Positions 1-64,000 of a DNA stretch of 64,000 bases are shown here, one piece after another (positions within the stretch are counted from its first letter, which is position 1; the number at the start of each line of letters is the position of its first letter). The translations under genes were made by a program, and so were the position numbers. This stretch comes from a virus. The notes under the pieces were generated by a model. It made no database searches, had not been told where the DNA came from, and saw only the letters and a program-made list of their open reading frames with translations. Where the stretch lies: IMG/VR virus record IMGVR_UViG_3300045988_135453; one strand, written 5' to 3'.

Positions 1-303
1 GTTGTCGATAAGAGGTTTGGCTAACGGCAGGATTGCGTGCGGCTCTTTGTGCCACTCTATGACTGTTCCATCGTTGTATTTTGTAGGATTGTCATCAGAG
101 CCATACTTTAGCAAAAAGATAAGTTTTTGCTGCATACAATATTTCAAATCAGACCATGACTTGCTACGTCCTAAATAGCCATTCACGACATATCCTCCGG
201 CACAATACTGATAGGAGACACCATCGAGCCGATGAGAGTAGAGCGTGATGCCGGCTTGGGCGCAATAATACCTTAATGTCGCCCTTGTTGCATATCTTCC
301 CAT
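1..303 (-). CDS. hypothetical protein, N-terminal part (gene runs off the left edge of the window)
   Basis: ATG at 303-301 (minus strand) followed by an open frame to position 1 (MGRYATRATLRYYCAQAGITLYSHRLDG...). Open-ended, so absent from the ORF track. CTCTATATTTT box at 308-318 lies just upstream. Confidence 0.4.
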   Translation of the reverse strand, partial: MGRYATRATLRYYCAQAGITLYSHRLDGVSYQYCAGGYVVNGYLGRSKSWSDLKYCMQQKLIFLLKYGSDDNPTKYNDGTVIEWHKEPHAILPLAKPLIDN

Positions 304-332
304 AATTCTCTATATTTTCGTTTTGTTTTGAT

Positions 333-533
333 TCAAATTAGAAGCTCAAAGCCGGGGTGTGTTCTTAAGAACTTCCGTTGCTTATGCCTATGATGTGTCC
401 ACCATCTAACGAGAGAGCCGCGGTGCCAATGCTTGCAATTCCCTTCCTCCTTCATGCCGAGAAGAACACCATCGCGACTGAGACCGTAAGGACGGTAGGC
501 TTTAACGAATTTCTTCAGTATGCGTCGCTTCAT
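333..533 (-). CDS. small basic hypothetical protein (66 aa)
   Basis: ATG-initiated track ORF, co-oriented and tightly spaced with its neighbours. K/R/H-rich, no recognisable motif. Confidence 0.3.
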   Translation of the reverse strand: MKRRILKKFVKAYRPYGLSRDGVLLGMKEEGNCKHWHRGSLVRWWTHHRHKQRKFLRTHPGFELLI

Positions 534-601
534 AATTTACTGTTGATTTATTATCTTTTGTTTCTTTCTAATTCCTCTCGGCTCTCCATGATATACATAA
601 T

Positions 602-1210
602 CTAATCTATTAGTTCAAAATCATAAACGAATACATAGGGGTTGCTCTCCCAAGTGCCTTTGCCGGAGATGCGGTTGATAAGGGAAGCATAGGCCTCCTG
701 CGGAGTGCGAAACGAAGAGTTAGCAAGACCGTGATACCAATAAGTCGGACCTTCAAGCCCTACATTGTCGTCACGCCAAATGCCTTCTTTCAGGCAGCCT
801 CCATTGCTAATGTCTTGCAGACGTTCTACGCTGATGTTGGTAATACGAATATGATGTGGCATAAGATCCGCACGGACAAACATCTTATTGAAGCATCCTT
901 TCTCGAACATGATGCGTCCCAGGATTATTCCTTTTTTGCTACGAATACGGAAAAAATCATCGTCAAATGTCAGATCTTCATATTTCTGAGCGATGGCTAT
1001 AATTTCGCCGAGTTTGTAAGCGGATTGAGCGAGAGGTTTCCCTTCGTCAAACAGACATGCCTTGCCTTTGTTAACTTCTTCAAAAGCCTGCCTAACTGTA
1101 ATATTCCTCAATCTTCCTGCGGTATAGGCTATTCTTCTTGTCTGAGTCTTTCCGCCTTCAAGTACGGCCTGTGTTAGACCGTACTTGTCGTTAAACATAA
1201 TCTTTTGCAT
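602..1210 (-). CDS. ASCH/PUA-like domain protein (motif-level call)
   Basis: 202-aa ATG ORF. N-terminal ...LEGGKTQTRR... resembles the GxKxxExR strand of ASCH domains. Preceded by the CTCTATATTTT box (1212-1222). Confidence 0.4.
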   Translation of the reverse strand: MQKIMFNDKYGLTQAVLEGGKTQTRRIAYTAGRLRNITVRQAFEEVNKGKACLFDEGKPLAQSAYKLGEIIAIAQKYEDLTFDDDFFRIRSKKGIILGRIMFEKGCFNKMFVRADLMPHHIRITNISVERLQDISNGGCLKEGIWRDDNVGLEGPTYWYHGLANSSFRTPQEAYASLINRISGKGTWESNPYVFVYDFELID

Positions 1211-1265
1211 ACTCTATATTTTCGTTAATAAGCTATTGAATTTTTCACTTTTCGCTTTTCCCTTT

Positions 1266-2339
1266 TCACTTCGCCTTGCGAATCTTCTCCATCTCCTCAT
1301 TCTCCTTCGAGAGTCGCTCCAGATGCTCCAGCACGAGCGAATACGACTGGTTGTTCACCTGGTCTTCGGTGAGCGAGGCGTATTTCTGCATGGTGGCGAT
1401 GGTGGCGGTGTATATCTCAAGTGAGGTGGAGGGTCGCTGCGTGCGGTCGATCTTCTGAACCTTGAACACATGAGGATAACGCCGTGAGAGGGTGTGCATC
1501 ATACCGGTCCACCAGAAGAGGATGGGTTGCCACTGGTGGTCGGGGAAGTGGCGGAAGAGTGGAGCTTGGGTGTCGAATTGACGCACGTCGTAATGGAAAT
1601 CGTGCACCTTCAGGTTGGTGTTGGTGTCGATGAAGTCGATACGACGGTTGAAGATGGTGGCGAGGAACATAGAGCGTGCCTGGTCTACGCTGTCGGCTTG
1701 CAGTGCTATCTGCTCGGCCGTGAACTTACCCATCTGCTTCATCTTGACAAGGTTGTTGGCGAGCGAGGTGTATTGTCCCATGAGGTCGGAGGCAAAGCGA
1801 TATTGCTGCCATGAGAAGCCGTCCATGTCCTGCGCCGGACCTTCGTAGTCGGTCTTGCGATGTAGCAGACCACGCTTGTTGCGAAGGCGAAGGGTGGGGT
1901 AGGGAAAGCGAGTGAGGTGAGCACCACGCTCGTTGTCAAGCCAGTCGAGCAGTCCGGCACCGAAGGCAAGACACTCAGCCGAGTTACGGTCATTGGGCTT
2001 CGGCTTTGGCGTTAGCCAGTAGTTGAGCTCCCATAGGTAGAGAGGGAAGGTTTCTTCCTCCTGCTTGCGACGGAAGAAACGGTTGCGACGGCTCGGGGGG
2101 GAGAGTCGGCAAGTGTAGTGTTGCTCTTCGAGAGGCTTCGACTCGTCTATGCCTTCCACTATCTCTATGCCCGACATGACGAAGAAGCACGCTATCTTGA
2201 CATTGCGCATGTCGAAGGGATGATAACGGTCGGCTCGCTGTATCTGTTCAAGCATTATACGAGAGATAAGCTCCAACTGCTCGGTGCTGCACTCGTTCCA
2301 TGAGCGAGGCAGCGTTAGGTTGATTTTCTGTTGTGACAT
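1266..2339 (-). CDS. hypothetical protein (357 aa)
   Basis: Track ORF 1266..2498 starts at TTG in AT-rich, non-coding-looking sequence. The first ATG is at 2339 (MSQQKINLTLPRSW...). Contains an in-frame C7 run (G7 on the + strand, 2095-2101). Confidence 0.6.
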   Translation of the reverse strand: MSQQKINLTLPRSWNECSTEQLELISRIMLEQIQRADRYHPFDMRNVKIACFFVMSGIEIVEGIDESKPLEEQHYTCRLSPPSRRNRFFRRKQEEETFPLYLWELNYWLTPKPKPNDRNSAECLAFGAGLLDWLDNERGAHLTRFPYPTLRLRNKRGLLHRKTDYEGPAQDMDGFSWQQYRFASDLMGQYTSLANNLVKMKQMGKFTAEQIALQADSVDQARSMFLATIFNRRIDFIDTNTNLKVHDFHYDVRQFDTQAPLFRHFPDHQWQPILFWWTGMMHTLSRRYPHVFKVQKIDRTQRPSTSLEIYTATIATMQKYASLTEDQVNNQSYSLVLEHLERLSKENEEMEKIRKAK

Positions 2340-2553
2340 AATTTTCAGGTTTCTTTCATAGGCAAAGTTAGGCGTTTTTAATTTGGTGGGGCGGACATCG
2401 AAAGCGGACAACGAAGGGGAGGAACAACGAATTTCGCTAATTGCTCGAAAAAAATATAAGCCAACAGAAAACACAAAAGAAACAGAATGATAGTACAAGT
2501 TTTCTGCTAATTTCGAGTTCCCGTTGGCTTAAAACAAATGTAAAATTCAAAAT

Positions 2554-3057
2554 TTAGAGCGTGGCGTGTAGGGCGTTATAGTCCCATACCTTAGTGCAGT
2601 CGTCTTCGCAGGGCTGCCAGTCGTCATCACAAAAGTAGAAGGCATAGGCAGCCTTGATTATCTCCTCTTCGTTCATGCAAGCGCAAAGGTCGGCATACAT
2701 AGAGTTGAAGGCGACATATTTGTCCCATGTGTTGACGTTGGCGTGAAACTTCATGCCCTTAGTCAGCTCGTCTACCTTGAGACGGGTCCAATGTGCGCCG
2801 CCGCCGGTTGGCATACCCTCCTCGTCGTACATGCCGCTATAGACAAGAGCGTTCACATCATGGTTAGCCATCTTCTCAGAATAGTGCCGTCCGTAGAGAA
2901 CGGCGTGCTGACGGCGCAATATGTGCCAGTAGAGCTTAGGGTCGGTCTGCTCAAGCGCAAGGAGGTCGGTAGAGAGAGTCTCTACTGCTGCCCACATCTT
3001 CTTCTCGGTCGCCATACCATTGGCACGAGCCTGTTCAATCATCTGTTTGTAATTCAT
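2554..3057 (-). CDS. hypothetical protein (167 aa)
   Basis: ATG ORF with protein-like composition, co-oriented in the gene string. No motif recognised. Confidence 0.6.
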   Translation of the reverse strand: MNYKQMIEQARANGMATEKKMWAAVETLSTDLLALEQTDPKLYWHILRRQHAVLYGRHYSEKMANHDVNALVYSGMYDEEGMPTGGGAHWTRLKVDELTKGMKFHANVNTWDKYVAFNSMYADLCACMNEEEIIKAAYAFYFCDDDWQPCEDDCTKVWDYNALHATL

Positions 3058-3189
3058 TTTGTTTGAGTTTTATATGTTTAACATGTAGGGCAAATGCCCC
3101 GAAAATGTGGGACAATCAGGCTTTTTTGCACAGAGACATGCAATATAGGAAAGAATGTCTGCGCCTCGGGCTTGCTTTCTGCCTTTGCC

Positions 3190-3489
3190 TCAGTGGTCGA
3201 GGCGGTCGGTGGTGTGTCTTTCTTTTTCATATAGCTTTGTGAATTTACGTTGAAGGATAAGCAACAACAACACGAACCAGTTTGACAGATATGCCACCAC
3301 AATAGCCGCCAGCGCCGATGTGTAGACATCGTAGCCGAGGTAAAGCAATGCCGACATTGTAACCCAAAAGGTGAAACACTGAGGGCATGATGCCACCTTG
3401 TCAACAACACGGGCAATGGCTTCGGCCAGTCCGAGGTGTTGGGTGAGCGTGGCGGCTATCATGGTGGCTATAGCTATCAGAACTATCAT
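3190..3489 (-). CDS. small integral membrane protein (about 3 TM helices)
   Basis: 99 aa with hydrophobic stretches MIVLIAIATMIAATL, FTFWVTMSALLYLGY and ALAAIVVAYLSNWFVLLLLIL, plus a basic C-terminus. Confidence 0.55.
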   Translation of the reverse strand: MIVLIAIATMIAATLTQHLGLAEAIARVVDKVASCPQCFTFWVTMSALLYLGYDVYTSALAAIVVAYLSNWFVLLLLILQRKFTKLYEKERHTTDRLDH

Positions 3490-3493
3490 GGCT

Positions 3494-3922
3494 TTATGTA
3501 GTTACAAGAGTAAGCGTTACTGGGCAGTCGGAAACGAAAGTCTTGGAACAGCTGCAACACGACATGCGTGCTATGCCGTTCTGGACGGTTCCCACTGCTA
3601 TTGTTGCCGAATTGATGGCGGTGGCGCTGAACACAGGAATAGTGAAGTCTTGCGACACCACTTGTGAGCGTGTGCAGCACGAGCCGCAGTTGCAAGGGAT
3701 GTAGTTAATCACGCCCTCAACGTGAATGACGATGATATACTGTGAGGTGCCTACGTTGGCAATGCTCTTGACGGAGAACTTCGGGGCGAACACGGGTGTC
3801 TCGTCTACACAAGCCGGTGTGCAGAGCTGCTGTGTGATGTTGACATCATAATAGGGTGCGGCGGCGGTTGCACCTGCCGCAAGTGTGGCTATGATGATAG
3901 CCGGAATAGTACGTTTGTTCAT
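3494..3922 (-). CDS. exported cysteine-rich protein
   Basis: 142 aa with a signal-like N-terminus (MNKRTIPAIIIATLAAGATAAA). About 10 Cys, including CNCGSCC and SCCSCS clusters. Confidence 0.55.
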   Translation of the reverse strand: MNKRTIPAIIIATLAAGATAAAPYYDVNITQQLCTPACVDETPVFAPKFSVKSIANVGTSQYIIVIHVEGVINYIPCNCGSCCTRSQVVSQDFTIPVFSATAINSATIAVGTVQNGIARMSCCSCSKTFVSDCPVTLTLVTT

Positions 3923-3980
3923 AATCGTTTCTGTTTTATTATAGCGACGATGCTTGCCGCCGCTGGTGTTGTTACTCTGT

Positions 3981-4403
3981 TTAATGTTTTACATGATAGC
4001 CTTGCGTCTGCCCTACTGGTAGGTTCTTGTCAAGAAGATCGGCAAGCTCGTTGAGGTCTTCCTCCTCAAACGTCACCATGCCTTCGAGCACCGACAGCGG
4101 TCCGTTACCTCGCATCTTCTCCACTATGTCGTGTGCCATCTGCGGTATGCTCTCTTCGGGTATCTGGCCGAAATATCGGGCAAGCATAGGTGCGACGAGC
4201 GAGTTGACGATTGGCTGGATAAGCGGTTCAATGTCCTTCTGTAGGGCATAGTTGCCACTGACAATGCCTAACGAGCTGATGGTGGCTTGCAGAGACTGAA
4301 GCATGGGTAGGCGCATGAGGTTGCCTGCGGCTATCTGCGAAATGGCGGGTCGTGCCCATTCGGACACGACTGCCGCCAAGATTTGCGAGTTTTTGTATTC
4401 CAT
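3981..4403 (-). CDS. hypothetical protein (140 aa)
   Basis: ATG ORF, co-oriented, no motif recognised. Confidence 0.55.
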   Translation of the reverse strand: MEYKNSQILAAVVSEWARPAISQIAAGNLMRLPMLQSLQATISSLGIVSGNYALQKDIEPLIQPIVNSLVAPMLARYFGQIPEESIPQMAHDIVEKMRGNGPLSVLEGMVTFEEEDLNELADLLDKNLPVGQTQGYHVKH

Positions 4404-4429
4404 ATATATAACTGGATTACGTCATTCTC

Positions 4430-4969
4430 CTACTGATTGCATCCGCAACCGCAACCGGTCTGGCATACGTTGGTTGAAGGGATGAACAACTTGGTTACGC
4501 TCAACAATGAGGCTACCTGCGACTTGAGCACGTCGATATTGGCGTTGGCTGCCGCATTGTAAGCCATCTGCTGTGCGTTGACGGCTTGCTGCGCATCCTT
4601 GTTAGCGTCTACCTTGTCTTCTACACGGCGCAACTTCGTGTCGAGATACTGTGTCACTTCAATAAGCTTCTTGTCGGTGTAGTTCTCGCTCTTCTGAATG
4701 GCGAGTTCGGTCTTCAGAGTGCTGTTCTCCTGGATAAGGTTAGTCTCACTCTTAGTTACGAAACGCGCGTCAGGGTCGGACGGGTTAGCGGTCATGCCGT
4801 TGTTTCTTCCCATGCCCATGAGCGACACGCCACCTCCAAGCAAGCTGGTGGCCAATCCTGCGATGCCGAGACCCAAGGCTGTGTTGCCAAGGCCTTTGCT
4901 GGCAACATCATAGTTGCCGTCATTAGTTTTAATCTGCATAGTTGTTTGTGTTTGGTTGGTTTCGTTCAT
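4430..4969 (-). CDS. coiled-coil protein with Gly-rich hydrophobic segment and C-terminal CQTGCGCGCNQ
   Basis: 179 aa. Contains GLGNTALGLGIAGLATSLLGGGVSLMGMG, then heptad-like Q/K/E-rich sequence, then a Cys-Gly repeat tail. Confidence 0.55.
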   Translation of the reverse strand: MNETNQTQTTMQIKTNDGNYDVASKGLGNTALGLGIAGLATSLLGGGVSLMGMGRNNGMTANPSDPDARFVTKSETNLIQENSTLKTELAIQKSENYTDKKLIEVTQYLDTKLRRVEDKVDANKDAQQAVNAQQMAYNAAANANIDVLKSQVASLLSVTKLFIPSTNVCQTGCGCGCNQ

Positions 4970-5073
4970 TATTGAACTTATTGCAAAGGTATGGGAGAAA
5001 GTGGTGGGAGCGAAGTGTTTCTTATTAAGTGTTCTTGAGGTGATATAACGTATAATTTCAACTAATACTTAAA

Positions 5074-5103
5074 TAAAAAAGCCTCACGCTGCTAACGTGA
5101 GGC
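5074..5103 (-). terminator. rho-independent terminator after the LysR-type gene
   Basis: GCCTCACG (5081-5088) / CGTGAGGC (5096-5103) form a perfect 8-bp stem with a 7-nt loop. On the minus strand a T7 run follows (A-run 5074-5080 on +). Confidence 0.75.
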
Positions 5104-5130
5104 TCGGTTCGGTATAAGATTTTCTAATGA

Positions 5131-6060
5131 CTATCGGGGTGGCGGTTTGAACTTTCCTTGTGAATCTTCGGCTACAGAAATGTATGGCACCACTTCTTCG
5201 CGAATGATGTCGAGAAATAGTTGTGCGGCACGCTTCTTGGGAACGTCCTGCATACAGTGGGCGTTGCTCATCAACTGCTGTTCGAGTCCTACGATTGGAC
5301 GCGCTACAAGGGTAGGGTGGTTGCGCAGGTAGAGCTTAGGCATGAAGGTGACGTACTTGGTTTCTTCCACCGAAGCAAGAGCTTCGTCAGGGTCGCTGAT
5401 GATGCACTTGATGTTGAGCTTATATAGGTCACGCTGTATGTATTGATGAAAAGTCTCAATGGCACGTTCACCTACGTCAGGCATGATGATGGGGTGCTTC
5501 AGAATGTCCTCATACGACACCTTTGAGAGTGAGGCAAGCGGATGGGTGTCGCGCATAATAGCATACACGTTAAAGGGTATGCAGGGTCTTGACTCTATTC
5601 CTTCGTGACGGTATGCCATATTCATTGTGAAAGCAAGATCTAACATGTGCGCCTTTAGCGACTGATTTAGAAAATATGCTTTGGTGAAGTCAGCATTGAT
5701 ACGCACGTTGGGGTATCTCTCCATGAATATCAATGCTGCCATACGAATATACGGAGAAATAAACGAGCCTACACCAATGCGCAATTCGCCGGTCATGCAG
5801 TTGTTGAGGGCATTGATTTGCTCTTTGCAGTCCTCGGTCTGCTTCAGTATCTCTTTGGCACGAGGCAACAGGGCTTCACCACTTTCGGTGAGCATAATGC
5901 CGTGTGATGTGCGAATAAGCAATTTGCAGCCCAACTCGTCCTCCAGGGCACGAATGTGCTGGCTTACCGCCGACTGGGTGACGCAACAACGTGTGGCAGC
6001 TGTACTAAACGACTTTGTTTCGGCGACATAAACAAAGGAGCGTAAATGTCTTAGTTCCAT
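5131..6060 (-). CDS. LysR-family transcriptional regulator
   Basis: 309 aa. N-terminus MELRHLRSFVYVAETKSFSTAATRCCVTQSAVSQHIRALEDELGCKLLIRTSHG is the canonical LysR wHTH signature. Length and C-terminal half fit a LysR substrate-binding domain. Confidence 0.9.
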   Translation of the reverse strand: MELRHLRSFVYVAETKSFSTAATRCCVTQSAVSQHIRALEDELGCKLLIRTSHGIMLTESGEALLPRAKEILKQTEDCKEQINALNNCMTGELRIGVGSFISPYIRMAALIFMERYPNVRINADFTKAYFLNQSLKAHMLDLAFTMNMAYRHEGIESRPCIPFNVYAIMRDTHPLASLSKVSYEDILKHPIIMPDVGERAIETFHQYIQRDLYKLNIKCIISDPDEALASVEETKYVTFMPKLYLRNHPTLVARPIVGLEQQLMSNAHCMQDVPKKRAAQLFLDIIREEVVPYISVAEDSQGKFKPPPR

Positions 6061-6236
6061 AAACTCTATATTTTTAGTTATTCTACATTTACAATAATGT
6101 AATCAAAAAAGCTTTTCTAATTGCAAAATTAGCATATAAAATAATATTATGTTACATTTTGCTATTAAAAATGCTAATTCTAAAATAAAAAGTAAAAATA
6201 GCTTATGGGCAAAGAACAAAAAATACGGTTTACACA

Positions 6237-6267
6237 GATGCGGAAATAATCGAAAAATTTCCGCATC
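6237..6267. promoter_or_regulatory. inverted repeat GATGCGGAAA-N11-TTTCCGCATC upstream of the LysR-type gene
   Basis: Perfect 10-bp arms (6237-6246 / 6258-6267) with an A/T-rich 11-nt spacer, about 180 nt upstream of the lysR-type ATG. The word CCGCAT recurs in the adjacent hairpin (6289-6294 / 6324-6329). Confidence 0.35.
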
Positions 6268-6281
6268 CACGTTATACAAAT

Positions 6282-6329
6282 AAAAAAACCGCATCTGCCA
6301 GTCTTTATGTTAAAGACTGACAAATGCGG
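6282..6329 (-). terminator. long hairpin terminator ending the capsid-proximal transcription unit
   Basis: CCGCAT...CAGTCTTTA tgt TAAAGACTG...ATGCGG: inner perfect 9-bp stem at 6299-6307 / 6311-6319, outer 6-bp stem. A T7 run follows on the minus strand (A-run 6282-6288 on +). Confidence 0.7.
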
Positions 6330-6487
6330 AGAAATATGACTTTGAAGATTTTTAACCGTGAGCGATCATTTTACGATCTTCTTTGCCGTCGTTCCGTCTT
6401 TTTCGTCACTTGTGCCGAAGAAAGAAGGATCGGCATCGTCGAGCGCTTCTTTTGCGATATTGCTTTCGCTCTGCTGCTCAATATCGC

Positions 6488-7051
6488 TTACTCTTTTTTT
6501 GAGGCAAGGAGCGAGTCCCAACCACCGGTCTCAGGCTCTGCAATCTCATAGCGTCCGTAGGCTGTAGGCTGGAGAGAACCGCTAAGTTCAACCTGACGGT
6601 CGTCCTCAGCTTTCTTACCAGTGTCGCCCTTGATGCCACCAGAAGCATACTCAAACTTGTGCTGAGCGTCGTACACGATGATGCTCTTCGCGCCATCCTG
6701 GATGATATAGCCAAGGTCGCGGTTGTTCAGAGCACGAGTTACCTCTGCCGAATCGGCGTTTACACTCTCAAGCACATAGTCAAGCTGCTGTTTGAAGCCT
6801 TTTCTACGGCCAAGGCTCTCAAAAGTATGTCCCTGACTGCCCTCTTTGCACTCAAATTTGTAAAGACCCTTACCTGTGTTGAACGACTCGGTGGTCAGCG
6901 CAGGATAAATGTTTTTTTCTGCCTTCAAAGGAGCTTTGAGGTCGCCCTTGTCAAAAACATACACATTAACGCCAAGGCCACCAAAATTCTCTAAGCATTC
7001 GTCAGCGGCGAAAACATTCTTGATCTCAGGACATGTTGCTGTTACTGCCAT
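6488..7051 (-). CDS. hypothetical virion-associated protein (gene directly downstream of the capsid gene)
   Basis: 187-aa ATG ORF. Shares the CAACACAAAAAC leader (7062-7073 on +) with the capsid, protease and tape-measure genes. Its role (decoration, connector or tail tube) cannot be resolved from sequence. Confidence 0.6.
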   Translation of the reverse strand: MAVTATCPEIKNVFAADECLENFGGLGVNVYVFDKGDLKAPLKAEKNIYPALTTESFNTGKGLYKFECKEGSQGHTFESLGRRKGFKQQLDYVLESVNADSAEVTRALNNRDLGYIIQDGAKSIIVYDAQHKFEYASGGIKGDTGKKAEDDRQVELSGSLQPTAYGRYEIAEPETGGWDSLLASKKE

Positions 7052-7083
7052 ATTCTTATAAGTTTTTGTGTTGTTGTGTTGAT

Positions 7084-7141
7084 TAAAAAGAAGGGCGACG
7101 GGTTAGCATATTCCGTCAGGTCAGCCACGACCATCGCCCTT
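7084..7141 (-). terminator. structured element / probable partial terminator after the capsid gene
   Basis: AAGGGCGA (7091-7098) pairs with TCGCCCTT (7134-7141) around an inner GACGG/CCGTC hairpin. CTTTTTAATC follows on the minus strand. Confidence 0.45.
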
Positions 7142-7174
7142 GAAAATATAGAGTGAAAGAAACTCCGTTAAGGA

Positions 7175-8476
7175 TTAGCCGTTCTTCTTGAAGAAGGCTA
7201 TCAAGCCCATGCTCATGCCAGTGGCAGTGATCTGGATCTTCTTCTCGGTCGAACCATTGCTCCAGTTTACAAACTTGTAGTTGGTGCCGTCAGCTGCCTC
7301 AAGCGAGATAACCTGATTTACAGAAGTCTCGATAGAATCCTTGTAGGGAGCGCCATTCACCTTCACTGTTCCGTCGATGTTGCCCGCGTCCTGAGCGTTG
7401 GCCTTAGCGAGAGTAACAACGAGGTTAGAGTTGGTGTAATCACCAGCTACAAAGTCAGGGTTAGCGAGATTACCATCCGACATTACAAACGAGTGTGCGT
7501 AGGGCACCTTCAGTCCGGATCCCTGTATTGACTGAATCTGGAGTTGGATTTGGCGCAAATCTGTGTCCGTGCCGACCTTAACGCCCACATAAGTCTCGTT
7601 GCTAAGTGTATCTACACCGTAAACAAGGTTCTTCGGTACAGAGGCGTACATACGGTCGCCTACACCAAAGTCAGAAACAGGACAGATTGTAACCTTTGAC
7701 ATTCCAGGCAAAACGAAATTGCCACCTGCGTCATAATCAACCTTGTAGTTGCCGTGATACTTGTTGGCATAGCCAGCTGCGATGTTATGAGCAGTGATTT
7801 CATTCATATAGACAAGAGTCTTCTGCTTGCGCAGACGAGCGTCCCACTTCAGGTACCAGTTGTAGAAGTTGTCGTAAGGTGTAGAGTCGTTGTTGTCAGC
7901 AGGAGCGTCGATAGCCTCGCAAGGAATGAGGTTGCCGTTAGCCTCAGAGATAATGCCAGCCTCGATGTCATGCTTGATGCAGGTGTGAATACCGTCATAG
8001 AGAGCCAATGCCTGGTTGTGGGCAGGAACATTTTCCTTGCCATCGTCGAGCGAGATGTCGCCAAACCAGAAGTTAGCGGCAAGGTTATCGGCGTAATTGC
8101 GAAGGATTGCTTCTACCGCTGCTGTTGACATCGGGTACTGACCCTGAGCGTCCGTACCGAATACTGTTTCACAATATGCGTCAATAGAATCGGTAAAGTG
8201 ATCCCAAGCAAGACGGGCGACAAGCGTACGCTCAGTCAAAAAGCCCGCCTGACTGTTTACTACTGAGTGAACGTCTTTACGACGGGTTGTACCACCCTTG
8301 CGGAGAAGAATGTGGAAGGTACGCTTAAACTGCATACCGCTGATAATGTCGATACCAAGACGGTCGGTCTCTGCGGGATCGGTATAACCAATACCCATAA
8401 GGATTTCCTTAGAAACCTGCTCGGCTACATGCTGAAGCGCATCCTTACCGATAAAGTTGTTTGGAAGTGTTGCCAT
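7175..8476 (-). CDS. major capsid protein with C-terminal InlB-B-repeat-like display domain
   Basis: 433 aa, immediately downstream of the protease-scaffold gene, with two copies of the CA-rich leader and a terminator-like structure after it. The last ~80 aa (...VISLEAADGTNYKFVNWSNGSTEKKIQITATGMSMGLIAFF) resemble Listeria-Bacteroides / divergent InlB B-repeats (GYxFxGW type). Confidence 0.6.
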   Translation of the reverse strand: MATLPNNFIGKDALQHVAEQVSKEILMGIGYTDPAETDRLGIDIISGMQFKRTFHILLRKGGTTRRKDVHSVVNSQAGFLTERTLVARLAWDHFTDSIDAYCETVFGTDAQGQYPMSTAAVEAILRNYADNLAANFWFGDISLDDGKENVPAHNQALALYDGIHTCIKHDIEAGIISEANGNLIPCEAIDAPADNNDSTPYDNFYNWYLKWDARLRKQKTLVYMNEITAHNIAAGYANKYHGNYKVDYDAGGNFVLPGMSKVTICPVSDFGVGDRMYASVPKNLVYGVDTLSNETYVGVKVGTDTDLRQIQLQIQSIQGSGLKVPYAHSFVMSDGNLANPDFVAGDYTNSNLVVTLAKANAQDAGNIDGTVKVNGAPYKDSIETSVNQVISLEAADGTNYKFVNWSNGSTEKKIQITATGMSMGLIAFFKKNG

Positions 8477-8548
8477 AATTGTTTGTGTTTTTGTGTTGCT
8501 GTTGTGTTGTCTGTTTTTGTGTTGGTTGAGGACTGAGGTAGGGAAATA

Positions 8549-10144
8549 CTATTCCTCACCACGCTTGAAGCGTTCAAAGGCTTCTCTGCGCTCGACGTTA
8601 GTCTTGTACTTGCTTGGGTCGAACGAGCGCAATGTCTGCGCCTTCACTCCCTCGCCATTGTTCTCAGGAGCCTCGCCAGCGTTCTGCTCTGTGCCAGCAT
8701 CGTGGGTCAGCTCGTCAATCTGAGCCTGTTTGTCGGCAAGCGACTGCTCGGCTGTGGCGAGTGCGTCCTTTGCGGTCTGAAGGTTTGCCTCGGTCTCAGT
8801 CTTAGCAGCTGTGAGGTCGGCAATCTTTTTGTCCTTTGCCTCGGTGAGAGCTTTCAGCTCGTCGTCCTTCTTGGCAAGAGCCTCGGTGTGCTGTGCGTTA
8901 AGGTCGCTTAGTTCTTTACTGTGAGCCTCGTTAGCCTGGGCGAGTGCGGTCTCCGCGACTTCCTTTGCTTCGTTGGCTGCGTTTACATTGGCGGAGAGTT
9001 CATCAAACTTGCCCTGCAATTCTGCGAGAGCGTTCTCCGCTGTGGTGGCTTTCTGCTCGGCATCAGTCACCTTCTGCTCGGCTTCCTTCATGTGGACTTC
9101 GAGATTATCAAGAAGCGAGGCGTTCATATACGCGCCCTCTTCCGTAACGGCAATCTCGCCAGCCTGCAATCCACAAGCCTTGCAAATAAGAGGATATTTC
9201 TCCATATTTATATTAGTATTTGTGTTGGTTGCTGTGGCATCAGCTTTTGAATTCGAGTTTGCATCCGCAAGGAAACGATTTACAATCTCAGAGAGGGTAG
9301 ACTGTCCGTCATTGAGTATGCCTTCCACTTCCTTCGCGTCGAATGTTGCTCCATGAAGATGCTCGTCAGTAACATTGGGGCGAGCCGCTTTTACATCCGA
9401 CATAAACTCCTCGCAAAGAGAGTCAAGATCGGATTGCAGAAGAGAATAGTCTCCGTCGGTCGCCTTGCGATACCACTCGTTTTTGTTGTAACTTTGTGTA
9501 GCATACACCTCATTCCAAGTCTCGTTTGTATAGACGTTCTTCTCGCCCGACTTCATGGTGTAGAAACCTCCATAAACGCCGATTGATCCAAAACCGTCCT
9601 TTACGTTCACATAATAAATCTCGTCGCAAAGAACAGCAAGATACATTGCAGCCGAATAGCAGTCGCCGTCAACGAGAGCAACAACCTTCTTGCCCTGCTT
9701 GTGAGCATAGTCAATAGCGTACTTGTAATCAGGAATAGCGTTCCCAGAACCGCCGCCGGAATTGATGTAAACGACGATACCCTTACACTCCTCATGGTCG
9801 GAAGTCTGTATCATCATGTCGCGAAAGTCGATTGATCCGTAAGAGCAAGCATCACCGTTACGGGTAATCGGACCGCAGACGGGCAGCACGGCTACAAACT
9901 TGTTGGTTTCTTCGCTCGGTTCGCGTCCATTGCCTTCATCGTCGTTTGAAGACATGGAGAATTGCAACTTCTCGCCATTGGCTGTCATACCAATAGCGTA
10001 TGCCATGCGCTTAACGGTCTGCTCCGCTGTAAGGGCAATGCGACCGGCGATGTTCTCCTGTATGCCAATGCGCAAGGCATTGAGCATCGGCGGGTGCATC
10101 ATCCAGTATTTAGTAGTGGAGAGTTCAAGAAGTGTAGTTATCAT
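8549..10144 (-). CDS. prohead protease (S49/ClpP-fold) fused to a coiled-coil scaffolding domain
   Basis: 531 aa. VVYINSGGGSGNAIPD...VVALVDGDCYSAAMYLAVLCDEIY matches the SppA/S49 serine-protease core. The C-terminal ~180 aa is an A/E/K/Q-rich coiled coil (AEQKVTDAEQKATTAENALAELQGKFDEL...), as in lambda C/Nu3-type arrangements. Confidence 0.8.
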   Translation of the reverse strand: MITTLLELSTTKYWMMHPPMLNALRIGIQENIAGRIALTAEQTVKRMAYAIGMTANGEKLQFSMSSNDDEGNGREPSEETNKFVAVLPVCGPITRNGDACSYGSIDFRDMMIQTSDHEECKGIVVYINSGGGSGNAIPDYKYAIDYAHKQGKKVVALVDGDCYSAAMYLAVLCDEIYYVNVKDGFGSIGVYGGFYTMKSGEKNVYTNETWNEVYATQSYNKNEWYRKATDGDYSLLQSDLDSLCEEFMSDVKAARPNVTDEHLHGATFDAKEVEGILNDGQSTLSEIVNRFLADANSNSKADATATNTNTNINMEKYPLICKACGLQAGEIAVTEEGAYMNASLLDNLEVHMKEAEQKVTDAEQKATTAENALAELQGKFDELSANVNAANEAKEVAETALAQANEAHSKELSDLNAQHTEALAKKDDELKALTEAKDKKIADLTAAKTETEANLQTAKDALATAEQSLADKQAQIDELTHDAGTEQNAGEAPENNGEGVKAQTLRSFDPSKYKTNVERREAFERFKRGEE

Positions 10145-10201
10145 CTGAATAGTTTTTGTGTTGTTATCCTGAATACAACCTCTTTACCTGGTTGCTAAAT
10201 G

Positions 10202-10274
10202 TTGCGGAGAAGGGACTCGAACCCTCGATCTCTTGGTTATGAGCCAAGTGAGCTGCCAGCTGCTCCACCCCGCT
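10202..10274 (-). tRNA. tRNA-Met (anticodon CAU), initiator-like
   Basis: Minus-strand sequence AGCGGGGTGGAGCAGCTGGCAGCTCACTTGGCTCATAACCAAGAGATCGAGGGTTCGAGTCCCTTCTCCGCAA folds as a 73-nt cloverleaf. Features: U8, D stem GAGC/GCTC, anticodon loop CTCATAA, T arm GAGGG-TTCGAGT-CCCTT. The 5' half is nearly identical to bacterial tRNA-fMet. No encoded CCA. Confidence 0.85.
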
Positions 10275-10322
10275 GTGTTATCCATGTGCAAAATTAAAGA
10301 CCGTGGTTTTTAACATTAGGAC

Positions 10323-10356
10323 AAAGAAAAAGCCGCTATCCTCACGGACAACGGCT
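10323..10356 (-). terminator. terminator after gene 10411..10899
   Basis: AGCCG (10331-10335) / CGGCT (10352-10356) stem, followed on the minus strand by TTTTTCTTTG. Confidence 0.5.
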
Positions 10357-10410
10357 GAAAAATGAAAATTTGTTCAAAAAACTACTATTAACAAAGTCTT
10401 TTCTATTTGA

Positions 10411-10899
10411 TTAGAGTAAGTCCATTTTTATAAAATCAGACAGAGCCTGTGCTTTTATGGAAATTGTCGCTTCGGTTGCTGTCTGCGAGCACGAAGATAC
10501 GCTGTTGCTTGAAAACGTGCCGGGCATGGTGTAGCACAGCAGAAGCGATCCGTCATATCGGCGCAAGACGACATAAAAGTCGGCATGTGCCACATTTTTC
10601 ACTATATCGGGCACTTTTTTATACCCTTTTTCGACATTAACGCTTATATCATAGGTATATAAGAGTCCCAACGTTGCCTTTGAACTTGACGATTTTGCCG
10701 TAAAGCTGCTCGCCACAATGTCCTCATTCTCTATTGTAGAAATATGAAGAGCTGGGGTTTTAGGCAACTGACATTTGTTCATCTCGGTCAGCTGTCCCAC
10801 ATTAAAAGGTATGGGCAACACCGTCTCTTTAGGGGTGTAAAGATACAAGTCTGACACCCCGTCGAGGAAAGTTTCTAAACATTTTTCCGCTTCAACCAT
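10411..10899 (-). CDS. hypothetical protein (162 aa)
   Basis: ATG ORF, co-oriented, no motif recognised. Confidence 0.55.
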   Translation of the reverse strand: MVEAEKCLETFLDGVSDLYLYTPKETVLPIPFNVGQLTEMNKCQLPKTPALHISTIENEDIVASSFTAKSSSSKATLGLLYTYDISVNVEKGYKKVPDIVKNVAHADFYVVLRRYDGSLLLCYTMPGTFSSNSVSSCSQTATEATISIKAQALSDFIKMDLL

Positions 10900-10963
10900 T
10901 TTTGCTTTTATAAAAGTCCGTTTTTTAACATATATTATACAGGACGTTAACAGTTAGTAACAG

Positions 10964-11695
10964 TCACTCCCATTTTATTCTCTCGAAAGAAAAAGCCTTC
11001 TCCTTGCTGTCAACAAACTGCATGTCGGCGCATGAGTAAGACTTAAAATTGTTGTTGTCTGCTGCAAACCATCTTTCTATGATGCGTCTCAAGTTGTCTT
11101 TTTCCGATTGAGACGGATCCATGCCGTAGCGCATAAGAAAACGCTCGAGCATGCTCGCGTGCTTTCGGCACAGCACCGTGTTGTTAGACGTGCAAAAGTC
11201 AAACGTGGCCAAGGCCCATTCTACAACGCAGCGTTTAAAGTCGTTATTCAGACATATCATTAGCTCTATAACTCCACGGGGAAGTAAATTCCATGACGGA
11301 GTTACCTGTTTTACGACATCAACAAACTCAATTTCCGAGGGCAGTTTTACACATAAATAGTCAACGCTATCACTCTTGTTGTAATCGCGGATGCCGTTCA
11401 ACCGTTGTACCTCCTCAAAGGTAAGATATTCTGCCGAGTTGCGATGAAAAACAGGCTTACCGTCGAGAGGAGACTTACCCGTCATCATGTTATGCCATTG
11501 ATGATATGAAAAACACTGCATGTTTATAGTGTTTCTGAGTGATTCGCTATTGGATAGATAGCTCCACATAATGCGATATTCAGGCGTATAGGCGTTGAAT
11601 ATCAACGGCTCGTCAGGAGCAAGCGTGTGCTTCGGATCGCGATGACGGAAAAACTGGCATCGGACAGCAGGCATGCGAAGATAAATGTTTGGCAT
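10964..11695 (-). CDS. hypothetical protein (243 aa)
   Basis: ATG ORF, separated by 2 nt from the upstream gene's stop. No motif recognised. Confidence 0.6.
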   Translation of the reverse strand: MPNIYLRMPAVRCQFFRHRDPKHTLAPDEPLIFNAYTPEYRIMWSYLSNSESLRNTINMQCFSYHQWHNMMTGKSPLDGKPVFHRNSAEYLTFEEVQRLNGIRDYNKSDSVDYLCVKLPSEIEFVDVVKQVTPSWNLLPRGVIELMICLNNDFKRCVVEWALATFDFCTSNNTVLCRKHASMLERFLMRYGMDPSQSEKDNLRRIIERWFAADNNNFKSYSCADMQFVDSKEKAFSFERIKWE

Positions 11696-11697
11696 AG

Positions 11698-12684
11698 CTA
11701 TTCTTTTTTAAATTTTTTACGGGATTGTCTGTACACGGCAAGAAGCGTGTCGGTTAGGGTCAGACAGTATGCTGTTTCGTTGTCCTTTTTCAGTGTCAGT
11801 TTCTTCTTTGCCATGACAGTCTCCATCTTCTCGCGCTGAACACCGTCAAGCACAACATAAAGTTTGGCTGCATCGATAAACGCGCCACCTGCTTCGGTAT
11901 GGCCTATAAAGCCTGAGAGGTGTGCTGCTTCAAGAGAAAAGGCTTTGTTGTCTCCAAAAAAGATCTTTAAAGCCTCTATGAGGTCTGCCTCCGTATGTGT
12001 TGTGACAGCAGGGTGCATCTTACGATATTTTGCCGTGTAGGTTTTCAGACGCTTGCCGACATAATCGTTTATGGAGTCGGAATATTCAAAATAGAGCTGC
12101 GCTTCGGGTGAAGTCTCGTTTTTGGATCGGGCCGAGTTGAAGAAGCCGCGAAGCTGCTCAAGCACCTTGGCGACGGCATCAAACTGGTTAAACTCCATTT
12201 TGCCGTCAAACAAGACGTTCATATCTGCTTTGATGTCAGTAACAATCGACTCAAGCAGATCAGCAAGGAACGTCACCTTGTCAAGGTTGCAGGCCAAACG
12301 GTCAACACGTTCCTTGATGCCGTCCTTTTGATAGTTTACATAATAGCGCAACAAGGTTGAGAAAGACAGAAAATCATAGGAAACGTTAGACCGCAGATTT
12401 GTCTGAACGAGTGAAGAGAAAACAGCATCCGCCAACTTGCGGTCACTCTGTTGGATGATCTTCACGAGATTTATCATTTCGCTCGAGCCCGGACGCAAAC
12501 GGTCTGCCGACATGACAAACCTGTTGCGCTTGTCAACAATCTCGCAGAAGGCGGGAGCATGGAACAGCACGTCCAGCATCTCGGCATATTTCTCTACGGG
12601 AACATCCTTGAAATTGAATGTGTAGATGGTGGGCTGTTGGCGCACAAGCTCTTCACGCGATATTAAGGGATTTGATTTGGCCAT
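11698..12684 (-). CDS. hypothetical protein (328 aa)
   Basis: ATG ORF, no motif recognised. Too short and lacking signatures to be called a portal. Confidence 0.6.
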   Translation of the reverse strand: MAKSNPLISREELVRQQPTIYTFNFKDVPVEKYAEMLDVLFHAPAFCEIVDKRNRFVMSADRLRPGSSEMINLVKIIQQSDRKLADAVFSSLVQTNLRSNVSYDFLSFSTLLRYYVNYQKDGIKERVDRLACNLDKVTFLADLLESIVTDIKADMNVLFDGKMEFNQFDAVAKVLEQLRGFFNSARSKNETSPEAQLYFEYSDSINDYVGKRLKTYTAKYRKMHPAVTTHTEADLIEALKIFFGDNKAFSLEAAHLSGFIGHTEAGGAFIDAAKLYVVLDGVQREKMETVMAKKKLTLKKDNETAYCLTLTDTLLAVYRQSRKKFKKE

Positions 12685-12725
12685 AAACTACTCTATTTAT
12701 CATAAGAAGTGTTATTGTCTCAAAA

Positions 12726-13118
12726 TTAACGGTTGTCTCCATCGCCGTCAATCAAACCGCGCTGCTGGCGCGATTGCAATTTTTCAAGGTTCTGACGGCA
12801 CACATCTTCAAGACTGAAACCAAGCACAGAACAAAGTCCGGCCATCTGCCACATAACATCGCCACATTCTTTCTTTATGTCGTTCATTTCCTGCTCGGTC
12901 ACGCCATGAAGGGTCTGTGTCATGATGCGTTCGCCGTTCTCGTCACGGTCGCTTGTGCCGATAAACAGCTTGCCTTTGCGGATGGCTTTTGCAAGCTTAG
13001 AGAGAAGTTCACCCACTTCGCCGCACAGGTTCGTTGACATATAGGCAATGTTGTTGCATGTAGGCAAACAGGTGGTCATTGCCTTCTCCTGATATTCATT
13101 TAATGTTAATTGCTGCAT
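12726..13118 (-). CDS. mazG: MazG-like nucleoside triphosphate pyrophosphohydrolase
   Basis: 130 aa. LCGEVGELLSKLAKAIRKG ... ECGDVMWQMAGLC ... NLEKLQSRQQRG matches the all-alpha MazG EExxE/D helices. Confidence 0.75.
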   Translation of the reverse strand: MQQLTLNEYQEKAMTTCLPTCNNIAYMSTNLCGEVGELLSKLAKAIRKGKLFIGTSDRDENGERIMTQTLHGVTEQEMNDIKKECGDVMWQMAGLCSVLGFSLEDVCRQNLEKLQSRQQRGLIDGDGDNR

Positions 13119-13135
13119 AATGTTTTTTATGTTCG

Positions 13136-14032
13136 TTATATTTCAAAATCGGGTAAATATACACGCATACGCTCCAGTATCTTGTTGCATATCAGTTCTG
13201 CCACCAGATATGCGTTAGGATGCGGTTTGCCGGTTGTGCCATGATAGCGAAGGTCTATGATGTTCTTCCAGTCGGCAATGGTGTAAGTGTATGCCACCAC
13301 CGTGTAGGTATCAAGAGGCAGAACGCCACGGGCATCTTCTGGTTTCAATCCTGCCTTCAGCAGTCGGTTATAGCCCCACTCGCACACCCGGCATACAAAG
13401 CCGTACACCATGCGCTGCCAACGTGTGCCTTCATCGTACCAATGCGGAAGCGCTATCTGTACGCCTCCTTTCTTCTCAAGGTTACAGTAGCGTGTGCTCT
13501 GCTCGGCTATGCTGTTGGGCGACGTGCGGTTAAGCTCGCGCGATGTGCTTATCTGTGTGGTCACTACCATCGTCATACGGATAATGGAGAATGCTTCTTC
13601 ACACTCATACTTCTGAGCCTTCTCTATAAACTCGTCTTCGCTGACACCATACGATCTAAGCGCGTCCATTAGGTTCATGTTCTCAAGCATGAACTGCATG
13701 TTGGTGCTGATCCATACCTTATGGTTCTTTGTGGCATAGTCGATGTAAGGCGAAGCATTCAGATACGCCCAGATATAGTTAGGAAGGCCCTTTTCGTTAG
13801 GCATGAAAAAGTAGACGGTGCCGTGGCGATACATCGAGCGATGTCCGCTGTCCCAGAAACCCTTGCAGCGTTCCTCGTCGCGCTTCTGAATGAAGGCTTC
13901 CACCTCCTCTTCGGTCATTCCTTCTTCGGGCTGCTTGCCCTTAGCCTTGTAGCATATTCTGCCCACCCTTGCTATATGTTGCGCAAGAGTGGTCTGCTGC
14001 CACCACTCTATAGATGGTTCTGTAAATTTCAT
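13136..14032 (-). CDS. thyX: ThyX-like flavin-dependent thymidylate synthase homologue with degenerate RHR motif
   Basis: 298 aa. GHRSMYRHGTVYF, ...SRELNRTSPNSIAEQSTRY... and ARGVLP align with ThyX blocks. The signature RHR-X7-S reads RTS-X7-S here. Confidence 0.65.
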   Translation of the reverse strand: MKFTEPSIEWWQQTTLAQHIARVGRICYKAKGKQPEEGMTEEEVEAFIQKRDEERCKGFWDSGHRSMYRHGTVYFFMPNEKGLPNYIWAYLNASPYIDYATKNHKVWISTNMQFMLENMNLMDALRSYGVSEDEFIEKAQKYECEEAFSIIRMTMVVTTQISTSRELNRTSPNSIAEQSTRYCNLEKKGGVQIALPHWYDEGTRWQRMVYGFVCRVCEWGYNRLLKAGLKPEDARGVLPLDTYTVVAYTYTIADWKNIIDLRYHGTTGKPHPNAYLVAELICNKILERMRVYLPDFEI

Positions 14033-14050
14033 TGTTTATATATTTAAACT

Positions 14051-14611
14051 TTAGTCAGTAAAATGCGGGGTTTCTAAATCATACGGATCGAGATGTTCTT
14101 TGACAAACGGCATGTAGCAAACACATCTTGCTACCTCAAAGCGCAGCTCTTTTAGATCCTTAGAGAAGTCATTGTATATACGATCATCGAAGCTAATATC
14201 TGCGGCCAAATTCAGACGTTCTTCGTCTCTCAATATCCGTACGAGTTTAACACCTCTTGTCAGACGTGCCGCTGCTGCACTGAAGACGTAAATAGAATAG
14301 ACCGTAATTTCGGGATGATGTTTCTTCAAATCAACCAGCCCTGCTTCGTCTATCACATAGATGGCTATGCCTTTTATTTGGTCTACCGTAGTCCAATACT
14401 CATAGCCTCCATATTGGGTATAAGCTAACATCTTTTCGCGAGGCACGTCACATTTATCTACAAAATAATGATCCTCGCCGGCAACCTCGCCAAAACGTCT
14501 CGGCCGTGTGGTGTAAGAACAGATAACAGGCCAGTCGGTCATCTCCGACATCATCTTTGCCACGGTATCTTTGCCCGCACCACTCGGACCGGTAATTGTT
14601 ATCAGTTTCAT
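14051..14611 (-). CDS. guanylate-kinase-family dNMP kinase
   Basis: 186 aa. P-loop ITGPSGAGKDT and TTRPRRFGEVAGEDHYFV match the guanylate kinase family. Confidence 0.8.
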   Translation of the reverse strand: MKLITITGPSGAGKDTVAKMMSEMTDWPVICSYTTRPRRFGEVAGEDHYFVDKCDVPREKMLAYTQYGGYEYWTTVDQIKGIAIYVIDEAGLVDLKKHHPEITVYSIYVFSAAAARLTRGVKLVRILRDEERLNLAADISFDDRIYNDFSKDLKELRFEVARCVCYMPFVKEHLDPYDLETPHFTD

Positions 14612-14643
14612 CTCGTTTTTTGTTTAAATTTTAACATTTGACC

Positions 14644-14709
14644 AATCAGTAAAGAATCAGTAAACATGAAGTGAACATGAAGTGAATACGCGTAAAATAC
14701 GCGTAAGCC
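14644..14709. repeat. three different 11-mers, each tandemly duplicated, back to back
   Basis: AATCAGTAAAG/AATCAGTAAAC (14644-14665), ATGAAGTGAAC/ATGAAGTGAAT (14666-14687), ACGCGTAAAAT/ACGCGTAAGCC (14688-14709). They lie in the 190-nt gap between the primase and kinase genes. Confidence 0.8.
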
Positions 14710-14801
14710 TCATTTTTTGCGAAAATCGGGATGTTTTTGCCATTTTTCGAGTTTCCAAATTAACACTTGTAAAAAAGTGTTTCGTTGAAATTTTAGGTTC
14801 T

Positions 14802-15917
14802 TTATCCGTATATCTCCAACAAATCATCCCTCGTCAATGTGATGTGTTTATCCATACACTGCTTGAAGAAGAAATTTTTTGTATTGGAGTATTGAGCAAA
14901 CGAAGGCCACCTCTTAGAGAAATCACTCTCATGATGTCCGCATGTAGAATCCGCTGGACGGAATCGCGATACTCGCTTCCAGAAGTCGTAACCAGCCTGC
15001 CCTACCAGATGATAAAGAGACATCCCACAATACACCCACTCTATATATCCAGCTTCGTGTCCTGCCATCAAATCTACATGCTGTTGTTCTACCTTCTCAA
15101 CAAGTCGTTTCACCTTACGGTAAACTATTTCGGGGGTGTCATCATGCCAATCGCCAATGACAACACCATTCTTAGCTGAAGATCCATGGCGAGTTTCCGC
15201 ATAAGATGAATGATGTAAGCGAGACAAAGGCAGGGGCATTACCACTTGGTCGTTCAGTCCTGTATAGGCAGTTACCTTCTCATTGATATATATATGCTCA
15301 GGATCATCCCATGACGCAAAACGTACACGACCTATATTGCCGCACGACCTATCGAGCGTAATGCCACAAGCAGCATAATCCTTCAACAGAGCCTTGAACT
15401 GGTCTTTATGCCTATCAGGATAAGCCAAGCGCACAAGACCGAAATATCCGCTGCCGGAGCATGACCGCATCAGCAAGGCTATCTCAGAACGAAAACGGCA
15501 TATCGTGCGCACATTTTCAAAATTGCTCATTTGCATATTGTCGTCGAGGTCAATGTCGATGGCGAGCCAGCCAGTATGCTGCTTTAGATGCGTCTCACGG
15601 CGGCTCACCATTACCCGCTGTCCCGGATGCGTAAGGCTGTCATCCTCATAGAGGGCGAACAAGCCGCTAAGAGTGGCTCCAGGTAACTTCTTCTTTGTTT
15701 TGATATACTCAGGCATCTTCTTGGCTTTGCTACCAAACTCCTTGCGCATAGCACGAAGTTGCTGCACATACGGCTTCCAACGATCCGTTAAGCAAAACTC
15801 ACGGATAGTCATCTGCTGGATGCACTCGCCCGTCTCGCGGTCAACGAAGCGGCCTTTGGCATCGGTCGCATCTTCATATACAGAGCATATCTCGTCGAAC
15901 ATATTAATAATTGTCAT
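14802..15917 (-). CDS. archaeo-eukaryotic-type primase (VirE_N/BT4734-like) with PriCT-like C-terminal region
   Basis: The track ORF starts at TTG 15959; the first ATG is at 15917 (MTIINMFDEI...). ...TGWLAIDIDLDDN... is an AEP-type acidic motif. GHEAGYIEWVYCGMSLYHLVGQAGYDFWKRVSRF resembles PriCT. Confidence 0.5.
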   Translation of the reverse strand: MTIINMFDEICSVYEDATDAKGRFVDRETGECIQQMTIREFCLTDRWKPYVQQLRAMRKEFGSKAKKMPEYIKTKKKLPGATLSGLFALYEDDSLTHPGQRVMVSRRETHLKQHTGWLAIDIDLDDNMQMSNFENVRTICRFRSEIALLMRSCSGSGYFGLVRLAYPDRHKDQFKALLKDYAACGITLDRSCGNIGRVRFASWDDPEHIYINEKVTAYTGLNDQVVMPLPLSRLHHSSYAETRHGSSAKNGVVIGDWHDDTPEIVYRKVKRLVEKVEQQHVDLMAGHEAGYIEWVYCGMSLYHLVGQAGYDFWKRVSRFRPADSTCGHHESDFSKRWPSFAQYSNTKNFFFKQCMDKHITLTRDDLLEIYG

Positions 15918-15959
15918 TTTTACCGTTGCAAAAATAAGAATTATAATTAACACTACCAA

Positions 15960-16635
15960 CTTTTTCTATCGTATTTAACTTTTATTTTATTTACCAATAA
16001 TTTTTACTGTTGTTTTTAGCTATACGAGCCTAAGTTTTGTTTTGGACTTTACAGCCTTCAAAAGTCCAGTTTTTAGTTTTCGAGTCCATTTTTTCAGAAA
16101 ATGTCTAAAAATGGAAAGTCCGTAATTTTGAAAAACGCTTCCGTTGTCCACCCAAAATCCACCTCGTGACCCCCCCAATGAATTTTTCAAAAAGTGATTT
16201 AACTTTCTGATTTTCCGCTATTTATCTATTAAAAGTTTAAAAATGGGGGTAATTTTTTATATACTTATACGAGCGCAAAGAACAAAAAATATAGAAAGAA
16301 TAGTAGAAATAAGGCATTCTATACGCAATTTTCGCTCCCTTAGTTGCTTTTATCTTCCTTACAACTTACTAAATGTCAATTATTTACGCCATAGGCGTTA
16401 ATGCTACTAACCATATTATTAGGGTTGGGGAATTTTGAAAATGGGAAAGAAAGAAAATTGGCAAAATTTATATAGGGTAGTAGCGTTTTTTAGTAGATTT
16501 ATGGACTTTTGATGGATATGTTATATGTAATGTCCATGATTTTTAATGAGTTACAAATGTTCGTAGGTTTAGACTCTGGGGACAGAATTTTATTCTTGAA
16601 TAAGTAAGGAAAACGGAAGAAATGCGAGTGAAGCT
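15960..16635. other. non-coding AT-rich island with multiple hairpins and short repeats
   Basis: No credible ORF. Hairpins GGACTTT/AAAGTCC (16044-16067) and TCCATTTTT/AAAAATGGA (16085-16115). The word AGTCC/GGACT recurs at least 5 times. TATACGAGC occurs at 16021 and 16266. C7 run at 16170-16176. Confidence 0.6.
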
Positions 16636-16672
16636 AAAGGAAAAGGTCGCCTCGCCTGACGGCGCGACGACC
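16636..16672 (-). terminator. terminator of the tape-measure operon
   Basis: GC-rich imperfect hairpin GGTCGCCTCGCC tgac GGCGCGACGACC (16645-16672), followed on the minus strand by TTTTCCTTT. Confidence 0.55.
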
Positions 16673-16678
16673 TGATAT

Positions 16679-16790
16679 ATGCTTTGCTAATTGTGAAAGA
16701 TAGCGCAAGATAAATGCTTTGCCGCTTGCGAAAAGTGTGGCGCAAGGGAAATGCTCTGCTACTTGCGGATTGCAGCAAAGGCAGCTTGCG
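16679..16790. repeat. three degenerate tandem 35-37-nt repeats directly after the tape-measure stop codon
   Basis: Units begin with ATGCT(T/C)TGC at 16679, 16714 and 16751. Each carries CTTGCG/CGCAAG-type inverted words. Confidence 0.6.
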
Positions 16791-16795
16791 GCAGG

Positions 16796-19700
16796 CTATT
16801 TGTTCTTCATAAACTGATTTGCCTTTGTCATGCTGTCATAAAGCTTGCCACGGCCATACATATCAATCTTGGCTTCGATTGGCTGCTCCAGACGTTGTAG
16901 GAGCGTGTTTACGGCTTGCAGAAGGGCGACGTTGGTGTTAGCTTGGTAAGACACCATTTCGTCGCTTACAGAAGATCCTGCGGCTATCGTGGGGCTTGTT
17001 TCGGCTACATTGCCAGCGTCGTAGGCGCGACGACCTGAATAGTTGCGGTCGTAATTGACGAGAGCCTTCAACAACTGAGGATTGTTCATCATCATTGCCT
17101 GGGTTGTCTCACGTCCGATTACCAACTCGGGACCATTTTCGGCTACCAGGGACGGATGACCGTTGATGGTGGTGGCGGTAGGACGTGTAAGGAGGTTTAC
17201 GCCGTCGTGTGGCTTATTGTCCTCGGTTGCCCAATAAAGACTACCATCGTTGCCGACGAACGGACGGAGGTCTTGCACGTTGCCGGAATCGTAGGTGAGC
17301 ATACCCGACGTTACCTTCATGTTTGATTTTTTGTTTGAGCTGCTCTTCTTGCTGAAAGCAGAGCTGATAGCCCACTGGAGCAAACCATTTAAGGTTGCCG
17401 TGACAACGGCAGCCGCGATAGGGCCAGCGATAGGACCCAGAAAGTCGAAACACTTGGCAACGGCACCTGCAAGCGAGAGGTTCACACGCGCCTCTGTACT
17501 ATCCGCCTCGCTCTTCACGGCCTCGTCATCGGTCTTCTTTTTAGCCGCTATAGTCGTTGCAAGCACCTGCTCGGTGCCTGCAAGCATGACATCTTGCCCG
17601 ATCTTTGTTATCTGCTTCTGATCCTCGCTACCCTCTTTTGTTGTCTGGGTCATGTTCTTCTGGCCCTTCTCCACAGCCTTTTCCTGATCTTTGACTCCTT
17701 TTTTCTTTATTTCGGCAAGCTCTTTTTGATGTTTCTTTTCATCTGAAAGTTCCTTTTTGCGATTCTTCTTATCCTTATCATCTTTCTTACCAACCTTGAT
17801 ATTAGCGTTAAGAAGCGCATTTGCACCACCCATAGCAATGTCGGCAGCCGCCTCGCCCATATCACTATTACCAGTGGCAACATCAACGGCCGCAGATCCG
17901 ATTTGTCCTCCAAGACCGGCTACCTCCTTATTATAATCATCAATCGTTCCGTCAGGATGACGTTTCTGCCATGCTCTTGGTGGTTCGTCGGTTTGAGGAA
18001 CACTACCGTCGGGATTTGACAATGGCGTGCCATCCTCCTTTGTAGAAACAACATAGCCCGATTTATCCTCGTAATGGTCGCCTGTCCATCGCACCCACAA
18101 AGGATTAGACTCTGTGCCGAAATTGCGCCAATCAATACCATTGAAATCGGTATAGTTGGCTTTTGCGTTGGCACGCGCCGCGTCGATGTCGGGCTGGGCG
18201 TTTGCTCTGCCCCGTTTGGCCGCTGCATCGTTGATAGCCTTCCACATCTGAGTGTTGACATCGTTGACAGCCATCTTTCCCCATGATTCAAGCATAGACT
18301 TGAGGGCAGACTTTATAGCGTCATTTGCGCTCTCGGCATCATAGCGCATTTCAGCAAGAGCCTGGCCTACGGCTGCGCCAAAATCCTCAATGGGCCGCAC
18401 AAGTTCCTTCATCTGCGAGAGGCGCGACTTCATGGCTGTTGCCATCTGATTGGCATAGGCAAGTTCCGCCTCCTGACGGGCACGTTCGGCTTCGTCGATA
18501 AGCTGCTTGTTCTTCGTGTTACGTTCTACAAAGGCGTAATAATCTTCAGCAGCTTGCATACGCGCCTTCATCAGTTCTATCTCCGGGTCGGCCGTGAGAT
18601 CGGCAAGACCGAGATTAGAGAGAAAGTTTGTGCGCTTGCCAAACATCTTGCTTTCGTTCTCCATCTTGCGCAGTTTTGCTTGCTGGGCAAGATTGCGCTT
18701 GTTGGATGACCACCAAAAATCAACTATTTTCTTTGCAGAGTCATACTTCTTTTTCTCGGCTTCCGCATAATTGTCCGAATACTGGATAAGGTTCTGATAA
18801 AAAGCCTTCCAACTATCTTCGCTCTCCCCCAACGATGTCTTGATACGAGCAGCCATGCCGTCGGGATCATCGCCAAAGAGCATTTTCATCAACATTCCCC
18901 TACCCTTCGTAGTAGTAACATCGATCGTATAAAGTTGGGCTATATTCCGGCGAGCTGCCTCAAACATCTCTTTGATGACCTTCTTACGCTTCTCGAAAGC
19001 CGAGTTGTCGAGAACCTCCTTACCGCCAACCATCTTCTTCGTAATGGTTGTCTCCTCCTTTGTAGGCGCGGCATAACCCATTTCATTGAAGTTGTCATAC
19101 GAGTTCTGCTGAACAATACCCGTATAGTCATGCTCCATAGCAATCTTACGGCGAGCCTCCATCTGCTTGAGCTGCATCTTCAGAAGTTCCTGTTCGCTGC
19201 GTGTGGCTTTTGCGAAGATTTGCGCTGTGATGGAGTTCATAGACAGACCGAGGCTGTTGCCCAACTGCTCCATAAGTTTGCGCAAATTTTCGATGTTGTT
19301 GTTCAATATGCCGTCCAACAAATCTTTTGAAAGGTTTACACCCGTCTCATCCGCTTGTTCAACCATATCAGCAGCCATCATCTTCTTTGCGTCTTCCCAT
19401 TTGTTTTCCTTGCCAGCCACAGCAAGGCGTACCTGAGAACGGGCTATTTCTTTGTTTTGTATTAGAGGAAGGACGAACTGCTCCTGCTCAGTCTTGTCCA
19501 TCTTAAGAGATATAGCTTGAGCGATTTTTGCGTTAATCTGACGGTCATAGTAATTGTCCACGTCATCCATGATAGCCTTCGCCTGATCTTGCTTCTGCTT
19601 CAGTTTCTCACGCCAAGCACGTTCTTGGTCGCGCCTGTCTCGAGCCTCCTGACGGATTGCGTCTTTATCCGGAGCGTCTTTTCCGAGAGTGCCTGGATCG

Positions 19701-22700
19701 TCTTCGGTATAATCCGTATATCCTACAGGCACCCAGTTTTTATAAGCCTTATCAATATTAATTAACGTATTCGATCTTCTTCTTGTCGCATTGACATACC
19801 AACGAGAAACAGCAAGAAAATCGACGAGATCTTTTTGAGTCTGAAAGTCTGTAGAAGGAGCCGCCTTGCTGTTTTTGTCATAAGTGTCACGATATATATA
19901 ACCTTGCTTGCCTATTTTCCAATTAAACCCATCAACCAAGCCCGTCTTCTCCTTCGGAGCCATTTTCGCCAATTTCATAAACAGAGCATCGCCACCTATT
20001 CCTGCGGTTACCCATCGGTCTATGTCCTGGAATGTGACACCAAGTTTTGTCAACCCAAACTTCTCGACATAAGCCATCAATGCGTTGGAAGCTGCATTTC
20101 TGTTGGAATCCAACTTAGGCAATGCTTGTTGTTTCGCTTGCTCACGCATACGGTAATAAGTAGCTCTTTGAGCCTCTTGTGCCAGTTCTGAATAATGGTC
20201 TCGCAAATCCTTGACGCTCTTAATCTCGATGCCAAGTTTAGTGATATAAGAGCGGAAATCCCTGTTAAATCGTGATATAATTCCCTGACGTTCCTTTTGC
20301 GAAAGGTTTGCCTCGCTTATCATCCGCTTATAGTTTGCAAGCTTTTTGTTTAGATTACTGGTCTCCACGGCAGCTTGTCCAAGAGTTTCGCGCCATGCGT
20401 TAGCTTGTCGCTGTGCTTCCTTCTCGGCCTGTGCTGCCTCCTTTGCACGTTGTGCATATCCATATATAGCTCCTGCCACACCGACAATGATGCTCGCAAG
20501 GGCTATCCACGGATTCAGCTTCATTGTCTTATTCAACGTGCTTTGCGCTGCGTTAGCCGTGAAGAGAGCTCTCACATATTGGAACATGGCCTTTCCAGCC
20601 ATACCGAGTGCTGCTACATATTGATAAAGAAGTCTCAGTCCAGAATATACACCTTGCGATGCCATATATCCGATAATCACTGGAAGAAATGTTGCGATAC
20701 CTTTTAGCGAAATAAGGACCATCTGCAAAGCAACCTGCAACGTTCCTTTCAACAATGGGCTGCTTGTCATGGTCTTCGACATCTCATACCACCATTCTGC
20801 CATTCCCTTCACTGCATCCACACCATCAGGATTGACAAATGCCTTCTCCCAAAGATTATTGGCTCTTTCGAGGATACCTATTGCACTCATCTGTTGCATC
20901 GAGTATTCCTTGCCTACAGCGGTGGCTTCCTCGAAAGCTTCCTGCGACTCGTAGAGATGGTCTTTCAACATGTCCACGTTCTTAGCCATTGTAACCATAG
21001 AAGAAATGAGTCGTTGACCGTCGCCACCTACGTCCTCGAAGATTTCACCAAGAGCATTCATATTGCCCTTCTCCTTCATCTTCTCAAGAATGAGGACAAT
21101 AGCATCCATAGCGTTACCTGCCTGATACATGCTGTTAATGGTTCCAGCAGGAATGGCAAGGTCTTTTTCTATCAAGTTATGATTCTTCTGCAACGCCACG
21201 ATAAACTTAGACATAGCGGTGGCTGCAACTTCGGGCGAAGCCATCTGCGCACTGAACGCACTACCAAGGGCGAGTAACTGGTCGGTTGTTATACCGGCTG
21301 TTCGTGCCACACCCGTGCATCTCTTCGCAAATTCAGTAATGTCACTGCTCGTGGCAGTAGATGTAGAAGCCAACTTAAACATAGAAGATCCTACAGCTTC
21401 AATGGATTTCTCGAGTCCCATCTTCGGGATAAGACCCATCACTTCCGTCATCTTCAGCAATGATGGGAGGGCCTTTTCACCCATTTCCTCGCCGATTGCT
21501 ACGTTAATTTTATCGGCGGCTCTTACAAATTGAGCCATACCTTCCACTCCGTACTTTCCTACGCCGAGCTTAGATGCCTCATACGCGAGTTGTGCCAGTC
21601 CATTCACGCTTGTTCTGGTGTCGATTTTAGCCAGTTCGGTGGAGAGTTGTTTTACCTGCTCCATCGTTAGACCGCTGACTTTACGGATGTCAGTCAACGA
21701 ACCCGAATACTCAAAGTTTTTCTTGATGGCACCCGCAACGAGGTCTTTTACATGATTGAATATCGCAAACAATCCGACGTATGCCGTGAGGTTCTTCATC
21801 GCTGTATGCCATGCCCCACCCTGCTTGTTGGCCGCGCCCGTCACCTCGTCGATGTTCTTCTTCAGTTCTTTCATCGACTTCTGCTTGTCGGCAAACTCCT
21901 TGCTCTTGGTATTGATTTGGTTCAGTTCCTCTTCAAGCTGCTTGTATGCACGGCGCAGTTCGTCAAGGGAGGCCTTGCCTTGCTTGCTACGAGTGAGAAT
22001 GTCGTTAAGAGCCATCTGCGACATACGGGTGCCCTTAAGCGTCTGTTCAAGCATGGAGTATTGGCGACGGAGGTCGGCAACATACTTGCTGCCAGCAGGG
22101 AGTTGTTGTATCTTCTGCTGTATCACCTCCATCGTGCGCTTGATGTCTTCGCCCGAAGCCTTGTTAGGTTCAGCCAACACCTGCTTCATCTGTTTCCAGC
22201 TCATTGATGTTTTCTGAGCCTTACCCGACACAGCCTCCAGTCGCTTCTCTATCTCCTGGAGCTCTTTGTTGTATTGCGCAATGTCGCCAGTATTTGCTGT
22301 AGGAGTTTTGTCACGAGCCTCAGTAAGCGTGGTCTTAGCGCGTCGCAGGTCGGAAGCCGAAGCATTACCATTGCTCACAGCCTGACGTGCCTCAGTTACG
22401 CTCATCTTGCCCTTACGTCTGTCCTCCTCGGCTTCAAGCTGCTTCAATGTGGCAAGGTTCTGCTGATACGACGCATCCGACTTTTGCAGCGAACCAACAA
22501 GGTCACGCTGTTGCTTAATGGCCTTATCGAGCCACTGATCGGATTGGTTCTTTACATTCTTCAAGCCATCGGCTATATTAACATACTGACCCTCGATAAG
22601 GCGCATTTGGTCGCCCACCTGCTTCATCTCGCTTCGTATCTGCTCTGCCCTCTTCAGGTCGGCATCCGAGCCGGTAAGACCTGCGAGAGCCGACTTACCC

Positions 22701-22984
22701 GAACCCATAGCACGGCGAAGATCACGCAGTTTAGTATTGGCAAGGTCTTGCACCACCTCGCCCAATCGCTTCGTGTCCTCGATATTGTCACGCTGTACTT
22801 GCGAGAGAGCCTTTAGCGTGCGTTCTGCTTGCTTGCATTCAGCCGTATTAGCCTGTCCTGCGGCAGTCATCTTCTGAATGTCGGCAGTATATTTCTGCAC
22901 AAGAGCGTCAATCTCTTCCAATACCTTTTTGGCTGTAGAGGCATTGGCCGTGATTACTACTTTTGCTAATCTTTGTGTTGCCAT
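16796..22984 (-). CDS. tail tape measure protein (2062 aa)
   Basis: Very long, coiled-coil-rich ORF. The central region ...MTEVMGLIPKMGLEKSIEAVGSSMFKLASTSTATSSDITEFAKRCTGVARTAGITTDQLLALGSAFSAQMASPEVAATAMSKFIVALQKN resembles the TP901-family TMP core, followed by hydrophobic TM-like segments. CA-rich leader at 22993-23004. Confidence 0.85.
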   Translation of the reverse strand: MATQRLAKVVITANASTAKKVLEEIDALVQKYTADIQKMTAAGQANTAECKQAERTLKALSQVQRDNIEDTKRLGEVVQDLANTKLRDLRRAMGSGKSALAGLTGSDADLKRAEQIRSEMKQVGDQMRLIEGQYVNIADGLKNVKNQSDQWLDKAIKQQRDLVGSLQKSDASYQQNLATLKQLEAEEDRRKGKMSVTEARQAVSNGNASASDLRRAKTTLTEARDKTPTANTGDIAQYNKELQEIEKRLEAVSGKAQKTSMSWKQMKQVLAEPNKASGEDIKRTMEVIQQKIQQLPAGSKYVADLRRQYSMLEQTLKGTRMSQMALNDILTRSKQGKASLDELRRAYKQLEEELNQINTKSKEFADKQKSMKELKKNIDEVTGAANKQGGAWHTAMKNLTAYVGLFAIFNHVKDLVAGAIKKNFEYSGSLTDIRKVSGLTMEQVKQLSTELAKIDTRTSVNGLAQLAYEASKLGVGKYGVEGMAQFVRAADKINVAIGEEMGEKALPSLLKMTEVMGLIPKMGLEKSIEAVGSSMFKLASTSTATSSDITEFAKRCTGVARTAGITTDQLLALGSAFSAQMASPEVAATAMSKFIVALQKNHNLIEKDLAIPAGTINSMYQAGNAMDAIVLILEKMKEKGNMNALGEIFEDVGGDGQRLISSMVTMAKNVDMLKDHLYESQEAFEEATAVGKEYSMQQMSAIGILERANNLWEKAFVNPDGVDAVKGMAEWWYEMSKTMTSSPLLKGTLQVALQMVLISLKGIATFLPVIIGYMASQGVYSGLRLLYQYVAALGMAGKAMFQYVRALFTANAAQSTLNKTMKLNPWIALASIIVGVAGAIYGYAQRAKEAAQAEKEAQRQANAWRETLGQAAVETSNLNKKLANYKRMISEANLSQKERQGIISRFNRDFRSYITKLGIEIKSVKDLRDHYSELAQEAQRATYYRMREQAKQQALPKLDSNRNAASNALMAYVEKFGLTKLGVTFQDIDRWVTAGIGGDALFMKLAKMAPKEKTGLVDGFNWKIGKQGYIYRDTYDKNSKAAPSTDFQTQKDLVDFLAVSRWYVNATRRRSNTLINIDKAYKNWVPVGYTDYTEDDPGTLGKDAPDKDAIRQEARDRRDQERAWREKLKQKQDQAKAIMDDVDNYYDRQINAKIAQAISLKMDKTEQEQFVLPLIQNKEIARSQVRLAVAGKENKWEDAKKMMAADMVEQADETGVNLSKDLLDGILNNNIENLRKLMEQLGNSLGLSMNSITAQIFAKATRSEQELLKMQLKQMEARRKIAMEHDYTGIVQQNSYDNFNEMGYAAPTKEETTITKKMVGGKEVLDNSAFEKRKKVIKEMFEAARRNIAQLYTIDVTTTKGRGMLMKMLFGDDPDGMAARIKTSLGESEDSWKAFYQNLIQYSDNYAEAEKKKYDSAKKIVDFWWSSNKRNLAQQAKLRKMENESKMFGKRTNFLSNLGLADLTADPEIELMKARMQAAEDYYAFVERNTKNKQLIDEAERARQEAELAYANQMATAMKSRLSQMKELVRPIEDFGAAVGQALAEMRYDAESANDAIKSALKSMLESWGKMAVNDVNTQMWKAINDAAAKRGRANAQPDIDAARANAKANYTDFNGIDWRNFGTESNPLWVRWTGDHYEDKSGYVVSTKEDGTPLSNPDGSVPQTDEPPRAWQKRHPDGTIDDYNKEVAGLGGQIGSAAVDVATGNSDMGEAAADIAMGGANALLNANIKVGKKDDKDKKNRKKELSDEKKHQKELAEIKKKGVKDQEKAVEKGQKNMTQTTKEGSEDQKQITKIGQDVMLAGTEQVLATTIAAKKKTDDEAVKSEADSTEARVNLSLAGAVAKCFDFLGPIAGPIAAAVVTATLNGLLQWAISSAFSKKSSSNKKSNMKVTSGMLTYDSGNVQDLRPFVGNDGSLYWATEDNKPHDGVNLLTRPTATTINGHPSLVAENGPELVIGRETTQAMMMNNPQLLKALVNYDRNYSGRRAYDAGNVAETSPTIAAGSSVSDEMVSYQANTNVALLQAVNTLLQRLEQPIEAKIDMYGRGKLYDSMTKANQFMKNK

Positions 22985-23004
22985 TGTCTTCTGTTTTTGT
23001 GTTG

Positions 23005-23532
23005 TTAGAGAGTGATATGGATGTCAGAATCCTCAAAAGCCTTAATTATCTGTGCTTCGCCCTGGTAGCCGTAGAAGTCAACGAGATAGTTTTGCATACG
23101 CGATTTCAGGTGTCGAAGCTCCATCATAATGGCAGGACGCTGAGAGCGACCCGCTCCATAGCGTTTCCATGAACGGACATAGCGGCGAGAATAGTTGGCC
23201 TTTCGTGCGCTATCCACATCGTTGTACTTAGTGCCGAGACCAACACCCATATCCACGAAGCGCATATAGTCGTTGTAGGTAAACTCGTAGGTCCAGCCTT
23301 CGGGAGTGTCGTTCACAATCCTGCCTTGGAAAGAGTTTACGCCCACTCCTTCGGCGTGCCATTGTCCGCGTGCTCCACGGGCATCGTTTATTGCCCGGAA
23401 GCCGCTGTAAATCTCCTTCGGGAAGATGCACTGCGTCTCGGTGTTTATCTTGAGCTGACGCAACACGTCGCCAAGATACCATCGTGCGGTGTCTTTAAAA
23501 TCAAAAGCTGGGGCTTGTATTGGCTTTGGCAT
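23005..23532 (-). CDS. hypothetical protein upstream of tape measure (175 aa)
   Basis: ATG ORF. Its position suggests a tail-assembly role, but no motif or frameshift signal was seen. Confidence 0.6.
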   Translation of the reverse strand: MPKPIQAPAFDFKDTARWYLGDVLRQLKINTETQCIFPKEIYSGFRAINDARGARGQWHAEGVGVNSFQGRIVNDTPEGWTYEFTYNDYMRFVDMGVGLGTKYNDVDSARKANYSRRYVRSWKRYGAGRSQRPAIMMELRHLKSRMQNYLVDFYGYQGEAQIIKAFEDSDIHITL

Positions 23533-23538
23533 GACGTT

Positions 23539-24141
23539 TTACTTTTTATTATCATCAGAGTTTTCCTCTTTCGGCACGATATACTTACCGTTGCTACCAC
23601 ACGCGAAGTTGTAGAGCGGTTGCAGGCTCTTCCAGTCCATGCCCACAACGAGCCATTGTCCGGCATAGATGTCGCCCACCATGCCGAAGGAGATGCTGCT
23701 GGTATCGATGCTTTGCAGCTCTGCCATCACCACGGCATCATCGGCAAACGATCGCTTTGTAACGGGGCAGCGGCCTGTGCGCTTCACCTCGATAAGCCAG
23801 GCGATGAGGTCCTTGCAGTAGTCGGTGAGGTCGTTGGCCGTGCGCTCTATCTTGTTGCCGTCGTAACGGCCGAGGGTCTGCGGCGTGTCCTTCACCTTGG
23901 CGAGAAACCACACCTGGTGAGAGACAGATGCCTTCTTTGCGTCAACGAGTTCGCCAGTAGTCAGTACGCTGTATAGCATACACGGTGAGTGAACGATGTT
24001 GGCGTTACGGGAAAAGATGTTCTCAAGGTCGATGTAGCGGATGCGGAAGAAACTCTGGTCTTCGAGGCGTTCGCTTTCGGGGTTGTGAGAAAGGGGCTTG
24101 TAGATGGAAGCCCAATGCTCAAGAATGTTGCTTATTGTCAT
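23539..24141 (-). CDS. hypothetical protein (200 aa)
   Basis: ATG ORF, co-oriented, no motif recognised. Confidence 0.6.
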   Translation of the reverse strand: MTISNILEHWASIYKPLSHNPESERLEDQSFFRIRYIDLENIFSRNANIVHSPCMLYSVLTTGELVDAKKASVSHQVWFLAKVKDTPQTLGRYDGNKIERTANDLTDYCKDLIAWLIEVKRTGRCPVTKRSFADDAVVMAELQSIDTSSISFGMVGDIYAGQWLVVGMDWKSLQPLYNFACGSNGKYIVPKEENSDDNKK

Positions 24142-24259
24142 GTGACTTGGATTTTTATTCTATCAACAGATTTCACAGATTTCACAGAAATAGAATGTTC
24201 TTTTCAAGTATTGAATGTTCGCCATTAGCAAAGCACATGGATTCTTCACTCTTCGTTCT

Positions 24260-24775
24260 TCACTCTTCACTTTTCTCTTCATTCTCCTCCTTATCCTTCA
24301 TCAGCTCTTTCAGTTTCACATTGAAGTGTCGCTCGGTCTTGTCAGCCACAATCTTTTGAAGCACTCTTGCCCAGGCCGCTCCGTTGCATGTGCTCTCATT
24401 TTCGAGTATGCTGACAAACTGCACCAGGCAGTACATGGCGGTGAGCTGGTTGGCGAGGTGGGTGTTCATATAGCCAAGAATGTTGCGGTCGAGATACGAG
24501 GCGAGGCAGATACACATTATGAGCACCGAGAAGGTCCACACCATTTTTGCCATTTTCTTGGAGCGCAACTTGCCGTCCATCTTACACTTCGGGTTACGCT
24601 TTATCTCCTCGCGGTATCTTTGGTAAATGCGACGGTTGCACCTCCACGCCGTATAGCAGTCGATGATGAGGGCGAAGAAGCACACGGTGATAAAATTGAT
24701 AGAGGGTTCGATGTGAACCCACAGCAAGCCGAGCACTGCGGCAATGGCTCGCGAGACGTAGAATGGATTGTTCAT
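24260..24775 (-). CDS. holin (Phage_holin_4_1 / TcdE-like family)
   Basis: 171 aa with several TM segments. FALIIDCYTAW and LVQFVSILENES match the conserved (D..TG) and (SILEN) blocks of this holin family. Charged C-terminal tail. Confidence 0.6.
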   Translation of the reverse strand: MNNPFYVSRAIAAVLGLLWVHIEPSINFITVCFFALIIDCYTAWRCNRRIYQRYREEIKRNPKCKMDGKLRSKKMAKMVWTFSVLIMCICLASYLDRNILGYMNTHLANQLTAMYCLVQFVSILENESTCNGAAWARVLQKIVADKTERHFNVKLKELMKDKEENEEKSEE

Positions 24776-24850
24776 GTTTTTGTGTTGTGTTTTGTGTTGT
24801 TGTTGTCCTGAATTTTATACAACAAAGTTACTGATAAGATGCTACGCAAT

Positions 24851-24888
24851 GCGGACATGGTGGGGTACGGGATATTGAGGATGTCCGC
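24851..24888. promoter_or_regulatory. inverted repeat in the divergent control region
   Basis: GCGGACAT (24851-24858) / ATGTCCGC (24881-24888), 22-nt spacer, between the divergent starts at 24775 (-) and 24938 (+). Confidence 0.3.
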
Positions 24889-24937
24889 ACGGGGGACGGG
24901 GAATATTGTAACTTTGACTATATAAAAACACAAAACT

Positions 24938-25696
24938 ATGTCAGGAATCACGCAAAATACATTGGCCCGCATCGACAAGTGGCTCTCTTACGGCACGAGT
25001 ATGCAGACGGCGTTCCCCAAGCTGGATCAACGCTACCGTATGCAGATATGCTCGGAGTTTTATAAACGATGGGTGCAAAACAAGGACATCGACCCTCGAA
25101 CGGTGTGCCGCAACATTGCCCGACGCGACTATGAGCTGTTCTTCAACCAGGCAGCACAGGGCAACAAAGAGGCGCAGGAGTATGTGCTTGCGCTGAAGAT
25201 TACGCTCGATGACGATGGCAACATCTGTCCGCGCACGGTCACGGAGCTCAACAACGACGTACTGGTGTGCAACCATCTGATACGGTTCTTCCAGACCGAC
25301 GAGAGTCCACGCCATAAGGGTATGTTTCTCAGTGCGGCAGAATGGCTCATCCGCACGGGCAAGCAGCAGAACAACGACCGTGCCGTGACTAAAGGCATGG
25401 AAGCATTGGGCAAAATCTACAAAGACTTCGACGAGGAGCGCGACGCTACAGACGAGATGCCGGACATGAGTCGCATTGCCATCACGCAGGACGTGAGCAT
25501 CGTGAAGCGCGACCGCATCAACTACACCGAAGAGGAGAAGCTGCGCATGGCCCGCAAGTATGGTCTTACTACAAAAGACCTCCAAGAGATAGAAGACGAA
25601 GAAATGTTTAGCGACAAGCGAGAGGAAGAACCTGACTACTTCGAGTATATGGAAGGTGAAAGTGAAGAGGGGAAAGTGAAGAGTGATACTGAATAA
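24938..25696 (+). CDS. hypothetical protein with acidic C-terminus (first gene of the plus-strand operon)
   Basis: 252-aa ATG ORF with protein-like composition. The longer antisense ORF 24941..25822 looks like a shadow. A small-terminase role is possible by position but unsupported. Confidence 0.6.
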   Translation: MSGITQNTLARIDKWLSYGTSMQTAFPKLDQRYRMQICSEFYKRWVQNKDIDPRTVCRNIARRDYELFFNQAAQGNKEAQEYVLALKITLDDDGNICPRTVTELNNDVLVCNHLIRFFQTDESPRHKGMFLSAAEWLIRTGKQQNNDRAVTKGMEALGKIYKDFDEERDATDEMPDMSRIAITQDVSIVKRDRINYTEEEKLRMARKYGLTTKDLQEIEDEEMFSDKREEEPDYFEYMEGESEEGKVKSDTE

Positions 25697-25718
25697 ACAG
25701 AAAATATAGGGAATAGAG

Positions 25719-26791
25719 ATGAAAATAGGACTCATAGACGTGGATGGGCGACACGGCAAAAAGAAATGGGGAGCTACGATATACCCTAACGTGGCTCTCG
25801 GCAAGATTGCCCGTTGGCACACGATGCGGGGAGATGAAGTGGAATGGGCACAGCCTACCGACCTTTTCGACAGGCATCATTACGATATACTGTATGCCAG
25901 CAAGGTTTTCAACTTTTCGCCCGACATCGACTTTCGGCAGTTCTCCTACGACCGACTGGAGAAGGGTGGAACGGGCTACGACATCTATAAGCGTCTACCC
26001 GACGAGATAGACCGAATACAACCACTATACGAGTTGTTCCCATGGGTGCCAAAGGACCATGCTTACGGCAAACTGACCGAGGGCTGTCCCAACAAGTGTT
26101 TTTGGTGTGTGGTGCCAAAGAAGGAAGGGTTCATCCGTCCGTACATGGATATAGAAGAGATAGCCATCGGGGGCAGAACGCACGTTGTGCTAATGGATAA
26201 CAACATCCTTGCAGCTGGCGACTATGCAAAAGAACAGTTGGAAAAAATCATTCGGGGGGGTATCATATCGACTTCAATCAGGCGATGGACGCACGGCTTG
26301 TCACTACCGAATATGCAGAACTGTTGGGCAAAGTGAAATGGATAGACTCTCGCATCCGCTTCGGTTGCGACACCACGGCACAGATAGCGGAATGTGAACG
26401 AGCCATGAAGCTAATCAATGATGCAGGATTCCGTGGCGAATACTTTCTCTATACCATGATAGGCGGAAAGAACGACTTCCGAGAATGTTACCACCGTCTA
26501 CACTACTGGTGGGAGCGACTGCAACGCTTCCGCAAGAACCATGAAGGCAGAGCCGTGTATGCCTACGCACAACCATACCGCAACCCTACAAATCCAAATC
26601 ACGCCATCCCCGAATGGCAAAAGGATATGGCCCGATGGTGCAACAAGCGAATGATTTTCTGCACCACCGACTTTAAGGACTTCATGCCAAGAAAAGGATT
26701 CAAATGTGAGTGGTATCTGAGGGAGTACAGAGTGAGCGAAACAAAACAGAAGTATCTGTTTGATGCAAACAATGGGCATCGTGGGGTATAA
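25719..26791 (+). CDS. radical SAM enzyme, reading frame broken at a G7 run
   Basis: Track ORFs 25719..26336 and 26285..26791 are two halves of one protein. The first half has MKIGLIDVDG... (B12-binding-like) and the CPNKCFWC cluster (CxxxCxxC). After G7 (26254-26260), the -1 frame reads YHIDFNQAMDARLV..., the expected continuation. One extra G would give a single ~357-aa ORF. Confidence 0.7.
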
Positions 26792-26828
26792 ACAATGGGC
26801 ATCGTTTGTATGTAACAATGGGCATCGT
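26768..26828 (+). repeat. three direct copies of AACAATGGGCATCGT at exact 23-nt spacing
   Basis: Copies at 26768-26782, 26791-26805 and 26814-26828, spanning the radical SAM stop codon (26789-26791). The small hairpin TCGTTT gaaa AAACGA follows. Confidence 0.85.
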
Positions 26829-26911
26829 TTGAAAAAACGACTTTTCGACAGTTTCCATCAAAAGAGTAAAAGACATTATACAAATAACGACAATTTAAAA
26901 TGTAAGTGACA

Positions 26912-27193
26912 ATGATAACAATAAAAATCAAGACATGGAAGGACTGGAAGAAGGACTTCATCGATTGGGTAAAGGAACCACGGCGCAAGAGGTGCAAGGA
27001 GTATGTGAACTATATGGAGGCTTTACAAAATCAGACTCTCTACAAAATAATAGAGGACACTTGTGATAAATACAATAATATGCGTGAGGGTCAAATCCAA
27101 GACATCACCGAAGCAGTAGACAAATGCGTGGCTGCTTGTGCTAAGAAAACTCGCGAGCTTATCGATGATAGTCAGCCCGTAAAATTCTTCTGA
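26912..27193 (+). CDS. hypothetical protein (93 aa)
   Basis: The track ORF starts at GTG 26906; the first ATG is at 26912 (MITIKIKTWKDW...). Confidence 0.5.
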   Translation: MITIKIKTWKDWKKDFIDWVKEPRRKRCKEYVNYMEALQNQTLYKIIEDTCDKYNNMREGQIQDITEAVDKCVAACAKKTRELIDDSQPVKFF

Positions 27194-27234
27194 GACTGTA
27201 ACTTCCATTATAAGCAAGAAAAACTTTACGCAAC

Positions 27235-27843
27235 ATGAACAACAATATAAAAAGAAAGGACTGGGTGGGCGGCTCGGCTGCTGTGTTCAAGACATTAGGC
27301 GCAAGCAACCATACGGATGCGGATCGGCAGCGGGAGGATTACTACGCCACTGAGCCGAAGGCGACGGAATGGCTGTGCAAGCTGGAGCGGTTTGAGGGCA
27401 GGATTCTTGAGCCGTCGTGTGGCGAGGGGCACATGAGCGAGGTGCTGAAGGCAGCAGGGTATGAGGTGGTGAGCCGCGACCTTGTGGATAGAGGGTACGG
27501 CGAGGTGGCCGACTTCCTCGCAATAGATAACTTGGCGTGGGACGGAAACATCGTCACCAATCCGCCATACAAATATGCGCAGGAGTTTGTGGAGAAGGCT
27601 CTGAGCATCATTCCCGAAGGAAAGAAGGTGGCGATGTTCCTGAAGCTGACTTTTCTCGAAGGCAAGGCCCGGCGCGCTCTCTTCCGTTCTACCCCCCCCA
27701 TTCGTGTTTGGGTAAGCTCGTCGCGACTGAAATGTGCCATGAATGGCAACTTCGACAAATACGGCAGCAGCGCAGCGGCTTACGCCTGGTTCGTGTGGGA
27801 GAAAGGATATAAAGGCGAGACAACTGTGAAATGGTTTAACTGA
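27235..27843 (+). CDS. N6-adenine DNA methyltransferase (NPPY type)
   Basis: 202 aa. Motif I ILEPSCGEGHM and motif IV IVTNPPY. Contains an in-frame C8 run (27692-27699). Confidence 0.8.
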   Translation: MNNNIKRKDWVGGSAAVFKTLGASNHTDADRQREDYYATEPKATEWLCKLERFEGRILEPSCGEGHMSEVLKAAGYEVVSRDLVDRGYGEVADFLAIDNLAWDGNIVTNPPYKYAQEFVEKALSIIPEGKKVAMFLKLTFLEGKARRALFRSTPPIRVWVSSSRLKCAMNGNFDKYGSSAAAYAWFVWEKGYKGETTVKWFN

Positions 27844-27865
27844 TAGATTTACGAAACAACAAAGC

Positions 27866-28615
27866 ATGATAGAACTGAATAAGATATATAATGAAGACTG
27901 CCTGAAAGGGATGAAAAGGATTCCGGACGGGAGTGTGGATTGCGTGATATGCGATTTGCCGTATGGTACTACTGCTTGCGCTTGGGATAGCGTAATTCCT
28001 TTTGACAAGTTGTGGGAGCAATACAGAAGAATTATAAAGCGAAACGCTCCAATTGTTCTGTTCGGCAATGAGCCTTTTAGCACATTTCTGAGAGTTTCAA
28101 ATATTAAGAATTGGAAATATGACTGGATTTGGGACAAGAAAATGAAAGTGGGTTTTTTGAACGCAAAAAAAAGACCTCTCAAGCAGTATGAAAATATATC
28201 TGTTTTCAGTTATGGCGATTGCATCTACAATCCTCAAATGACTAAAGGTTTATTTAGAAACAAAAAGTCGTATGATAATAGAGAGGGAAATGGGGATGGC
28301 GTGTATCGTAAGTTTGGAAACATTGATGTAAAAAATGACATTTACTATCCTTCAAACTTTTTGGAGTATAGCAATGCCGCACAGAAAGGTAAGATTCATC
28401 CCACACAAAAGCCCGTAGCTCTCATTCAGTACCTCATTCGCACTTACTCCAACGAGGGCGACACCATATTAGACAACTGCATGGGCAGCGGCACCACTGC
28501 CATTGCAGCCATTCGCGAGAAGCGCAACTTCATCGGCTTCGAGCTCAACAAGGAGTATTACGACAAGGCTTGTAAGCGCATCAAACTGGAGCTGGCACAG
28601 CCTACCCTCTTCTGA
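27866..28615 (+). CDS. DNA methyltransferase, N4/N6 (PF01555-like, beta class)
   Basis: 249 aa. DPPY-type motif CDLPYG near the N-terminus, IHPTQKP and SAM motif DNCMGSGTTAIAA near the C-terminus. Confidence 0.85.
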   Translation: MIELNKIYNEDCLKGMKRIPDGSVDCVICDLPYGTTACAWDSVIPFDKLWEQYRRIIKRNAPIVLFGNEPFSTFLRVSNIKNWKYDWIWDKKMKVGFLNAKKRPLKQYENISVFSYGDCIYNPQMTKGLFRNKKSYDNREGNGDGVYRKFGNIDVKNDIYYPSNFLEYSNAAQKGKIHPTQKPVALIQYLIRTYSNEGDTILDNCMGSGTTAIAAIREKRNFIGFELNKEYYDKACKRIKLELAQPTLF

Positions 28616-28647
28616 CAAAACAACCGACAACAACACAAAAACAAGAC

Positions 28648-28884
28648 ATGAGTAACAACCGACACAAATATTTCAACAAGGTTCCGCCGTTCAAGCCGGA
28701 CCCTGAACACTACACACGCAAGCAACGCTCATGGAAGGCGAAGGAGGCTTACGAGACGGAGGATGATGCTTGGGAATATCTAAACCAGAACCCGAAGCTA
28801 CAGGCGCAGGGTATGACGGTGTACAGATGCAGGACGTGCAACAAATGGCACATAGGACATAAGCCTTCGGCAATTAGGAATTAG
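28648..28884 (+). CDS. small protein with C-terminal Cys/His knuckle (78 aa)
   Basis: ATG ORF preceded by an exact CAACACAAAAAC leader (28631-28642). Contains ...YRCRTCNKWHIGH... Confidence 0.5.
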   Translation: MSNNRHKYFNKVPPFKPDPEHYTRKQRSWKAKEAYETEDDAWEYLNQNPKLQAQGMTVYRCRTCNKWHIGHKPSAIRN

Positions 28885-29047
28885 GAATTTTGAGTTTTGA
28901 ATTGTCGCCGTTGGCAATTTTGAATTATCCAATTTTGAATTATTCAAAACCAAGCAGGAGAAACGCAGCAACAACTCAAAAATCAAAAACTCAAAATCGG
29001 CATAGCCGATAATTCAAAACTCAACACTCAAAACTCAAAACTCAAAA
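28885..29047. repeat. palindromic TTTTGA(G/A)T-octamer / hairpin element, complete copy A (between the small ORF and terL)
   Basis: The left half has TTTTGAGTTTTGAATT words plus the hairpin ATTGTCGCCGTTGGCAAT (28901-28918). The right half has AATTCAAAACTCAAAA words plus the hairpin ATCGGCATAGCCGAT (28996-29010). It ends at the terL ATG. Confidence 0.85.
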
Positions 29048-29048
29048 A

Positions 29049-31043
29049 ATGCAGCAAGCGCATAACATATACTTAACTAAATTCCAGCAACAGTCGCTAT
29101 ACATGGGAGCCAAGGACGAGCGAGTGATTGCTGCCCGCCGTGTGGGTAAGACCGACGGACTTGTGGCTCCTTACGTCTGGATGGCAAGCAACTCCATGCC
29201 TGGTATGCTCGGCGCATGGGTGGCTGTGTCGCGGCAACAGGGCTTCGGCAAGACCATACCGAGTACGATGGCGGCCATGGAGCGTATGTTCGGCTTTACG
29301 CAGGGCATACACTTCGGTTGGGGTCGCCCGCCGAAACATGCCCGTGAGAGTATCTTCAAGCCTAAGAACTATGACAATTACATCTGGTTTGCCAATGGTG
29401 CCGGATGGGTGCTTATATCCCTCTCTCAGACTGCGAGTGCAAACAGTTATACCTTCAGTGCTCTTGTGGGGGACGAAGCGAGGTTCTTTCCGCTAAAAAA
29501 GGTAACTGACGAGTTGCTGCCGGCTCTTTCTGGCCAGACTCATCCGTTGGGTGACATCAACTTTACAGAGTATAATCCGATGTATAAGAGTACGCGATTC
29601 CTCTCCGATGCTGCGCTCACAGCCAAAGGGTCGTGGCTCGAAAAAGAGGAGGAGAAGTTAGACTTGACCGTTGAGACAGGTCCGTTCAAGGGCAAGACCT
29701 ACAGATGGGTGCAGGAGCAGTTGGAGGATTATGCCGACAAGGTTATACTCTACAACGATATGCTTTACAATGCGAAGAAGTCGGGGCATTCGGTGCATGT
29801 GGTGCCGGCAGAAGTAAAAGAAGATATTCGCGACACGGCTCTGAAGATGATGAAGCATGAGGGAGAGTTTCGTATCATGCCTAATCATGGCAAGCACATC
29901 ACGAAGGCAATGGTGGATATGGCGGTAAACTATAAGCTACTCTCCGTGGATGATGCCGAACTGGTTTACGACTATGAATATCTGATTACGCCTGGAGAGG
30001 ATTTTGAGATGCAGATGTTCCTGCGCTCAAAGAAATTTCAAGACGGTTATCTGCGTGAGCTGCGCCGTGTGGCTTTCTGTGTGCGTCGTGCGTCATCGCT
30101 CGACAATGTGGACATTTTGGGTGAGGATTACATAAGGCAGATGCGCCGCGATTTGCCTCCGATGACCTTCGCAATTTCAATTCTCAACATCAAAGTAAAG
30201 AAGTCAAACGACGGATTTTACTCCAACCTCGACATTGATCATGTCCACGGGTATATCCCCGACGAGATAGACCCACTATCGTCTGCAAAATTTTCCACGC
30301 AAAAGGTGTCGGGCATCATCGGTGGAAGGAAAGTTACGAGCGAGAGCTATCAACCTGATTTCAAGGAATTGGGCGAGCGCAACGACTCACGCATGGACTC
30401 CGACTGCATCAACTCCCTACCTCTGTATACAGCCTTGGATTACAATGCTAACATAAATACGCTTGTGGTTGGGCAGATGTACGAGCGTGACGGCATGGAA
30501 TGTCTGAACGTTATCAAGAGCTTTTATGTGAAGAACGAGCGCAAACTGCGTGAGTTGATTGCTGATTTTTCGGATTATTACGCACCGAAGCGAGCCATCA
30601 ACCGCGACGTGACGTATTTCTATGATGCTACGGCTAAGCAGGGCGCATCCTACGCTTCATCGGACGAGCGGTTCTATATGACAGTGATTGCAGAATTAGA
30701 GAAGCGAGGGTGGAACGTGACGGCAATAGACATGGGCGCACCGGAAAAGCACGAGGTGAAGCACAAGATTATCAACGACGGCTTGGCTCACCTCTCCTAC
30801 CCTGCCATCCGCATCAACCAGGTGAACAATCCCGACCTTATTATTGCCATGCAGCTGTGCGAGGTGCAGATTTCGTATCAAGGATTCCACAAAAATAAGA
30901 GTCAAGAAAAAAAGCCCGAGAGTGAAGACACGCTGCCCTTGGAAAACCGTACCGATTTTACGGACGCTTTTGACACTCTGTACTTAGGTTGCAAGTTCTT
31001 CCGTGGCGGTGGCGGTTGGTTTGTGCTACCGAGTGGAAGATGA
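29049..31043 (+). CDS. terL: terminase large subunit
   Basis: 664 aa. Walker A-like AARRVGKTDG, Walker B ALVGDEA, and a long C-terminal region compatible with the nuclease domain. Confidence 0.8.
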   Translation: MQQAHNIYLTKFQQQSLYMGAKDERVIAARRVGKTDGLVAPYVWMASNSMPGMLGAWVAVSRQQGFGKTIPSTMAAMERMFGFTQGIHFGWGRPPKHARESIFKPKNYDNYIWFANGAGWVLISLSQTASANSYTFSALVGDEARFFPLKKVTDELLPALSGQTHPLGDINFTEYNPMYKSTRFLSDAALTAKGSWLEKEEEKLDLTVETGPFKGKTYRWVQEQLEDYADKVILYNDMLYNAKKSGHSVHVVPAEVKEDIRDTALKMMKHEGEFRIMPNHGKHITKAMVDMAVNYKLLSVDDAELVYDYEYLITPGEDFEMQMFLRSKKFQDGYLRELRRVAFCVRRASSLDNVDILGEDYIRQMRRDLPPMTFAISILNIKVKKSNDGFYSNLDIDHVHGYIPDEIDPLSSAKFSTQKVSGIIGGRKVTSESYQPDFKELGERNDSRMDSDCINSLPLYTALDYNANINTLVVGQMYERDGMECLNVIKSFYVKNERKLRELIADFSDYYAPKRAINRDVTYFYDATAKQGASYASSDERFYMTVIAELEKRGWNVTAIDMGAPEKHEVKHKIINDGLAHLSYPAIRINQVNNPDLIIAMQLCEVQISYQGFHKNKSQEKKPESEDTLPLENRTDFTDAFDTLYLGCKFFRGGGGWFVLPSGR

Positions 31044-31046
31044 TGG

Positions 31047-31128
31047 GAGTTTTGAATTTTGAGTTTTGAATTTTGAATTGTGCGCTACGCGCATTTTGAA
31101 TTATTCATTTTTGAATTTAGAATTTTGT
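31047..31128 (+). repeat. TTTTGA(G/A)T-octamer / hairpin element, half copy B (after terL)
   Basis: GAGTTTTGAATTTTGAGTTTTGAATTTTGAATTG, then hairpin TGCGC tac GCGCA (31081-31093), then TTTTGAATTATTCATTTTTGAATTT. Confidence 0.85.
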
Positions 31129-31223
31129 AATCGGCTTAGTCGCTTGCCTTAGCAAGATTTATCGGCAAGCTGATTAGGGAATATTCAATTTTTAGTTTTT
31201 AGGCTTGCATAAGAAAAAGCGAA

Positions 31224-31255
31224 GGGCAGACGTTATCACAACGGCTGCCCTTTTT
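31224..31255 (+). terminator. rho-independent terminator of the plus-strand operon
   Basis: GGGCAG (31224-31229) / CTGCCC (31245-31250) with inner CGTT/AACG pairs, followed by T5 (31251-31255). Confidence 0.7.
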
Positions 31256-31308
31256 ACGTCTTAAAAATGAAAAGTAAGAAATTAATACGGTTAAATAATA
31301 TTCATTTT

Positions 31309-31900
31309 TTATTTATCATGACGGCGTTTTGGTGTCTTAAAGAGAGGGCGAATAAGTTTTGCAGAGACGAAATGACACAAAGAGGTGTCTACTTTCACTC
31401 CCTTAAAATCCGCTGTATAGCCAACCCTCTTTATGTAATCGTTGATTTGCTTCACATCCCCCTCAGTCAGATCTACCCTTTTGTATGCCTCCTTTAGACG
31501 GAAAGACGTATACTTACTGATAAGATTACAGAAACCTCTCGAATAGTGACTATAATCTTCCGACAAAGTTTCGTCTGCATATAGAGAAGATCGTTGCCAC
31601 TCTGTTCGTGTACCCAAAAGGCATAACACGTTACCATCTCCTCGGTCTTGTAGGACTTTTTCAAAATGGCAACAATATACGCATCGGGGTGTTCGGTATC
31701 TAAAAACTTGCAATATTCGCCATCTTCAGCATTATAATACTCGAGATCTTCGAAAGTAGAGCTTTCAATAGTAAACTTTATATTCTTATTTCCCTCAGCA
31801 CCACCGTCTTTTGCGGACAGCTGGTTTATGCGCTGCTCCAGCTTTTTTATGCTTTTGAGTGCTCGTCAAGCATATCTATCATAGACTTCATAGAGCTCAT
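31309..31900 (-). pseudogene. decayed gene (at least two frame changes)
   Basis: Three consecutive protein-like segments lie in three frames. First: ATG 31900 MSSMKSMIDMLDEHSKA*. Second: ...ALKSIKKLEQRINQLSAKDGG...CKFLDTEHPDAYIVAILKKSYKTEEMVTCYAFWVHEQSGNDLLY... with no usable ATG. Third: the track ORF 31309..31713, whose C-terminal part (...DETLSEDYSHYSRGF...KRVGYTADFKGVKVD...) continues the sense. Confidence 0.45.
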
Positions 31901-31923
31901 AAACGTCTGTGACAGGTTTTCTT

Positions 31924-32736
31924 TTAATTGTTTACACATGTCTTTTTATGTTTTAAGATTGACAAATCTGTTTTTTCTTTTTCCTTCTCCTCGTCTGCCA
32001 GTATGCTTTCCACATACCTTACAGCACGTTCATATTCCCTACCCGACTTTTCGCTGTCGGCATAGGCATGTTTAATCAGTTCTTCGCCCGTGCCATAGAA
32101 GCACCCTACTCTCCACCTATTGTTGGAACGAGTCCAAACGAAATAACGGCCACTGCTCCAGAAATTTTTAAAGACGATATAATCGGATTTGTCACATACC
32201 TCCGCATCGCCACCGATGAAACAATCGCAGCAGAGCCGAACGTATCCATAAACCTTGGCTCTGCCACAGACAAGCGTATGACCAAATACCTGTGCGTTGC
32301 CGTAGACCTCGGCCCAGTTTAAGATTTTAACGTCTTCGTCGATCTGCGCACTTTCACTAACCTTGGCACGGCCATAGACTTGCGAACGGCCAAATATTTT
32401 TGTTCTGCCACTAACCCACGCCCGGTCGTAAACCTCAGCGTCATCGTAGACCTTAGCATAGCAGCGAACTTCCGCACTACCATAAACGCAGGCATTGCAA
32501 AAAACCTTCGCGTAACCAGAGATTTTTGCACAGTCGGAAACCTTTGCGTTATCAAAGACACAGGCTTCGCAATAGACCCATGCTTTACCTGCATGGGACA
32601 GATTTTCTTCCTTTTCAATCCACCCACCAAGTTCGCCGGCTTGAACATCCGAGAAGTCTCTGAGCGCCTTAATCCGATGGAGTGTTCTACCATCAACATT
32701 GATAGTTTGATCTGTTAGTTCATATTTCTTTTTCAT
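31924..32736 (-). CDS. hexapeptide-repeat (left-handed beta-helix-type) protein with globular C-terminal domain
   Basis: 270 aa. About 20 consecutive 6-residue units: AKVSDC AKISGY AKVFCN ACVYGS AEVRCY AKVYDD AEVYDR AWVSGR TKIFGR SQVYGR AKVSES AQIDED VKILNW AEVYGN AQVFGH TLVCGR AKVYGY... Confidence 0.65.
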   Translation of the reverse strand: MKKKYELTDQTINVDGRTLHRIKALRDFSDVQAGELGGWIEKEENLSHAGKAWVYCEACVFDNAKVSDCAKISGYAKVFCNACVYGSAEVRCYAKVYDDAEVYDRAWVSGRTKIFGRSQVYGRAKVSESAQIDEDVKILNWAEVYGNAQVFGHTLVCGRAKVYGYVRLCCDCFIGGDAEVCDKSDYIVFKNFWSSGRYFVWTRSNNRWRVGCFYGTGEELIKHAYADSEKSGREYERAVRYVESILADEEKEKEKTDLSILKHKKTCVNN

Positions 32737-32749
32737 AGCTTTTTTGTTT

Positions 32750-33073
32750 TTATTTCAACAAATGAAGAGGTTTGCACTCGTCCTTTCGTTGTAAAAACTG
32801 CTCTATCTGCTCTTTAAGAATCTGTATTTCCGCTTTGCATAACACGCAGCAACCTTCTTTATTTGCAGGGTATAAAGGCAAAGAGGGCGTTTTGTTACCA
32901 AAGACGAGCATACCAGGCATTATGTTACCGTTTCCTGCTCTTACTTCTATATGCAAACGCTCTAATTCATCAAGTATTGAATGCGAAGATACGGACTCCT
33001 CTTTTTTGAATGCTTCCGATATAAAGTCCAAGTTTTCTTTTGCTACAAAGTCTACATTTGTTTTCTTTTCCAT
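32750..33073 (-). CDS. hypothetical protein (107 aa; start uncertain)
   Basis: The track ORF starts at ATG 33139 but overlaps the upstream gene by 38 nt. An internal ATG at 33073 (MEKKTNVDF...) is preferred. Confidence 0.45.
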   Translation of the reverse strand: MEKKTNVDFVAKENLDFISEAFKKEESVSSHSILDELERLHIEVRAGNGNIMPGMLVFGNKTPSLPLYPANKEGCCVLCKAEIQILKEQIEQFLQRKDECKPLHLLK

Positions 33074-33101
33074 TACATTCTTACTTCTTAGGGTAACACA
33101 A

Positions 33102-33728
33102 TTACAAGAACACTGGCAGTCTGCGCCACACGCCTCCATTCAGCTTAAACTCCTCCTGCCAGTCCCGATATTCCACTTCAAAAATTGCACCATAACAAGC
33201 AAGATCCTTGAGAGGTAGGCTCTCGATGTATTTCTCCTGCTGCTCACGAGTCATAAAGTCGTTAGGCATGAGGATGATGCGGTTGTTGCGGACGTGGTGA
33301 AAGAATTCTAACGCAAAAGATTTCTTAGTCAGCATCTTCTTAATCGCCTTATAGTCAATTTCAATCTTTGGTGAGAAATAAATACCATCCACGTTCAGAC
33401 TGAAATAATATGGATCAAAAGACAATTCATCATGGCAAAACATCTCACAGCCAGAAGTGTAAACGTAGAGTTGCTTGATATTAGGGTAATCAAAGCGCAG
33501 GTGTGAACAAAAGTCAATAATGCCGGGCACAACGAACGGTTCTCCACCAGTAAGCATAACAGTATGTGCTGCCTTCAGTTCCTTTACAGTCGCCACGGGA
33601 ATCGTATCGAGGTCGTACTGATTATTGCAGCAAAACGGACGGATGCTGCTACGAAACTTGTTTATTATCAAGTGTATGGCTCCCTTATCAGCTCCTGGCT
33701 CGTCAGTATATTTACGTTTTGTTTCCAT
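33102..33728 (-). CDS. radical-SAM-fold-like protein lacking the CxxxCxxC cluster
   Basis: 208 aa. HTVMLTGGEPFVVPGIIDF matches the GGE motif block of NrdG/QueE-type radical SAM activases. The N-terminus has only ...RPFCCNNQYD... instead of a three-Cys cluster. Confidence 0.3.
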   Translation of the reverse strand: METKRKYTDEPGADKGAIHLIINKFRSSIRPFCCNNQYDLDTIPVATVKELKAAHTVMLTGGEPFVVPGIIDFCSHLRFDYPNIKQLYVYTSGCEMFCHDELSFDPYYFSLNVDGIYFSPKIEIDYKAIKKMLTKKSFALEFFHHVRNNRIILMPNDFMTREQQEKYIESLPLKDLACYGAIFEVEYRDWQEEFKLNGGVWRRLPVFL

Positions 33729-33733
33729 ATTAT

Positions 33734-34054
33734 CTATTGATGTTCTTTTTCTTTCGTCAGCATATCATGCCGCAGCCCCATGAGCCAGAATTTGAGGTTG
33801 ATGTAACGGCCATCATCGAGGTTGGCCTCACGCCATTCGGCATATTGGTCGTAGGTCAGACCGTTCTCGATGATGCGCACCATGTCCAACGGATTCAACA
33901 CGTCACATTCCTCAAAGTCGCACACACCACCTATTTCTTCTCCTATCCAGTACCACTTGCGGCAGCCGTCGAAGAGCTGTTCGTTGACAATTTCTGCTAA
34001 CTTATTGCAGCTGCCTTTGTATTGCTGTACGATTTCTTTTAACTTAGGTTTCAT
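33734..34054 (-). CDS. hypothetical protein (106 aa)
   Basis: ATG ORF, co-oriented. Confidence 0.5.
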   Translation of the reverse strand: MKPKLKEIVQQYKGSCNKLAEIVNEQLFDGCRKWYWIGEEIGGVCDFEECDVLNPLDMVRIIENGLTYDQYAEWREANLDDGRYINLKFWLMGLRHDMLTKEKEHQ

Positions 34055-34093
34055 ATCTGCAAATATAATTTTTTGATATTTGAATGACCGGTG

Positions 34094-35038
34094 CTAATCT
34101 TGCTCTTCTTGCAGTTTATCGTCGAAGGTCTCATGAAACTCATCACAATATATCGGGCCGTTTTCACAATAGACCCGGCAATCGCCCTCCGTTGGTACAG
34201 ACTCAATGCTTGCTTTGACGCAATCCTCAATCTCAAAGGCATCGGAAAAATCGTCTTTGTCTGCGTCTCTCCACGCGATCGCTTTTGCCTCCTGTTCCGA
34301 ATGGGCGAGAACGAACACGTCTGCCCGCATAACAAGACCTACCTCGTAGAGCTTCATGAAAAGATAATTGTGCTCCTTTGCCACCTCATTGGCTTCATTG
34401 AGCGTTTTAATGGTGTTAAGAATGAGGTCTGCGCGAATCTCAGAGTCTGTGCTGAAAGAAAGACCGCCCGGAAGGATATTTACAACCGGACATTTACGCC
34501 CTTCCCAGTGCATTTTCTTGTCTATTTTTATAACTGTAGCAATTTTCCCATCTTTCCTGCCGGCAAACAAAAGGCTGCCTCCTATGTCGTAAAGTTCTGC
34601 CTGCTCAATGCCGCAAAGAGGCAGTAGGCGTGTTGCGTGTTCGAGGGCGCTGAGAAAGACGTGCCTGTTTTTGATGATTACTACTTTATCGTCCTCTTTT
34701 AAGGCGCGCTGGTAACAGCATGGGTATTTCTTGTGGTCAACAAAACAATCCACAACATCAAGCACGGACGTTCTGAGCAGCAGGGTGTCGATATTGCAAA
34801 CGAAAAAATCTTTACCCGTTTCTTCCAGCGGACAGAGAATGTCACGTTCGGTTCCAATCTCTGGCAGATCCTGCGGGGCAGGGAAAACGTTTTTAAATAA
34901 TAACAAACTGCACAGCGAGTTTTCTACCAACATGAACGAGTCATAATTGTGCAACTCGCTTTTCTTTTCATAATATGGGCATACAAGGCGAATAATGTCC
35001 TTTACATCGTCACATGTTATATTTTCTGTTTTCGACAT
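34094..35038 (-). CDS. hypothetical protein (314 aa)
   Basis: ATG ORF with an acidic C-terminus, no motif recognised. Confidence 0.6.
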   Translation of the reverse strand: MSKTENITCDDVKDIIRLVCPYYEKKSELHNYDSFMLVENSLCSLLLFKNVFPAPQDLPEIGTERDILCPLEETGKDFFVCNIDTLLLRTSVLDVVDCFVDHKKYPCCYQRALKEDDKVVIIKNRHVFLSALEHATRLLPLCGIEQAELYDIGGSLLFAGRKDGKIATVIKIDKKMHWEGRKCPVVNILPGGLSFSTDSEIRADLILNTIKTLNEANEVAKEHNYLFMKLYEVGLVMRADVFVLAHSEQEAKAIAWRDADKDDFSDAFEIEDCVKASIESVPTEGDCRVYCENGPIYCDEFHETFDDKLQEEQD

Positions 35039-35185
35039 TCGTTTCGGTTTTAAAAGGTTTACAACATTCTTTTGTTCAGTTTCTCATTATGTGTATTTTC
35101 ACCACCTTATTTTGTAAATGTGGCTGGTTTCTGTTAAACTCTTTTACAAGCGTTCTCTCCAACTGGTCTAAAAAGATGACTTTAT

Positions 35186-35195
35186 GGGGGGGGGG
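35186..35195. repeat. G10 homopolymer (C10 on the coding strand) inside a short ORF
   Basis: tttatGGGGGGGGGGatttg. The minus-strand ATG at 35272 opens MEPLFIIRRALLTLCDGSRIMSRIQIPPP, which stops 5 codons after the tract. With C11 the frame runs to 35076 (65 aa) and fills the gap. Confidence 0.8.
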
Positions 35196-35292
35196 ATTTG
35201 TATCCGTGACATGATCCTGCTGCCGTCACAAAGAGTCAGCAGGGCACGACGTATGATAAACAATGGTTCCATGATGTCTGTATTTAAAAATA

Positions 35293-35727
35293 TTAAAATG
35301 TTAAACTTTCTGCTTCCACATCTCCAGGGTGCTCATAGATGTCTATGTCTTGCCACCATCCAACATGTTTTTCCGACACATACTTGTTATCGTTGTAAAG
35401 ATGCCTTCTCATACACACAATGTCGTCGGTAGGAATGAAAGAATGAAAACTTTCAAGTTTGTTTATGTGCATCGGACCGTCAACGGCAAGAGGGCGAAAC
35501 AAGCCGTCGAAACGGTAGCAGAGAGCTTTGTGTTTCTTGTTGTCGGTATGTGACACGAAGACCACATTGAAGCGATTGCACCTATGCAGGGCCGCGAGCC
35601 CATGCAGGTAGTCGAGCCAGCCCGGGGCTTTTGGCAGCCGTCTGCCGTCGGAAAAGGACGGGAAATAGTACCCGAAAAAGTCGCGGCGACAGAAATACCA
35701 TAAAAAGTCGAGATCGTCGTTGGTCAT
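35293..35727 (-). CDS. hypothetical protein (144 aa)
   Basis: ATG ORF, co-oriented. Confidence 0.55.
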   Translation of the reverse strand: MTNDDLDFLWYFCRRDFFGYYFPSFSDGRRLPKAPGWLDYLHGLAALHRCNRFNVVFVSHTDNKKHKALCYRFDGLFRPLAVDGPMHINKLESFHSFIPTDDIVCMRRHLYNDNKYVSEKHVGWWQDIDIYEHPGDVEAESLTF

Positions 35728-35836
35728 CTGAGGGATGCTCTTATAGACGATCTGCTGCCAGACATGCTGGCGCAGATGGGAGCCTCACGCGAAGCCCTCA
35801 ATGGCAAAGAGCAGATCGTGATGGTCAAGCTTCAGT

Positions 35837-36409
35837 CTAATCATCTTCGTCGGTGTTTATCAAGTTGTGCTTTATGTCCTCGTAGAGGGCCATTTCTACT
35901 TTTTTGCCGTCATAATGACCCATGGCAAGCAACTCGTCGCTCTTGGGGTCTGCGTTCTGTGCTGAAGGAGCATGACTCCTGATAATGAATATGTCAAACT
36001 CTTTTATATAGTCAAGCTCCTCAAGAGGGAGCATCCGCATCTCCCGCCTTGCGTGCTGACGGATGCGAGCAATGTCGGCCTTTGTAAGCACGGCAAAATT
36101 CTTCTCTGCCTGACGCACAGCATCGGTCTCAACTTTTATGCGGTAAGCCTCGTAGCCGTCGCTTATCAAACGGGCATTCTGCCACATGGCCGCCTGATCA
36201 AGAAACTTCTGAAAAGCCTCGCGTCCACCTGTCATATTTACGAGGGCCAAAGACTCTTCAATAAGGAAAACCTTGTCTTTTAATCGCCAAGACACAAGGC
36301 CATACTGCTCAAACTTCTTGAAAATTTCGGTTATGGTCACAATGTCGCGCGTCTCTTTTTTAAGGGACGCAGACTTTTTGCTATTTCTGTTTTTTATAAA
36401 GTTCCACAT
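35837..36409 (-). CDS. hypothetical protein (190 aa)
   Basis: ATG ORF, co-oriented. Confidence 0.55.
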   Translation of the reverse strand: MWNFIKNRNSKKSASLKKETRDIVTITEIFKKFEQYGLVSWRLKDKVFLIEESLALVNMTGGREAFQKFLDQAAMWQNARLISDGYEAYRIKVETDAVRQAEKNFAVLTKADIARIRQHARREMRMLPLEELDYIKEFDIFIIRSHAPSAQNADPKSDELLAMGHYDGKKVEMALYEDIKHNLINTDEDD

Positions 36410-36573
36410 AGTATATAATCGTTTTAATTGTTTTTAAAAACACTCTCTATTCTCACAAACCGAGAGCGACTGCATAATTACAACTAAACGACTCTTTTCT
36501 ATTCTCACGAACAAAAACGGTCATGTAATAACGTTGCAAATCCACTTTTTACTTATTTACATTTATAAACTCT

Positions 36574-36885
36574 TTAGTGTGTTATGAATCTTGTGCCGTC
36601 TACGTTTAACACAAGGATGTCGTTAACGACCCTTATCTCACCGCTCTCCACAAACTTCACCTTACGTTGGTGGCGCATGGTGTCAACGGAGAGACAAACA
36701 CAGGTACCCTCGTCCACATGTCCTGTCTTGGTAAGAAATTTGATGTAGAACGACTTGCGCTCTACATTTCTTGCTGTCTGTGGAGGGTCGAAGCCCGTAA
36801 CACGCTTTCCTGTGCGCGGATCGTCCCACTGCCATCGCTCCATGAACATACGGAGCTCTGTATATGAGTGTGTTAACCTATTCAT
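36574..36885 (-). CDS. hypothetical protein (103 aa)
   Basis: ATG ORF, co-oriented. Confidence 0.5.
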   Translation of the reverse strand: MNRLTHSYTELRMFMERWQWDDPRTGKRVTGFDPPQTARNVERKSFYIKFLTKTGHVDEGTCVCLSVDTMRHQRKVKFVESGEIRVVNDILVLNVDGTRFITH

Positions 36886-36900
36886 AGAACAATAGTTTTG

Positions 36901-37536
36901 TTAGTCATGCAAAGGAGGAAACTCCAGATGCAGAAACTTGTCAAGCTCACGGTCTTCCATGCGCTTAATGCCGTGAGAAAACTGCTCCTTGCGATGTCTG
37001 AGAACATCGGGGAAGAGAGCGTTACGAAGGACATTACCCCAGTCTTGCTGCGTAGACGACAGAATGTGACTGGGATAGTATGTCAAGGTGTAACACATCA
37101 GACGAACGTCAAGTCTCGGGCGGTCAAGCATCAGGCCTGTGAGGACGAGTGCTCTGTCTTTGTTGTAAAGCACCATGTGCGAGGCCATCTCACCAGCATC
37201 GTCGCTGCGTACATATAACATGCGGTCTTTGTACTCGCTAAGATATTTCTCTAACAGTCGGTCACATGAGTGATAAGTGGAAAGCACCATGTGTGTAATC
37301 CATTTTCTCTCAAAACACAACTGAAGAAACAGGGCCACGTCGTTGGTCACAAGAGGCATGGACAGCACCATGACGTGAGCATCTACGACAATGTGGCTGA
37401 TAGCCCTATAAAAGCGCTCAAAGGTTACGTCGCCATGCGTGTAAAACGTAAGCACACGCGATGGGGCTTGCATGACGGCTCTCGGCAGCTTACTGTCTAC
37501 ACAGCAAGGCGGGATAAACAGAAGGGTATCGTCCAT
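36901..37536 (-). CDS. hypothetical protein (211 aa)
   Basis: ATG ORF. ...NDVALFLQLCFERKW... could be a D...ExK nuclease-like motif, but this is not supported further. Confidence 0.55.
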   Translation of the reverse strand: MDDTLLFIPPCCVDSKLPRAVMQAPSRVLTFYTHGDVTFERFYRAISHIVVDAHVMVLSMPLVTNDVALFLQLCFERKWITHMVLSTYHSCDRLLEKYLSEYKDRMLYVRSDDAGEMASHMVLYNKDRALVLTGLMLDRPRLDVRLMCYTLTYYPSHILSSTQQDWGNVLRNALFPDVLRHRKEQFSHGIKRMEDRELDKFLHLEFPPLHD

Positions 37537-37570
37537 ATTTTTATTTTTTTATTTTTGAATGTTGAATTGA

Positions 37571-38746
37571 TTAGTCATTGATCAACATCGGCATACACAA
37601 TGTCATGATGCAGGACGCGGGATCATCGGCTGTAATGACCATTGCCCGGGTTGGGTCAGACACGGCTATGCGCACCGTGTCTGACGGGATAGTCTGTAAG
37701 CAATTGCAAATTTCGTTCGTCGCAGTGCCAATACAAAAATTGTCGGGACAGTCATCCGACAACAAGGGCACCTGGTCTTCGGCGGCTCTTGCAAAATCGG
37801 TATCTTGGGCTGAGAGGTTCAAGAACGCACCCTTCTTTTTTATGATCACAAGGTTCGATTCGCTACTTGCGAAGACACCGACACGTCTTATAGTGTTTAC
37901 AAGTTCTTTCTTGTCAACAACGCAGAAGTAAGGGTTTTTCGCCGGAATTACTGCTGTGTAGGAGGGATAGCGGCCTTCTGCGCAACGACAACGAATCTCC
38001 ATACCATCTGACGTAAAGACCATTATGTTGCCATCCGTTGAAATGTCCACGGTACCATCTTCGCCTAAAACGGACAATACCTTGAAATAACATAAGCTGA
38101 TAAGCAAGGGGCGAGGCTCTCCCCCGCGGTAAAAGTCGTTGCCACCGTGGGCAGGATCATTGGAGTGGCTGCACTTGAACAGGATATGGCCGTTAGTTCC
38201 GACAAAATTGATGCGTGAGCGGTCTTCGGACACATCAAGAAGCAGACACGCCATGACAGGACGAAGCTCGTTCTCAACGGTGAAACGCGAAGCATCGGTA
38301 ACGACCGACTGAAAGAGCGAAAGAGACAAAGACAGGCGCATTGTCTTCTCTTCGTCAAGATCTGTCATATTGGGATATTCGGCACCATCAAAACAAGGAA
38401 TGTCGCACTTTCCTGTACGAGTCTCGTCTGTACTATATTCCATTGTCAGACTCTTCTTGTCGTTAAACGTAAACGTGACAACACAATCGGACAAAGAAGA
38501 CAGAAGCGAAACAATCTCCTTGTAAGGAATACACACAGGACCCTCATATTTACCTCCGACAAGAGTCAAGGGTGCAGGGAGAGAAAGACGCGACTCGCCC
38601 GTTGACGACACGAAAAAGAAACGGTCGTCTTTCTGTGTTATCAGCACATTGCCAAGGATGGCTATCGTGTTTCTTGAACTTATACATTTTATAGACTTGT
38701 TGAGCGCCGCATAAAGAGCACGTGAAGATTGAGCTTGAAGTTTCAT
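37571..38746 (-). CDS. dnaN: DNA polymerase III beta sliding clamp homologue
   Basis: 391 aa. ILGNVLI, GTNGHILF, EGRYPSYTAVIP and the C-terminal LCMPMLI align with E. coli beta blocks ILGNLLL, ATDGHRLA, DGRFPDYRRVLP and VVMPMRL. Confidence 0.85.
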   Translation of the reverse strand: MKLQAQSSRALYAALNKSIKCISSRNTIAILGNVLITQKDDRFFFVSSTGESRLSLPAPLTLVGGKYEGPVCIPYKEIVSLLSSLSDCVVTFTFNDKKSLTMEYSTDETRTGKCDIPCFDGAEYPNMTDLDEEKTMRLSLSLSLFQSVVTDASRFTVENELRPVMACLLLDVSEDRSRINFVGTNGHILFKCSHSNDPAHGGNDFYRGGEPRPLLISLCYFKVLSVLGEDGTVDISTDGNIMVFTSDGMEIRCRCAEGRYPSYTAVIPAKNPYFCVVDKKELVNTIRRVGVFASSESNLVIIKKKGAFLNLSAQDTDFARAAEDQVPLLSDDCPDNFCIGTATNEICNCLQTIPSDTVRIAVSDPTRAMVITADDPASCIMTLCMPMLIND

Positions 38747-38899
38747 ATTTTTGAGTTTTGAATTATGAATTATGCGCGTCGCACATTTTGAGTTGTCGAG
38801 TTTTGAATTTTGAGTTTGTTTATCATCTTAATTCAAAAATGAATAATTCAAAATGCGCTTGCGCATAATTCAAAACTCAAAACTCAAAACTCCTAATTC
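38747..38899. repeat. palindromic TTTTGA(G/A)T-octamer / hairpin element, complete copy C (between the ssb-like gene and dnaN)
   Basis: The + strand left half carries TTTTGAGTTTTGAATTATGAATT and the hairpin ATGCGCGTCGCACAT (38772-38786). The right half carries AATTCAAAA... and the hairpin ATGCGCTTGCGCAT (38853-38866), then ...AATTCAAAACTCAAAACTCAAAACTCCTAATTC. The two halves are inverted copies of each other. Confidence 0.85.
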
Positions 38900-39505
38900 T
38901 TAAAACGGCAGGTCGCCTACGTCGGCATCGGTAAAGCCAGCGAGCGGATCGGTGCCCTCGGCTGGTGCCACATATCCGGTGGCTGCTCCTGCTACGCCTA
39001 CATTCGGTGTGGCGTATGGTGAAGGCTGCTGTGTAGGCTGTGGCTGGTAGAGCATAGCCAGGCGCTTGTTCATGCGCTGACGGATAGCCTTGAAGAGGTG
39101 GGTGTTCTCATCGGTGGGGTCTTGGCCCATAATCTCGGGGTCGCGTTCTTTGTTGGCTTCCTTCACTTGCTCTACGAGCTTCGGGAATTTCTGCGCTACC
39201 GACTTGATGTAGCCAACCGAGAAAGACATCTGCATCTCGTGCGTCGGTACGGAAACATTGGCATTGCCACGTTCCTGGGCTGAACGACGCACTACATTCT
39301 TATAATTCTCACTCAGAGGCCAGATGTTAACACGCATCTTTGCCACCATACGGTTGGGGTCTTGCGGATGACGCTCCAACTTGATTTCGTTTACATCCAA
39401 AGGAGTGCAAATGTACACTCTCTCGGGATTGTCATTGTCAATGCCCTTTAACACCTTTACACCGTTAGGTGCAAGATAGTCAATGTTGCCGCTGTAACTT
39501 GCCAT
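38900..39505 (-). CDS. putative ssDNA-binding protein (SSB-type acidic C-terminal tip ...DADVGDLPF)
   Basis: 201 aa. Low-complexity P/Q/A/G linker (QPQPTQQPSPYATPNVGVAGAATGYVAPAEG) followed by an acidic tail ending DLPF, as in bacterial SSB (DDDIPF). Sits between the clamp and helicase genes. The N-terminal domain was not recognised as a classical OB SSB. Confidence 0.45.
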   Translation of the reverse strand: MASYSGNIDYLAPNGVKVLKGIDNDNPERVYICTPLDVNEIKLERHPQDPNRMVAKMRVNIWPLSENYKNVVRRSAQERGNANVSVPTHEMQMSFSVGYIKSVAQKFPKLVEQVKEANKERDPEIMGQDPTDENTHLFKAIRQRMNKRLAMLYQPQPTQQPSPYATPNVGVAGAATGYVAPAEGTDPLAGFTDADVGDLPF

Positions 39506-39558
39506 TTCGTTTATTGTTTTAATTATTTATGTTTATTACTAACCATCAAAGCATTGCT

Positions 39559-40401
39559 TTACTCTTCTACCGGAAGCTTTTTTCGCTCATCCTTGATATA
39601 CTCATTGCAGTACTCAGCAGGGACATAAGTATGCGCATAGAACTGTGTGGCCCCTACAATGCGCAAGGTCTCCCGGTCGTTCAATACGGTTTTAAATTTG
39701 TGCTTGAGATAGCCAAAGACGATGTTTTTAGCTGTCACCACATCGTATGCCCACACAACAAACATTTCGTTTTTATGAACTCCACAATGAGATCGGTCAT
39801 TGGGGATATAGATTTCAGCATCTATAAAGTTAGCCTTCACCTTGAACGGCTCTTTTACAAGTGCATCGGGATCCTTTTTCAGCTGTTCTTCTTCCTCCTC
39901 AATGTCGGCACTTGTACGACCAATGAAATGGAACTTGCCGATGATTTCCGACTTGGTGATATACACATAGTTTGCTTCTTTAGAATTAAAGATCTTGTTT
40001 ACCGCTCCCTCGGCATAGTCAATGGCGCAATCTTGTGCTCCACGCAGAGAGTCGCTACGCACGATAAGCACGGCATTCTCGTTGTTGCTGCTACGAACAG
40101 TAACTTTTACATGAACGAGACGAGAAAAATACTGTTCCTCTTCCGCACGGAAAGGACAGTCAGAGATTTCAACCTCATTAACGCCTTGCTTTTTAAGTCC
40201 GTTAGCCAACTTGTCGGTGATAAGTTTTCCTCGCTCCAGCAACACCTCGCAACGGTCTATTTTTACCGTTTCTTTTGTGCTTTCATCGACGAACTCTTCG
40301 GTCCATGTGCGAGCGGCCATCTTTGTTAAATAATGGCCAACCGCTTCTTCAACAGGCACTACTCTTGTCTTGTAGTCCTTTCGTAAAATTATCTTTTCCA
40401 T
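39559..40401 (-). CDS. hypothetical protein in the replication module (280 aa)
   Basis: ATG ORF. The antisense ORF 39529..40329 is judged a shadow. Confidence 0.6.
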   Translation of the reverse strand: MEKIILRKDYKTRVVPVEEAVGHYLTKMAARTWTEEFVDESTKETVKIDRCEVLLERGKLITDKLANGLKKQGVNEVEISDCPFRAEEEQYFSRLVHVKVTVRSSNNENAVLIVRSDSLRGAQDCAIDYAEGAVNKIFNSKEANYVYITKSEIIGKFHFIGRTSADIEEEEEQLKKDPDALVKEPFKVKANFIDAEIYIPNDRSHCGVHKNEMFVVWAYDVVTAKNIVFGYLKHKFKTVLNDRETLRIVGATQFYAHTYVPAEYCNEYIKDERKKLPVEE

Positions 40402-40443
40402 AATCTATAATGAATTAAAATGTTACATTCTTGTTTTTGATTC

Positions 40444-43400
40444 TCAGAACGGCATATTCTCCTCATCCTTTATATCTGGAACACTTGCCGCTGTGCTATT
40501 TGTTGCCACAAATGGAGCCATTCGCCTACCCTGTTTGCGCGTCTTGTTGTTCTCCCAGCGCTCCTTTTCTTCATCGGTGAGCTGTATGATATTACCGTCA
40601 TCATCGCGGTATGGCAGCGGGTCGGGCTGCTCGGCATATTGCTTAGCTATACGCTTGAGCTCTCGGTAGTCCTTCGGTATTACGTCCTTGCCAGGACGGT
40701 AGAAGAAGAAAACGTGCTTCGACGTTTGCAAGTAGCGGATGAACTTTGGCTCGATGGTATTGTCGTTTTCCCACTCGCGTCCGGTGAAGTATTCCTGCGT
40801 AACCCATGCCTGTAGCTTGAAACATTTGCGCTGTTTGTCGCTCTCGTTCTCGAAGAGGTGCTTCGGGTTGCACGTTATCGACATATTCTCGCAATAGTCG
40901 TATATCTTCTTCTTGAAGGTAGCACGGCTATACTCTTTACTCTTACCCTCGGAAGCATCTGCCCAATCACGCATAAACTCGTTGAACATATCGTCCGTAC
41001 ATATCGGCACTCCGTAGACCTCGTTACGAGAGAAGAACCACTCGAAATAGCGCACGATGCTCTCGGTGAGCTTCTGCACCATCTGGCGGCGACGCACATT
41101 GCCTTGCGGTGCAATGGCAAAGGTATGGTAACGCATCAGGAACTGCACTGCAAGGGCGCAAATGTAAATGGCTTGGTTACGGTCAGTGTCGTCAATTTCC
41201 TCCGGCTTATCACTGAAGTTCTTCATCAATGCCGACATCAGACGTGCTGCCTTACGCTTCTGCGGATTGGCTCGGGCAAAACGATTCGAGAAGCTGACGA
41301 GAGGGAAACGTCCTACGGTCGAATCATCATCATCGGACAGCGGATAGTTGCAGGTGATGACGTGTTTAGGGGCATCTTTTAGTGGGACAAGTTCCTGGTC
41401 TACGCTCTTCTTTTCTACCGTCAGTCCTGTAGTAACCATATTATAAAAATACTTCATTGGGAATCCTTTTTGCTTATCCTCCCAGTGTAGAACCCTATAC
41501 TTGAACGGCTCGCTGAGTAGATTGCCCAGCACAAACCTTGCATCGTTAATATGCTCCATACGCTTCATGTCAATGTCGAGCACGTTCACAGCACTGCCAA
41601 CTACCAGTTTCACGATGATAGACTTGCCCGAACCACCAGTAGCCTGTTTCTCGTCGGGAATGTCATCTTCAAGGAAATACGGACAGACTGGCATCATACC
41701 CTTGTCGGAACGATAACACAAACGTCCAATGCCTGAAATCATATTGACGAAATGAGCACCGATAACGGCTTTTTCCAATTCCGTCAATTCTTCTTTGTTG
41801 CGCTGCGCTTCCTGCTCTCGTTCCCAAAGAACATTGGAGCATCCTCGCACGATACGCAAAATGGGCCAAAGATCTTTTTCTTGCTTCCCCTGCCAATTGA
41901 CATCCCAACGGTAGGTTTGCGCCCATTCTTCAAGGTCGGCTTTCATCTGCCCTATCTCGAATGTAGAGAACACCAAAGACCCGTCCTCATTTTGCATCTT
42001 CTCCTTCTTGTCTATCGCTTCCAGTCGATCGCGGTATTCCTGTCGCTCAGTTATGGTGAAAGGTGTCTTAAACGCTCGCATCGTGAAGTCAAACGGCTTC
42101 TTGGCAAGCGAGGGGATGAAGAAGTTGATGTCGTCATAAGACACCGTGCGGATGCTGTCGGGCGTTATCTTCAATGCAACATTATTGAAGTAGAAATACT
42201 CAGTCTTTGCATCAAACGCATCGGCAAAATTTATCACCATGCTCTGTAAACCTCCGGCAGACTTTTCCGTAAAGGCCTTGTCCACCATATTAGCACAGTC
42301 GGACATCAAGCGTCTCTCTGGGTCGCTATATCGCCATGCCTGTTTTGTATATTTCAACAGTAATGTCTTTGCTGCCTGGATAATGCTCTTTACGTCAATA
42401 TACTCCACGAAGCATTTGTTCAGGTGGATATATTGACCAACAAGGTCGGTGCTCTCGGGGTCTATCATGCGGTAATATCCGCGTGCCGTCATAAAGAGCC
42501 ACAATCGCGTAGGCGACACCTTGCAGGTAGGTGGCTTTAGCTTGCCGCTTCTGGGATCACGCGGCCATTCTATATCAAACGGCTCTGTGTTGCTCGCTCC
42601 ACGCAAACTGGAGTAAAGCGGTAGACGGACATCATGGTCGAACTGGAAGTTCTCTTCTGCGTTCATGGTGTACGCCAGCAGATAGTCGCGCACGCTTCGG
42701 GGAGAGCAGCCATATAGCCACTGCCAGCGTCGGCAATAACGTGACCGGAACCCTTCAGGTAACATGGCATAGTACAATGAGCTGAACTTGGTGCATATAG
42801 CTCCGCAGTCGCGCTGTGAGACAATATCGTTGGGGTATAGGATGATGACGTGCTCGGCAAAGCGGTTCATTTTCTGAAATTGAACACCGCTAAAGTCAAG
42901 ATTCTCACGTTTCCACTCGCCATGCTCTATATACCAAAAGTTTCTCCGTCCAATGGAGAAAGCGACATGATACCAACAGAAATCTTGGAAATGCTGGTCT
43001 TCTATCTTGTCAAGGCGCAAGGAACGCATTGCATAATACACGCTCAATGCGTCTTCGGGTGTGCGGCAAAAAACGATGTTGCGAGCCTTTATCTCGGCAG
43101 TGGGTATCTTCTTCTTTTCTTGCTTGAACGTACCCTTGCCCACACCATCCTTGTCTTCACGTTCCACCCATATTTCCTTCTGCTCGGTGTATTTCTCTTC
43201 AGGGTCGTACTTAGCGATGGCAGCATGTACGGCTGTGTTGTCGCTCTTGCGCTGATCCATTGCATATACGAACACGTTGTCACCCATGAGCCACTTGCTC
43301 ACCTTCCTCACGCTGTGCTCCTCGGCGGTAGAGAACACTATCGGCTCGCTCCCAGCCATTGCCGGACGGAAGAAACATCCGTATGAGTTTTGCGGACCTA

Positions 43401-44172
43401 TCTCCTGCGAGGCAAAGCACACGAAAAGCGGATTCCAGGGTGTGCCGTGGATAATCTCGCTAACATGCTGACCGTCGCGTATCACATCAGGCAGCGTCAC
43501 GCTCAGAAGGGAATAGATACGGAAGTCCTTGTTAAGCATGTCGGGCGTAAACGTACTGCCAAAGCCGAAACGAGGCAGCCCCCTGTCAAGCGTCACCTCA
43601 CAGCCTAGGGCTGCAAGCTCTTGTGGAGAGAAGTCGGTCTTCGGCATAAATGAGAATGTCTCGATGGTCTGCTGTGCCTGAGTACGATAGTCCATCTTGG
43701 CAAACACCTCTGGGAAGGCACGGCGCACTTCGTCGGTATCGCCATACACATCCTTTACGAGTCTTTGGCAGATACACTGAAGACTATATCCGTGCATCGG
43801 AAGATTCATCTTGGCTGCGTACAGCTCGAGGGCTCCGTAGCCGGTCTTGCCCGTGCGGGTGCATTTCCACTTTACGGCATCATGCTCTGCCATTCGGTTG
43901 TCATCAACGCCCACGCCCGAATACAGTCCACCTCGCTCATTTTCATAGATAATGAAGTGGGGTGTCTGCTTGACATCGGCATCCGCGTCCTGTCCCTTCT
44001 TGCAGATAGGACAGAAACACGCGGTCTGACCCTCGATGCGCTGCTCGTTGGCAGACTTCACGAGAAGATGCAGGTCGATGTTAGCGAGACGATTTATTAT
44101 CGGGTGATAGAACATGATTGCAGTCGTTGTTTTAAAAGGATAGCCGGTGATTTGCCAAACGTTTTTCGACAT
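40444..44172 (-). CDS. primase-helicase-like P-loop NTPase (1242 aa)
   Basis: N-terminal Cys/His cluster CFCPICKKGQ...KQTPHFIIY (DnaG zinc-ribbon-like CPxC...TPxF). Walker A ATGGSGKS around aa 830 with a downstream HWED Walker-B-like motif. Acidic C-terminal tail ...DIKDEENMPF. Confidence 0.6.
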   Translation of the reverse strand: MSKNVWQITGYPFKTTTAIMFYHPIINRLANIDLHLLVKSANEQRIEGQTACFCPICKKGQDADADVKQTPHFIIYENERGGLYSGVGVDDNRMAEHDAVKWKCTRTGKTGYGALELYAAKMNLPMHGYSLQCICQRLVKDVYGDTDEVRRAFPEVFAKMDYRTQAQQTIETFSFMPKTDFSPQELAALGCEVTLDRGLPRFGFGSTFTPDMLNKDFRIYSLLSVTLPDVIRDGQHVSEIIHGTPWNPLFVCFASQEIGPQNSYGCFFRPAMAGSEPIVFSTAEEHSVRKVSKWLMGDNVFVYAMDQRKSDNTAVHAAIAKYDPEEKYTEQKEIWVEREDKDGVGKGTFKQEKKKIPTAEIKARNIVFCRTPEDALSVYYAMRSLRLDKIEDQHFQDFCWYHVAFSIGRRNFWYIEHGEWKRENLDFSGVQFQKMNRFAEHVIILYPNDIVSQRDCGAICTKFSSLYYAMLPEGFRSRYCRRWQWLYGCSPRSVRDYLLAYTMNAEENFQFDHDVRLPLYSSLRGASNTEPFDIEWPRDPRSGKLKPPTCKVSPTRLWLFMTARGYYRMIDPESTDLVGQYIHLNKCFVEYIDVKSIIQAAKTLLLKYTKQAWRYSDPERRLMSDCANMVDKAFTEKSAGGLQSMVINFADAFDAKTEYFYFNNVALKITPDSIRTVSYDDINFFIPSLAKKPFDFTMRAFKTPFTITERQEYRDRLEAIDKKEKMQNEDGSLVFSTFEIGQMKADLEEWAQTYRWDVNWQGKQEKDLWPILRIVRGCSNVLWEREQEAQRNKEELTELEKAVIGAHFVNMISGIGRLCYRSDKGMMPVCPYFLEDDIPDEKQATGGSGKSIIVKLVVGSAVNVLDIDMKRMEHINDARFVLGNLLSEPFKYRVLHWEDKQKGFPMKYFYNMVTTGLTVEKKSVDQELVPLKDAPKHVITCNYPLSDDDDSTVGRFPLVSFSNRFARANPQKRKAARLMSALMKNFSDKPEEIDDTDRNQAIYICALAVQFLMRYHTFAIAPQGNVRRRQMVQKLTESIVRYFEWFFSRNEVYGVPICTDDMFNEFMRDWADASEGKSKEYSRATFKKKIYDYCENMSITCNPKHLFENESDKQRKCFKLQAWVTQEYFTGREWENDNTIEPKFIRYLQTSKHVFFFYRPGKDVIPKDYRELKRIAKQYAEQPDPLPYRDDDGNIIQLTDEEKERWENNKTRKQGRRMAPFVATNSTAASVPDIKDEENMPF

Positions 44173-44317
44173 CGCAGGTGTTCTCAGGCTTTTACATCCA
44201 CACCTTGCAGCCTACTTATAGGAGGACGTTGCCGCTACCTCTGTCACCATACTACCCTTTATATTTTACATTTGTTTACAACTGTCTTTGCAACAATTGT
44301 CGTTGAAATCTTTAGAG

Positions 44318-44404
44318 AAAGGACAGCCGACGAGCATCGCTCTAAGAAGGGCGACGGGTCCCCTACGATTTTTAATCAGCTACCTTCACGTCGTACTGTC
44401 CTTT
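44318..44404. other. long-range stem-loop in the 260-nt gap upstream of the primase-helicase gene
   Basis: AAAGGACAG-c-CGACG (44318-44332) pairs with CGTCG-ta-CTGTCCTTT (44389-44404), giving 9+5 bp that enclose about 56 nt. Confidence 0.45.
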
Positions 44405-44431
44405 ATGTCGTTACATTTTCGAGACCTTCTT

Positions 44432-44827
44432 TTAGAGGTTCAAGAACGTCTCTGTCCTGTAATGTCGGATCTTGCAATAGCAAAGACGCTGCATGCAGGA
44501 AACCAACATCCTGACAAACTCCTCAAGAGCTAAAAAGAGTTCGTTCAGACCTACTATAGTCACGGCTATACGCCAATAACATTTTCCGTTTCTGAATCTA
44601 CATGAGTGCTCTCTGTCTATGTAGAGATTCCTTACGTTACCAGGCATCCTTTTGTATATCATCTGGCAAGCGTCCCTTACAAGAAGAAAAGGAGCACCGT
44701 AGAACAGAAGAGTTGGTACATCAAAATTATCGCCCCGCATCAGCATGGTGTAGGCGATACGGTGCTTCTCCATACGCTTCTTCGGCACGAACGGCATCTT
44801 TATGTATGTGTCTTGAAGAGTGGGCAT
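44432..44827 (-). CDS. hypothetical protein (131 aa)
   Basis: ATG ORF abutting the exonuclease gene. Confidence 0.5.
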   Translation of the reverse strand: MPTLQDTYIKMPFVPKKRMEKHRIAYTMLMRGDNFDVPTLLFYGAPFLLVRDACQMIYKRMPGNVRNLYIDREHSCRFRNGKCYWRIAVTIVGLNELFLALEEFVRMLVSCMQRLCYCKIRHYRTETFLNL

Positions 44828-44828
44828 T

Positions 44829-45578
44829 TTACTTTTGTACTTTATTTCTTATATCTTCGATTATTTTTTTAGCCGCGTCCGGGTCGGACGTATCTAAAAG
44901 TCTTTTTACCATACCCGACAGCTGCCAGGTTGTATAGATGCTGCGCTTGCAATCGTACACAGGACTATGAACAACACCGTTCTTCTCTTTGTAATCGCTC
45001 ACCAAAGCATAAGGTGAACGTTTCTGTAGAAACATATAATCAGAGATGACGGTCTTCTGTTCAAGGACTTTGTAGATAAGGTCGCCAACTTCATATATAT
45101 ACGTCCTGTGATCACGGAAATGTGTATGTTGCACAGGTAAGGCGTAAACAAGACGCGAACAGAGGTTGCGAAGAATGGCAATATCAAAATCCGTTCCCTG
45201 TGCCCACAAATGAACCTCCTTTTCCCCTAACACTTCCTTGACTGAATTGATCCAGTCAAAAAAACCTAAGATAACCATCTGAATGGGATAACAAGGCATG
45301 TCATCATTGTCGGATGCGGTCAGCTCGTTTTTTGCTTCCTGCGATTGTGAGGCCCACCAGTCAGATGTTTTCTTCTCGAACGTAAAGCCGCCGAGCACCC
45401 AAAGGCTTCGAAGATCCACATGATAATAGTAACTGAAAAAAGGATCTTCTTTCTTCTCGTCGTTTAGAAGAAACGGAGTATCCTCGGCATCTTTCTTCCA
45501 GGCCACAGCCCCAAGCGAGATCACGGCCGCCGTGGGGGCAAGGCCAGTGGTTTCTAAATCGACAGAAACATCAATCAT
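44829..45578 (-). CDS. DEDD-family 3'-5' exonuclease (DnaQ-like)
   Basis: 249 aa. Exo I MIDVSVDLETTGL, Exo II WAQGTDFDIAILRN, Exo III HSPVYDCKRS. Confidence 0.7.
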   Translation of the reverse strand: MIDVSVDLETTGLAPTAAVISLGAVAWKKDAEDTPFLLNDEKKEDPFFSYYYHVDLRSLWVLGGFTFEKKTSDWWASQSQEAKNELTASDNDDMPCYPIQMVILGFFDWINSVKEVLGEKEVHLWAQGTDFDIAILRNLCSRLVYALPVQHTHFRDHRTYIYEVGDLIYKVLEQKTVISDYMFLQKRSPYALVSDYKEKNGVVHSPVYDCKRSIYTTWQLSGMVKRLLDTSDPDAAKKIIEDIRNKVQK

Positions 45579-45595
45579 ATATTTTACGGTTTACT

Positions 45596-46102
45596 TTAAT
45601 CTATATTGTTTTGGTGTAGCGAGGTTTGTTCTGAAAAGACTTTTAGCAAAGGTAAAATGCCGATGCCTTCCCAGTCTTTCCATTTGTCAGACGTAAAACG
45701 GGTGCATGTCGTCCGCTCGCTCATTCCGTTCTCTTTCATGAAAGAAGCGAATTTCTTGCAAAGGCCTTGACCCTGCTCCTTGAGCTTTGCATAAAAACGC
45801 CCGTTATCTTCGTCCGCCAGCGAAAGAGGGAAATCCTCGGGGGCGTTCTGCTCAGGATAATAAAAATCTTCAATTTTCCGCTTCACCTCTGGCGACGCTA
45901 AAAATTGCCTTTTACATTCCTTAACACCTATCAATTCCCAAGCTGAAAAACCTTTTTGAAAGAACCTCTTATAAAAGGTCGCAATTGAAAAGCCCTTGGG
46001 CATCAAAAAAAGCAACAGTGCTTTTTTCTCTTCTGCTGACACGTCTTTTATGTCAATAGGTGTCCGAGGACCCGTTATTTTTCTAAAAATTTCCTTGGTC
46101 AT
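45596..46102 (-). CDS. hypothetical protein (168 aa)
   Basis: ATG ORF. First gene leftward of the divergent region 46103-46230. Confidence 0.55.
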   Translation of the reverse strand: MTKEIFRKITGPRTPIDIKDVSAEEKKALLLFLMPKGFSIATFYKRFFQKGFSAWELIGVKECKRQFLASPEVKRKIEDFYYPEQNAPEDFPLSLADEDNGRFYAKLKEQGQGLCKKFASFMKENGMSERTTCTRFTSDKWKDWEGIGILPLLKVFSEQTSLHQNNID

Positions 46103-46230
46103 TCGATTTTTAATTCTTAAATTTGATGCAAAGATATATTTTTAATATCGTTGTTGCAAATTTTAAAATCGTTTTAACAATTTCTTTAACTTATATTTAC
46201 ACTATAATCAATTTTTATAATATTTACGTT

Positions 46231-46935
46231 ATGAAATATCAGTACAATTTTGGGTTTTTGAAACAGTGGTTGGCTGCTAACCCGCAGCTTCAAGTCAAGA
46301 CTATACAGGCCGCGCTGGGTTCAAAATCAAGCAACAGTTGGAAAGGCTGGCTTAACGGCGAGGGAACTTTACCTATAATCAGTCTTCTTCGCCTGTGCAA
46401 TGCGTTTCAAATTCCACTGTCTGCCTTCTTCCGCGATGCCGACTCCAATGGCGAGGCTGCCGTTGTGCCCGGCACACCGACAATTGATGATGAACTTGAA
46501 CCAAAGGGCGGCTTTGACCGTGCGCCATCTGAGCGTCTGCCGGGTGAAAAGAGTTACCTTGACCCGCTTGATGTCGAGGTCTGTGCCACCACTATTCCAG
46601 GGAGAACGGTTAGACAAGACAAAAAAGAAAATGCAGTCGAAGACGAGCAGGAGGCATCTGATAACAAAGATGTAGCAGACACGAAAAATGATGATGCCGC
46701 GTTGCCTGCAAATCTGGGCAACATGAACAGCGAGAACCTTAAAAGTCTGATTAAACTACAGATGCAGCATGCCGCAATAGAGTCGCGCTATCTTGACAAC
46801 CAAAATCGGCTCCTCGACATCATAGCCGCACAGCAGAACCAGATCGCTAATCTCACTCGACAATTAAACAATTACGAGTTGTTGAAAGCAAGAGAATATG
46901 GCAGCGACATGGTATCAGACGAACTGAACAAATAA
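46231..46935 (+). CDS. XRE/cI-type HTH regulator with C-terminal coiled coil
   Basis: The track ORF starts at TTG 46123 in AT-rich DNA; the ATG at 46231 gives MKYQYNFGFLKQWLAANPQLQVKTIQAALGSKSSNSWKGWLNGEGTLPIISLLRLCNAFQIPLSAFF (HTH_3-like). Only plus-strand gene in this area, divergent from the replication genes. Confidence 0.55.
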   Translation: MKYQYNFGFLKQWLAANPQLQVKTIQAALGSKSSNSWKGWLNGEGTLPIISLLRLCNAFQIPLSAFFRDADSNGEAAVVPGTPTIDDELEPKGGFDRAPSERLPGEKSYLDPLDVEVCATTIPGRTVRQDKKENAVEDEQEASDNKDVADTKNDDAALPANLGNMNSENLKSLIKLQMQHAAIESRYLDNQNRLLDIIAAQQNQIANLTRQLNNYELLKAREYGSDMVSDELNK

Positions 46936-46936
46936 T

Positions 46937-46980
46937 CAAAAAAGCAGCCACCTGTTCATCACGAATAAGTGGCTGCTTTC
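46937..46980. terminator. bidirectional terminator between convergent genes
   Basis: AGCAGCCAC (46943-46951) / GTGGCTGCT (46969-46977) form a 9-bp stem. A6 upstream and TTT downstream on +, which gives a T6 tail on the minus strand. Confidence 0.7.
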
Positions 46981-47043
46981 GTATAACAAAGGGAACATGT
47001 GCTATACTTTAGTGTAACTTAACTTCATACGAAAAACAAAAAA

Positions 47044-47574
47044 TCATATTACATTACGTTCGTTGATGGCTGCCATCTTGCGACGATAAAACTCTTTCTC
47101 TTCTATCTTCGTTAGCGTCATGTCGGCACTTACATACGGCACGTCGGCATACCAGTAGCCTTGATACAGAAACACGATAGGCGTGCTGTTGCCGAAGGTC
47201 ATAGGCAATGGCAGGTTGTCTTTCGTGCGATTCGGTTGAAGGTTGAGTATGCCGAACAGCTCTGCCTCACTCACGACTGGCAGATTATTCATTTCTTTTT
47301 CTAAGTCGGTGCCTTCGATGGGGAAGAAGAACACTCGTCCTTCAGGCGACACCGCCCTGTCCCATCCGTCACGTTCGGTAGTGTCGGCAAACTCCACGGC
47401 TCCCACTCCACCTGCCATGCCTACGGGCGACTCGTAATAGTGCTCTGCTCCATGTTTCTTGGCCCAATCGAGAGCCTTCTGTTCGGCTTCTTGACAACGG
47501 TGCATGAATTTTTGCAACTCTTCGCCAACATCTGATATAGCCAAAATTTTGTAATAATAATGCAATTTCTTCAT
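47044..47574 (-). CDS. hypothetical protein (176 aa)
   Basis: ATG ORF, preceded by TCTATATTTTT (47576-47586). Confidence 0.55.
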   Translation of the reverse strand: MKKLHYYYKILAISDVGEELQKFMHRCQEAEQKALDWAKKHGAEHYYESPVGMAGGVGAVEFADTTERDGWDRAVSPEGRVFFFPIEGTDLEKEMNNLPVVSEAELFGILNLQPNRTKDNLPLPMTFGNSTPIVFLYQGYWYADVPYVSADMTLTKIEEKEFYRRKMAAINERNVI

Positions 47575-47617
47575 TTCTATATTTTTAATTAGTAATTATT
47601 AATTAGTAATTCAAACA

Positions 47618-47911
47618 TCATCGTAGCGCAGCGTAGATGACCGGTTCTCCGCATTCATCGTCCTTCATCTTGAAGCCCTTCGCAGCCAACTCCTGAAGAT
47701 ACAAAGCCAAAGGATCGCCCAGCGGACAAACTACGGCCTTAAAATACGAGCGAAGCTGATAGTCGGTAAACACGTCGCAGTCCTCACGCCAATGGTCCAA
47801 CGGCTTGTATTTTTCACAGAAGGCTTCTATCTTGGCAGGAATAACAAAGTCTTGCAAGGTAACTTCCGGCTGCTCGGTGTTTTCTATTATGTCTTGTTTC
47901 TTTCTACTCAT
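47618..47911 (-). CDS. hypothetical protein (97 aa)
   Basis: ATG ORF, co-oriented. Confidence 0.5.
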   Translation of the reverse strand: MSRKKQDIIENTEQPEVTLQDFVIPAKIEAFCEKYKPLDHWREDCDVFTDYQLRSYFKAVVCPLGDPLALYLQELAAKGFKMKDDECGEPVIYAALR

Positions 47912-47916
47912 GCCTT

Positions 47917-48498
47917 CTATCGTTTATTGTAAAGCCATGTACAAATTCCAACAACAGCTATCCAGAATAAAAAGAGTGTGATTAGATCAAAAGTTGATGT
48001 TGACTTTATCTCCTTCGTGTTCTTCTCCTTCACCACATTCGTGCTATCCTTTTTCGCCCAGTGGGTGCCAACGTCCTGTCTATTGCTCAACACTAAGCTA
48101 TCTATTGTGTGCTGCATCCGTGATATTATCTCTTCTTGATGCTTCAGTCGTGCCTCGTATGTGGCATTGCGCTCATAGTCGCCCTTGCGGTGTATTGTCC
48201 GGTCGGTGGTGGTGGTCTTGTTGCCCTGGGCATCCGTGCTCTCGGTCACTCGCTCGGTAATGGTCTCCTCGTTACAACCCTTGTCGGTCATGCTGCCGAA
48301 CGTATGATTCTCGTCCGTGACTATAACGGCGCTACTGTCCGTCCTCGTTTCCGATTTTGTCACGCTGTCCTTAACGATGGTTACGGTGCTATCACGCCGT
48401 TGCTCACTACTCCCCTGCTCCACCTTTCTTGAGGCAGCGCAGCTCGCAAACGTGATTACAGCCAGAAGCCATAATGTAATGATCTTGATTTTTCCCAT
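47917..48498 (-). CDS. lipoprotein with C-terminal transmembrane anchor (u-spanin-like topology)
   Basis: The track ORF starts at GTG 48555; the ATG at 48498 gives MGKIKIITLWLLAVITFASC|AASRK (lipobox-like). C-terminal TM LITLFLFWIAVVGICTWLY followed by NKR. Confidence 0.5.
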   Translation of the reverse strand: MGKIKIITLWLLAVITFASCAASRKVEQGSSEQRRDSTVTIVKDSVTKSETRTDSSAVIVTDENHTFGSMTDKGCNEETITERVTESTDAQGNKTTTTDRTIHRKGDYERNATYEARLKHQEEIISRMQHTIDSLVLSNRQDVGTHWAKKDSTNVVKEKNTKEIKSTSTFDLITLFLFWIAVVGICTWLYNKR

Positions 48499-48573
48499 GT
48501 GTTTTAATATATCTTGTTGGTTTCTGCATACAAAAGTAAAAAAAGTTGCTGACACAAACAGGACATATTAAAA

Positions 48574-48605
48574 CACCGCCTACCCTTGGGAATGGGTAAG
48601 CGGTG
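48574..48605 (-). terminator. terminator after the rep gene
   Basis: CACCGCcTACCC / GGGTAaGCGGTG form an 11-bp stem with one mismatch. TTTTAATAT follows on the minus strand. Confidence 0.6.
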
Positions 48606-48612
48606 TGAATTT

Positions 48613-50169
48613 TTATTGCTTTACGATCTTATATTTTAAGGTTATTGTCTTGCCGAATACCTTTGCCAAACATTTTTTAGTATGATTTAAAACGGCAACA
48701 TCCGTGAAATGTGCTTCTATCATTTCCACTTGGGCCTTGCTCGTAGCACCAAGACATACTGTACCGTTCTCAAGCGATATGTACCTAACCCTTCTCAAGT
48801 CAGAAGCAAGTTGTTTGTCAATTAAGTTTAAAAACATCTGCCATTCTTTTTCCCAAGGTTCCTCCTCAACTTCGGCAAAGTTAAACGTCTGCTGCCGTGG
48901 CTCGGGCTTCGCACTATGCTGCTTTATCCATTGCTCCATGATGTAAAACACGAACTCTTCCATCGTACCACTCCATCTATGCGGCTGCTCCACTGCCTTG
49001 TGCACACCATTATAGGCATACGTCTTGAAGTCGTTCCAAAGGTCTTCAGGAACACCGGCAACAAACGTTTTGAGCCGTTCTTCGTCGAGTGTAGGATATA
49101 GCGACATCAGCTTGGCGCACAAACGCTTTTCTGACGAGCCACGATGCAGTTCCAGATCTCGCGCCACACCCAACGGCGTGCGCTTGATATGAAACTTTAT
49201 CTTTTCCGGATTGCCTCGTTTTGCGCTGCCTCTATAAATAGGCTCGTAGCCTTTTTTGTCTGGGTCAACACACGAGAGCATTATCTCTATCTTGTTTTCC
49301 TCGCACAGTCGTTCCATGTCACCACGCGCCACATCCAACACCTGTTTGCGGAACTGTGAGAATTTTTGATATTTCTCAGTAGTCACGACCTTTGCGGGTT
49401 GCGTATCGTCGCTTTTCTCAACGTCTACCTTAAACATACCCAACGCATCTTTCAACTCATGATAGTCTATAACCGGGTGCATCTGCCCTTTGCTCGCATA
49501 CTTCATCAACAGGAGGTAAAGACGTGACGTGTAAGCCGAGTTGCAGAAATAGGCTATTCGTTCAAGATGATTGAAATATCCGTCCGTCATATCAAACACG
49601 GCTTTTGCTACCTCGATGTTGATCGTCACCTCAATATATCCGTCACGTCTAAACTTGCGCACCTCCTGTCCGTCCTCGTCTAACTTTGTACCGCTATCCC
49701 CCGAATAGTTAAGGTCTTCTCCTTCTCGCGACGTGAAATTCTTAGGAATAAATATCTTACTGAAGATAGGCATGTAGTCCTCACCTTTTCTAAGTCCTGT
49801 TGCTGGATCAAAACGCGGAAGGTGAAACTCAATTTTCTTCATTTGGTTTATCACCTTCACCGACTCGTCATAATGACTACTGTCTATACCAAAGTCAGCC
49901 AGACGCAAACGTATCGATCCCATCTTTAGCAGGTCTTCTTTCGTTATGCCTCCATTCGGACGTTCTTTGCTCAAATATCGGTGCTCATTCAAGAACTTGG
50001 CAAAATGGTCTTGCAGTCGTCCGCTTACCAACAACATAACATCCTGCTGTATGAGGGAATAGCTTTTAGCGTATGATGTATAGTTGACGGGCGTGTTAAT
50101 CCAGCGCAGCTCATTTAGGGCAAGTTGTAGTTGGTTTTCTCTATCTTCTTTTCTCGCTTTCTTTGCCAT
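48613..50169 (-). CDS. plasmid-type replication initiator (Rep_3/RepB-like)
   Basis: 518 aa. ...LALNELRWINTPVNYTSYAKSYSLIQQDVMLLVSGRL... and ...FCNSAYTSRLYLLLMKYASKG... resemble iteron-binding Rep_3 initiators. The start codon lies 2 nt from the first iteron. Confidence 0.6.
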   Translation of the reverse strand: MAKKARKEDRENQLQLALNELRWINTPVNYTSYAKSYSLIQQDVMLLVSGRLQDHFAKFLNEHRYLSKERPNGGITKEDLLKMGSIRLRLADFGIDSSHYDESVKVINQMKKIEFHLPRFDPATGLRKGEDYMPIFSKIFIPKNFTSREGEDLNYSGDSGTKLDEDGQEVRKFRRDGYIEVTINIEVAKAVFDMTDGYFNHLERIAYFCNSAYTSRLYLLLMKYASKGQMHPVIDYHELKDALGMFKVDVEKSDDTQPAKVVTTEKYQKFSQFRKQVLDVARGDMERLCEENKIEIMLSCVDPDKKGYEPIYRGSAKRGNPEKIKFHIKRTPLGVARDLELHRGSSEKRLCAKLMSLYPTLDEERLKTFVAGVPEDLWNDFKTYAYNGVHKAVEQPHRWSGTMEEFVFYIMEQWIKQHSAKPEPRQQTFNFAEVEEEPWEKEWQMFLNLIDKQLASDLRRVRYISLENGTVCLGATSKAQVEMIEAHFTDVAVLNHTKKCLAKVFGKTITLKYKIVKQ

Positions 50170-50170
50170 A

Positions 50171-50253
50171 CCTACGTTTTTATTTACTTAAACCTACGTT
50201 TTTATGTACCAAAACCTACGGATTTGTTTACCAACTCCTACGTTTTTGTCTAC
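50171..50253 (+). repeat. four direct 17-nt iterons at 22-nt spacing (ori copy A, left array)
   Basis: CCTACGTTTTTATTTAC (50171), CCTACGTTTTTATGTAC (50193), CCTACGGATTTGTTTAC (50215), CCTACGTTTTTGTCTAC (50237). Confidence 0.9.
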
Positions 50254-50297
50254 TTCGTATGCTCTAACTCGTTGGTTTTCAGCTTCTCAAAAAATCT

Positions 50298-50381
50298 TTA
50301 ATATAATATAATTACAATCTATTATTTTATTCCGTTTTTAAAACAAAAAAAAATCCATATCTTATAATTATATTATATTAA
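50298..50381. repeat. 17-bp perfect inverted repeats flanking a 50-nt AT-rich core (ori copy A)
   Basis: TTAATATAATATAATTA (50298-50314) and its exact complement TAATTATATTATATTAA (50365-50381). Core at 50315-50364. Confidence 0.9.
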
Positions 50382-50425
50382 GAGGTTTTAGAAGAATTGA
50401 TTATCAGTTAGTTATCTACGGTGAA

Positions 50426-50508
50426 GTAAACAAAAACGTAGGAGTTGGTAAACAAATCCGTAGGTTTAAGTAAACAAATCCGTAGGAGTTGGTAAACAAA
50501 TCCGTAGG
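50426..50508 (-). repeat. four iterons in inverted orientation at 22-nt spacing (ori copy A, right array)
   Basis: GTAAACAAAAACGTAGG (50426) and GTAAACAAATCCGTAGG (50448, 50470, 50492). A partial fifth copy, GTAAACCA, lies at 50514. Confidence 0.9.
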
Positions 50509-50573
50509 TGTTGTAAACCAAAACAGCACACTTTTGTAGTGACTTGGTAAAAACTTTATTAGGATTTTACATA

Positions 50574-51131
50574 TTACAAGTCCTCGTTGAGTATCGCCTC
50601 GCTTTTTTCAAAGTTATCCATATCGGTGTACATCAGACAAATAGAAACACCAGACCCGAAGCTGGGCGTTTTCAATGATTGAAGGATAAAACCAATGCTG
50701 TTGCCACCTGTTTCGTCAGGAATATTAAACGCCAGTCCAATAACATCGCCGTCTGGACCTCGGTTTTCCTCGGGCGTGGTGTTAGGATATTTCCGTTGCA
50801 AACTCTCGGTTAAGTTCAAGAAGGGGATATGAGCAGACTCTACAGTTGGATATTGCATTTCAACCGCAGCACTGAACACCATTTTGCTTTTAGGATTATA
50901 AGCAACATTAATCGTAGCGTTCTCACCCATAAACGTGCCGTTAAAGACTCTACAGCCTTGCCCAGCTGCTTTCGACTTCGCTGCATCGTATGTCACGCCC
51001 TTAGCCTTCAGCTTCAAGGCAAAGTTGTCCACCGTTCCGTCTAATGGTATGCCCATAAACTTCATGTGCTGCTGTGCGCTTGCTGCCATACACAGGCAGA
51101 ACGCGAACAATACTGATATTATCTTCTTCAT
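50574..51131 (-). CDS. secreted protein of unknown function between the two ori copies
   Basis: 185 aa with signal peptide MKKIISVLFAFCLCMAASAQQ. No other motif recognised. Confidence 0.6.
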   Translation of the reverse strand: MKKIISVLFAFCLCMAASAQQHMKFMGIPLDGTVDNFALKLKAKGVTYDAAKSKAAGQGCRVFNGTFMGENATINVAYNPKSKMVFSAAVEMQYPTVESAHIPFLNLTESLQRKYPNTTPEENRGPDGDVIGLAFNIPDETGGNSIGFILQSLKTPSFGSGVSICLMYTDMDNFEKSEAILNEDL

Positions 51132-51146
51132 AAGAAATTAGTCTAT

Positions 51147-51407
51147 TACATTTGTTCCTATTTACGTTTTTATATGCCAAAACCTACGTTTTTGTTTACC
51201 AACTCCTACGTTTTTGTTTACTTCGTATGCTCTAACTCGTTGATTTTCAACTTCTCAAAAATTCCTTAACATAATATAATTATAAGATATGAATTTTTTC
51301 GTTTTAAAAAGGAATAAAATAATAACTTATAATTATATCATATTAAGAGGTTTTGGAAGTGTTAATTATCAATTAGTTATCTACAATGATGTAAACAAAT
51401 CCGTAGG
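51147..51407. repeat. second, shorter ori-like module (copy B)
   Basis: One degenerate iteron (51147) plus two exact iterons CCTACGTTTTTGTTTAC (51183, 51205). Same spacer TTCGTATGCTCTAACTCGTTG. IRs TTAACATAATATAATTA (51266-51282) / TAATTATATCATATTAA (51330-51346). One inverted iteron GTAAACAAATCCGTAGG (51391-51407). Confidence 0.85.
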
Positions 51408-51471
51408 TGTTGCAAACCCAAACAGCACACTTTTGTAGTGACTTGGTAAAAAGATTTAGTAGGATTTTACC

Positions 51472-51894
51472 TTACTTATTCCGCTCAACAAACTCATGTA
51501 TTGCTTGCAAAGCGAGGTCCTTCAACGTGCGCCCAGTTTGAAATTTCATCATTGTCAACTGCATATAGTCCTCCATAGGCACGTTTACGACGATGCCGTT
51601 CTCAGTCTTTTTCCCCTTTGTAGCAAATGAGGTGTCTGTCAGGGTTCTTCTATGATTACGCCCTTTGGCTGCTTGTGTCGAGGTGTTTTTGGCTCTATTC
51701 TCTGCTGCTTCACTCTCTTTATTATCGACTACTGCCTCATTCGTAGGCTCAGTTGTTGGTTTTCTTTCCGACTTGGCCACAACAGCAGAAGATTCCTCTT
51801 GCTGTGTACTCTGTGTCAAAAGGGGTGCTTCGCTGTTGTCCCTTATATCGTCTGCCACTTTTTTTACTGGCGAATCGTTCCAATTAAATCCCAT
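51472..51894 (-). CDS. ParG/RHH-like centromere-binding protein candidate
   Basis: 140 aa. Disordered charged N-terminal two thirds, then IVVNVPMEDYMQLTMMKFQTGRTLKDLALQAIHEFVERNK (strand-helix-helix pattern). Directly downstream of parA. Confidence 0.5.
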   Translation of the reverse strand: MGFNWNDSPVKKVADDIRDNSEAPLLTQSTQQEESSAVVAKSERKPTTEPTNEAVVDNKESEAAENRAKNTSTQAAKGRNHRRTLTDTSFATKGKKTENGIVVNVPMEDYMQLTMMKFQTGRTLKDLALQAIHEFVERNK

Positions 51895-51906
51895 GGTTAT
51901 CTCTTT

Positions 51907-52749
51907 TTATTGATTCTTGAATGTGTCAACTATTTCTTTTGCAAACGCCTCATAGCTCTGAGCTGCGTCACAGTCGGGAGCATAAGTGAAGATGTCCTGC
52001 ATCATCGCCTGGGCTTCCACAATCTTTGTGCGACGCGGAATCTCTGTCTTGAACACATAACTGCCGTATTCCTCATCAATATGTTTCGAGAAGCCCACGC
52101 TTGCCTTTGTGCGCTTGTCAACCATCACCTTCAGCAGTCCGCGAAGTTCAAGGTTGGGGTTAATCTCGTTTCTCACTTCCTTTGCCCAGTGTATCACGCT
52201 TGACGAGCCAAATGTTGGCAGCGCTTCAAGCTGCATGGGGATGATGATGCCTGTTGCCACAGACATGGCGTTCTTGGTCACGAGGTTCATGGCAGGAGGA
52301 CAGTCGATGATGATATAGTCGAAGGCTTCTATTACACTCTGCTTGCCGCCTTTGTCTTCTGGGAGCACTACGGGTAATGCGAACAACTTACACAGCACTT
52401 TTAATGGGTTCAACTCACGCAGCAGAAACGGCTCCACGTTTAGCATGTCTTCAGATGAAGGAGCGATAAAAAGGTTGCCGTAATAGTCCTGCTTGTCAAT
52501 GCTCACCTGGTACACAGGCATCGCAGTCTTGTCTACCAAGGCTTCGTACATTGTGCCGTGCTTGTCCTGACGATCACGCCAGCCGCACAGCAACGAAACG
52601 TTCGCAACCTGAGCATCGAGGTCTACAATAAGCACTCGCATGTCTGGGTTCAGCTTGATCAATCCGCAAGCCAAATTGTGGGCAGTTGTGCTCTTACCCA
52701 CCCCGCCTTTGTCATTCACAATGGCGAGAACTTCTCTTAGTCTTTCCAT
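51907..52749 (-). CDS. parA: ParA/Soj-family partition ATPase
   Basis: Deviant Walker A LAIVNDKGGVGKSTTAHNLA, then VLIVDLDAQ. The track start 52758 is TTG; the ATG at 52749 (MERLREV...) is preferred. Confidence 0.9.
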   Translation of the reverse strand: MERLREVLAIVNDKGGVGKSTTAHNLACGLIKLNPDMRVLIVDLDAQVANVSLLCGWRDRQDKHGTMYEALVDKTAMPVYQVSIDKQDYYGNLFIAPSSEDMLNVEPFLLRELNPLKVLCKLFALPVVLPEDKGGKQSVIEAFDYIIIDCPPAMNLVTKNAMSVATGIIIPMQLEALPTFGSSSVIHWAKEVRNEINPNLELRGLLKVMVDKRTKASVGFSKHIDEEYGSYVFKTEIPRRTKIVEAQAMMQDIFTYAPDCDAAQSYEAFAKEIVDTFKNQ

Positions 52750-52804
52750 AATTATCAATATTAAAATGTTTTACGCTGCAAATTTAAGAATAATATTTAA
52801 CCTT

Positions 52805-53035
52805 ACCAAATTTTTATCTACTTATTTATTTACCTATTTACTTACGCATTTATCTATCTACCTATTTACCTACTTACCTAAATATTTATCTAAGTATTTA
52901 TCTAAATATCTAACAACCTATTTACATACATAAGTAAGTAAGTAAATATGTAAATAAAAGCCTATATAGTTATCTATGTAGATAAATAAATATATAGGTA
53001 AATAAATATATAAGTACGTTCGTAAATACTAACGT
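52805..53035. repeat. centromere-like array of short AT-rich repeats upstream of parA
   Basis: At least 8 forward TATTTAC / TTTATCTA words (52813-52925), followed by at least 5 inverted GTAAATA / TAGATAAA words (52938-53030). No ORF. Confidence 0.5.
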
Positions 53036-53082
53036 AAGTACTAAAATACAGAAATATAAAAGTATTAAAGTATAAAAGTATC

Positions 53083-53601
53083 TTATTCCCATTTGTCTTC
53101 TATCTTTATATCTATGTGTACGTCACCTTTTGTTCTCACGGTTCTTATGGGCAATAGGCAATAGCGAGTTATCGTACCCGCCATTGTCACATTGCCGTGG
53201 GGCTTGAATGTATAGAAACGGCCTGTGCCAAACGTCGTACTGCCAGCCTTTATGCCCTTGTCTTTGGAATCGTCAAAACACAGGATGCGCTGTTTGCTGT
53301 GCCAACATCCGACAGGCGCGTCAACGAGTTTCAAGAAGCGCGTAGCCTCCAATCTTGTAGGAAGTCGGTAGCGCGGATCTTTGATCAACGACGATGGGGT
53401 AGGGTAGTCGGTCAGTGTCACGTCCTTCACCTCGCGCCTTTGCATGTAGAACCGTGCCGTGTCGTTCTCCGCCCACAGCACCTCACCAGCCTGTTCTTGC
53501 TCAACATCGCCCGAGCCTCCATCAGGTACAGCCACATCGGGCTTGCTACCCTCATTGCTCGGTGTATAGGGCTTGTCGCATGCTACCGTTACGCACGTCA
53601 T
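53083..53601 (-). CDS. hypothetical protein (172 aa)
   Basis: ATG ORF with a 4-nt overlap with the upstream gene. Confidence 0.55.
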   Translation of the reverse strand: MTCVTVACDKPYTPSNEGSKPDVAVPDGGSGDVEQEQAGEVLWAENDTARFYMQRREVKDVTLTDYPTPSSLIKDPRYRLPTRLEATRFLKLVDAPVGCWHSKQRILCFDDSKDKGIKAGSTTFGTGRFYTFKPHGNVTMAGTITRYCLLPIRTVRTKGDVHIDIKIEDKWE

Positions 53602-53843
53602 TTCGCACGCAACTGCTGGTATTGCTCATCGCTGAGTTTCCCTTCTTTGTGTAGCTGTTCGATATACAGCCGTGCTACAACGCCCAAGGCATTCTTCATG
53701 CTCTCGTATGCAAGTCGCAGGTTATCACCCTCAAGCAATCTAAAGTCAGAGGTCCTCCCGTCCTTCCATACTTCAATTTCCATTTTCACATTCTCGTCAT
53801 CGCCGCCTACGACAATGCGGATCTCAAATTTCTGGTTTTTCAT
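53598..53843 (-). CDS. hypothetical protein (81 aa)
   Basis: ATG ORF, co-oriented. Confidence 0.5.
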   Translation of the reverse strand: MKNQKFEIRIVVGGDDENVKMEIEVWKDGRTSDFRLLEGDNLRLAYESMKNALGVVARLYIEQLHKEGKLSDEQYQQLRAK

Positions 53844-53863
53844 AAATGCTCTACTTTTGTTTC

Positions 53864-54001
53864 TTACTTTTTATTTTTTTTCTTAGTTATCGTGATTTCG
53901 ATACAATACCCGTCATCGGTATCAATCTTCACTCCAGTCTTGTCTGCTCCTGCGTGATCCGCAAGAGCCTTCAAGTTTTCAAAATACTCTCCTATAGTCA
54001 T
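53864..54001 (-). CDS. small hypothetical protein (45 aa, below ORF-track cutoff)
   Basis: The ATG at 54001 opens MTIGEYFENLKALADHAGADKTGVKIDTDDGYCIEITITKKKNKK*. It fills the gap between neighbouring genes. Confidence 0.35.
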   Translation of the reverse strand: MTIGEYFENLKALADHAGADKTGVKIDTDDGYCIEITITKKKNKK

Positions 54002-54028
54002 AATAGTTGTGTTTTATAATTATATGAA

Positions 54029-54214
54029 TCACATTACAAGTGACCTCACCAGACTTTTGCCCTTCTCTGTCAACCTATACACATCCTCATTGAACATTTC
54101 CATATAGCTCTCTGAGAGATACCCAGCTTCCACAAGTTCCTTCAGTTCCGGACGTGCTGCCGTTCCATTCACTCGACCATATCCTGCAAAGCCCTTCTTC
54201 AAGATATGCTCCAT
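54029..54214 (-). CDS. small winged-helix-like protein (61 aa)
   Basis: The track start 54220 is GTG; the ATG is at 54214 (MEHILKKGFAGYGRVNGTAARPELKELVEAGYLSES...). Confidence 0.45.
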   Translation of the reverse strand: MEHILKKGFAGYGRVNGTAARPELKELVEAGYLSESYMEMFNEDVYRLTEKGKSLVRSLVM

Positions 54215-54265
54215 CGTCACAATCTGATCCTTTGAAAAGGATCTTTGTTTCTGTCATAGTTAAAT

Positions 54266-54333
54266 AAAATTCAAAATTGATAATTCAAAATCGCGAAGCG
54301 ATAACTCAAAACTCAAAATTCAAAATTCAACAC
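54266..54333 (-). repeat. TTTTGA(G/A)T-octamer / hairpin element, half copy D
   Basis: The minus strand reads TTGAATTTTGAATTTTGAGTTTTGAGTT, then hairpin ATCGC ttc GCGAT (54290-54302), then TTTTGAATTATCAATTTTGAATTTT. It lies directly after the stop of gene 54334..54579. Confidence 0.8.
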
Positions 54334-54579
54334 TCACTCTCGCATCCCGCCGATCATCGGCATTAAGAACACCGCAGCGCCCGCAAACGCTAACATCACG
54401 ACACCAGTTGACACAGCCATCAGCACCGCCAGTACACCCGCCAACACAGTCTTCACGCTCACGCCCTTGTCTTCACTTTCCGACGTGTCTTCGCGTTCTC
54501 TTCGTAGTGTCGGCTCGCCTACCTGCGGATAGTTACGCTTTCGCTTCGGCTTTTCCTCAAAATTCTCAATCTTAGTCAT
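54334..54579 (-). CDS. small membrane protein (81 aa)
   Basis: Charged N-terminus, then VLAGVLAVLMAVSTGVVMLAFAGAAVFLMPMIGG. Confidence 0.55.
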   Translation of the reverse strand: MTKIENFEEKPKRKRNYPQVGEPTLRREREDTSESEDKGVSVKTVLAGVLAVLMAVSTGVVMLAFAGAAVFLMPMIGGMRE

Positions 54580-54615
54580 ATTCTATAAAATATTAAAATG
54601 TTGTTTTTTGGTGTG

Positions 54616-54924
54616 TTAATCCTCGTCCTCGTTAGGCGTAGAATCCTCGTTGTCGTGCCAGAAATGAGTGTATTGCGCCAAATCAATTCTTGTAATCAGA
54701 TTGTCATCAGGATAACACTCCTCGTCAAGCCCGAGATACATATCTATTTCCTTGCCCGATTTGAAGCCAACTGTCACAATGTCCCCGTTGCCGCCCAATC
54801 CCTCATGACGGTGGTAATATGCCACCTCACGAGCATCAAATGTAATTACATGATCCTCAAGTGTTTCATCGACACCTGCTGCAATTCTCGCATTGATAAA
54901 TGGATATACCTTCTTTGTTGCCAT
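54616..54924 (-). CDS. hypothetical protein (102 aa)
   Basis: ATG ORF with an acidic C-terminus. Confidence 0.5.
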   Translation of the reverse strand: MATKKVYPFINARIAAGVDETLEDHVITFDAREVAYYHRHEGLGGNGDIVTVGFKSGKEIDMYLGLDEECYPDDNLITRIDLAQYTHFWHDNEDSTPNEDED

Positions 54925-54960
54925 AACACTTTGTTTTTTTATTATTGTTATTATTTGTTT

Positions 54961-55518
54961 TCACTTCTCTACTTGCGCCAATACGCCTACGACTCGTGCT
55001 TTGTCGTCGATATACCGATTAACCAAACAATAGTCTCCTGTCTTCACCCACTTGTAAGGAATACGCTTATAATCCCCGAAGTTTCCCAACGGCCTGTAAT
55101 AACGTCGCTTGCTTTCGTCTTCAGGACATTCTGACGATGAACTGATAGCAAGGGAGCCAATGTTATTACAGAAAACGCCATCTTTCCACGTCCCTTCCTT
55201 GTACACATGATATGTCTCAGGCTCTTTTGCCTCCGACAATATCATGTCGCGAGCCTTCAATCCCAAGTCAGCATAAGGCTCGGTAAGATCTACCTCAAAA
55301 TCGAAGCAAGTTGCAGCGCGAAGAATGCACATCGCATAATCAGTCACAGCACCTTTGCCCCCGCTCGTAACACGCACACAGCGCATGGTGTCCGTGATAT
55401 ACTGTCCGCCACCGTGCTGGAGGATCCACTCATGCACATCGTCGGCCACGATATATCGCCGCGTTTTGCCTTCCATGGCAGGGCGGCCAGCTCTTGTGTT
55501 ACTTGTTGTTGTTTCCAT
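54961..55518 (-). CDS. hypothetical protein (185 aa)
   Basis: ATG ORF, downstream of the HTH gene. Confidence 0.55.
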   Translation of the reverse strand: METTTSNTRAGRPAMEGKTRRYIVADDVHEWILQHGGGQYITDTMRCVRVTSGGKGAVTDYAMCILRAATCFDFEVDLTEPYADLGLKARDMILSEAKEPETYHVYKEGTWKDGVFCNNIGSLAISSSSECPEDESKRRYYRPLGNFGDYKRIPYKWVKTGDYCLVNRYIDDKARVVGVLAQVEK

Positions 55519-55538
55519 ATCGTTTTACCTTTTTACCT

Positions 55539-55769
55539 TTAAAAGCTCTTTTCCACCATCCTCAGCTCGGCACCTAACGCTCCTGCAATCTTGTTAAGCA
55601 CATCAATATTGACGGCATACTTGCCGGCTTCCACGCTGCGGACGTTTGCTGCTGTGATGCCCGCAATCTGGGCGAGCTGCTCCTGCTCCCAGCCCTGGGC
55701 GGTGCGCATCGCGCGGATGCTCTCGCCCATGGCCTTACGTTTGTCGTAAATGATTTTGTCTTTTTCCAT
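55539..55769 (-). CDS. XRE-family HTH transcriptional regulator (76 aa)
   Basis: GESIRAMRTAQGWEQEQLAQIAGITAANVRSVEAGKYAVNIDVLNKIAGALG is a classic HTH_3 pattern. Confidence 0.75.
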   Translation of the reverse strand: MEKDKIIYDKRKAMGESIRAMRTAQGWEQEQLAQIAGITAANVRSVEAGKYAVNIDVLNKIAGALGAELRMVEKSF

Positions 55770-55788
55770 ATTGTCTATAATAAATCAA

Positions 55789-56571
55789 TTAATTATCGTT
55801 CTGTTCTATCTGCTCAAGTTTCAAGTACACCAAAGTGTTCTTGTCATAATATCTTCGAGGCGCAGCCGAGGAAAAGTAGGTGTTTTTGCTCTCTTTGATG
55901 TAGGGAGCTGCATCCACTATTTTCTTCCCGAAGCTTGTCAGGGCGTGCGTCTTACCGATGATGTTTATGCCAGACTCGTAAGCCTTCCGCACAGCAACGG
56001 CGAAACGATGCAAAGATGCTTTTGAAGGTTTATCCTCCTTTGCGACCGTTGTCAATACTTTCAGATGATCAGACTCGCGAGCCTTTGCCCGAAGCTCTAA
56101 ACTCCCATACTTCTTATAATTTATGCACACGACATAATCACCAGGCTTCAAGACTTCAAGGCGCTCTTCTAACAGGTCGTAACTTTGCAGAACCTCAAAA
56201 GGTTTGACCGTGACATTCTCCTTTGTTCCTGCCAGTGCAGCTCTCGCCGCCTTGGCTTCTTCGAGAGCTTTAGCCCTTGCTTCAATTTCGGCTTTCGCTT
56301 GCAAGGCTTCGTGTTCTCGCCGTGCTTCGTCCTCAGCAATCTCTCGCTCTACTGCTGAGCGTATCTCTTCAATAGTCTTGCCCATATCACGACAATACGC
56401 CCAAAGACTACCACCAAACATGTTATAACTGTTTATCAGGTCCTTCTCGTTGTCGCATTTTCTGCCATCCATCCGAGTGACACGCAGCCTCCCCGTCAGC
56501 TCGTCTCTATATACAAGCATATAGGTGGAGCGTAGGTTCTTCGACTTCCATACTCTGATCTGTTCTGCCAT
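55789..56571 (-). CDS. hypothetical protein with central A/E-rich helix (260 aa)
   Basis: ATG ORF, no motif recognised. Confidence 0.55.
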   Translation of the reverse strand: MAEQIRVWKSKNLRSTYMLVYRDELTGRLRVTRMDGRKCDNEKDLINSYNMFGGSLWAYCRDMGKTIEEIRSAVEREIAEDEARREHEALQAKAEIEARAKALEEAKAARAALAGTKENVTVKPFEVLQSYDLLEERLEVLKPGDYVVCINYKKYGSLELRAKARESDHLKVLTTVAKEDKPSKASLHRFAVAVRKAYESGINIIGKTHALTSFGKKIVDAAPYIKESKNTYFSSAAPRRYYDKNTLVYLKLEQIEQNDN

Positions 56572-56616
56572 AATAGAATTGTTTTTTAAATATTTGTTAA
56601 TAATACAGCCAATTTC

Positions 56617-56647
56617 TTTGTCCGTACCGTTTTAATTCTTATATTTG
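56617..56647 (+). promoter_or_regulatory. Bacteroidota-type promoter (TTTG-N19-TATATTTG) firing rightward, against the flanking genes
   Basis: -33 TTTG at 56617-56620. The -7 box TATATTTG (TAnnTTTG consensus) is at 56640-56647, with a 19-nt spacer. Confidence 0.45.
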
Positions 56648-56651
56648 CACC

Positions 56652-56823
56652 AGTCTTCGGAGGCTTTTTAATCGTACCTTTATGGAATTGAAAGAAATAA
56701 CAACTTCCGTTGACCGTCAATTCTTCGGAATTGTAAATTCAAACGTTCTCCAAAGAACGAATTTCTACTATCGTAGATTCGAGCCAGATGGCTCGCGTAG
56801 CCCGGCTTAGGTCGGGCTTTTTT
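56652..56823 (+). ncRNA. candidate ~170-nt structured small RNA
   Basis: Lies between the promoter above and a + strand terminator: AGCCCG/CGGGCT (56799-56818) followed by a T-run of about 5 nt, which continues into the stop codon of the convergent gene 56822..57382. Internal hairpins: AGTCT-tcgg-AGGCT (56652-56665), CAATTC-ttcg-GAATTG (56718-56733), CGTTCT-ccaa-AGAACG (56744-56759), CGAGCC-agat-GGCTCG (56780-56795). No ORF. Confidence 0.4.
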
Positions 56824-57382
56824 ATTCATCTTCCTCTTTCTCGTCTTCTGTTGAATCGCTCGAATACTCCTGTAGAGAGGTATGAATTTTTACATCAGTC
56901 ATAAATTTCTCTATACTATTATCATCAATGCAGAGATCATTACACCAATCAATCCATTCCTGACAAGCTTCATCCTCATTATCGTAGGAGGAAGGCTCAA
57001 AATCAAAAGTACGACAGCCATCAGAAGTGAACATTTCCCAATTAGAAGGAAAAAATTCTATACGGTGAATACGATGCATTCCCTGCAACTCCACGAAGTT
57101 GTCCATCAATTCCTCCTTATATTCAGGATATATAATCCCAATATACTTTATAACCTCGGACACAGAGGTGGCATAAAAAATATAGTCATCATCTGGCAAA
57201 AACGCTGCAACAACATCTGCATCTTTATTGACTGCTGCAATACTATATATCTCGCCAAAGTCAATATTGAATTTCAAGTCAGCAGGATTCTCCATGTCAA
57301 TAAATTCATCGAACTCTTCGTAGAACTGTTCACGCTTCTCAATACAGAAACGCTCATATTCGTCATAAGTCATTTTTTTCAT
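56822..57382 (-). CDS. highly acidic protein (186 aa)
   Basis: About 50 D/E versus about 15 K/R by my count. C-terminal SSDSTEDEKEEDE. Confidence 0.6.
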   Translation of the reverse strand: MKKMTYDEYERFCIEKREQFYEEFDEFIDMENPADLKFNIDFGEIYSIAAVNKDADVVAAFLPDDDYIFYATSVSEVIKYIGIIYPEYKEELMDNFVELQGMHRIHRIEFFPSNWEMFTSDGCRTFDFEPSSYDNEDEACQEWIDWCNDLCIDDNSIEKFMTDVKIHTSLQEYSSDSTEDEKEEDE

Positions 57383-57389
57383 TCTGTTT

Positions 57390-57413
57390 CGCTTACCGTG
57401 CTGCGATAGGGCT
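57390..57413 (-). promoter_or_regulatory. conserved pre-ATG leader element, copy 1
   Basis: The coding strand reads AGCCCTATCGCAGCACGGTAAGCGAAACAGA-ATG (ATG at 57382). Confidence 0.6.
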
Positions 57414-57434
57414 GAAAAGATGTCAAATTATAAG

Positions 57435-57929
57435 TTATTTCCCTGCTTCCACCCAATCTCCATAATCAGGCAGCTTATCTATAATGAGACCTTTCAAATC
57501 CTTCACGCCGTGCTCCTTGCACAGCCACTCCTCCAGGTCATCCCAATACTTCCACTCTCTTGTCACGCCCGTCTGCACATCGCGCAGACGGAGCGTAACA
57601 AACAGATATTCGCGTATTACGTCTGTTATCTCGTACATGACATTACGAATTAAAATCCTTCTTCGTCGTCTTGCTTTGCAAGTTCCAATATCTGTCTTCG
57701 GGTGTAATACTTTGTTTCTCCGTTCAAAAAAACGAAAAAAGAAAGTATTGTTATCCTCAGAAAGACGGCCGTAATCATCCAAATCTAACTGATTACGCAA
57801 CTTGTCAAAATAACGCTGTGCCAACTCGTTTCTAAACAAACGCTTTCCGGTCAAGGGAGACCCTTCACATTTGACATTAGTTTCCACACCTCCACAAAAA
57901 CTGGAGATTCTACCTTCGTACTTCAACAT
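57435..57929 (-). CDS. hypothetical protein (164 aa)
   Basis: The track start 57959 is TTG and overlaps the upstream gene. The ATG at 57929 (MLKYEGRISSF...) lies 10 nt after the upstream stop. Confidence 0.5.
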   Translation of the reverse strand: MLKYEGRISSFCGGVETNVKCEGSPLTGKRLFRNELAQRYFDKLRNQLDLDDYGRLSEDNNTFFFRFFERRNKVLHPKTDIGTCKARRRRRILIRNVMYEITDVIREYLFVTLRLRDVQTGVTREWKYWDDLEEWLCKEHGVKDLKGLIIDKLPDYGDWVEAGK

Positions 57930-57939
57930 AAGAAATTTG

Positions 57940-58203
57940 TTAATTAATATATTCGTCAATACACTGGTCGTAGATGGCTCTCTCTAAGGTCCAATCCTCC
58001 TTGGGATATTCTCCCCATCCTGCTCCGCAGTTATTATCAACATACCAGAGTTCATCGTCCTCCTTGACGGTTGCGGCGTGATACATGCTGAGACCTGCGA
58101 AGAAGGCATCATGGTTATGGTCGTAACAAACATCAAAAGATCCGTCTTCATTATCGCGATAGCAATAAACAGTCTTAATCAACTCTTGCTCTATTGTTGT
58201 CAT
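57940..58203 (-). CDS. hypothetical protein (87 aa)
   Basis: ATG ORF preceded by leader element copy 2. Confidence 0.5.
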   Translation of the reverse strand: MTTIEQELIKTVYCYRDNEDGSFDVCYDHNHDAFFAGLSMYHAATVKEDDELWYVDNNCGAGWGEYPKEDWTLERAIYDQCIDEYIN

Positions 58204-58209
58204 ATCATT

Positions 58210-58235
58210 CCGCTTAACCGTGTTGCGGTAGGGCT
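58210..58235 (-). promoter_or_regulatory. conserved pre-ATG leader element, copy 2
   Basis: The coding strand reads AGCCCTACCGCAACACGGTTAAGCGGAATGAT-ATG (ATG at 58203). Confidence 0.6.
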
Positions 58236-58246
58236 AAAATTGGTTT

Positions 58247-58795
58247 TTAAATTCTACAATAATCACGAAGATGTCCGCTCGGCGCTCCATACTGGAACTG
58301 TGCAACCTTTTCGCCACGATATTTTATAGGCCTATCGAGCTTAATAGTAGTGGCCGTCTTGCCGTCACAATCATACTGGTTGCAGCTGTAGCCGATGGTC
58401 ATGGGAGGGAGCTGCCACACGCCCCAGTTGATGTCGTTGAGGTAACGCAGCAATGTGCGGATGTTCTCAACCGTTGTCTCCACCACGTCACCGTTAAACA
58501 CTGCGTCATATTCCTCTTCATGACGCTTGCGGTTGGCCATGGCGAGCTCCTGAGAGCGCTGCTTTGCCTGCTCATGGCGCAAAAGCAGCTGTTTGCGATC
58601 CTCGGCAAACTGCTCCTCAGTGACCTCCTTACACTTCGCGAGGATGGCATCAATGCCACCTTGTGAGACGATGAAAGAGCCAGCGTTTTCCAAAGGCTTC
58701 ATGGTCGATGTCTTGATGATGAGCAACGTGCCGTCAGCGTTCTGCTCAACAAGAAAACTCTTCTTGCTTGTGAAATACATTTTTCGCATATTCAT
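58247..58795 (-). CDS. hypothetical protein (182 aa)
   Basis: ATG ORF preceded by leader element copy 3. Confidence 0.55.
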   Translation of the reverse strand: MNMRKMYFTSKKSFLVEQNADGTLLIIKTSTMKPLENAGSFIVSQGGIDAILAKCKEVTEEQFAEDRKQLLLRHEQAKQRSQELAMANRKRHEEEYDAVFNGDVVETTVENIRTLLRYLNDINWGVWQLPPMTIGYSCNQYDCDGKTATTIKLDRPIKYRGEKVAQFQYGAPSGHLRDYCRI

Positions 58796-58796
58796 T

Positions 58797-58822
58797 CCGC
58801 TTATCCGTGATGCGGTAGGGCT
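58797..58822 (-). promoter_or_regulatory. conserved pre-ATG leader element, copy 3
   Basis: The coding strand reads AGCCCTACCGCATCACGGATAAGCGGA-ATG (ATG at 58795). Confidence 0.6.
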
Positions 58823-58843
58823 TAATAGGTTTCTTTATTTCGG

Positions 58844-59083
58844 TTATACTTGTGGCATTGCGCACAGTGAAAAAACAATGTTGCTGTTAAAGATAAGTTT
58901 TTTGTATGCCTTGATGCGTATGCTTGCATCCAAAGTCGTTACTCCCATGTGGCGTTCCTGATGCCAGTCAATGTATTCTGGAAGGTTCTTAATAGCATTT
59001 ATCTTGCTGTTGATAAACTTGATTTTTTCAACCCTATTAGCTAACGCACAAAGGTAGTTAATCTGCTTGTCTGTTGCTAACAT
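58844..59083 (-). CDS. hypothetical protein (79 aa)
   Basis: ATG ORF preceded by the divergent leader element copy 4. Confidence 0.5.
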   Translation of the reverse strand: MLATDKQINYLCALANRVEKIKFINSKINAIKNLPEYIDWHQERHMGVTTLDASIRIKAYKKLIFNSNIVFSLCAMPQV

Positions 59084-59093
59084 AATGTTTCTG

Positions 59094-59116
59094 CCGCTTA
59101 ACGGTTGCCGCCCGAT
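59094..59116 (-). promoter_or_regulatory. conserved pre-ATG leader element, copy 4 (divergent)
   Basis: The coding strand reads ATCGGGCGGCAACCGTTAAGCGGCAGAAACATT-ATG (ATG at 59083). Confidence 0.45.
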
Positions 59117-59433
59117 CTAATGATTAATAATGTTTCTTTCTTTATCTGTTGCAAAGTTAGTAATTATTTTTGTAACTACCAAATAAAAAGGACTTTTATT
59201 TAGAATAAAATGTACTTTTATTGTTTCCTTTGCAATTTTCCGTCAGGCTCCATCGAGGGCACCGTTTTTTTTCGTGTCTTCTGCGTCGTCTGTTTTGGGG
59301 GGGCTCGTCGCCCAGACAGGAACTCGGACCTGCTGCCACGCTTTGCCATGGTGGGCGTTGTGCTGCTTGCTATCCTCGCAGACCGCAAGCAGCCTAAAAC
59401 AAAAAATACTCGATTATGATCTCGGGATGGGAG

Positions 59434-59778
59434 CTATCTAAGCTCGGACAATTCCAAATGCCCGTATATAAGTTTGTCCTGCAAGTCTCGAAAAAAGGTC
59501 GTTGCACATTCTCTCTTTTCGTCCTCTTTGAACGTCAGAATCTGTTCCTCACGCGACATGCTTTCATCCTCATACGCGAATGTGCCGTCTTTAATGCCAT
59601 CTATGATGGTCTTGTATAGCCGTTTGCAACCGGCCTTTGTAGACGCCCATGTGCCGTACAACTGAAAAGAAGCGTAAGACTTCCATTCGTTGCAGGTGCT
59701 CAGTATAATTATTCTTGCCATAGATCTGTATGTTTTTAAAAAGTTCATAATATTACTTAGCCTTGTTGCACTCCACAT
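59434..59778 (-). CDS. hypothetical protein (114 aa; start uncertain)
   Basis: ATG at 59778 overlaps the upstream gene by 26 nt. In-frame ATGs at 59748 and 59721 are alternative starts. Confidence 0.5.
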   Translation of the reverse strand: MWSATRLSNIMNFLKTYRSMARIIILSTCNEWKSYASFQLYGTWASTKAGCKRLYKTIIDGIKDGTFAYEDESMSREEQILTFKEDEKRECATTFFRDLQDKLIYGHLELSELR

Positions 59779-59917
59779 CCGTAATAACTCTCACCTTAAC
59801 GTGATAATTATCGGCTTGCTTAAAAGACGCATCCGTAATAGCTTTATAAATTGCATTGTAGGCATGTATATTGTTGTGAAATATTTCAATAGTAATCGTT
59901 TCTTTTTGTAATTTCAT
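59753..59917 (-). CDS. small hypothetical protein (54 aa)
   Basis: The track start 59965 is GTG; the ATG is at 59917 (MKLQKETITIEIF...). Confidence 0.4.
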   Translation of the reverse strand: MKLQKETITIEIFHNNIHAYNAIYKAITDASFKQADNYHVKVRVITDVECNKAK

Positions 59918-59942
59918 ATTTTCCTGTCGTTTTTTAAAGGTT

Positions 59943-60278
59943 CTATAATATTCGTTTCGTACCACACAGCCGCCTGGCCATCGTGTCCTTCAGATCCTTG
60001 ATGATCTGCTTGTAATTGTCTTGAGTGATGACTATGTGCCGTTCAGGATGTTTCCCGCCGTGGGAGCCACTTGCCAGGTGGATGATGCAGAATGTGCGGT
60101 CGGTATCGTGATGGGCTACCAGGCCTCGTTCCTCGAGAGTTGCCACTGTGCGGTCGAAGTCTGCCGGAGTGGTGGGTATCACCTGTAGCACGCTCCAGGG
60201 ATATTCCAGAGCCGTGAGGAGCGTCTGTTCCTCCTGCTGGCTGAGCAGGAAGGAATGAACCGTTCTTGATGTTTTCAT
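59943..60278 (-). CDS. hypothetical protein (111 aa)
   Basis: ATG ORF with a 4-nt overlap with the upstream gene. Confidence 0.5.
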   Translation of the reverse strand: MKTSRTVHSFLLSQQEEQTLLTALEYPWSVLQVIPTTPADFDRTVATLEERGLVAHHDTDRTFCIIHLASGSHGGKHPERHIVITQDNYKQIIKDLKDTMARRLCGTKRIL

Positions 60279-60697
60279 ACTGCAAAGTTAAGCGAAAATT
60301 GGCGTGCGTCTACTTCGTGACGGCGATGTCTTCTTCTTCTCGTCTTCATGTTCTCTTCTCGCATAACAGCATCCAAACGTTGCTGTTCTGTCTCGATGTA
60401 CTGTTTCTCCTCGTTGGTGAGCGGAGGCAATACAAATGACTCAAGGGCTTTTTTAAAGCGGTACTCGCTTACTTGCTCGTCGCCAATAAAGCAGTCAACA
60501 CTTTGGTATGATCCGTGACGGAGGCGGACCTTGCCTCCTTTCCATGTCATATTGCCAATAGTGTAGCTCTTGTAATACCACAACAGACTGTGATAAGTCA
60601 AACCCCATGATTTTGCCCAATGCTCAGCGGCATTGGCGCTGTTGTCGTAATAGTTTCCTCTTCTTTGCGCTTCGCGCTTAAACTCCTGTAAAGTCAT
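60275..60697 (-). CDS. hypothetical protein with Arg-rich C-terminal segment (140 aa)
   Basis: ATG ORF. Contains ...MKTRRRRHRRHEVD... Confidence 0.5.
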   Translation of the reverse strand: MTLQEFKREAQRRGNYYDNSANAAEHWAKSWGLTYHSLLWYYKSYTIGNMTWKGGKVRLRHGSYQSVDCFIGDEQVSEYRFKKALESFVLPPLTNEEKQYIETEQQRLDAVMREENMKTRRRRHRRHEVDARQFSLNFAV

Positions 60698-60752
60698 AAT
60701 CCTTAGTATTTTTAATGTTCTATAATAGAGGGTATTCCACCCCCATGATACC

Positions 60753-61436
60753 TTACTTCCAATTTTCCGCTAATATTTTTCTCACGCTATAATAAGGCGT
60801 GTTAAACGGATATTTCACTTCGTTGATGACGTACACCACGGTCGGCTCCGTCATGCGCAATGTGTCGCGACACTCCACACGGCCGTACATGCCATGTGCC
60901 ATGAGGTTCAGGGCGCACATCTTGCAAGCAATAGGATCGCTGTCTTGTGCCACATACTCGAAGCGTCTGCCAGCCGAATGGTCCAGCTTGCTCTTCTCCA
61001 TATAGTGAGCCAGGAGCAAACGTCCGCTACCTGCTGCGCAGTCATTCACCTTGCCATGATCCCCGGCTCCCAGTGTGCTAATCCGTGCCATAAGGTCCGA
61101 AATGCTCTGAGGCGTGAAGAACTGCCCCATCTTCGATGCCTTGCCACGGCTCAGATACATATCCTCGTACAGGTTGCCGAACACGTCCAGCCACTCGCCA
61201 CGCTCCATCGCTGTTGTCACATCCTTTAGCCACTGAAGGGCGAGAACGGCAAACTCAGGATTCTGCTCCGTGCAGCTCAAAATGTGTTGGCTATATTCAA
61301 CGGTGCCAGCCTTAAAAGCATCAACGCTGAAGAACTCTATAAGATAGTCACAGAAGTCACTGAGAGCCATTTCCTGTAGTCTGCTGTGTTTGTTTGCCTG
61401 TTCGGTCAATACGTCGATATAATTCTTTTTATCCAT
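60753..61436 (-). CDS. HsdM/N6-DNA-methylase-like protein lacking the catalytic NPPF/Y motif (truncated)
   Basis: 227 aa. GQFFTPQSISDLMARI (motif X), NDCAAGSGRLLLAHY (motif I) and YVAQDSDPIACKMCALNLMAHGM are typical of type I / IIG N6-methylases. The protein ends about 35 aa later (...ECRDTLRMTEPTVVYVINEVKYPFNTPYYSV...) without an (N/D)PP(F/Y) motif. Confidence 0.6.
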   Translation of the reverse strand: MDKKNYIDVLTEQANKHSRLQEMALSDFCDYLIEFFSVDAFKAGTVEYSQHILSCTEQNPEFAVLALQWLKDVTTAMERGEWLDVFGNLYEDMYLSRGKASKMGQFFTPQSISDLMARISTLGAGDHGKVNDCAAGSGRLLLAHYMEKSKLDHSAGRRFEYVAQDSDPIACKMCALNLMAHGMYGRVECRDTLRMTEPTVVYVINEVKYPFNTPYYSVRKILAENWK

Positions 61437-61511
61437 GATTTTCTCAAAATTTTATGTGTTCTATAATAGGGGAGCTGCCCTGCTGCCAGGTGCAGCCCCG
61501 TGAATGATGAT
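61437..61511. repeat. 75-nt intergenic cassette, copy 1 (hairpin + TTATAGAAC box)
   Basis: About 85-90% identical to 62319-62389. GC hairpin GGGGAGCTGC...GCAGCCCC (61469-61499), then (minus strand) CTATTATAGAACACAT... Confidence 0.8.
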
Positions 61512-62318
61512 TTAATAACCCTTCCAGAAGTAAGAGTGATGGCTATACTGGCTTAATGCCTTCTCCTTGGCAAACTCGCGGATGGTGTAGTCGTAGCCTT
61601 CCATCTCCTTCATAATTGCCTCTGCTTTTCGTGCCAGACGCAGATAGGCTGCATACTTCTTCTTTGATGCCTTGAGGTTCTCAATCGTCGCCAAACGCTC
61701 TTTTTTATAGTGTTCTATAACGGAAATGGCTTTTTCTGCCTCCAGACGGTCGCCAGTATTCCACTGCCATGCGTTTGGGTCGATCTCCTTCTTCTTACCG
61801 GAGTAACGGTTATACCCGTGGCTCCAGTCAACGAACATTGAAACGTTAGGGCGATATTCTACAATACGATAATAGTCGTAACAATTCAGCTTGAAGTAGT
61901 ATTCCCCAAACGAACTATAAAAGCCTGTCGCCTCCTTCACGGCATCATGGAAGCGTTTATTCAGCACCTTGCCATCAAACTTTCGGCACACCTGAATAAG
62001 TCCGTCCAGGGCCTTGATTTCAAGCTGTCGGCGCTCTATCAATGCGTCCGCGTGCTTGCAATACGCCTTCACTTCGTTGGCCTTCTTGTCGGCTTCATGC
62101 TTTTTTGCAGCCGCCATAAAGTCCGCCTCCGTGCCGATACTGTAGGCTTCTTCCTCGTTGCCATTCTCGCGGCTAAACTGGTGATGCAGGTCTATATACT
62201 TTTGTGCATCATCCTTTGTGGCAAAGTGGCGAACGCCGTCCAATGTTTCAGACTTCCACAACCACACCTCGCCATTGTTGCAAATAAGATTTTTTGCTTC
62301 AACAAATATCTGGATCAT
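61512..62318 (-). CDS. hypothetical protein (268 aa)
   Basis: ATG ORF, no motif recognised. Confidence 0.55.
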   Translation of the reverse strand: MIQIFVEAKNLICNNGEVWLWKSETLDGVRHFATKDDAQKYIDLHHQFSRENGNEEEAYSIGTEADFMAAAKKHEADKKANEVKAYCKHADALIERRQLEIKALDGLIQVCRKFDGKVLNKRFHDAVKEATGFYSSFGEYYFKLNCYDYYRIVEYRPNVSMFVDWSHGYNRYSGKKKEIDPNAWQWNTGDRLEAEKAISVIEHYKKERLATIENLKASKKKYAAYLRLARKAEAIMKEMEGYDYTIREFAKEKALSQYSHHSYFWKGY

Positions 62319-62389
62319 AATATTCTCAATTTTAAATGTGTTCTATAATAGAGGCTGTCCTGCTGCCAGGAGCAGCCCGTGAATGATTA
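62319..62389. repeat. 75-nt intergenic cassette, copy 2
   Basis: GGCTGTCCTG ctgc CAGGaGCAGCC hairpin (62353-62377) plus GTTCTATAATAGAGG (62340-62354). Confidence 0.8.
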
Positions 62390-62782
62390 TTAGTAAGACA
62401 ATACGGCTATACGGTAGTATTCCGTTTCTCCTTCCTCCGGAATGTTGGCAATACACAGATCGCCCGTGGAAGCCTCGTAAATATACGAGCTGCCTATAAT
62501 ATCATACACCGTAAACTCGCCCCGCTGCTGGCTGTGCTCGCCGCCGTTGGCAATACATGTGATGCCGTTGTGATAGCCTCCCGAAGGTGCCGGGAAGTCC
62601 CCGCCTACCATCCTGTCCTGAAGGAAGTGTGACGAGCGGCGGGCTGCCTCCTTACTGTGCTGCTTGAGCACCTGGGCAAAGAGACGCTTTGCCTCGTTCC
62701 ATCGTGCATCGTTGAACATGTCTCGACGCTGCGGGAAATACTTATCTTCGTTGCTAACGTTGAATAATACTATCTGTGCCAT
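62390..62782 (-). CDS. hypothetical protein (130 aa)
   Basis: ATG ORF. Confidence 0.5.
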   Translation of the reverse strand: MAQIVLFNVSNEDKYFPQRRDMFNDARWNEAKRLFAQVLKQHSKEAARRSSHFLQDRMVGGDFPAPSGGYHNGITCIANGGEHSQQRGEFTVYDIIGSSYIYEASTGDLCIANIPEEGETEYYRIAVLSY

Positions 62783-62836
62783 GATCTGTAAAATTTTAAA
62801 AGTTGGTGGTGTTTTTATCTGCCTATAATAAGCGGT
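62783..62836. repeat. second intergenic cassette type, copy 1
   Basis: GATCTGTAAAATTTTAAAAGTTGGTGGTGTTTTTATCTGCCTATAATAAGCGG; near-identical to 63161-63215. Confidence 0.8.
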
Positions 62837-63160
62837 TTATGCGTGAAGCATACGGTGCCAGAAGCTGAAACACTGAAACGGCATACGGCATGGGAAAAAA
62901 CGGGGAAATATACGGTCAACCACTGCCAGGGCGTTGCATTCTACATTGACAGTCAGCTCAAGAACGGGACCAAAAATAAATATTAAAGTGCAAATAAATT
63001 GTACTGTCCCCGTTATGCCTAACACGTCACACAACAAGAGAAATAGCGGAACGCAAACGACTATACACGAAAAAGAAATTACGGCTACTAACACATGCGA
63101 GAGAAGGAAAGCGGCACGCTTTGCGGCCTTAACTACTTTATTTGCAAAATTTGTTTTCAT
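62837..63160 (-). CDS. small membrane protein (107 aa)
   Basis: Hydrophobic segments LLSHVLVAVISFSCIVVCVPLFLLL and VQFICTLIFIFGPVL. Confidence 0.5.
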   Translation of the reverse strand: MKTNFANKVVKAAKRAAFLLSHVLVAVISFSCIVVCVPLFLLLCDVLGITGTVQFICTLIFIFGPVLELTVNVECNALAVVDRIFPRFFPCRMPFQCFSFWHRMLHA

Positions 63161-63215
63161 AATCTGTGAAGTATTAAAAGTTGTGATGTTTTTATCTGCC
63201 TATAATAAGGCGTAA
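63161..63215. repeat. second intergenic cassette type, copy 2
   Basis: AATCTGTGAAGTATTAAAAGTTGTGATGTTTTTATCTGCCTATAATAAGGCG. Confidence 0.8.
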
Positions 63216-63473
63216 TTAATACTCGATGCAGAGCAATATTGCCACTACTGCTGCAATGATGTTGTAACCGACAAACTGCCAGCCGGTGCACAGGATGGGG
63301 TCGCCATCCTGGCCATAAAAGCTGTGCTGAGTCTGGAGCCACTGACGGACCGTTTTAAAGGCCGTCAGGGCGTTTTTAACCGTGCGAGCGACAAGTAATA
63401 CAACGATGGCGAATAAAGCCGTCAGAAGGGCGCGTGTGCCCGTTGTGCGTGATATTGTGATGTTCTGTGCCAT
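63216..63473 (-). CDS. small membrane protein (85 aa)
   Basis: ALLTALFAIVVLLVA and WQFVGYNIIAAVVAILLCI. Confidence 0.5.
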   Translation of the reverse strand: MAQNITISRTTGTRALLTALFAIVVLLVARTVKNALTAFKTVRQWLQTQHSFYGQDGDPILCTGWQFVGYNIIAAVVAILLCIEY

Positions 63474-63485
63474 GATGATCTTGTT

Positions 63486-63980
63486 TTATGCTGTTTTCTT
63501 CTTCTGTTCTTCCACTTCTTGCCACAGGCGCTTGTCCGTTCTGCCGTAGCCGGCCTCGCCGTTGGAACATTGATAGGCGCAGTACATTTCCTCGTCGCAA
63601 TACATCGAGAAAGCCAGCTCAGCCTCGCTGCTTAGCTCTTTTACAACCGCCTCAATTTTTTTAATAATATGTGTAGCATGGATCTTGCTGAGTCCGGCGT
63701 TATCGTACCAATCGTCTCGGATCACGTCGTCGGCATTAAAGTCGCCATAAACATAATCACACGTTTCGTAACAATAATCAACCCTTTTGTAGGTCTTGAC
63801 AACCACGAACCAATCGAAAATGGATGCCTCATAATAACCAGACGTGCAGCCAGCTTGAATAGTAATATCCATTCGATTGTCCCCGCACTTTATAGTTTTT
63901 GTTTTCTCAGAGAAAAAATGTGTGGGGTAATTACGGTCATAATCATGCTCTTCTATATCGTGCCAGCCCTTCGCCTTCAA
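63486..63980 (-). CDS. hypothetical protein (164 aa; TTG start in the track, true start uncertain)
   Basis: An in-frame stop lies just upstream. The first ATG is only at codon 37. Confidence 0.45.
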   Translation of the reverse strand: MKAKGWHDIEEHDYDRNYPTHFFSEKTKTIKCGDNRMDITIQAGCTSGYYEASIFDWFVVVKTYKRVDYCYETCDYVYGDFNADDVIRDDWYDNAGLSKIHATHIIKKIEAVVKELSSEAELAFSMYCDEEMYCAYQCSNGEAGYGRTDKRLWQEVEEQKKKTA

Positions 63981-64000
63981 CTCGTAGGCTACATTCTCTC

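Follow-up and report, generated by a model that had tools for sequence, protein, structure and literature searches.

REP elements and their compound forms, BIMEs and REPINs, are short, GC-rich, imperfect palindromes dispersed over many intergenic junctions of the chromosome. They occur as single units or in head-to-head arrangements, with two inverted REPs making up a REPIN and several REP types mixed in a BIME; they occupy co-directional or convergent junctions and are rare at divergent ones. REPs are known targets of insertion sequences, and they are dispensable and variable between strains. The BOX elements of Streptococcus pneumoniae (boxA-(boxB)n-boxC) are modular, with a variable number of internal modules and complementary ends that give a foldable transcript; they are intergenic and able to alter the expression of their neighbours. 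The Correia elements of Neisseria (CREE/NEMIS) are palindromic intergenic elements of 100-160 bp that are co-transcribed with neighbouring genes, form long hairpins and show insertion polymorphism between strains. T4-type phages have PeSL cassettes, short intergenic segments with stem-loops; these cassettes vary among close relatives and flag hot spots at gene junctions. The RNase III (R) sites of T7 are imperfect hairpins between the cistrons of a long transcript. Finally, a census of MITEs shared by prokaryotes and viruses reports 41 viral MITEs in Prevotella phages and assigns hosts through host-phage MITE sharing (PMC11602168).

The window analysed here is a 64,000-nt stretch of the IMG/VR virus record IMGVR_UViG_3300045988_135453, and four of its loci hold repeats that resemble these systems in part. 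We put the probability at about 60% that the four loci belong to a modular palindromic repeat family that is dispersed, has its home in the chromosomes of Prevotella and is shared with this lineage of Prevotella phages, roughly 50-106 kb in size. By analogy, its nearest functional counterparts are probably REP/BIME (REPIN), pneumococcal BOX and Neisseria Correia elements. The REP traits listed above all recur here, but the family has no GTAG/CGTC tag, its palindrome is just 13-15 nt and embedded in tandem heptamer arrays, its T-rich arm comes first on both strands, and it is also carried by phages. REPs are proteobacterial and go with a RAYT (TnpA_REP), whereas no RAYT gene was found near the copies read here and the host phylum is Bacteroidota. 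Modularity and complementary ends are shared with BOX, but the sequences are unrelated, BOX modules measure 45-59 nt in place of heptamer arrays with mini-hairpins, and BOX has no known sharing with phages. The likeness to Correia elements extends to all the traits given above; their 26-bp terminal repeats, TA duplication and IHF site have no counterpart here. PeSLs are specific to phages and bring an early promoter with them, whereas the present elements are host-type and lack a promoter consensus. The family shows just the host-phage sharing on which the MITE census relies, yet that census gives neither anatomy nor mechanism, and the family lacks the sharp terminal repeats and target duplication of a MITE (PMC11602168).

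The window has 32 occurrences of the word TTTTGARTT, where dinucleotide shuffles give 3.0 +/- 1.7 (0 of 100 shuffles reach 32), and 30 of the 32 lie within 28885-29047, 31047-31128, 38747-38899 and 54266-54333. A repeat search of the window returns matching direct and inverted families (D2, D6, D7, I4, I7, I11, I14). Both agree with an earlier sequence-only reading, which had placed six half-elements at these four loci and had their positions right. Each half-element is a module, in which a heptamer array is followed by a GC mini-hairpin of 13-15 nt and further heptamers. The unit is polar: (TTTTGAR)n, then T, one of the words CGGC, GCGC, CGCC or TGCC, N3-4, the complement and A, then TTTTGARTTRT..TTTTGAATT. 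Two or more modules head to head make a complete element, with the T-rich arm first on both strands.

Copy A begins directly after the TAG stop (28882-28884) of a 78-aa Cys-rich ORF (28648-28884, plus strand). Its T-rich (F) arm (28885-28949, plus) holds TTTTGAG/TTTTGAA heptamers, a mini-hairpin at 28905-28917 (TCGCCGTTGGCAA) and then TTTTGAATTATCCAATTTTGAATTATTCAAAA. A central spacer (CCAAGCAGGAGAAACGCAGC, 28950-28969, plus) separates it from the A/C-rich (R) arm (28970-29047, plus), where CTCAAAA-type heptamers, a mini-hairpin at 28996-29010 (ATCGGCATAGCCGAT) and more heptamers follow one another and stop 1 nt short of the ATG (29049) of terL (664 aa, 29049-31043, plus). Copy B, a lone F module (31047-31128, plus), follows the terL stop (31041-31043) where the plus-strand gene block ends, and has four heptamers, a hairpin at 31080-31094 (GTGCGCTACGCGCAT) and then TTTTGAATTATTCATTTTTGAATTTAGAATTTTG. 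Copy C is read on the transcribed minus strand. Its F arm (38826-38899) begins immediately past the stop (38900-38902) of a 201-aa SSB-like gene (38900-39505, minus), and runs through GAATTAGGAG and three heptamers to a hairpin at 38853-38866 (ATGCGCTTGCGCAT; ATGCGCAAGCGCAT in the minus-strand reading) and then TTTTGAATTATTCATTTTTGAATTAAGA; over 33 nt, this arm and the corresponding part of copy B are 97% identical. The R arm of copy C (38747-38816) contains a mini-hairpin at 38772-38786 (ATGCGCGTCGCACAT, with a U.G pair on the transcribed strand), and its terminal CTCAAAAAT directly abuts the ATG (38746-38744) of a dnaN-like sliding clamp gene (391 aa, 37571-38746, minus). The observation that the A/C-rich arms adjoin start codons thus stands, with a distance of 1-3 nt from arm to ATG at both terL and dnaN (38746, minus). 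Copy D is a lone F module on the minus strand (54266-54333), flanked by the stop of an ORF at 54334-54579 and a possible ATG at 54257, with its hairpin at 54290-54302 (ATCGCGAAGCGAT on the plus strand). We infer the name SSB-like from the layout of the 201-aa protein, with a Q/P-rich linker and an acidic tail (...DADVGDLPF), because this protein has no match in Pfam or PHROG.

The mini-hairpins have stems of 5-6 bp, with predicted stabilities of -3.9 to -7.5 kcal/mol (mostly about -7; -3.9 in copy D), and are followed by UUUUGAAUU. The hairpin of the copy A F arm has one C.A mismatch relative to TCGCCGTTGGCGA of relatives; the stem ATTGTC/GGCAAT originally proposed for it is an alternative register with a G.U pair. 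Covariation was measured in 40 distinct modules, picked by flanks and length only. Paired cells make up 93.3% in these modules against 71.9% in shuffles (0 of 500) and 25-45% with slid partners, and three pairs swap CG and GC, in 10-13 sequences. The idea that stem sequences change while staying complementary is therefore borne out, though just about four kinds of stem occur (CGGC, GCGC, CGCC and TGCC), which leaves few independent compensatory events. All modules have TTRT on the 5′ side of the palindrome and ATTTTGA on the 3′ side. Judged by eye, imperfect stems were too few (about 5 against 4) for an asymmetry of G.U over A.C within the mini-hairpins.

The modules are also present at Prevotella gene junctions. 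In Prevotella merdae a complete element separates nuoCD from nuoH, and a Prevotella MAG has this junction filled as well. Among the matches listed, the flanking genes include those for aconitase/isocitrate dehydrogenase (acn-icd), IspF/PorV, SufB, HolB/MetF and CorC. The strict module pattern was found on at least 120 human-gut contigs, with abundance counted as contigs and host copies studied on loci of 4-14 kb. The family is common to Prevotella and other Bacteroidota, where it lies between housekeeping genes. Window copies are 80-94% identical to host copies over 70-170 nt, and the comparison yields 11 identical 13-nt hairpins. Because the same palindromic repeats fill Prevotella chromosomal gene junctions, what the phage carries is probably intergenic DNA of the host's REP-like kind rather than a processing signal peculiar to phages. 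The sequence-only reading had offered, as a fallback, a REP/Correia/MITE-like element spreading inside a phage genome; this is the reading that the data favour, with the correction that the family is host-wide and not confined to a phage. The sharing also gives a host call, Prevotella, for an uncultured phage lineage of roughly 50-106 kb. This appears to be a very abundant and uncharacterised repeat family of human-gut Prevotella, as our search of the literature on the heptamers and on Prevotella REP/MITE repeats found no account of it.

Arm order is strongly constrained. T-then-A doublets make up 87 of 133 clusters and plain A-then-T doublets none, with composites limited to two A-T-A and two T-A-T. 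Single modules are common, bare heptamer runs with no hairpin also occur, and the A/C-rich strand of lone halves at co-directional junctions mostly faces the start codon. The elements keep to intergenic gaps into which at least one gene runs: 71 of 98 host junctions are co-directional, 25 convergent and 2 divergent, against a baseline of 12.5% for divergent junctions (P = 2e-4). Heptamer number varies like a microsatellite, some copies have two or three modules per arm, and the arms of one element usually belong to different hairpin classes. One host copy (L434) holds an ISL3 insertion sequence in its centre, and a second holds a nested palindromic insert in the same position.

Among phage relatives, the junction upstream of terL holds five complete elements and one half in 80 relatives (6/80), and the downstream junction is occupied in 26 of 80. 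Relatives at dnaN came from an alignment of eight sequences, which gave 65 loci against 4 from a single DnaN protein query. Upstream of dnaN, 16 of the 65 have a complete element, 23 the A/C-rich arm only and 26 none (39/65 occupied); three of the 23 arm-only loci are a different palindrome followed by CTCAAAA heptamers, and one is a truncated locus. The sequence-only reading had staked itself on occurrence in relatives, and the family does occur there, at all three junctions. In two relatives (L026 and L045), the outer flank of the element upstream of terL is kept while the element itself is missing. Most close relatives have a plain leader of 15-35 nt before terL and dnaN. The phage copies are dispensable, as most relatives lack them, and they probably modulate terL and dnaN expression without being required. 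Bare heptamer arrays without a hairpin act as leaders in some relatives, so the loci could owe part of their resemblance to convergence rather than to copying. A megablast search with the terL region and a blastn search with copy A against 50,697 phage records gave no match, and TerL is at most 29% identical to that of any phage record.

The elements may spread or be exchanged through some process that recognises, or makes use of, the GC hairpin together with the homology of the heptamers. A host HUH/RAYT-type enzyme would be one candidate, and homologous and slippage recombination another. TnpA_REP subclass 2.6, with its "atypical" REPs, is found mostly in Bacteroidetes (PMC6006769). No ORF with a RAYT/HUH-Y1 motif was found in the roughly 2.7 Mb of loci scanned. 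Elements would persist only in the polarity and orientation that place an A/C-rich, G-free (YTCAAAA)n run before the next start codon. Such a run would fit the leader rule of this genome, which is A-rich and makes no use of a Shine-Dalgarno (SD) sequence: gene leaders in the window are 48% A and 12% G, and an SD-like motif precedes 0 of 65 genes. The T-rich arm, with its weak hairpin and UUUU behind the preceding stop codon, would do no more than dampen transcription or shield a 3′ end. The A/C-rich arm is probably tolerated, and perhaps used, as an SD-less leader.

An alternative that we regard as unlikely gives the RNA a larger part: a selected intercistronic device that belongs to the SD-less operons of Bacteroidota, has been borrowed by the phage and couples two genes through the terminating ribosome. 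The (YUCAAAA)n arm would be a ribosome-loading leader, masked by the (UUUUGAR)n arm that begins 0-12 nt past the stop codon. A ribosome ending the upstream gene would melt the outer pairs and so couple translation, with the mini-hairpins protecting RNA ends. The spacing is indeed tight, as the first heptamer follows the stop codon by 0-12 nt and the last precedes the ATG by 3-12 nt in host and phage copies, but such geometry is trivial for any palindrome that fills a short intergenic gap. The start region (-18 to +3) is predicted to be partly paired (mean probability of being unpaired 0.54 in host copies, 0.51 in copy A, 0.33 in copy C), and 74-93% of this pairing in the window copies goes to the first 25 nt past the stop codon. 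Of 31 host copies, 30 have a sense RNA with a predicted fold less stable than that of the antisense, and the A/C-rich arm is the longer one (282 against 150 heptamers); the asymmetry is strong and linked to transcription, yet it weakens the masking duplex rather than strengthening it. The confinement of elements to intergenic space downstream of a gene, and the A-rich, G-poor leaders of this genome, also suit a device. Against it, terL and dnaN of most relatives manage with the plain leader, and the 25 of 98 host copies at convergent junctions have no downstream start to control.

A more specific form of this alternative is decidedly unlikely. It would make the modules not junk but a Bacteroidota-specific "stop-to-start linker" RNA that replaces Shine-Dalgarno coupling in SD-less operons, with the (YUCAAAA)n pad reversibly masked by the (UUUUGAR)n arm within the footprint of the terminating ribosome, and the mini-hairpins as end-protecting caps. 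If this were true, Prevotella phages would be copying the device as a means to adjust how strongly terL, dnaN and other genes are expressed, and the 30/31 asymmetry would be the signature of mask-strength tuning. To describe the repeats as selfish and merely tolerated may in any case understate their role, because the 30/31 bias and the longer start-side arm are also expected from a selected RNA function.

The reading of the T-rich half as a short-stem intrinsic terminator, and of the two halves as a duplex of about 60 bp for RNase III in the manner of T7 R sites, is very unlikely. The RNase III part of this idea stems from Correia-type elements. A simple terminator scan flags four mini-hairpins followed by TTTTGA, and copy B does close the plus-strand gene block. 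However, the predicted mini-hairpins are weak and do not make a stable GC stem with a U-tract at the end of a unit, and the long hairpin never has a U-tract behind it because its 3′ arm is always A-rich. A far stronger GC hairpin (GAAGGGCAGACGTTATCACAACGGCTGCCCTTTTT, 31222-31255), outside the repeat family, follows copy B where the convergent genes meet; most relatives conserve this hairpin, with or without copy B, and it is the better predicted terminator candidate. Gene clusters such as nuo are usually co-transcribed. Host elements lie inside the nuo cluster and beside sufB, between co-directional neighbours, and must be read through if those genes share a transcript, which counts against termination. 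With weak stems and host copies mostly at co-directional junctions, we do not uphold the proposed terminator function of the F half.

The proposed long duplex can still form, as copy C shows (predicted -59 kcal/mol, z = -8.5), but paired arms usually carry different hairpin classes and the inter-arm duplex is therefore interrupted. The sense strand folds more weakly than the antisense in all but one of the 31 host copies, which speaks against selection for an RNase III duplex, and copy A behaves alike (predicted -36 kcal/mol for sense against -57 for antisense). In the phage copies alone, which are not independent of one another, sense RNA is the less stable in 10 of 15, which is not significant. 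Whereas T7 R sites are unique, conserved, bulged hairpins of about 50 nt, the duplex here is variable, dispensable and disfavoured on the sense strand. No conserved long imperfect duplex on the transcribed strand was found, as the element is missing in most relatives, whose terL and dnaN are served without it. RNA processing at the long duplex may occur, yet it is unsupported as a selected function. Known RNA families were ruled out, with no element match at Rfam gathering or E-value thresholds: over the elements Rfam gave nothing but sub-threshold matches to plant miRNA and generic long-hairpin miRNA models, and over the window only a tRNA-Met exceeded the gathering threshold.

It is highly improbable that the elements are classical cut-and-paste MITEs, that is, internally deleted insertion sequences moved in trans by a DDE transposase through terminal inverted repeats. 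A size of 80-250 bp with inverted arms and the presence/absence polymorphism between relatives would suit MITEs, and a MITE Tracker-type census lists MITEs in Prevotella phages (PMC11602168). Against this, no target-site duplication or flanking direct repeat was found at filled and empty phage sites or at 31 host copies, and the ends are ragged runs of variable heptamer number with no sharp termini. Single modules are frequent, and the arms of one element differ in hairpin class. None of the roughly 85 window ORFs that were scanned belongs to a transposase Pfam family. A transposase between two arms was seen once, in the ISL3 case described above. This ISL3 has its own inverted repeats of about 70 bp and its own 8-bp duplication (CTAACAAT), and is therefore an insertion into the element and not its parent. 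As a candidate for an autonomous parent, neither it nor the nested palindromic insert, the only two arm-flanked cases, qualified.

It is scarcely credible that the elements are promoters, or arrays bound by proteins at the DNA level (operators, partition sites or sites for nucleoid proteins): the short words are repeated, TGAATTATTCA is palindromic by itself and the TTTTGAR tandem resembles the TTTG of the Bacteroidota -33 and -7 boxes, but the tandem sets these boxes 28 nt apart, the pattern TTTG-N19-21-TAnnTTTG has five clean matches in the window and all of them lie outside the copies, the divergent, promoter-bearing regions are nearly free of elements (2/98), the same family sits in unrelated host operons, and the stems vary yet remain complementary, which is unexpected of a fixed operator.

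The preferred reading, a host repeat family shared with phages, means that a phage can carry host REP-like intergenic repeats at the junctions of core genes such as terL and dnaN. Its unusual traits are the tandem-heptamer arms, the T-rich-arm-first polarity without the plain reverse, and a strong preference for one orientation with respect to the direction of transcription. In practice, repeats of this kind can fragment assemblies, act as starting points for phage-host recombination and draw in insertion sequences. If the A/C-rich arm is a leader, the family would be a natural collection of regions that start translation independently of an SD in Bacteroidota, and a handle on the unequal expression of genes within their operons.

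The element also touches the coding sequence at its outer edge. The 3′ end of the 78-aa ORF upstream of copy A (IRN-stop, ATTAGGAATTAG) is built of AATTAGG heptamers from the edge of copy A, and the ORF in relatives without the element has different ends, ..GHKTSG* or ..GHKTHSE*. Other short word families occur besides the heptamers, namely CACGAAT, GCAGAAA, ACACAAAAG and GGTAAAA.

The motif TTTTGARTT occurs 32 times in the window against 3.0 expected, and 30 of the 32 lie inside four loci, copies A-D, which a repeat finder groups as interrelated direct and inverted families. The half-elements that a sequence-only reading had placed at these loci are thus borne out. Each is a polar module that, described on its T-rich strand, runs from 2-5 TTTTGAR heptamers through TT(A/G)T, a mini-hairpin T-SSSS-N3-4-SSSS-A, TTTTGARTTRT and 4-5 variable bases to TTTTGAATT. 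Copies A (28885-29047) and C (38747-38899) have two modules head to head and precede terL and dnaN, respectively. On their transcribed strand the T-rich arm begins directly 3′ of the stop codon of the preceding gene, and the A/C-rich arm, which carries the complementary CTCAAAA-type heptamers, stops 1-3 nt short of the ATG, so that the reverse half does reach these start codons, as that reading had it. Copy B (31047-31128) is a single T-rich module that lies at a convergent junction, 3′ of the terL stop; a GC hairpin downstream of it (31222-31255) is far stronger than its own. Copy D (54266-54333) is a single module, T-rich on the minus strand and flanked by two minus-strand ORFs.

The stems of the mini-hairpins were also said to covary, and they do. 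Among 40 distinct modules from all loci compared, selected solely on their flanks and on a core of 13 nt, standard pairs fill 93.3% of cells, versus 71.9% when columns are shuffled (0/500) and 25-45% with slid partners, but these figures reflect few independent events, as the stems form only about four classes (CGGC, GCGC, CGCC and TGCC). Three stem pairs switch between CG and GC in 10-13 of the sequences, which together with the pairing excess shows that stem complementarity is maintained. The predicted stability is about -7 kcal/mol for each mini-hairpin and -3.9 kcal/mol for copy D.

The repeat extends well beyond the phage. When species genomes, read as 4-14 kb loci, were scanned with a loose pattern, assemblies of Prevotella and Prevotellaceae proved to hold multi-module copies. 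A complete element occupies the nuoCD-nuoH gap of Prevotella merdae, and a Prevotella MAG also has an element at that junction. A strict module pattern, for which less than one chance match is estimated, has at least 120 matches in human-gut metagenomes; among the matches listed, flanking genes include aconitase/isocitrate dehydrogenase, IspF/PorV, SufB, HolB/MetF and a CorC-type transporter. PorV belongs to type IX secretion and is a Bacteroidota marker. The window copies are 80-94% identical to host-type copies across 70-170 nt, and host-like and phage loci have the stem classes in common, as well as eleven 13-mers that are identical. There is good support for describing the element as a modular family of palindromic repeats that is dispersed in Prevotella and common to its phages. 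The fallback of the sequence-only reading, a REP- or MITE-like element, is upheld in kind, but the family is host-wide and not confined to spread inside a phage.

The arrangement of the copies follows rules. The 133 clusters among the metagenome matches listed comprise 87 T-then-A doublets, 42 single arms, 2 A-T-A and 2 T-A-T arrangements, and a plain A-then-T arrangement is found in none of them. With genes called on both sides by a simple longest-ORF rule, 71 of 98 listed clusters lie between co-directional neighbors, 25 between convergent and 2 between divergent ones, the last against a baseline of 12.5% (P = 2e-4). The first heptamer follows the stop codon by 0-12 nt, and the last precedes the ATG by 3-12 nt. 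Host copies are themselves insertion targets: the central spacer of one holds an ISL3-family IS (L434:6780-8387) with ~70-bp inverted ends and its own 8-bp duplication CTAACAAT, and in another copy the central spacer is interrupted by a nested palindromic insert that is GC-rich and ~330 bp long (L444:1810-2135).

Phage copies undergo rapid turnover among relatives. In 80 IMG/VR contigs with TerL 80-98% identical, the terL upstream junction has 5 complete elements, 1 A/C-rich arm only and 74 without either, and the downstream junction has 26 T-rich modules or remnants and 54 without. In 65 relatives, the junction between an SSB-like gene and dnaN has 16 complete elements, 23 A/C-rich arms only and 26 plain A-rich leaders of 20-35 nt. 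All these counts measure diversity and not number of events, the relatives being phylogenetically non-independent. The 74 element-free terL upstream junctions have a short leader (..acatcaggataacaATG) or another insert. Of the 23 A/C-rich arms at dnaN, 3 are another palindrome followed by CTCAAAA heptamers and 1 is a truncated locus. Two relatives (L026 and L045) are without the element, yet retain its outer AATTAGG flank. Hairpin classes mostly differ between the two arms of one element, and some copies have 2-3 modules per arm, so the elements are mosaics and not simple inverted duplications.

The family resembles REP/BIME/REPIN, BOX and Correia elements in that it is abundant, lies extragenically on the downstream side of genes, forms doublets and mosaics, turns over at strain level and attracts IS elements. 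However, the REP tag GTAG/CGTC is absent, and no RAYT was found in the loci compared or the window ORFs. Sharp ends are lacking, and no target duplication is visible at the copies inspected, unlike in a MITE. We therefore describe the family as working like these repeats, not as a member of them.

Orientation relative to transcription matters, as seen in 31 distinct host doublets between co-directional genes, all with a proper stop and ATG at the junction. The antisense RNA is predicted to fold more stably than the sense RNA in 30 of the 31 (means of -66.5 and -56.7 kcal/mol; Wilcoxon 6.5e-9, sign test 3e-8). A and C are enriched on the sense strand, GAA is favored over GAG in its T-rich arm, and the A/C-rich arm on the start-codon side has 282 heptamers versus 150 in the other. 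Copy A fits this asymmetry (-36.4 sense, -57.5 antisense), copy C is symmetric (-59 vs -60), and the phage copies as a set show a weak trend only (10/15). A strong sense-strand duplex is thus not the thing kept.

The invariant polarity and the bias in orientation are most economically explained by a filter. Initiation without a Shine-Dalgarno (SD) motif would be compatible only with the polarity that places a G-free, A-rich (YTCAAAA)n before the next start codon, and the T/G-rich arm would be harmless 3′ of a stop codon. Bare heptamer runs act as leaders in several relatives, in agreement with this account. The element may be no more than tolerated, or it may be put to use as a leader, a weak attenuator or a 3′ protector. 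It could also be a coupling device whose outer pairs are opened by the terminating ribosome; the start region is predicted to be about half paired, in the window chiefly with the first 25 nt past the upstream stop, but such pairing is expected from any palindrome in a short gap. The terminator in the T-rich half and RNase III duplex first preferred from the sequence lack support as selected functions, given the weak hairpins, sites between co-directional host genes, disfavored sense fold, long hairpin with no U-tract after it, and relatives that dispense with the element.

The window comes from the genome of a tailed phage, with genes for a tape-measure protein (16796-22984, minus), a DNA methyltransferase (27866-28615, plus), TerL (29049-31043, plus) and a DnaN-like sliding clamp (37571-38746, minus). 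None of 65 window genes has a Shine-Dalgarno motif, and A makes up 48% and G 12% of their leaders. The promoter consensus of Bacteroidota, TTTG-N19-21-TAnnTTTG, is matched exactly at five sites, three or more of which are intergenic, against an expectation of 0.9: 46129-46160(-), 50609-50641(-), 52779-52810(-), 56617-56647(+) and 59152-59183(-). These are candidate promoters for the host RNA polymerase. Together, the SD-less genes, A-rich and G-poor leaders and consensus matches indicate a Bacteroidota host. The strongest single leader position is A at -12 from the start codon (46/65 genes, 71%), which is consistent with the Kozak-like A preferences reported for Bacteroidota. The window also encodes a LysR-type regulator (HTH_1 and LysR_substrate; 5134-6060, minus), unusual in a phage, a tRNA-Met (10201-10274, minus) and, among ORFs at 600-26300, ThyX, guanylate kinase, MazG and S49 peptidase domains.

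A further locus looks, from its sequence, like a plasmid-type origin and partition region. Inverted arrays of 22-nt iteron-like repeats (ACCTACGTTTTTRTTTAC...; 50170-50530 and 51160-51450) flank a 185-aa ORF (50574-51131, minus) and adjoin a ParA/MinD-type ATPase gene (51910-52749, minus; Pfam AAA_31, CbiA), near which lies an AT-rich block of 8/12-nt TATTTACC-type repeats in inverted arrangement (52790-53010). The phage may thus be maintained as a phage-plasmid.

Other palindromes occur at the same junctions in relatives, upstream and downstream of terL (L001-L080) and upstream of dnaN (L327-L331, L334, L340), and at 2340-2553 in the window. They are built from CACGAAT, GCAGAAA, ACACAAAAG/AACAGAAG, GGTAAAA, TGTTGAA and TTCCGT words; an ACAGAAA-type palindrome lies at ~2470-2545 in the window itself. 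This suggests that word-array palindromes are a general class in these phages. All the small minus-strand ORFs between 60.7 and 63.5 kb are preceded by a repeated cassette in which a GC hairpin is accompanied by CCTATTATAGAAC or CTTATTATAGGCAGATAAAAACA, read on the minus strand (60773-60800, 61448-61498, 62328-62378, 62809-62836 and 63186-63213); it may be a non-canonical early promoter/terminator unit. A second small family, TCCGCTTA(A/T)CCGTG(T/A)TGCGGTAGGGCT with an internal hairpin (57383-57434, 58205-58254 and 58792-58841), adjoins three minus-strand ORFs at their start codons. Finally, inverted TCTTCAC-type heptamer arrays (24246-24289 and 25643-25686) lie 1.35 kb apart around plus-strand ORFs (24215-25696), and this word family also occurs in host-like metagenome loci.

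Follow-up and report, generated by a model that had tools for sequence, protein, structure and literature searches.

A plasmid-type maintenance module in a tailed phage of human-gut Prevotella/Segatella that most likely persists as a low-copy plasmid prophage

The analysed stretch of viral DNA (64,000 nt, referred to as the window) contains a maintenance block at positions 48573-53080, which lies entirely on the minus strand and consists of five parts: an initiator gene, iterons, a ParA gene, a gene for an RHH partner and a repeat array. We interpret this block as a self-contained plasmid-type maintenance unit, through which the phage genome most likely persists as a circular plasmid prophage of low copy number. 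Four plasmid-style components had been proposed in an earlier, sequence-only reading of the window, and all of them were recovered in place. Sequence anatomy, homology, fold, conserved position and the co-variation of DNA-binding domains with repeats were established directly. The extrachromosomal low-copy replicon suggested by the same reading is supported by the protein families, their fixed position, the co-variation, the plasmid layout, the absence of integrase matches from the window and ~48 kb of relatives' flanks, and the lack of contigs above 200 kb; from these we infer the episomal state of the phage.

The element is a ~100-kb tailed phage of human-gut Prevotella/Segatella. The genome containing the window amounts to ~102-106 kb, of which the window covers only ~63%, and was assembled in hundreds of gut metagenomes; genome sizes cluster tightly at 100-106 kb. 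A structural protein of the phage was found in 856 assembly blocks, 200 of which have a longest contig of 50-200 kb and none of which has a contig above 200 kb, the largest being 103-106 kb. Likewise, the longest contigs with Rep homologues of at least 78% identity do not exceed 102.8 kb. Assemblies are broken at differing points and the window runs across these break points, as expected for a circular or circularly permuted genome. The phage structural genes noticed beside the block were confirmed for the head protease (match to phrog_53), the tape measure protein (2062 aa, match to PF10145) and terL (27-29% identity to annotated large terminases). Lysozyme and tail fibres also belong to the gene set, the head-tail-packaging-lysis genes occur in strict synteny across many independent contigs, and the relatives are classed as viral by the viral contig collection. 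The phage has replication genes of its own, encoding a beta clamp, an exonuclease, a primase-like protein and a P-loop protein of 1242 aa. It also carries Cro/CI-type HTH genes, among them one that lies immediately beyond the window and is transcribed divergently; an S24-type CI repressor was not found in the phage, nor was a toxin-antitoxin or other addiction module seen. Many of its genes are without assignment, and the collections searched held no cultured isolate with the phage.

The initiator gene and its origin comprise the following features:

48613-50169, minus strand: rep, 518 aa
50171-50253, minus strand: proximal iteron array of four 17-nt cores, spaced by 22 nt, in the orientation of rep
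50254-50425, no strand: AT-rich core, candidate DNA-unwinding element, 22.7% GC (inner 116 nt 15.5% GC)
50426-50508, plus strand: distal iteron array of four cores, spaced by 22 nt, in the opposite orientation to the proximal array
50524-50543, plus strand: single perfect iteron of the sister-Rep type (CAGCACACTTTTGTAGTGAC), one copy
51160-51470, no strand: second, truncated origin copy, 79-97% identity to the first copy, 3+1 iterons

Judged by profile and model, Rep is a predicted WH1-WH2 iteron-binding initiator. The WH1-WH2 region extends to ~residue 330 and is followed by a helical linker (332-418) and a C-terminal alpha/beta domain (~440-515) that resembles DnaA domain I / DciA. The match of the window Rep to Pfam Rep3_N (E 0.0015, 19.4 bits) lies under the curated cut-off of 22.4, PF01051 and PF21205 are found in homologues of 43-45% identity, and the family profile matches R6K Pi (2nra_C) with an E-value of 2.7e-6. 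Pi, RepE and Rep-iteron complexes are the best Foldseek matches of the AF2 model (pLDDT 74.5), with the R6K Pi-iteron complex 2nra ranking first in both the fold and the profile comparison. R6K Pi and mini-F RepE (2nra, 1rep, 2z9o) have the WH1-WH2 fold in common with the window Rep (Foldseek E 1.8e-6, target TM 0.67); the WH2 of Pi is matched by the Rep profile and its sites are likewise 22-bp iterons. Identity to both is just 10-15%, however, and the window Rep possesses ~190 more C-terminal residues, including the DnaA-domain-I/DciA-like domain. Thus, of the Rep_3-like initiator with an ATG 2 nt from the first iteron, as first described, the initiator is upheld by fold and profile, whereas the spacing is not: the rep ATG is situated 1 nt past the end of the last proximal iteron core.

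For the iteron consensus GTAAACAAAWMCGTAGG, 13 matches with at most 3 mismatches were observed in the window compared to 0.42 expected, a count reached in none of 100 shuffles. The eight 17-nt iterons noted before, four direct and four inverted around an AT-rich core, were found at a spacing of exactly 22 nt, and the GC content of this core contrasts with 46.2% in the whole window. The order of four inverted iterons, AT-rich core, four direct iterons and ATG is constant across 40 viral contigs. Among the relatives, at least six types of the Rep N-domain occur, each paired with an iteron sequence of its own in an unchanged symmetric layout, and the swap boundary between type-1 and type-2 Rep coincides with the end of WH2. 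The second origin copy, restricted to the closest relatives L001, L002, L017, and L043, contains iterons at 51161-51177 (degenerate), 51183-51199, 51205-51221, and 51391-51407, an AT core of 21.3% GC, a foreign-type site (51423-51442) and a palindrome (51446-51470).

Adjacent to this copy, the partition part of the block is arranged as follows:

51472-51894, minus strand: partition partner, 140 aa
51907-52749, minus strand: parA, 280 aa from ATG, alternative start TTG at 52758
52779-52786, minus strand: TAAATTTG, putative parA promoter motif 29 nt before the parA ATG, also conserved in relatives
52791-53080, no strand: centromere-like dyad array, 20% GC, upstream of the putative parA promoter

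The motif TAAATTTG presumably corresponds to the Bacteroides -7 promoter motif TAnnTTTG. ParA matches Pfam AAA_31 (3.5e-34) and the 'ParA-like partition protein' phrog_164 (1.7e-47), has a deviant Walker A motif (KGGVGKST) and is devoid of an N-terminal DNA-binding domain; by its sequence it is classified as Soj-like, the closest solved structures being Soj 1wcv and ParA 8ray. The partner is composed of an N-terminal helix (9-22), a disordered linker and a C-terminal RHH-like beta-alpha-alpha region (~100-139). As a single query it yielded no Pfam or PHROG match. Across the C-terminal 40 aa, the profile of its family matches two RHH proteins of known structure (2k9i, E 0.0034; 7by2, E 0.0068), the C-terminal RHH motif is conserved in the family alignment, and single-sequence AF2 places helices at 107-120 and 124-139 with pLDDT 86-88. 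Alignment and model thus point to an RHH-like protein, in agreement with the ParA ATPase and downstream RHH-type partner proposed at the outset. The suspected centromere-like nature of the array upstream of parA is backed by GDTAAATA, since 7 of its 18 window matches fall within 210 nt, with a strand switch around 52940. Repeats of the GDTAAATA / AGATAAATA type occupy 52794-52902 on the minus strand and 52981-53004 on the plus strand, and Tandem Repeats Finder reported periods of 8, 12, and 36 nt for 52791-53080. Across the relatives, the repeat motif set tracks the RHH type of the partner; in L040, a natural recombinant that pairs a type B ParA with a type A RHH, this set matches the RHH and not the ParA.

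Type Ib partition systems, such as ParF-ParG-parH of TP228 and delta-omega of pSM19035, combine a small Walker ParA with an RHH protein that binds the centromere and has a flexible N-terminal tail, and with short direct and inverted repeats (4-8 nt period) upstream of the operon, which also serve as its operator. Delta (2oze) and ParF (4dzz) are among the sequence matches of the window ParA, but its nearest solved structures are chromosomal Soj proteins and not ParF. Furthermore, the window partner is twice as long as type Ib partners, with a long disordered linker, and its repeat motif is unrelated to theirs.

All relatives whose contigs extend 6 kb or more upstream (~62 viral contigs) carry rep, parA and the partner gene, always at the same position. 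By this sequence comparison, the module appears universally conserved in the family and not accessory. Among the relatives, Rep and Par cassette types occur in every combination, a pattern to be expected if co-resident plasmids diversified under incompatibility.

We infer the following course for replication, its control and partition. Rep monomers would bind both inverted four-iteron arrays, phased two helical turns apart, whereupon the core of 15-23% GC between them may melt and the DnaA-domain-I/DciA-like domain of Rep may recruit a replicative helicase. The circle would then be copied by the replisome of the host or of the phage, which encodes a beta clamp. Autorepression of Rep is probable, since the proximal array directly adjoins the start codon of rep, and the additional iterons in the second origin copy probably control copy number by titration or handcuffing in the manner of P1 incA. 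Dimers of the RHH partner are expected to bind the dyad array upstream of the parA promoter, forming a partition complex and repressing the operon, while the N-terminal tail of the partner would stimulate ParA, such that copies are segregated over the nucleoid.

It is conceivable, though unlikely, that the phage is not temperate and that Rep and the iterons represent an ordinary lytic or carrier-state initiator, with ParA/RHH distributing replicating genomes or keeping a pseudolysogenic carrier state. Like a lytic origin, the module is core to the family and present in all relatives, and neither an S24-type repressor nor an addiction module was found. The phage encodes replisome parts, with which Rep could simply be a lytic initiator, and host-free contigs of ~100 kb are equally compatible with virion DNA, since virion or lytically replicating DNA would give a host-free circle of this size as well. 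Yet a Walker-type ParA with an RHH protein and upstream repeats is the segregation device of low-copy replicons, for which we know of no role in lytic growth. Rep/iteron and Par specificities are swapped combinatorially, the hallmark of incompatibility, and incompatibility is of consequence only to replicons that stably share a host. Stable S. copri plasmids are also the nearest cellular relatives of the module as a whole, and Cro/CI-type HTH genes are present. An ordinary integrating phage with accessory rep/par genes would need its integrase and attP in the unexamined part of the genome. As the sequence-only reading had stated for the 64 kb, no integrase or recombinase family matched in the window, nor in ~48 kb of flanks of relatives, scanned for ORFs of at least 130 aa only. 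The walk round the genome was left unclosed and an integrase could sit in the unsampled stretch, but the absence of contigs above 200 kb from all 856 blocks, the short contigs of close Rep homologues and the universal occurrence of the module render this reading highly improbable.

A large plasmid akin to the Segatella extrachromosomal elements, with a defective prophage or particle-producing genes instead of an infectious phage, is very unlikely as well. In replicon type the element agrees with S. copri plasmids and with large extrachromosomal elements (PMC10635906), it is known from its sequence, and many genes lack an assignment. Against this stand the complete and strictly syntenic head-tail-packaging-lysis set in many independent contigs, the viral classification of the relatives and the tight size clustering, as expected under a packaging limit. 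The chance that phage and plasmid genes were joined by an assembly chimera, or that the repeats are fortuitous, is negligible: no support was found for either, the same synteny was obtained by different assemblers in dozens of samples, which refutes a chimera, and the repeat counts are far above the shuffled expectation.

Among known phage-plasmids, P1 is a tailed phage of ~90-100 kb that persists as a low-copy plasmid by means of an iteron initiator (RepA, incC/incA) and a ParA-ParB-parS system. Its incA iterons outside the origin control copy number, and the specificities of rep and par are different in the related phages P1 and P7. The window phage resembles P1 in size, in the combination of iteron initiator and ParA, in its extra iterons (if the second origin copy is indeed comparable to incA) and in rep/par specificities that vary among relatives. 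However, P1 has a type Ia ParA with an N-terminal HTH, an HTH protein as ParB and parS downstream, whereas the window encodes a small ParA with an RHH partner and upstream repeats (type Ib). P1 also possesses a separate lytic replicon and an addiction module, neither of which was identified in the window phage. SSU5-type and other enterobacterial phage-plasmids reportedly carry Rep_3/RepFIB together with ParAB (Pfeifer et al. 2021, cited in 10.1101/2023.11.10.566511). They share with the window phage a phage backbone, a Rep_3-class initiator and a partition operon, combined without a known integrase; the window phage differs by phylum, absent sequence similarity, partition subtype and symmetric inverted iteron arrays.

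S. copri plasmids and extrachromosomal replicons of isolates (CP085934 of DSM 18205, CP152353, CP152485, CP146521, and CP146525; Blanco-Miguez et al. 2023, PMC10635906) show the same order of parA, small partner, iterons and rep. Their iterons are likewise 22 nt long, start with GTAAA(C/T)A, end beside the rep start and have inverted copies across an AT-rich stretch, and their Rep has the WH region and the C-terminal domain in common with the window Rep. In contrast, the Rep, ParA and partner proteins of these plasmids are distant homologues, with identities of just 25-33% for Rep and 36-38% for ParA, the plasmid Rep is ~100 aa shorter, the origin consists of seven direct and two inverted iterons instead of 4+4, and metabolic genes but no phage genes are present.

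Plasmid-like persistence of phages is barely documented in Bacteroidota, as the sequence-only reading had supposed; within the searchable literature, the sole claim found concerns prototypic crAssphage, proposed as a phage-plasmid based on two RepL genes and culture dynamics (Schmidtke et al. 2024, PMC10983915). It is also a gut phage of Bacteroidota with proposed extrachromosomal persistence without integration, but its phage backbone is unrelated to the window phage, and a term search of that paper (PMC10983915) gave no mention of iterons and 'ParA' and 'partition' solely in the description of P1. In a gut survey, 87% of phage-plasmid-like vOTUs were assigned to Firmicutes and Actinobacteria (10.1101/2025.02.07.636470). 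Phage-plasmids as such being already known, the window phage most likely adds a Prevotella/Segatella case with a Rep-iteron and ParA-RHH module.

Three further elements were annotated in the block:

48573-48606, minus strand: intrinsic terminator directly 3' of rep, 13-bp stem with 8 G-C pairs and a T-run
50546-50570, no strand: small palindrome GGTAAAA-N11-TTTTAC where the upstream transcription unit ends
50574-51131, minus strand: 185-aa ORF between the two origin copies, N-terminal signal peptide, family unassigned

This ORF and the second origin copy had been overlooked in the first reading. A gene for the 185-aa secreted protein is situated between the partner gene and the origin in approximately half of the relatives.

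All genes of the block at 48573-53080 are located on the minus strand of the window, and the features arranged around them are listed from the upstream end.

Features of the rep/par block (window coordinates)
53080-52791, AT-rich repeat array (20% GC) upstream of parA
52786-52779, minus strand, TAAATTTG box between the repeat array and parA
52749-51907, minus strand, parA (280 aa)
51894-51472, minus strand, partner gene (140 aa)
51470-51160, truncated origin copy
51131-50574, minus strand, ORF of 185 aa with a signal peptide
50570-50170, full origin
50169-48613, minus strand, rep
48606-48573, minus strand, strong intrinsic terminator after rep

The box in front of parA fits the Bacteroides -7 promoter motif. 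A scan with a sigma-70 promoter model, which is inapplicable to Bacteroidota, did not exceed the shuffled expectation.

The window contains 13 matches to the 17-nt iteron GTAAACAAAWMCGTAGG with no more than 3 mismatches, compared to 0.42 expected. Eight iterons form two inverted arrays of four with an exact spacing of 22 nt, flanking an AT-rich core of 22.7% GC (15.5% in the inner 116 nt). Three further iterons and a degenerate one belong to the second origin copy, and the two matches outside both origins (623-639 and 52817-52833) have 3 mismatches each. Considering both the layout of the block and these counts, the observation made from the sequence alone, with four direct and four inverted iterons around an AT-rich core, is confirmed. 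It had overlooked the second copy of the origin as well as the gene situated between the copies. As in Rep_3 initiators, the putative cognate iterons adjoin the initiator gene beside an AT-rich region. The second origin copy is 79-97% identical to the first and precedes the 185-aa ORF, which thus stands to this copy as rep stands to the full origin. This ORF is without a match in Pfam, PHROGs, and NCBIfam; it occurs in about half of the relatives, and the origin duplication is restricted to the closest ones.

In case of Rep, the match to Pfam Rep3_N (19.4 bits, E 0.0015) does not reach the curated cut-off of 22.4, and the match to NCBIfam RepM is weak (27.5 compared to a cut-off of 250). Rep homologues at 43-45% identity (P0072, P0103, and P0106) carry PF01051 and PF21205, and a profile built from 27 members of the Rep family matches Pi of R6K (2nra_C, E 2.7e-6). 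With the AlphaFold (AF2) model of Rep (pLDDT 74.5) as Foldseek query, the best 16 PDB matches comprise Pi, RepE, and further complexes of Rep proteins with iterons, the top match having an E-value of 1.8e-6 and a TM-score of 0.67 on the target. According to this model, Rep is a protein of tandem winged-helix (WH1-WH2) fold, and together with the profile match to Pi this supports the designation as a Rep_3-like initiator. The final approximately 80 residues (about 440-518) show weak Foldseek matches to DnaA domain I and DciA (E 0.04-0.4, probability 0.97-1.0), and due to these fold matches a helicase-recruiting role is tentatively proposed for this domain. The same C-terminal domain is common to Rep types with differing DNA-binding halves and also to the Reps of Segatella plasmids.

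ParA matches AAA_31 (3.5e-34) and phrog_164 (1.7e-47), in agreement with its initial description as a ParA ATPase, and carries the deviant Walker A motif KGGVGKST at residues 12-19. It aligns over its full length with Soj/ParA structures and more weakly with delta of pSM19035 and ParF; as in type Ib systems, it is a Walker-type ParA without an N-terminal DNA-binding domain. The partner is located downstream of parA, as had been stated. On its own it has no match in Pfam, PHROGs, and NCBIfam, and it passes no curated threshold; a single member of its family matches PF01402 (E 0.024). Among 38 distinct partners, conservation is seen in the 45 residues at the C-terminus, which follow the pattern G-I/V-x-x-x-V-P...TG...LALQA, and the family profile matches the solved RHH proteins 2k9i and 7by2 over the beta-alpha-alpha region (E 0.0034 and 0.0068, respectively). 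In the single-sequence model of the partner, a long disordered linker separates an N-terminal helix from two C-terminal helices at pLDDT 86-88. Upstream of the operon, the short repeats at 52791-53080 represent a candidate centromere, and the resemblance to a centromere noted before is borne out by a motif set that tracks the RHH type. As predicted from sequence and structure models, ParA and its partner fit a type Ib partition system.

Rep relatives were found at 40 loci of the viral contig collection, on contigs of up to 102 kb, and the origin layout is constant in all 40, with the start codon 1-3 nt past the last iteron. Compared to the window, the second Rep group (L050-L056) is approximately 28% identical in the winged-helix region and 55-80% identical in the C-terminal half, and its iterons differ (CAGCACAyWWWTGTAGTGA) with the 22-nt phase being kept. 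Additional Rep types emerged when loci were surveyed with the adjacent 1242-aa gene as anchor; every type has a repeat of its own, arranged in the same symmetric way, so that Rep N-domain and iteron sequence co-vary over at least six types. Rep, ParA, and partner are in place at all of the approximately 62 loci with sufficient upstream DNA. The three main ParA types combine freely with the Rep types; the nearest Rep relatives of the window (98-99% identical) have a ParA that is only 43% identical. The 7-mers repeated upstream of parA vary with the beta-strand of the RHH domain of the partner.

RHH beta-strands and 7-mers repeated upstream of parA
GIVVNVP: GTAAATA, AGATAAA
GITIYVP: AAACAAA, ATAAACA
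SVKVTIP: ACGTAGG, GTACGTA

The recombinant locus L040, which combines a type B ParA with a type A RHH partner, has type A repeats. Judged from sequence comparison, the co-variation of Rep with iterons and of RHH domain with repeats is as expected of cognate protein-DNA pairs, and the free reassortment of Rep and Par types is as expected under selection on incompatibility.

At least 24 contigs from gut metagenomes encode the exact Rep protein; the longest (102,156 bp) runs colinear with the window. Further assemblies, 99-106 kb in size, have differing break points, which are spanned by the window. Head protease, a 2062-aa tape measure protein, and terL were identified in the window, confirming that phage genes share it with the block; tail fibres and lysozyme follow just past the window in relatives. 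Phage structural and packaging genes thus occur on one replicon with plasmid-type rep/par genes, and this synteny is observed in many independent contigs. The definition of phage-plasmids applied here is reportedly that of Pfeifer et al. 2021. In agreement with the sequence-only reading, no integrase or recombinase family was matched in the 64-kb window, including the precomputed Pfam annotation, and none was matched in approximately 48 kb of flanking DNA of relatives, from which a genome walk did not close. The pieces obtained in this walk via proteins of relatives overlapped neither at the DNA nor at the protein level, which leaves a complete lack of integrase genes in this genome unproven. 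Of the 856 assembly blocks with a conserved 142-aa phage protein, none has a contig longer than 200 kb; where Rep homologues reach 78% identity or more, the longest contigs do not exceed 102.8 kb, and contig ends are permuted among assemblies. An integrating prophage this common would be expected to turn up at times inside chromosomal contigs. The ends of the window share no overlap because the window was cut from a larger contig, and in a check for circular closure contig k119_130206 was absent among the places listed for a gene expected near its start. Phage records yielded no match with a 12-kb megablast query or with Rep in tblastn, and a blastn search of plasmid records with the block was likewise negative.

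We consider a phage-plasmid lifestyle the best reading of these sequence data and a probable one. The identity of the rep/par module itself is a narrower claim, estimated separately, of which we are highly confident. According to the main rival explanation, Rep is a mere phage replication initiator and the phage is non-temperate or in a carrier state. If the phage is indeed maintained as a plasmid, a widespread Prevotella/Segatella phage family would show an explicit, classical persistence mechanism that is testable with defined DNA parts, which addresses the open question of how abundant non-integrating gut phages persist. P1-like persistence was raised as a possibility for the "Flandersviridae", in which partition genes were not found (Benler et al. 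2021, PMC8008677). Membership of the present phage among them was rejected, since they encode PolA and DnaG and lack partition genes.

Such elements had been regarded as poorly documented for Bacteroidota, and indeed a single claim of a phage-plasmid in this phylum, that for crAssphage, was found in the literature covered, which is incomplete. The crAssphage case is RepL-based, and in a term search of that paper iterons were absent, with "ParA" and "partition" occurring only where P1 is described (PMC10983915). In a gut survey, 87% of phage-plasmid-like vOTUs were assigned to Firmicutes and Actinobacteria relatives (10.1101/2025.02.07.636470). No description of the present phage family was found within the same incomplete coverage, which leaves its absence from the literature unproven. 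The family would bring iteron/ParA phage-plasmids into the Bacteroidota.

In both origin copies of the window, one perfect iteron of the second Rep group lies beyond the distal array (50524-50543 and 51423-51442), amounting to two such iterons compared to none expected. Conversely, origins of the second group carry a palindromic pair of iterons of the window's group at the equivalent place (L050 9527-9583). Other Rep types lack these foreign-type iterons. Their conservation is uninformative because the entire origin is 80-100% conserved in the window's group; they may be scars left by recombination or sites with a cross-type function. In L050 (9544-9563), the spacer of 20 nt that separates the inverted iterons of the window's type is reverse-complemented relative to that in L055 (9549-9568), which suggests hairpin-mediated template switching or inversion. 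It is tempting to speculate that the family consists of competing plasmid prophages that swap Rep/Par specificity cassettes, with the foreign-type iterons serving as decoys against the initiator of the rival, although we consider this combined proposal improbable. The Rep winged-helix domains and iterons would then form a replication cassette exchanged independently of partition, whose specificity would reside in the RHH domain and repeats and in ParA together with the tail of the partner. Cassette exchange would escape or impose incompatibility, and the foreign-type iterons would titrate or sense the rival initiator. If true, the decoys would amount to superinfection exclusion exerted on plasmid replication.

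Segatella copri plasmids and "extrachromosomal" replicons of isolates encode distant Rep relatives (25-33% identity), as revealed by tblastn and by a scan of species-representative genomes. In the DSM 18205 plasmid CP085934, parA is followed by a gene for a partner of 99 aa, by seven 22-nt iterons with two additional inverted ones, and by rep. Blanco-Miguez et al. 2023 (PMC10635906) have described these elements, and the phage replicon would thereby be tied to the replicons of the large extrachromosomal elements of S. copri. Contigs of Prevotella metagenome-assembled genomes were the only place where phage-type Rep (83-90% identity) was detected, which makes the host assignment indirect. Few genetic tools exist for Segatella and Prevotella, for which the at least six Rep/iteron specificities and several Par specificities represent candidate compatible replicons.

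The neighbouring 1242-aa protein (40444-44172, minus strand) contains a zinc-ribbon-like motif and a GGSGKS P-loop. It matches only a family of unknown function in PHROGs, and neither this protein nor a 385-aa protein gave a match in a PDB sequence search. It may be the phage's own primase-helicase, in which case it may provide a second, lytic initiator. Just past window position 64000, a Cro/CI-type HTH gene (97 aa) and a gene of 189 aa form a divergent pair (L057 6463-7632) that faces the early genes across an intergenic region of approximately 640 nt and is a candidate lysis-lysogeny switch.

A gene for a LysR-family regulator (5131-6060, minus strand; HTH_1 and LysR_substrate) is situated inside the head-gene module and kept in every relative seen; in some relatives it adjoins a gene for a 410-aa IS605-type OrfB/TnpB protein (L236 and L242, 6840-8072). 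DNA-modification genes are dense, with a radical SAM protein, two DNA methyltransferases, and an N6 methylase (25719-28615 and 60753-61436) in the window and a C5 methylase just outside (L011 15658-16983). ThyX, MazG, and guanylate kinase represent nucleotide metabolism in the window, and RtcB lies just outside in relatives. Intergenic arrays of the heptamer TCAAAAC/GTTTTGA and of AAAATTC (nine copies) occur at 29014-29047, 31047-31079, 38786-38817, 38870-38892, and 54266-54330, several of these short-repeat arrays being located at strand switches around terL.

Follow-up and report, generated by a model that had tools for sequence, protein, structure and literature searches.

The DNA analyzed here, a 64,000-nucleotide stretch of a phage-plasmid genome (the window), carries two modules that resemble iteron replication origins, and the center of the second module is inverted relative to the center of the first. 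The best overall explanation, which we consider probable, is that the second module is a fossil origin that was created once, that its center was flipped by a single recombinase-free inversion of the inverted repeat (IR)-spacer, or hairpin-loop, kind, and that the flipped state was then fixed rather than retained as a switch. Module A (50170-50570) and module B (51161-51470) are in direct orientation relative to each other. An earlier note on this DNA had described two such ori-like modules in direct orientation, and the coordinates and sequences that it reported were confirmed.

The element is a ~100-kb tailed phage-plasmid of human-gut Prevotella/Segatella, and about one-third of its genome lies outside the window. 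The window encodes a terminase, a head protease, and a tape-measure protein, along with a DNA polymerase III beta clamp, ThyX, and methyltransferases. Relatives are 50- to 103-kb contigs from human gut metagenomes and Prevotella metagenome-assembled genomes (MAGs); megablast of the region against plasmid and phage collections gave no match. The order of the relevant loci is parA, orf140, module B, orf185, module A, and rep, with all of the genes on the minus strand. The rep gene (48613..50169) encodes a 518-aa replication initiator of the W type, and its start codon lies immediately next to the first iteron of module A. This protein is ~30% identical to Segatella/Prevotella plasmid genes annotated as RepB family plasmid replication initiators (tblastn, E 4e-37). 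It matched Rep3_N and RepM in Pfam/NCBIfam, both below the curated cut-offs, and a sequence search of the PDB with Rep found no match. The gene between the two modules, orf185 (50574..51131, minus strand), encodes a protein with a signal-peptide-like N terminus for which no family match was found. Its presence varies across relatives, among which a paralogue, orf188, also occurs. The partition operon (51472..52758, minus strand) comprises the ParA ATPase (51907-52758; AAA_31, 3.5e-34, and phrog_164) and orf140 (51472-51894), a small 140-aa ParA partner with a C terminus that appears to be ribbon-helix-helix-like. Module B is unlikely to be the partition centromere because a separate 12-bp repeat array, distinct from the modules, lies upstream of parA.

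The organization of module A, directly upstream of rep, is that predicted for a working iteron origin with four direct and four inverted Rep sites. Four 22-bp direct iterons with the core CCTACGTTTTTGTTTAC (50170..50257, plus strand) are followed by a left spacer (50258..50297, plus strand) that includes the block CGTATGCTCTAACTCGTTG, which is highly conserved in an alignment of 35 modules. Next is an AT-rich imperfect palindrome of ~85 bp (50298..50381), in which TTAATATAATATAATTA at 50298-50314 (IR-L) and its perfect complement at 50365-50381 (IR-R) enclose an AT-rich core of 50 nt (50315-50364) in the ancestral orientation. The right spacer (50382..50425, plus strand) has the conserved sequence TTGATTATCAG...TTATCTACGG in the same 35-module alignment and leads to four 22-bp inverted iterons (50426..50513, minus strand). 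The tail of the module begins AACAGCACACTTTTGTAGTGACTTGGTAAAAA..., and its right end (50526..50570, plus strand) has a single L-type site, GCACACTTTTGTAGTGAC (50526-50543), and a single T-type site, GGTAAAAACTTTATTAGGATTTTAC (50546-50570). The iteron period is 22, and modules A and B account for every one of the 11 iteron matches found across the 64-kb window, compared with 0.2 expected by chance. Thus, the features found in iteron origins are present: ~22-bp tandem iterons beside rep, an adjacent AT-rich region, and an initiator homologous to known Reps. As single-stranded DNA, the IR and core of module A fold into one long hairpin (-13.8 kcal/mol, z -4.2). The corresponding hairpin of module B is similar (-13.9 kcal/mol, z -3.6), and z ranged from -3.6 to -4.6 for the A and B folds overall. 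The only matches in an Rfam scan were to plant miRNA hairpins, far below threshold, which reflect the palindrome.

The same origin scaffold is common to at least three Rep/iteron specificity types (W, L, and T). L-type iterons were seen in relatives L034 and L036 and T-type iterons in L157/L163. Each specificity type carries single sites of the other types at its par-proximal end.

Module B retains the layout described in the earlier note, but its iterons are not equivalent to those of module A. The direct iterons (51161..51225, plus strand) are one degenerate and two intact (51183-51199 and 51205-51221), and only one inverted iteron is present (51391-51407); the other three inverted iterons are gone, leaving a 66-bp gap in the alignment. 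Module B therefore has 2+1 iterons compared with 4+4 in module A, lacking five of the eight, with the degenerate direct iteron in addition. The three consensus iterons have 0 to 2 mismatches. The left spacer (51226..51265, plus strand) has the CGTATGCTCTAACTCGTTG block intact. The AT-rich imperfect palindrome (51266..51346) consists of IR-L (51266-51282), an inverted core of 47 nt (51283-51329), and IR-R (51330-51346). The earlier description of the IRs as 17 bp long, perfect in module A, and with one mismatch per arm in module B was correct. The right part of module B (51347..51470, plus strand) comprises the spacer, the inverted iteron, an L-type site (51425-51442), and a T-type site (51445-51470).

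The left edge of module B suggests how the module originated. A 16-nt remnant, TTACATTTGTTCCTAT (51146..51161, minus strand), which is the 3' end of an orf140-like gene, is fused to iteron 2. In the single-module relatives L010, L018, L022, and L013, an orf140-like gene directly precedes orf185, and TTACATTTGTTCCTAT is the end of that gene. The fusion of TTACATTTGTTCCTAT to iteron 2 thus marks the recombination junction from which module B arose. The possibility that module B is a recent in situ duplication of module A was rejected because module B is as far from the modules of other lineages as it is from module A of its own genome (~11% diverged, 89% identity) and because it carries the foreign junction. 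Relatives that have a module B provide further context. In L135 (OJKP01000796), a module B with the same left junction is 12% diverged but still inverted, and it is located between two orf185 paralogues, away from rep. The backbone of L157/L163 (ERZ28642397, a 102-kb scaffold) is syntenic with the window, and its module B is 97.6% identical to that of the window over 1.7 kb including neighboring sequence. However, the rep of L157/L163 encodes a 389-aa protein of another type, which has its own origin with different 21-bp iterons. Module B is best read as a fossil origin, probably left behind by illegitimate recombination and exchange of the rep-ori cassette, and it presumably no longer fires. 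The earlier note's description of a duplicated origin is accurate in that there is a second module, but this module is not a fresh duplicate: it is degenerate, ~11% diverged, has a junction at its left edge, and is found beside a Rep of another type.

Comparison of the two modules showed that the center of module B had undergone a DNA inversion bounded by the IRs. The flanks of modules A and B align directly at ~85 to 97%, with 89% identity when the core is left out, and the direct-repeat segments matched at 85% (D1), 79% (D4), and 97% (D5). In contrast, global alignment of core A with core B gave a score of 32 in reverse complement and 17 in direct orientation, and core A and the reverse complement of core B share three identical blocks of 13, 10, and 9 nt. 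It might be proposed that there was no inversion and that two AT-rich, quasi-palindromic cores simply drifted until the reverse complement matched better by chance. Shuffled cores (n = 2,000) had a mean score of -3.5 (standard deviation, 4.5) with a maximum of 17, and thus the direct score equals the best of 2,000 shuffles. That the cores score appreciably even in direct orientation reflects the quasi-palindromic nature of the core, which has a T-rich part, TTTTAAAA, and an A-rich part, and an identity to its own reverse complement of ~0.66. As a consequence, only ~10 positions discriminate orientation within one pair of cores. This doubt over the single-pair comparison was removed by a family-wide comparison of distinct central segments, 31 of the A type and 5 of the B type. 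The reverse complement was the better match in 155/155 comparisons of B with A cores (0.78 versus 0.67 direct), and the direct orientation was better in 463/465 comparisons among A cores (0.80 versus 0.64). In reverse complement, B cores are as similar to A cores (mean 0.78, maximum 0.90) as A cores are to one another in direct orientation (0.80), and the direct identity of B to A cores (0.67) equals the palindromic baseline (0.66). For the sequences compared, chance resemblance is already refuted by the family-wide result, and we give it next to no credence. The earlier claim that the cores match in reverse complement and not directly therefore holds, both in the original pair and family-wide.

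The extent of the inverted segment is smaller than the 17-bp repeats alone would indicate. The IR extends imperfectly to ~25 bp, and in some relatives, L010 among them, the repeat is perfect over 25 bp. With arms of up to 25 bp, the minimal asymmetric inverted segment is only ~30 nt. Thus, the 17-bp anatomy previously reported stands, with the qualifications that the arms reach beyond it and that the asymmetric part is short.

The orientation of the core was evaluated in loci retrieved from IMG/VR (40 loci), metagenomes (17 loci), and MAGs (2 loci). Central segments were extracted with nhmmer flank profiles; pairing of flanks with blastn-short missed most modules. Nearly all relatives have a single module, which adjoins rep. 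These rep-adjacent modules had the A orientation in 31/31 distinct sequences, representing ~45 related contigs with Rep identity down to 78%. B-type modules, which were recognized by substitutions in the arms (TTAAC..., ...TATATC...) and by the left junction, were inverted in 5/5 distinct sequences from at least 17 independent gut-metagenome assemblies. For example, the B-type modules in the window, in IMG/VR 116152 and 128629, in ERZ1034915 and ERZ1026772, and in ORMS01000199, OBTM01000015, and OJKP01000796 were all inverted. Exact-protein look-ups identified nine independent ENA assemblies from separate samples in which the B center was identical to that of the window, and it was inverted in 9/9. 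Module A was direct in the six of these nine assemblies that include it, and five of the six were 99.9 to 100% identical to the window across 50101-51500. An IMG/VR scan for B-type arms with any core recovered inverted copies only and no uninverted copy, and a search for inverted cores that follow the left spacer recovered B copies only and no inverted A. A generic 19-mer of the right arm gave mostly chance matches in AT-rich viruses in IMG/VR and no new family members.

A 49-codon open reading frame (ORF; 51289..51438, plus strand) provided an additional record of the inverted state because its ATG is inside the inverted B core and the ORF exists only in that state. This 49-aa ORF is called as a gene in public assemblies and was indexed in 40 to 41 blocks, compared with 29 for the exact orf185 protein. 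It is probably not a real gene. The creation of a spurious 49-aa gene from an inverted core is a caution in the use of gene callers.

These results demonstrate that core orientation is tied perfectly to the paralogue. It follows descent rather than sample and never varies within a lineage. Therefore, the inversion appears to be one old, fixed event and not a switch. An assembly artefact was rejected because the same state was found in many independent assemblies in which the B copies have diverged in sequence. The earlier note had stated beforehand that its finding would reduce to an ancient fixed inversion if no reads supported the alternate orientation and relatives showed only one arrangement, and a single arrangement is what the assemblies examined show. 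Its proposal of DNA inversion is thus sustained as an event, but not as a live invertible element, with module A direct in 31/31 and module B inverted in 5/5.

A programmed, phase-variable switch, operated by a site-specific recombinase of phage-plasmid or host origin that acts at the 17-bp IRs to flip the core, is very improbable. The segment is bounded by IRs and is found in two orientations within one genome, as would be expected for such a switch, and Bacteroidota, which are the hosts, are known for many trans-acting invertases. However, there was no alternative orientation among ~45 A-type contigs or in at least 17 B-type assemblies, nine of them with a B center identical to that of the window, in what are consensus assemblies rather than reads, so that a minority orientation in a sample would go unseen. 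The contigs run through the region without a break at the IRs. Furthermore, no serine or tyrosine recombinase Pfam family was found among the ~59 window ORFs of at least 120 aa, which confirms at the Pfam level the previous statement that no invertase is seen in the window. Host recombinases could act in trans. The orientation also has no obvious differential target. Modules A and B face their downstream genes alike, on the same side and strand, and therefore a differential orientation of promoters is unsupported. The Bacteroidota promoter motif TAnnTTTG with an upstream TTTG was not found on the gene strand of either module in a -7/-33 scan conducted both strictly and with one mismatch. Sigma-70-like matches numbered 9 compared with 4.8 ± 2.3 expected, in a scan that is uninformative in AT-rich DNA. 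The suggestion of a live element that flips a promoter or an unwinding element relative to rep and orf185 was not borne out, with each paralogue in one state.

An inversion without a dedicated recombinase is consistent with what is known about this kind of site. An AT-rich imperfect palindrome within an origin, which is repeatedly unwound, is the kind of site that gives rise to IR-spacer inversions. Template switching between IR arms homogenizes the arms and inverts the spacers (PMC8604942), and hairpin-associated small inversions of 4 to 50 bp are pervasive in plastid noncoding DNA (PMC12371153). At ~30 to 50 nt, the inverted segment of module B is as large as documented hairpin-loop inversions are known to become. 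In the proposed sequence of events, module B would trace to a single illegitimate recombination event that fused iteron 2 with the 3' end of an orf140-like gene, itself located upstream of a gene of the orf185 family. A 66-bp deletion would then have removed three inverted iterons, and the center of the palindrome would have undergone one micro-inversion. For this to happen, the 17- to 25-bp arms might anneal in the course of replication or repair, either to each other on a single strand or to the sister strand. The ~30- to 50-nt center would then be copied in reverse by a double switch of template or by arm-to-arm recombination, with no need for a dedicated recombinase. The inversion would then have become fixed and been inherited by every B-type copy. 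We infer that the mechanism was either template switching or IR recombination; the arm substitutions in module B do not separate the two. Of the three routes listed in the earlier note, IR-mediated recombination and cruciform or hairpin processing provide the best explanation.

It is possible that module B is still under selection for Rep binding or for some other function, in which case the term fossil may be too strong. Residual function is possible because the module B copies of the window and of L135 share 89 identical nt, which span the iterons and the CGTATGCTCTAACTCGTTGATTTTCA block, while the remainder is ~10 to 25% diverged, and because module B is always directly upstream of the orf185/orf188 start codon, in three different contexts. 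A functional effect of the inversion, such as a disabled unwinding element at module B, is conceivable. For example, flipping of an asymmetric unwinding element might prevent module B from firing while its iterons still bind Rep. Module B would then be an iteron decoy, with a role in Rep titration, handcuffing, or incompatibility, or else the regulated upstream region of the orf185-family gene. We regard this explanation as unlikely. Three consensus iterons were kept, and the L135 module B, although 12% diverged, matches that of the window perfectly in the iterons and the left spacer block. Module B has also been kept in a genome whose Rep is of another type, and competitors of the W type could be its target there. 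However, most relatives lack a second module, which indicates that it is not a required control element, and there is no Bacteroidota-type promoter motif on the coding strand of either module. The core is quasi-palindromic, so that inversion alters only ~10 positions, and the conservation could come from recent exchange rather than selection. A more specific version, to which we assign a lower probability still, is that module B is an iteron decoy cassette, a disarmed origin that still binds W-type Rep and travels with orf185/188 between Rep types. If so, the decoy would adjust copy number or make its carrier incompatible with rival phage-plasmids of the W type, and the core inversion would be the step that stopped module B from firing.

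Had the element been a working switch, it would have represented a novel form of control over a replication origin. What the evidence shows is an ordinary fixed micro-inversion, which provides a clean bacterial/phage example of IR-spacer inversion. The inverted core is also a reliable lineage marker for the B cassette. The origin family itself, from gut Prevotella/Segatella phage-plasmids, is uncharacterized and has swappable specificities; it could merit study for incompatibility and vector design.

In some well-studied plasmids a second set of Rep-binding iterons is located near rep but outside the active origin, as exemplified by incA of P1 and incC of F. Module B is similar to these auxiliary clusters in having extra consensus iterons near rep outside the active origin. 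However, what module B preserves is the entire origin scaffold, with its spacers and palindrome, rather than iterons alone. Furthermore, it is absent from most relatives and occurs with a heterologous Rep (the 389-aa Rep of L163), rather than being a conserved replicon component with its cognate Rep. Therefore, a dedicated role in copy control is putative.

The Rep_3/RepB-family origins of Prevotella/Segatella plasmids are counterparts of module A, with a Rep that is ~30% identical, 22-bp tandem iterons that abut rep, and an AT-rich neighboring region. The origin described here differs in its two-fold symmetry, in which four direct iterons and four inverted ones flank a long AT-rich palindrome, and in being on a tailed phage-plasmid in which there are at least three interchangeable specificity types.

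The inverted core shares with the Hin/Gin/Cin and Fim systems, Bacteroides invertons, and shufflons an IR-bounded segment found in two orientations. Typical invertons are far longer than this segment. In contrast to Hin/Gin/Cin, Fim, and Bacteroides invertons, neither locus was polymorphic, the window yielded no recombinase, and a promoter could not be identified. Two features of an inverton, both orientations at the same locus and a nearby recombinase, were not found in the consensus assemblies and among the ~59 window ORFs, respectively. Three features of IR-spacer or hairpin-loop micro-inversions were found: hairpin-capable IRs, a reverse-complemented interior with collinear flanks, and one state per lineage. 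As in those inversions, a short inter-repeat segment within AT-rich noncoding DNA is reverse-complemented, no recombinase is involved, and the result is inherited as a rare genomic change (PMC8604942, PMC12371153). The inversion described here differs from reported hairpin-loop inversions in being at the upper end of their size range, at ~30 to 50 nt, and in the absence of any recurrence across the >30 lineages of module A, its sister copy. It differs from plastid-type small inversions in its location at the center of the plasmid-type origin palindrome of a phage-plasmid. The mutation is of a known kind, and this new case of it occurs in a family of origins not described before.

One origin scaffold occurs with at least three Rep/iteron specificity types, namely W (that of the window), L, and T. 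The order common to the types is direct iterons, a spacer, an AT-rich palindrome, the GATTATCAG spacer, and inverted iterons. The W-type iteron is CCTACGTTTTTGTTTAC. The L type has the iteron GTCACTACAAAAGTGTGC and a Rep that is 37 to 43% identical, and the T type has the iteron TTACTAAATCTTTTTACCT and a 389-amino-acid Rep, with identity of 23% across the N-terminal part and 51% across the C-terminal 115 amino acids. Sites of other types are also embedded in the modules: the end of a W module holds a single L site and a single T site, and L modules carry W sites as a palindromic pair, plus one T site (scaffold and foreign-type site positions: window 50526-50570 and 51425-51470; related loci L034, 4520-4960; L036, 4540-4960; and L163, 3930-4270). 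Successive rep-ori cassette replacements could have left these foreign-type sites as a layered record; alternatively, they could be sites of cross-talk.

The origin module and the par operon meet at a recombination hot spot. In L034 (IMGVR 3300045988_130872), orf140, the small partner gene beside parA, and parA itself are 91% and 94% identical, respectively, in nucleotide sequence to their counterparts at window 51472-52758, and yet its Rep is only 43% identical to the window Rep. A gene of the orf185 family (window 50574-51131; L135, 4204-4761 and 5111-5677; L163, 4276-4842) separates the origin from the par operon in some relatives and is missing there in others. The orf185 product is a signal-peptide protein for which a search for a family match found none. 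The family is variable and is duplicated in some relatives, with orf188 a 54% identical member. Recombination breakpoints lie inside orf185, and the 5' end of the orf185-family gene always accompanies module B, the second, degenerate iteron module.

The inverted core of module B creates the start ATG of a 49-codon open reading frame (51289-51438, plus strand) that extends across the right inverted-repeat arm, the spacer, and one iteron. Dozens of public assemblies annotate it as a gene, almost certainly an annotation artifact. In the core of module A, the A-run at 50344-50353 varies from A7 to A9 among near-identical relatives (homologous positions in L001, L027, L131, and L134), which is simple homopolymer slippage within the unwinding region.

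Arrays of 8- to 12-bp tandem repeats (for example, nine copies of TTTATCTACCTA) lie immediately upstream of parA (52802-53081). These arrays are likely the partition centromere or operator of a ParA-plus-small-partner system, which argues against module B as the centromere.

The window (1-64000) is part of a ca. 100-kb tailed phage-plasmid of human-gut Prevotella/Segatella. No close match to it was found in the INPHARED or PLSDB collections. Its genes encode a LysR regulator, ThyX, guanylate kinase, MazG, the DNA polymerase III beta clamp, two DNA methyltransferases, a 1,242-amino-acid DUF5906 protein, and a 2,062-amino-acid tape-measure protein.
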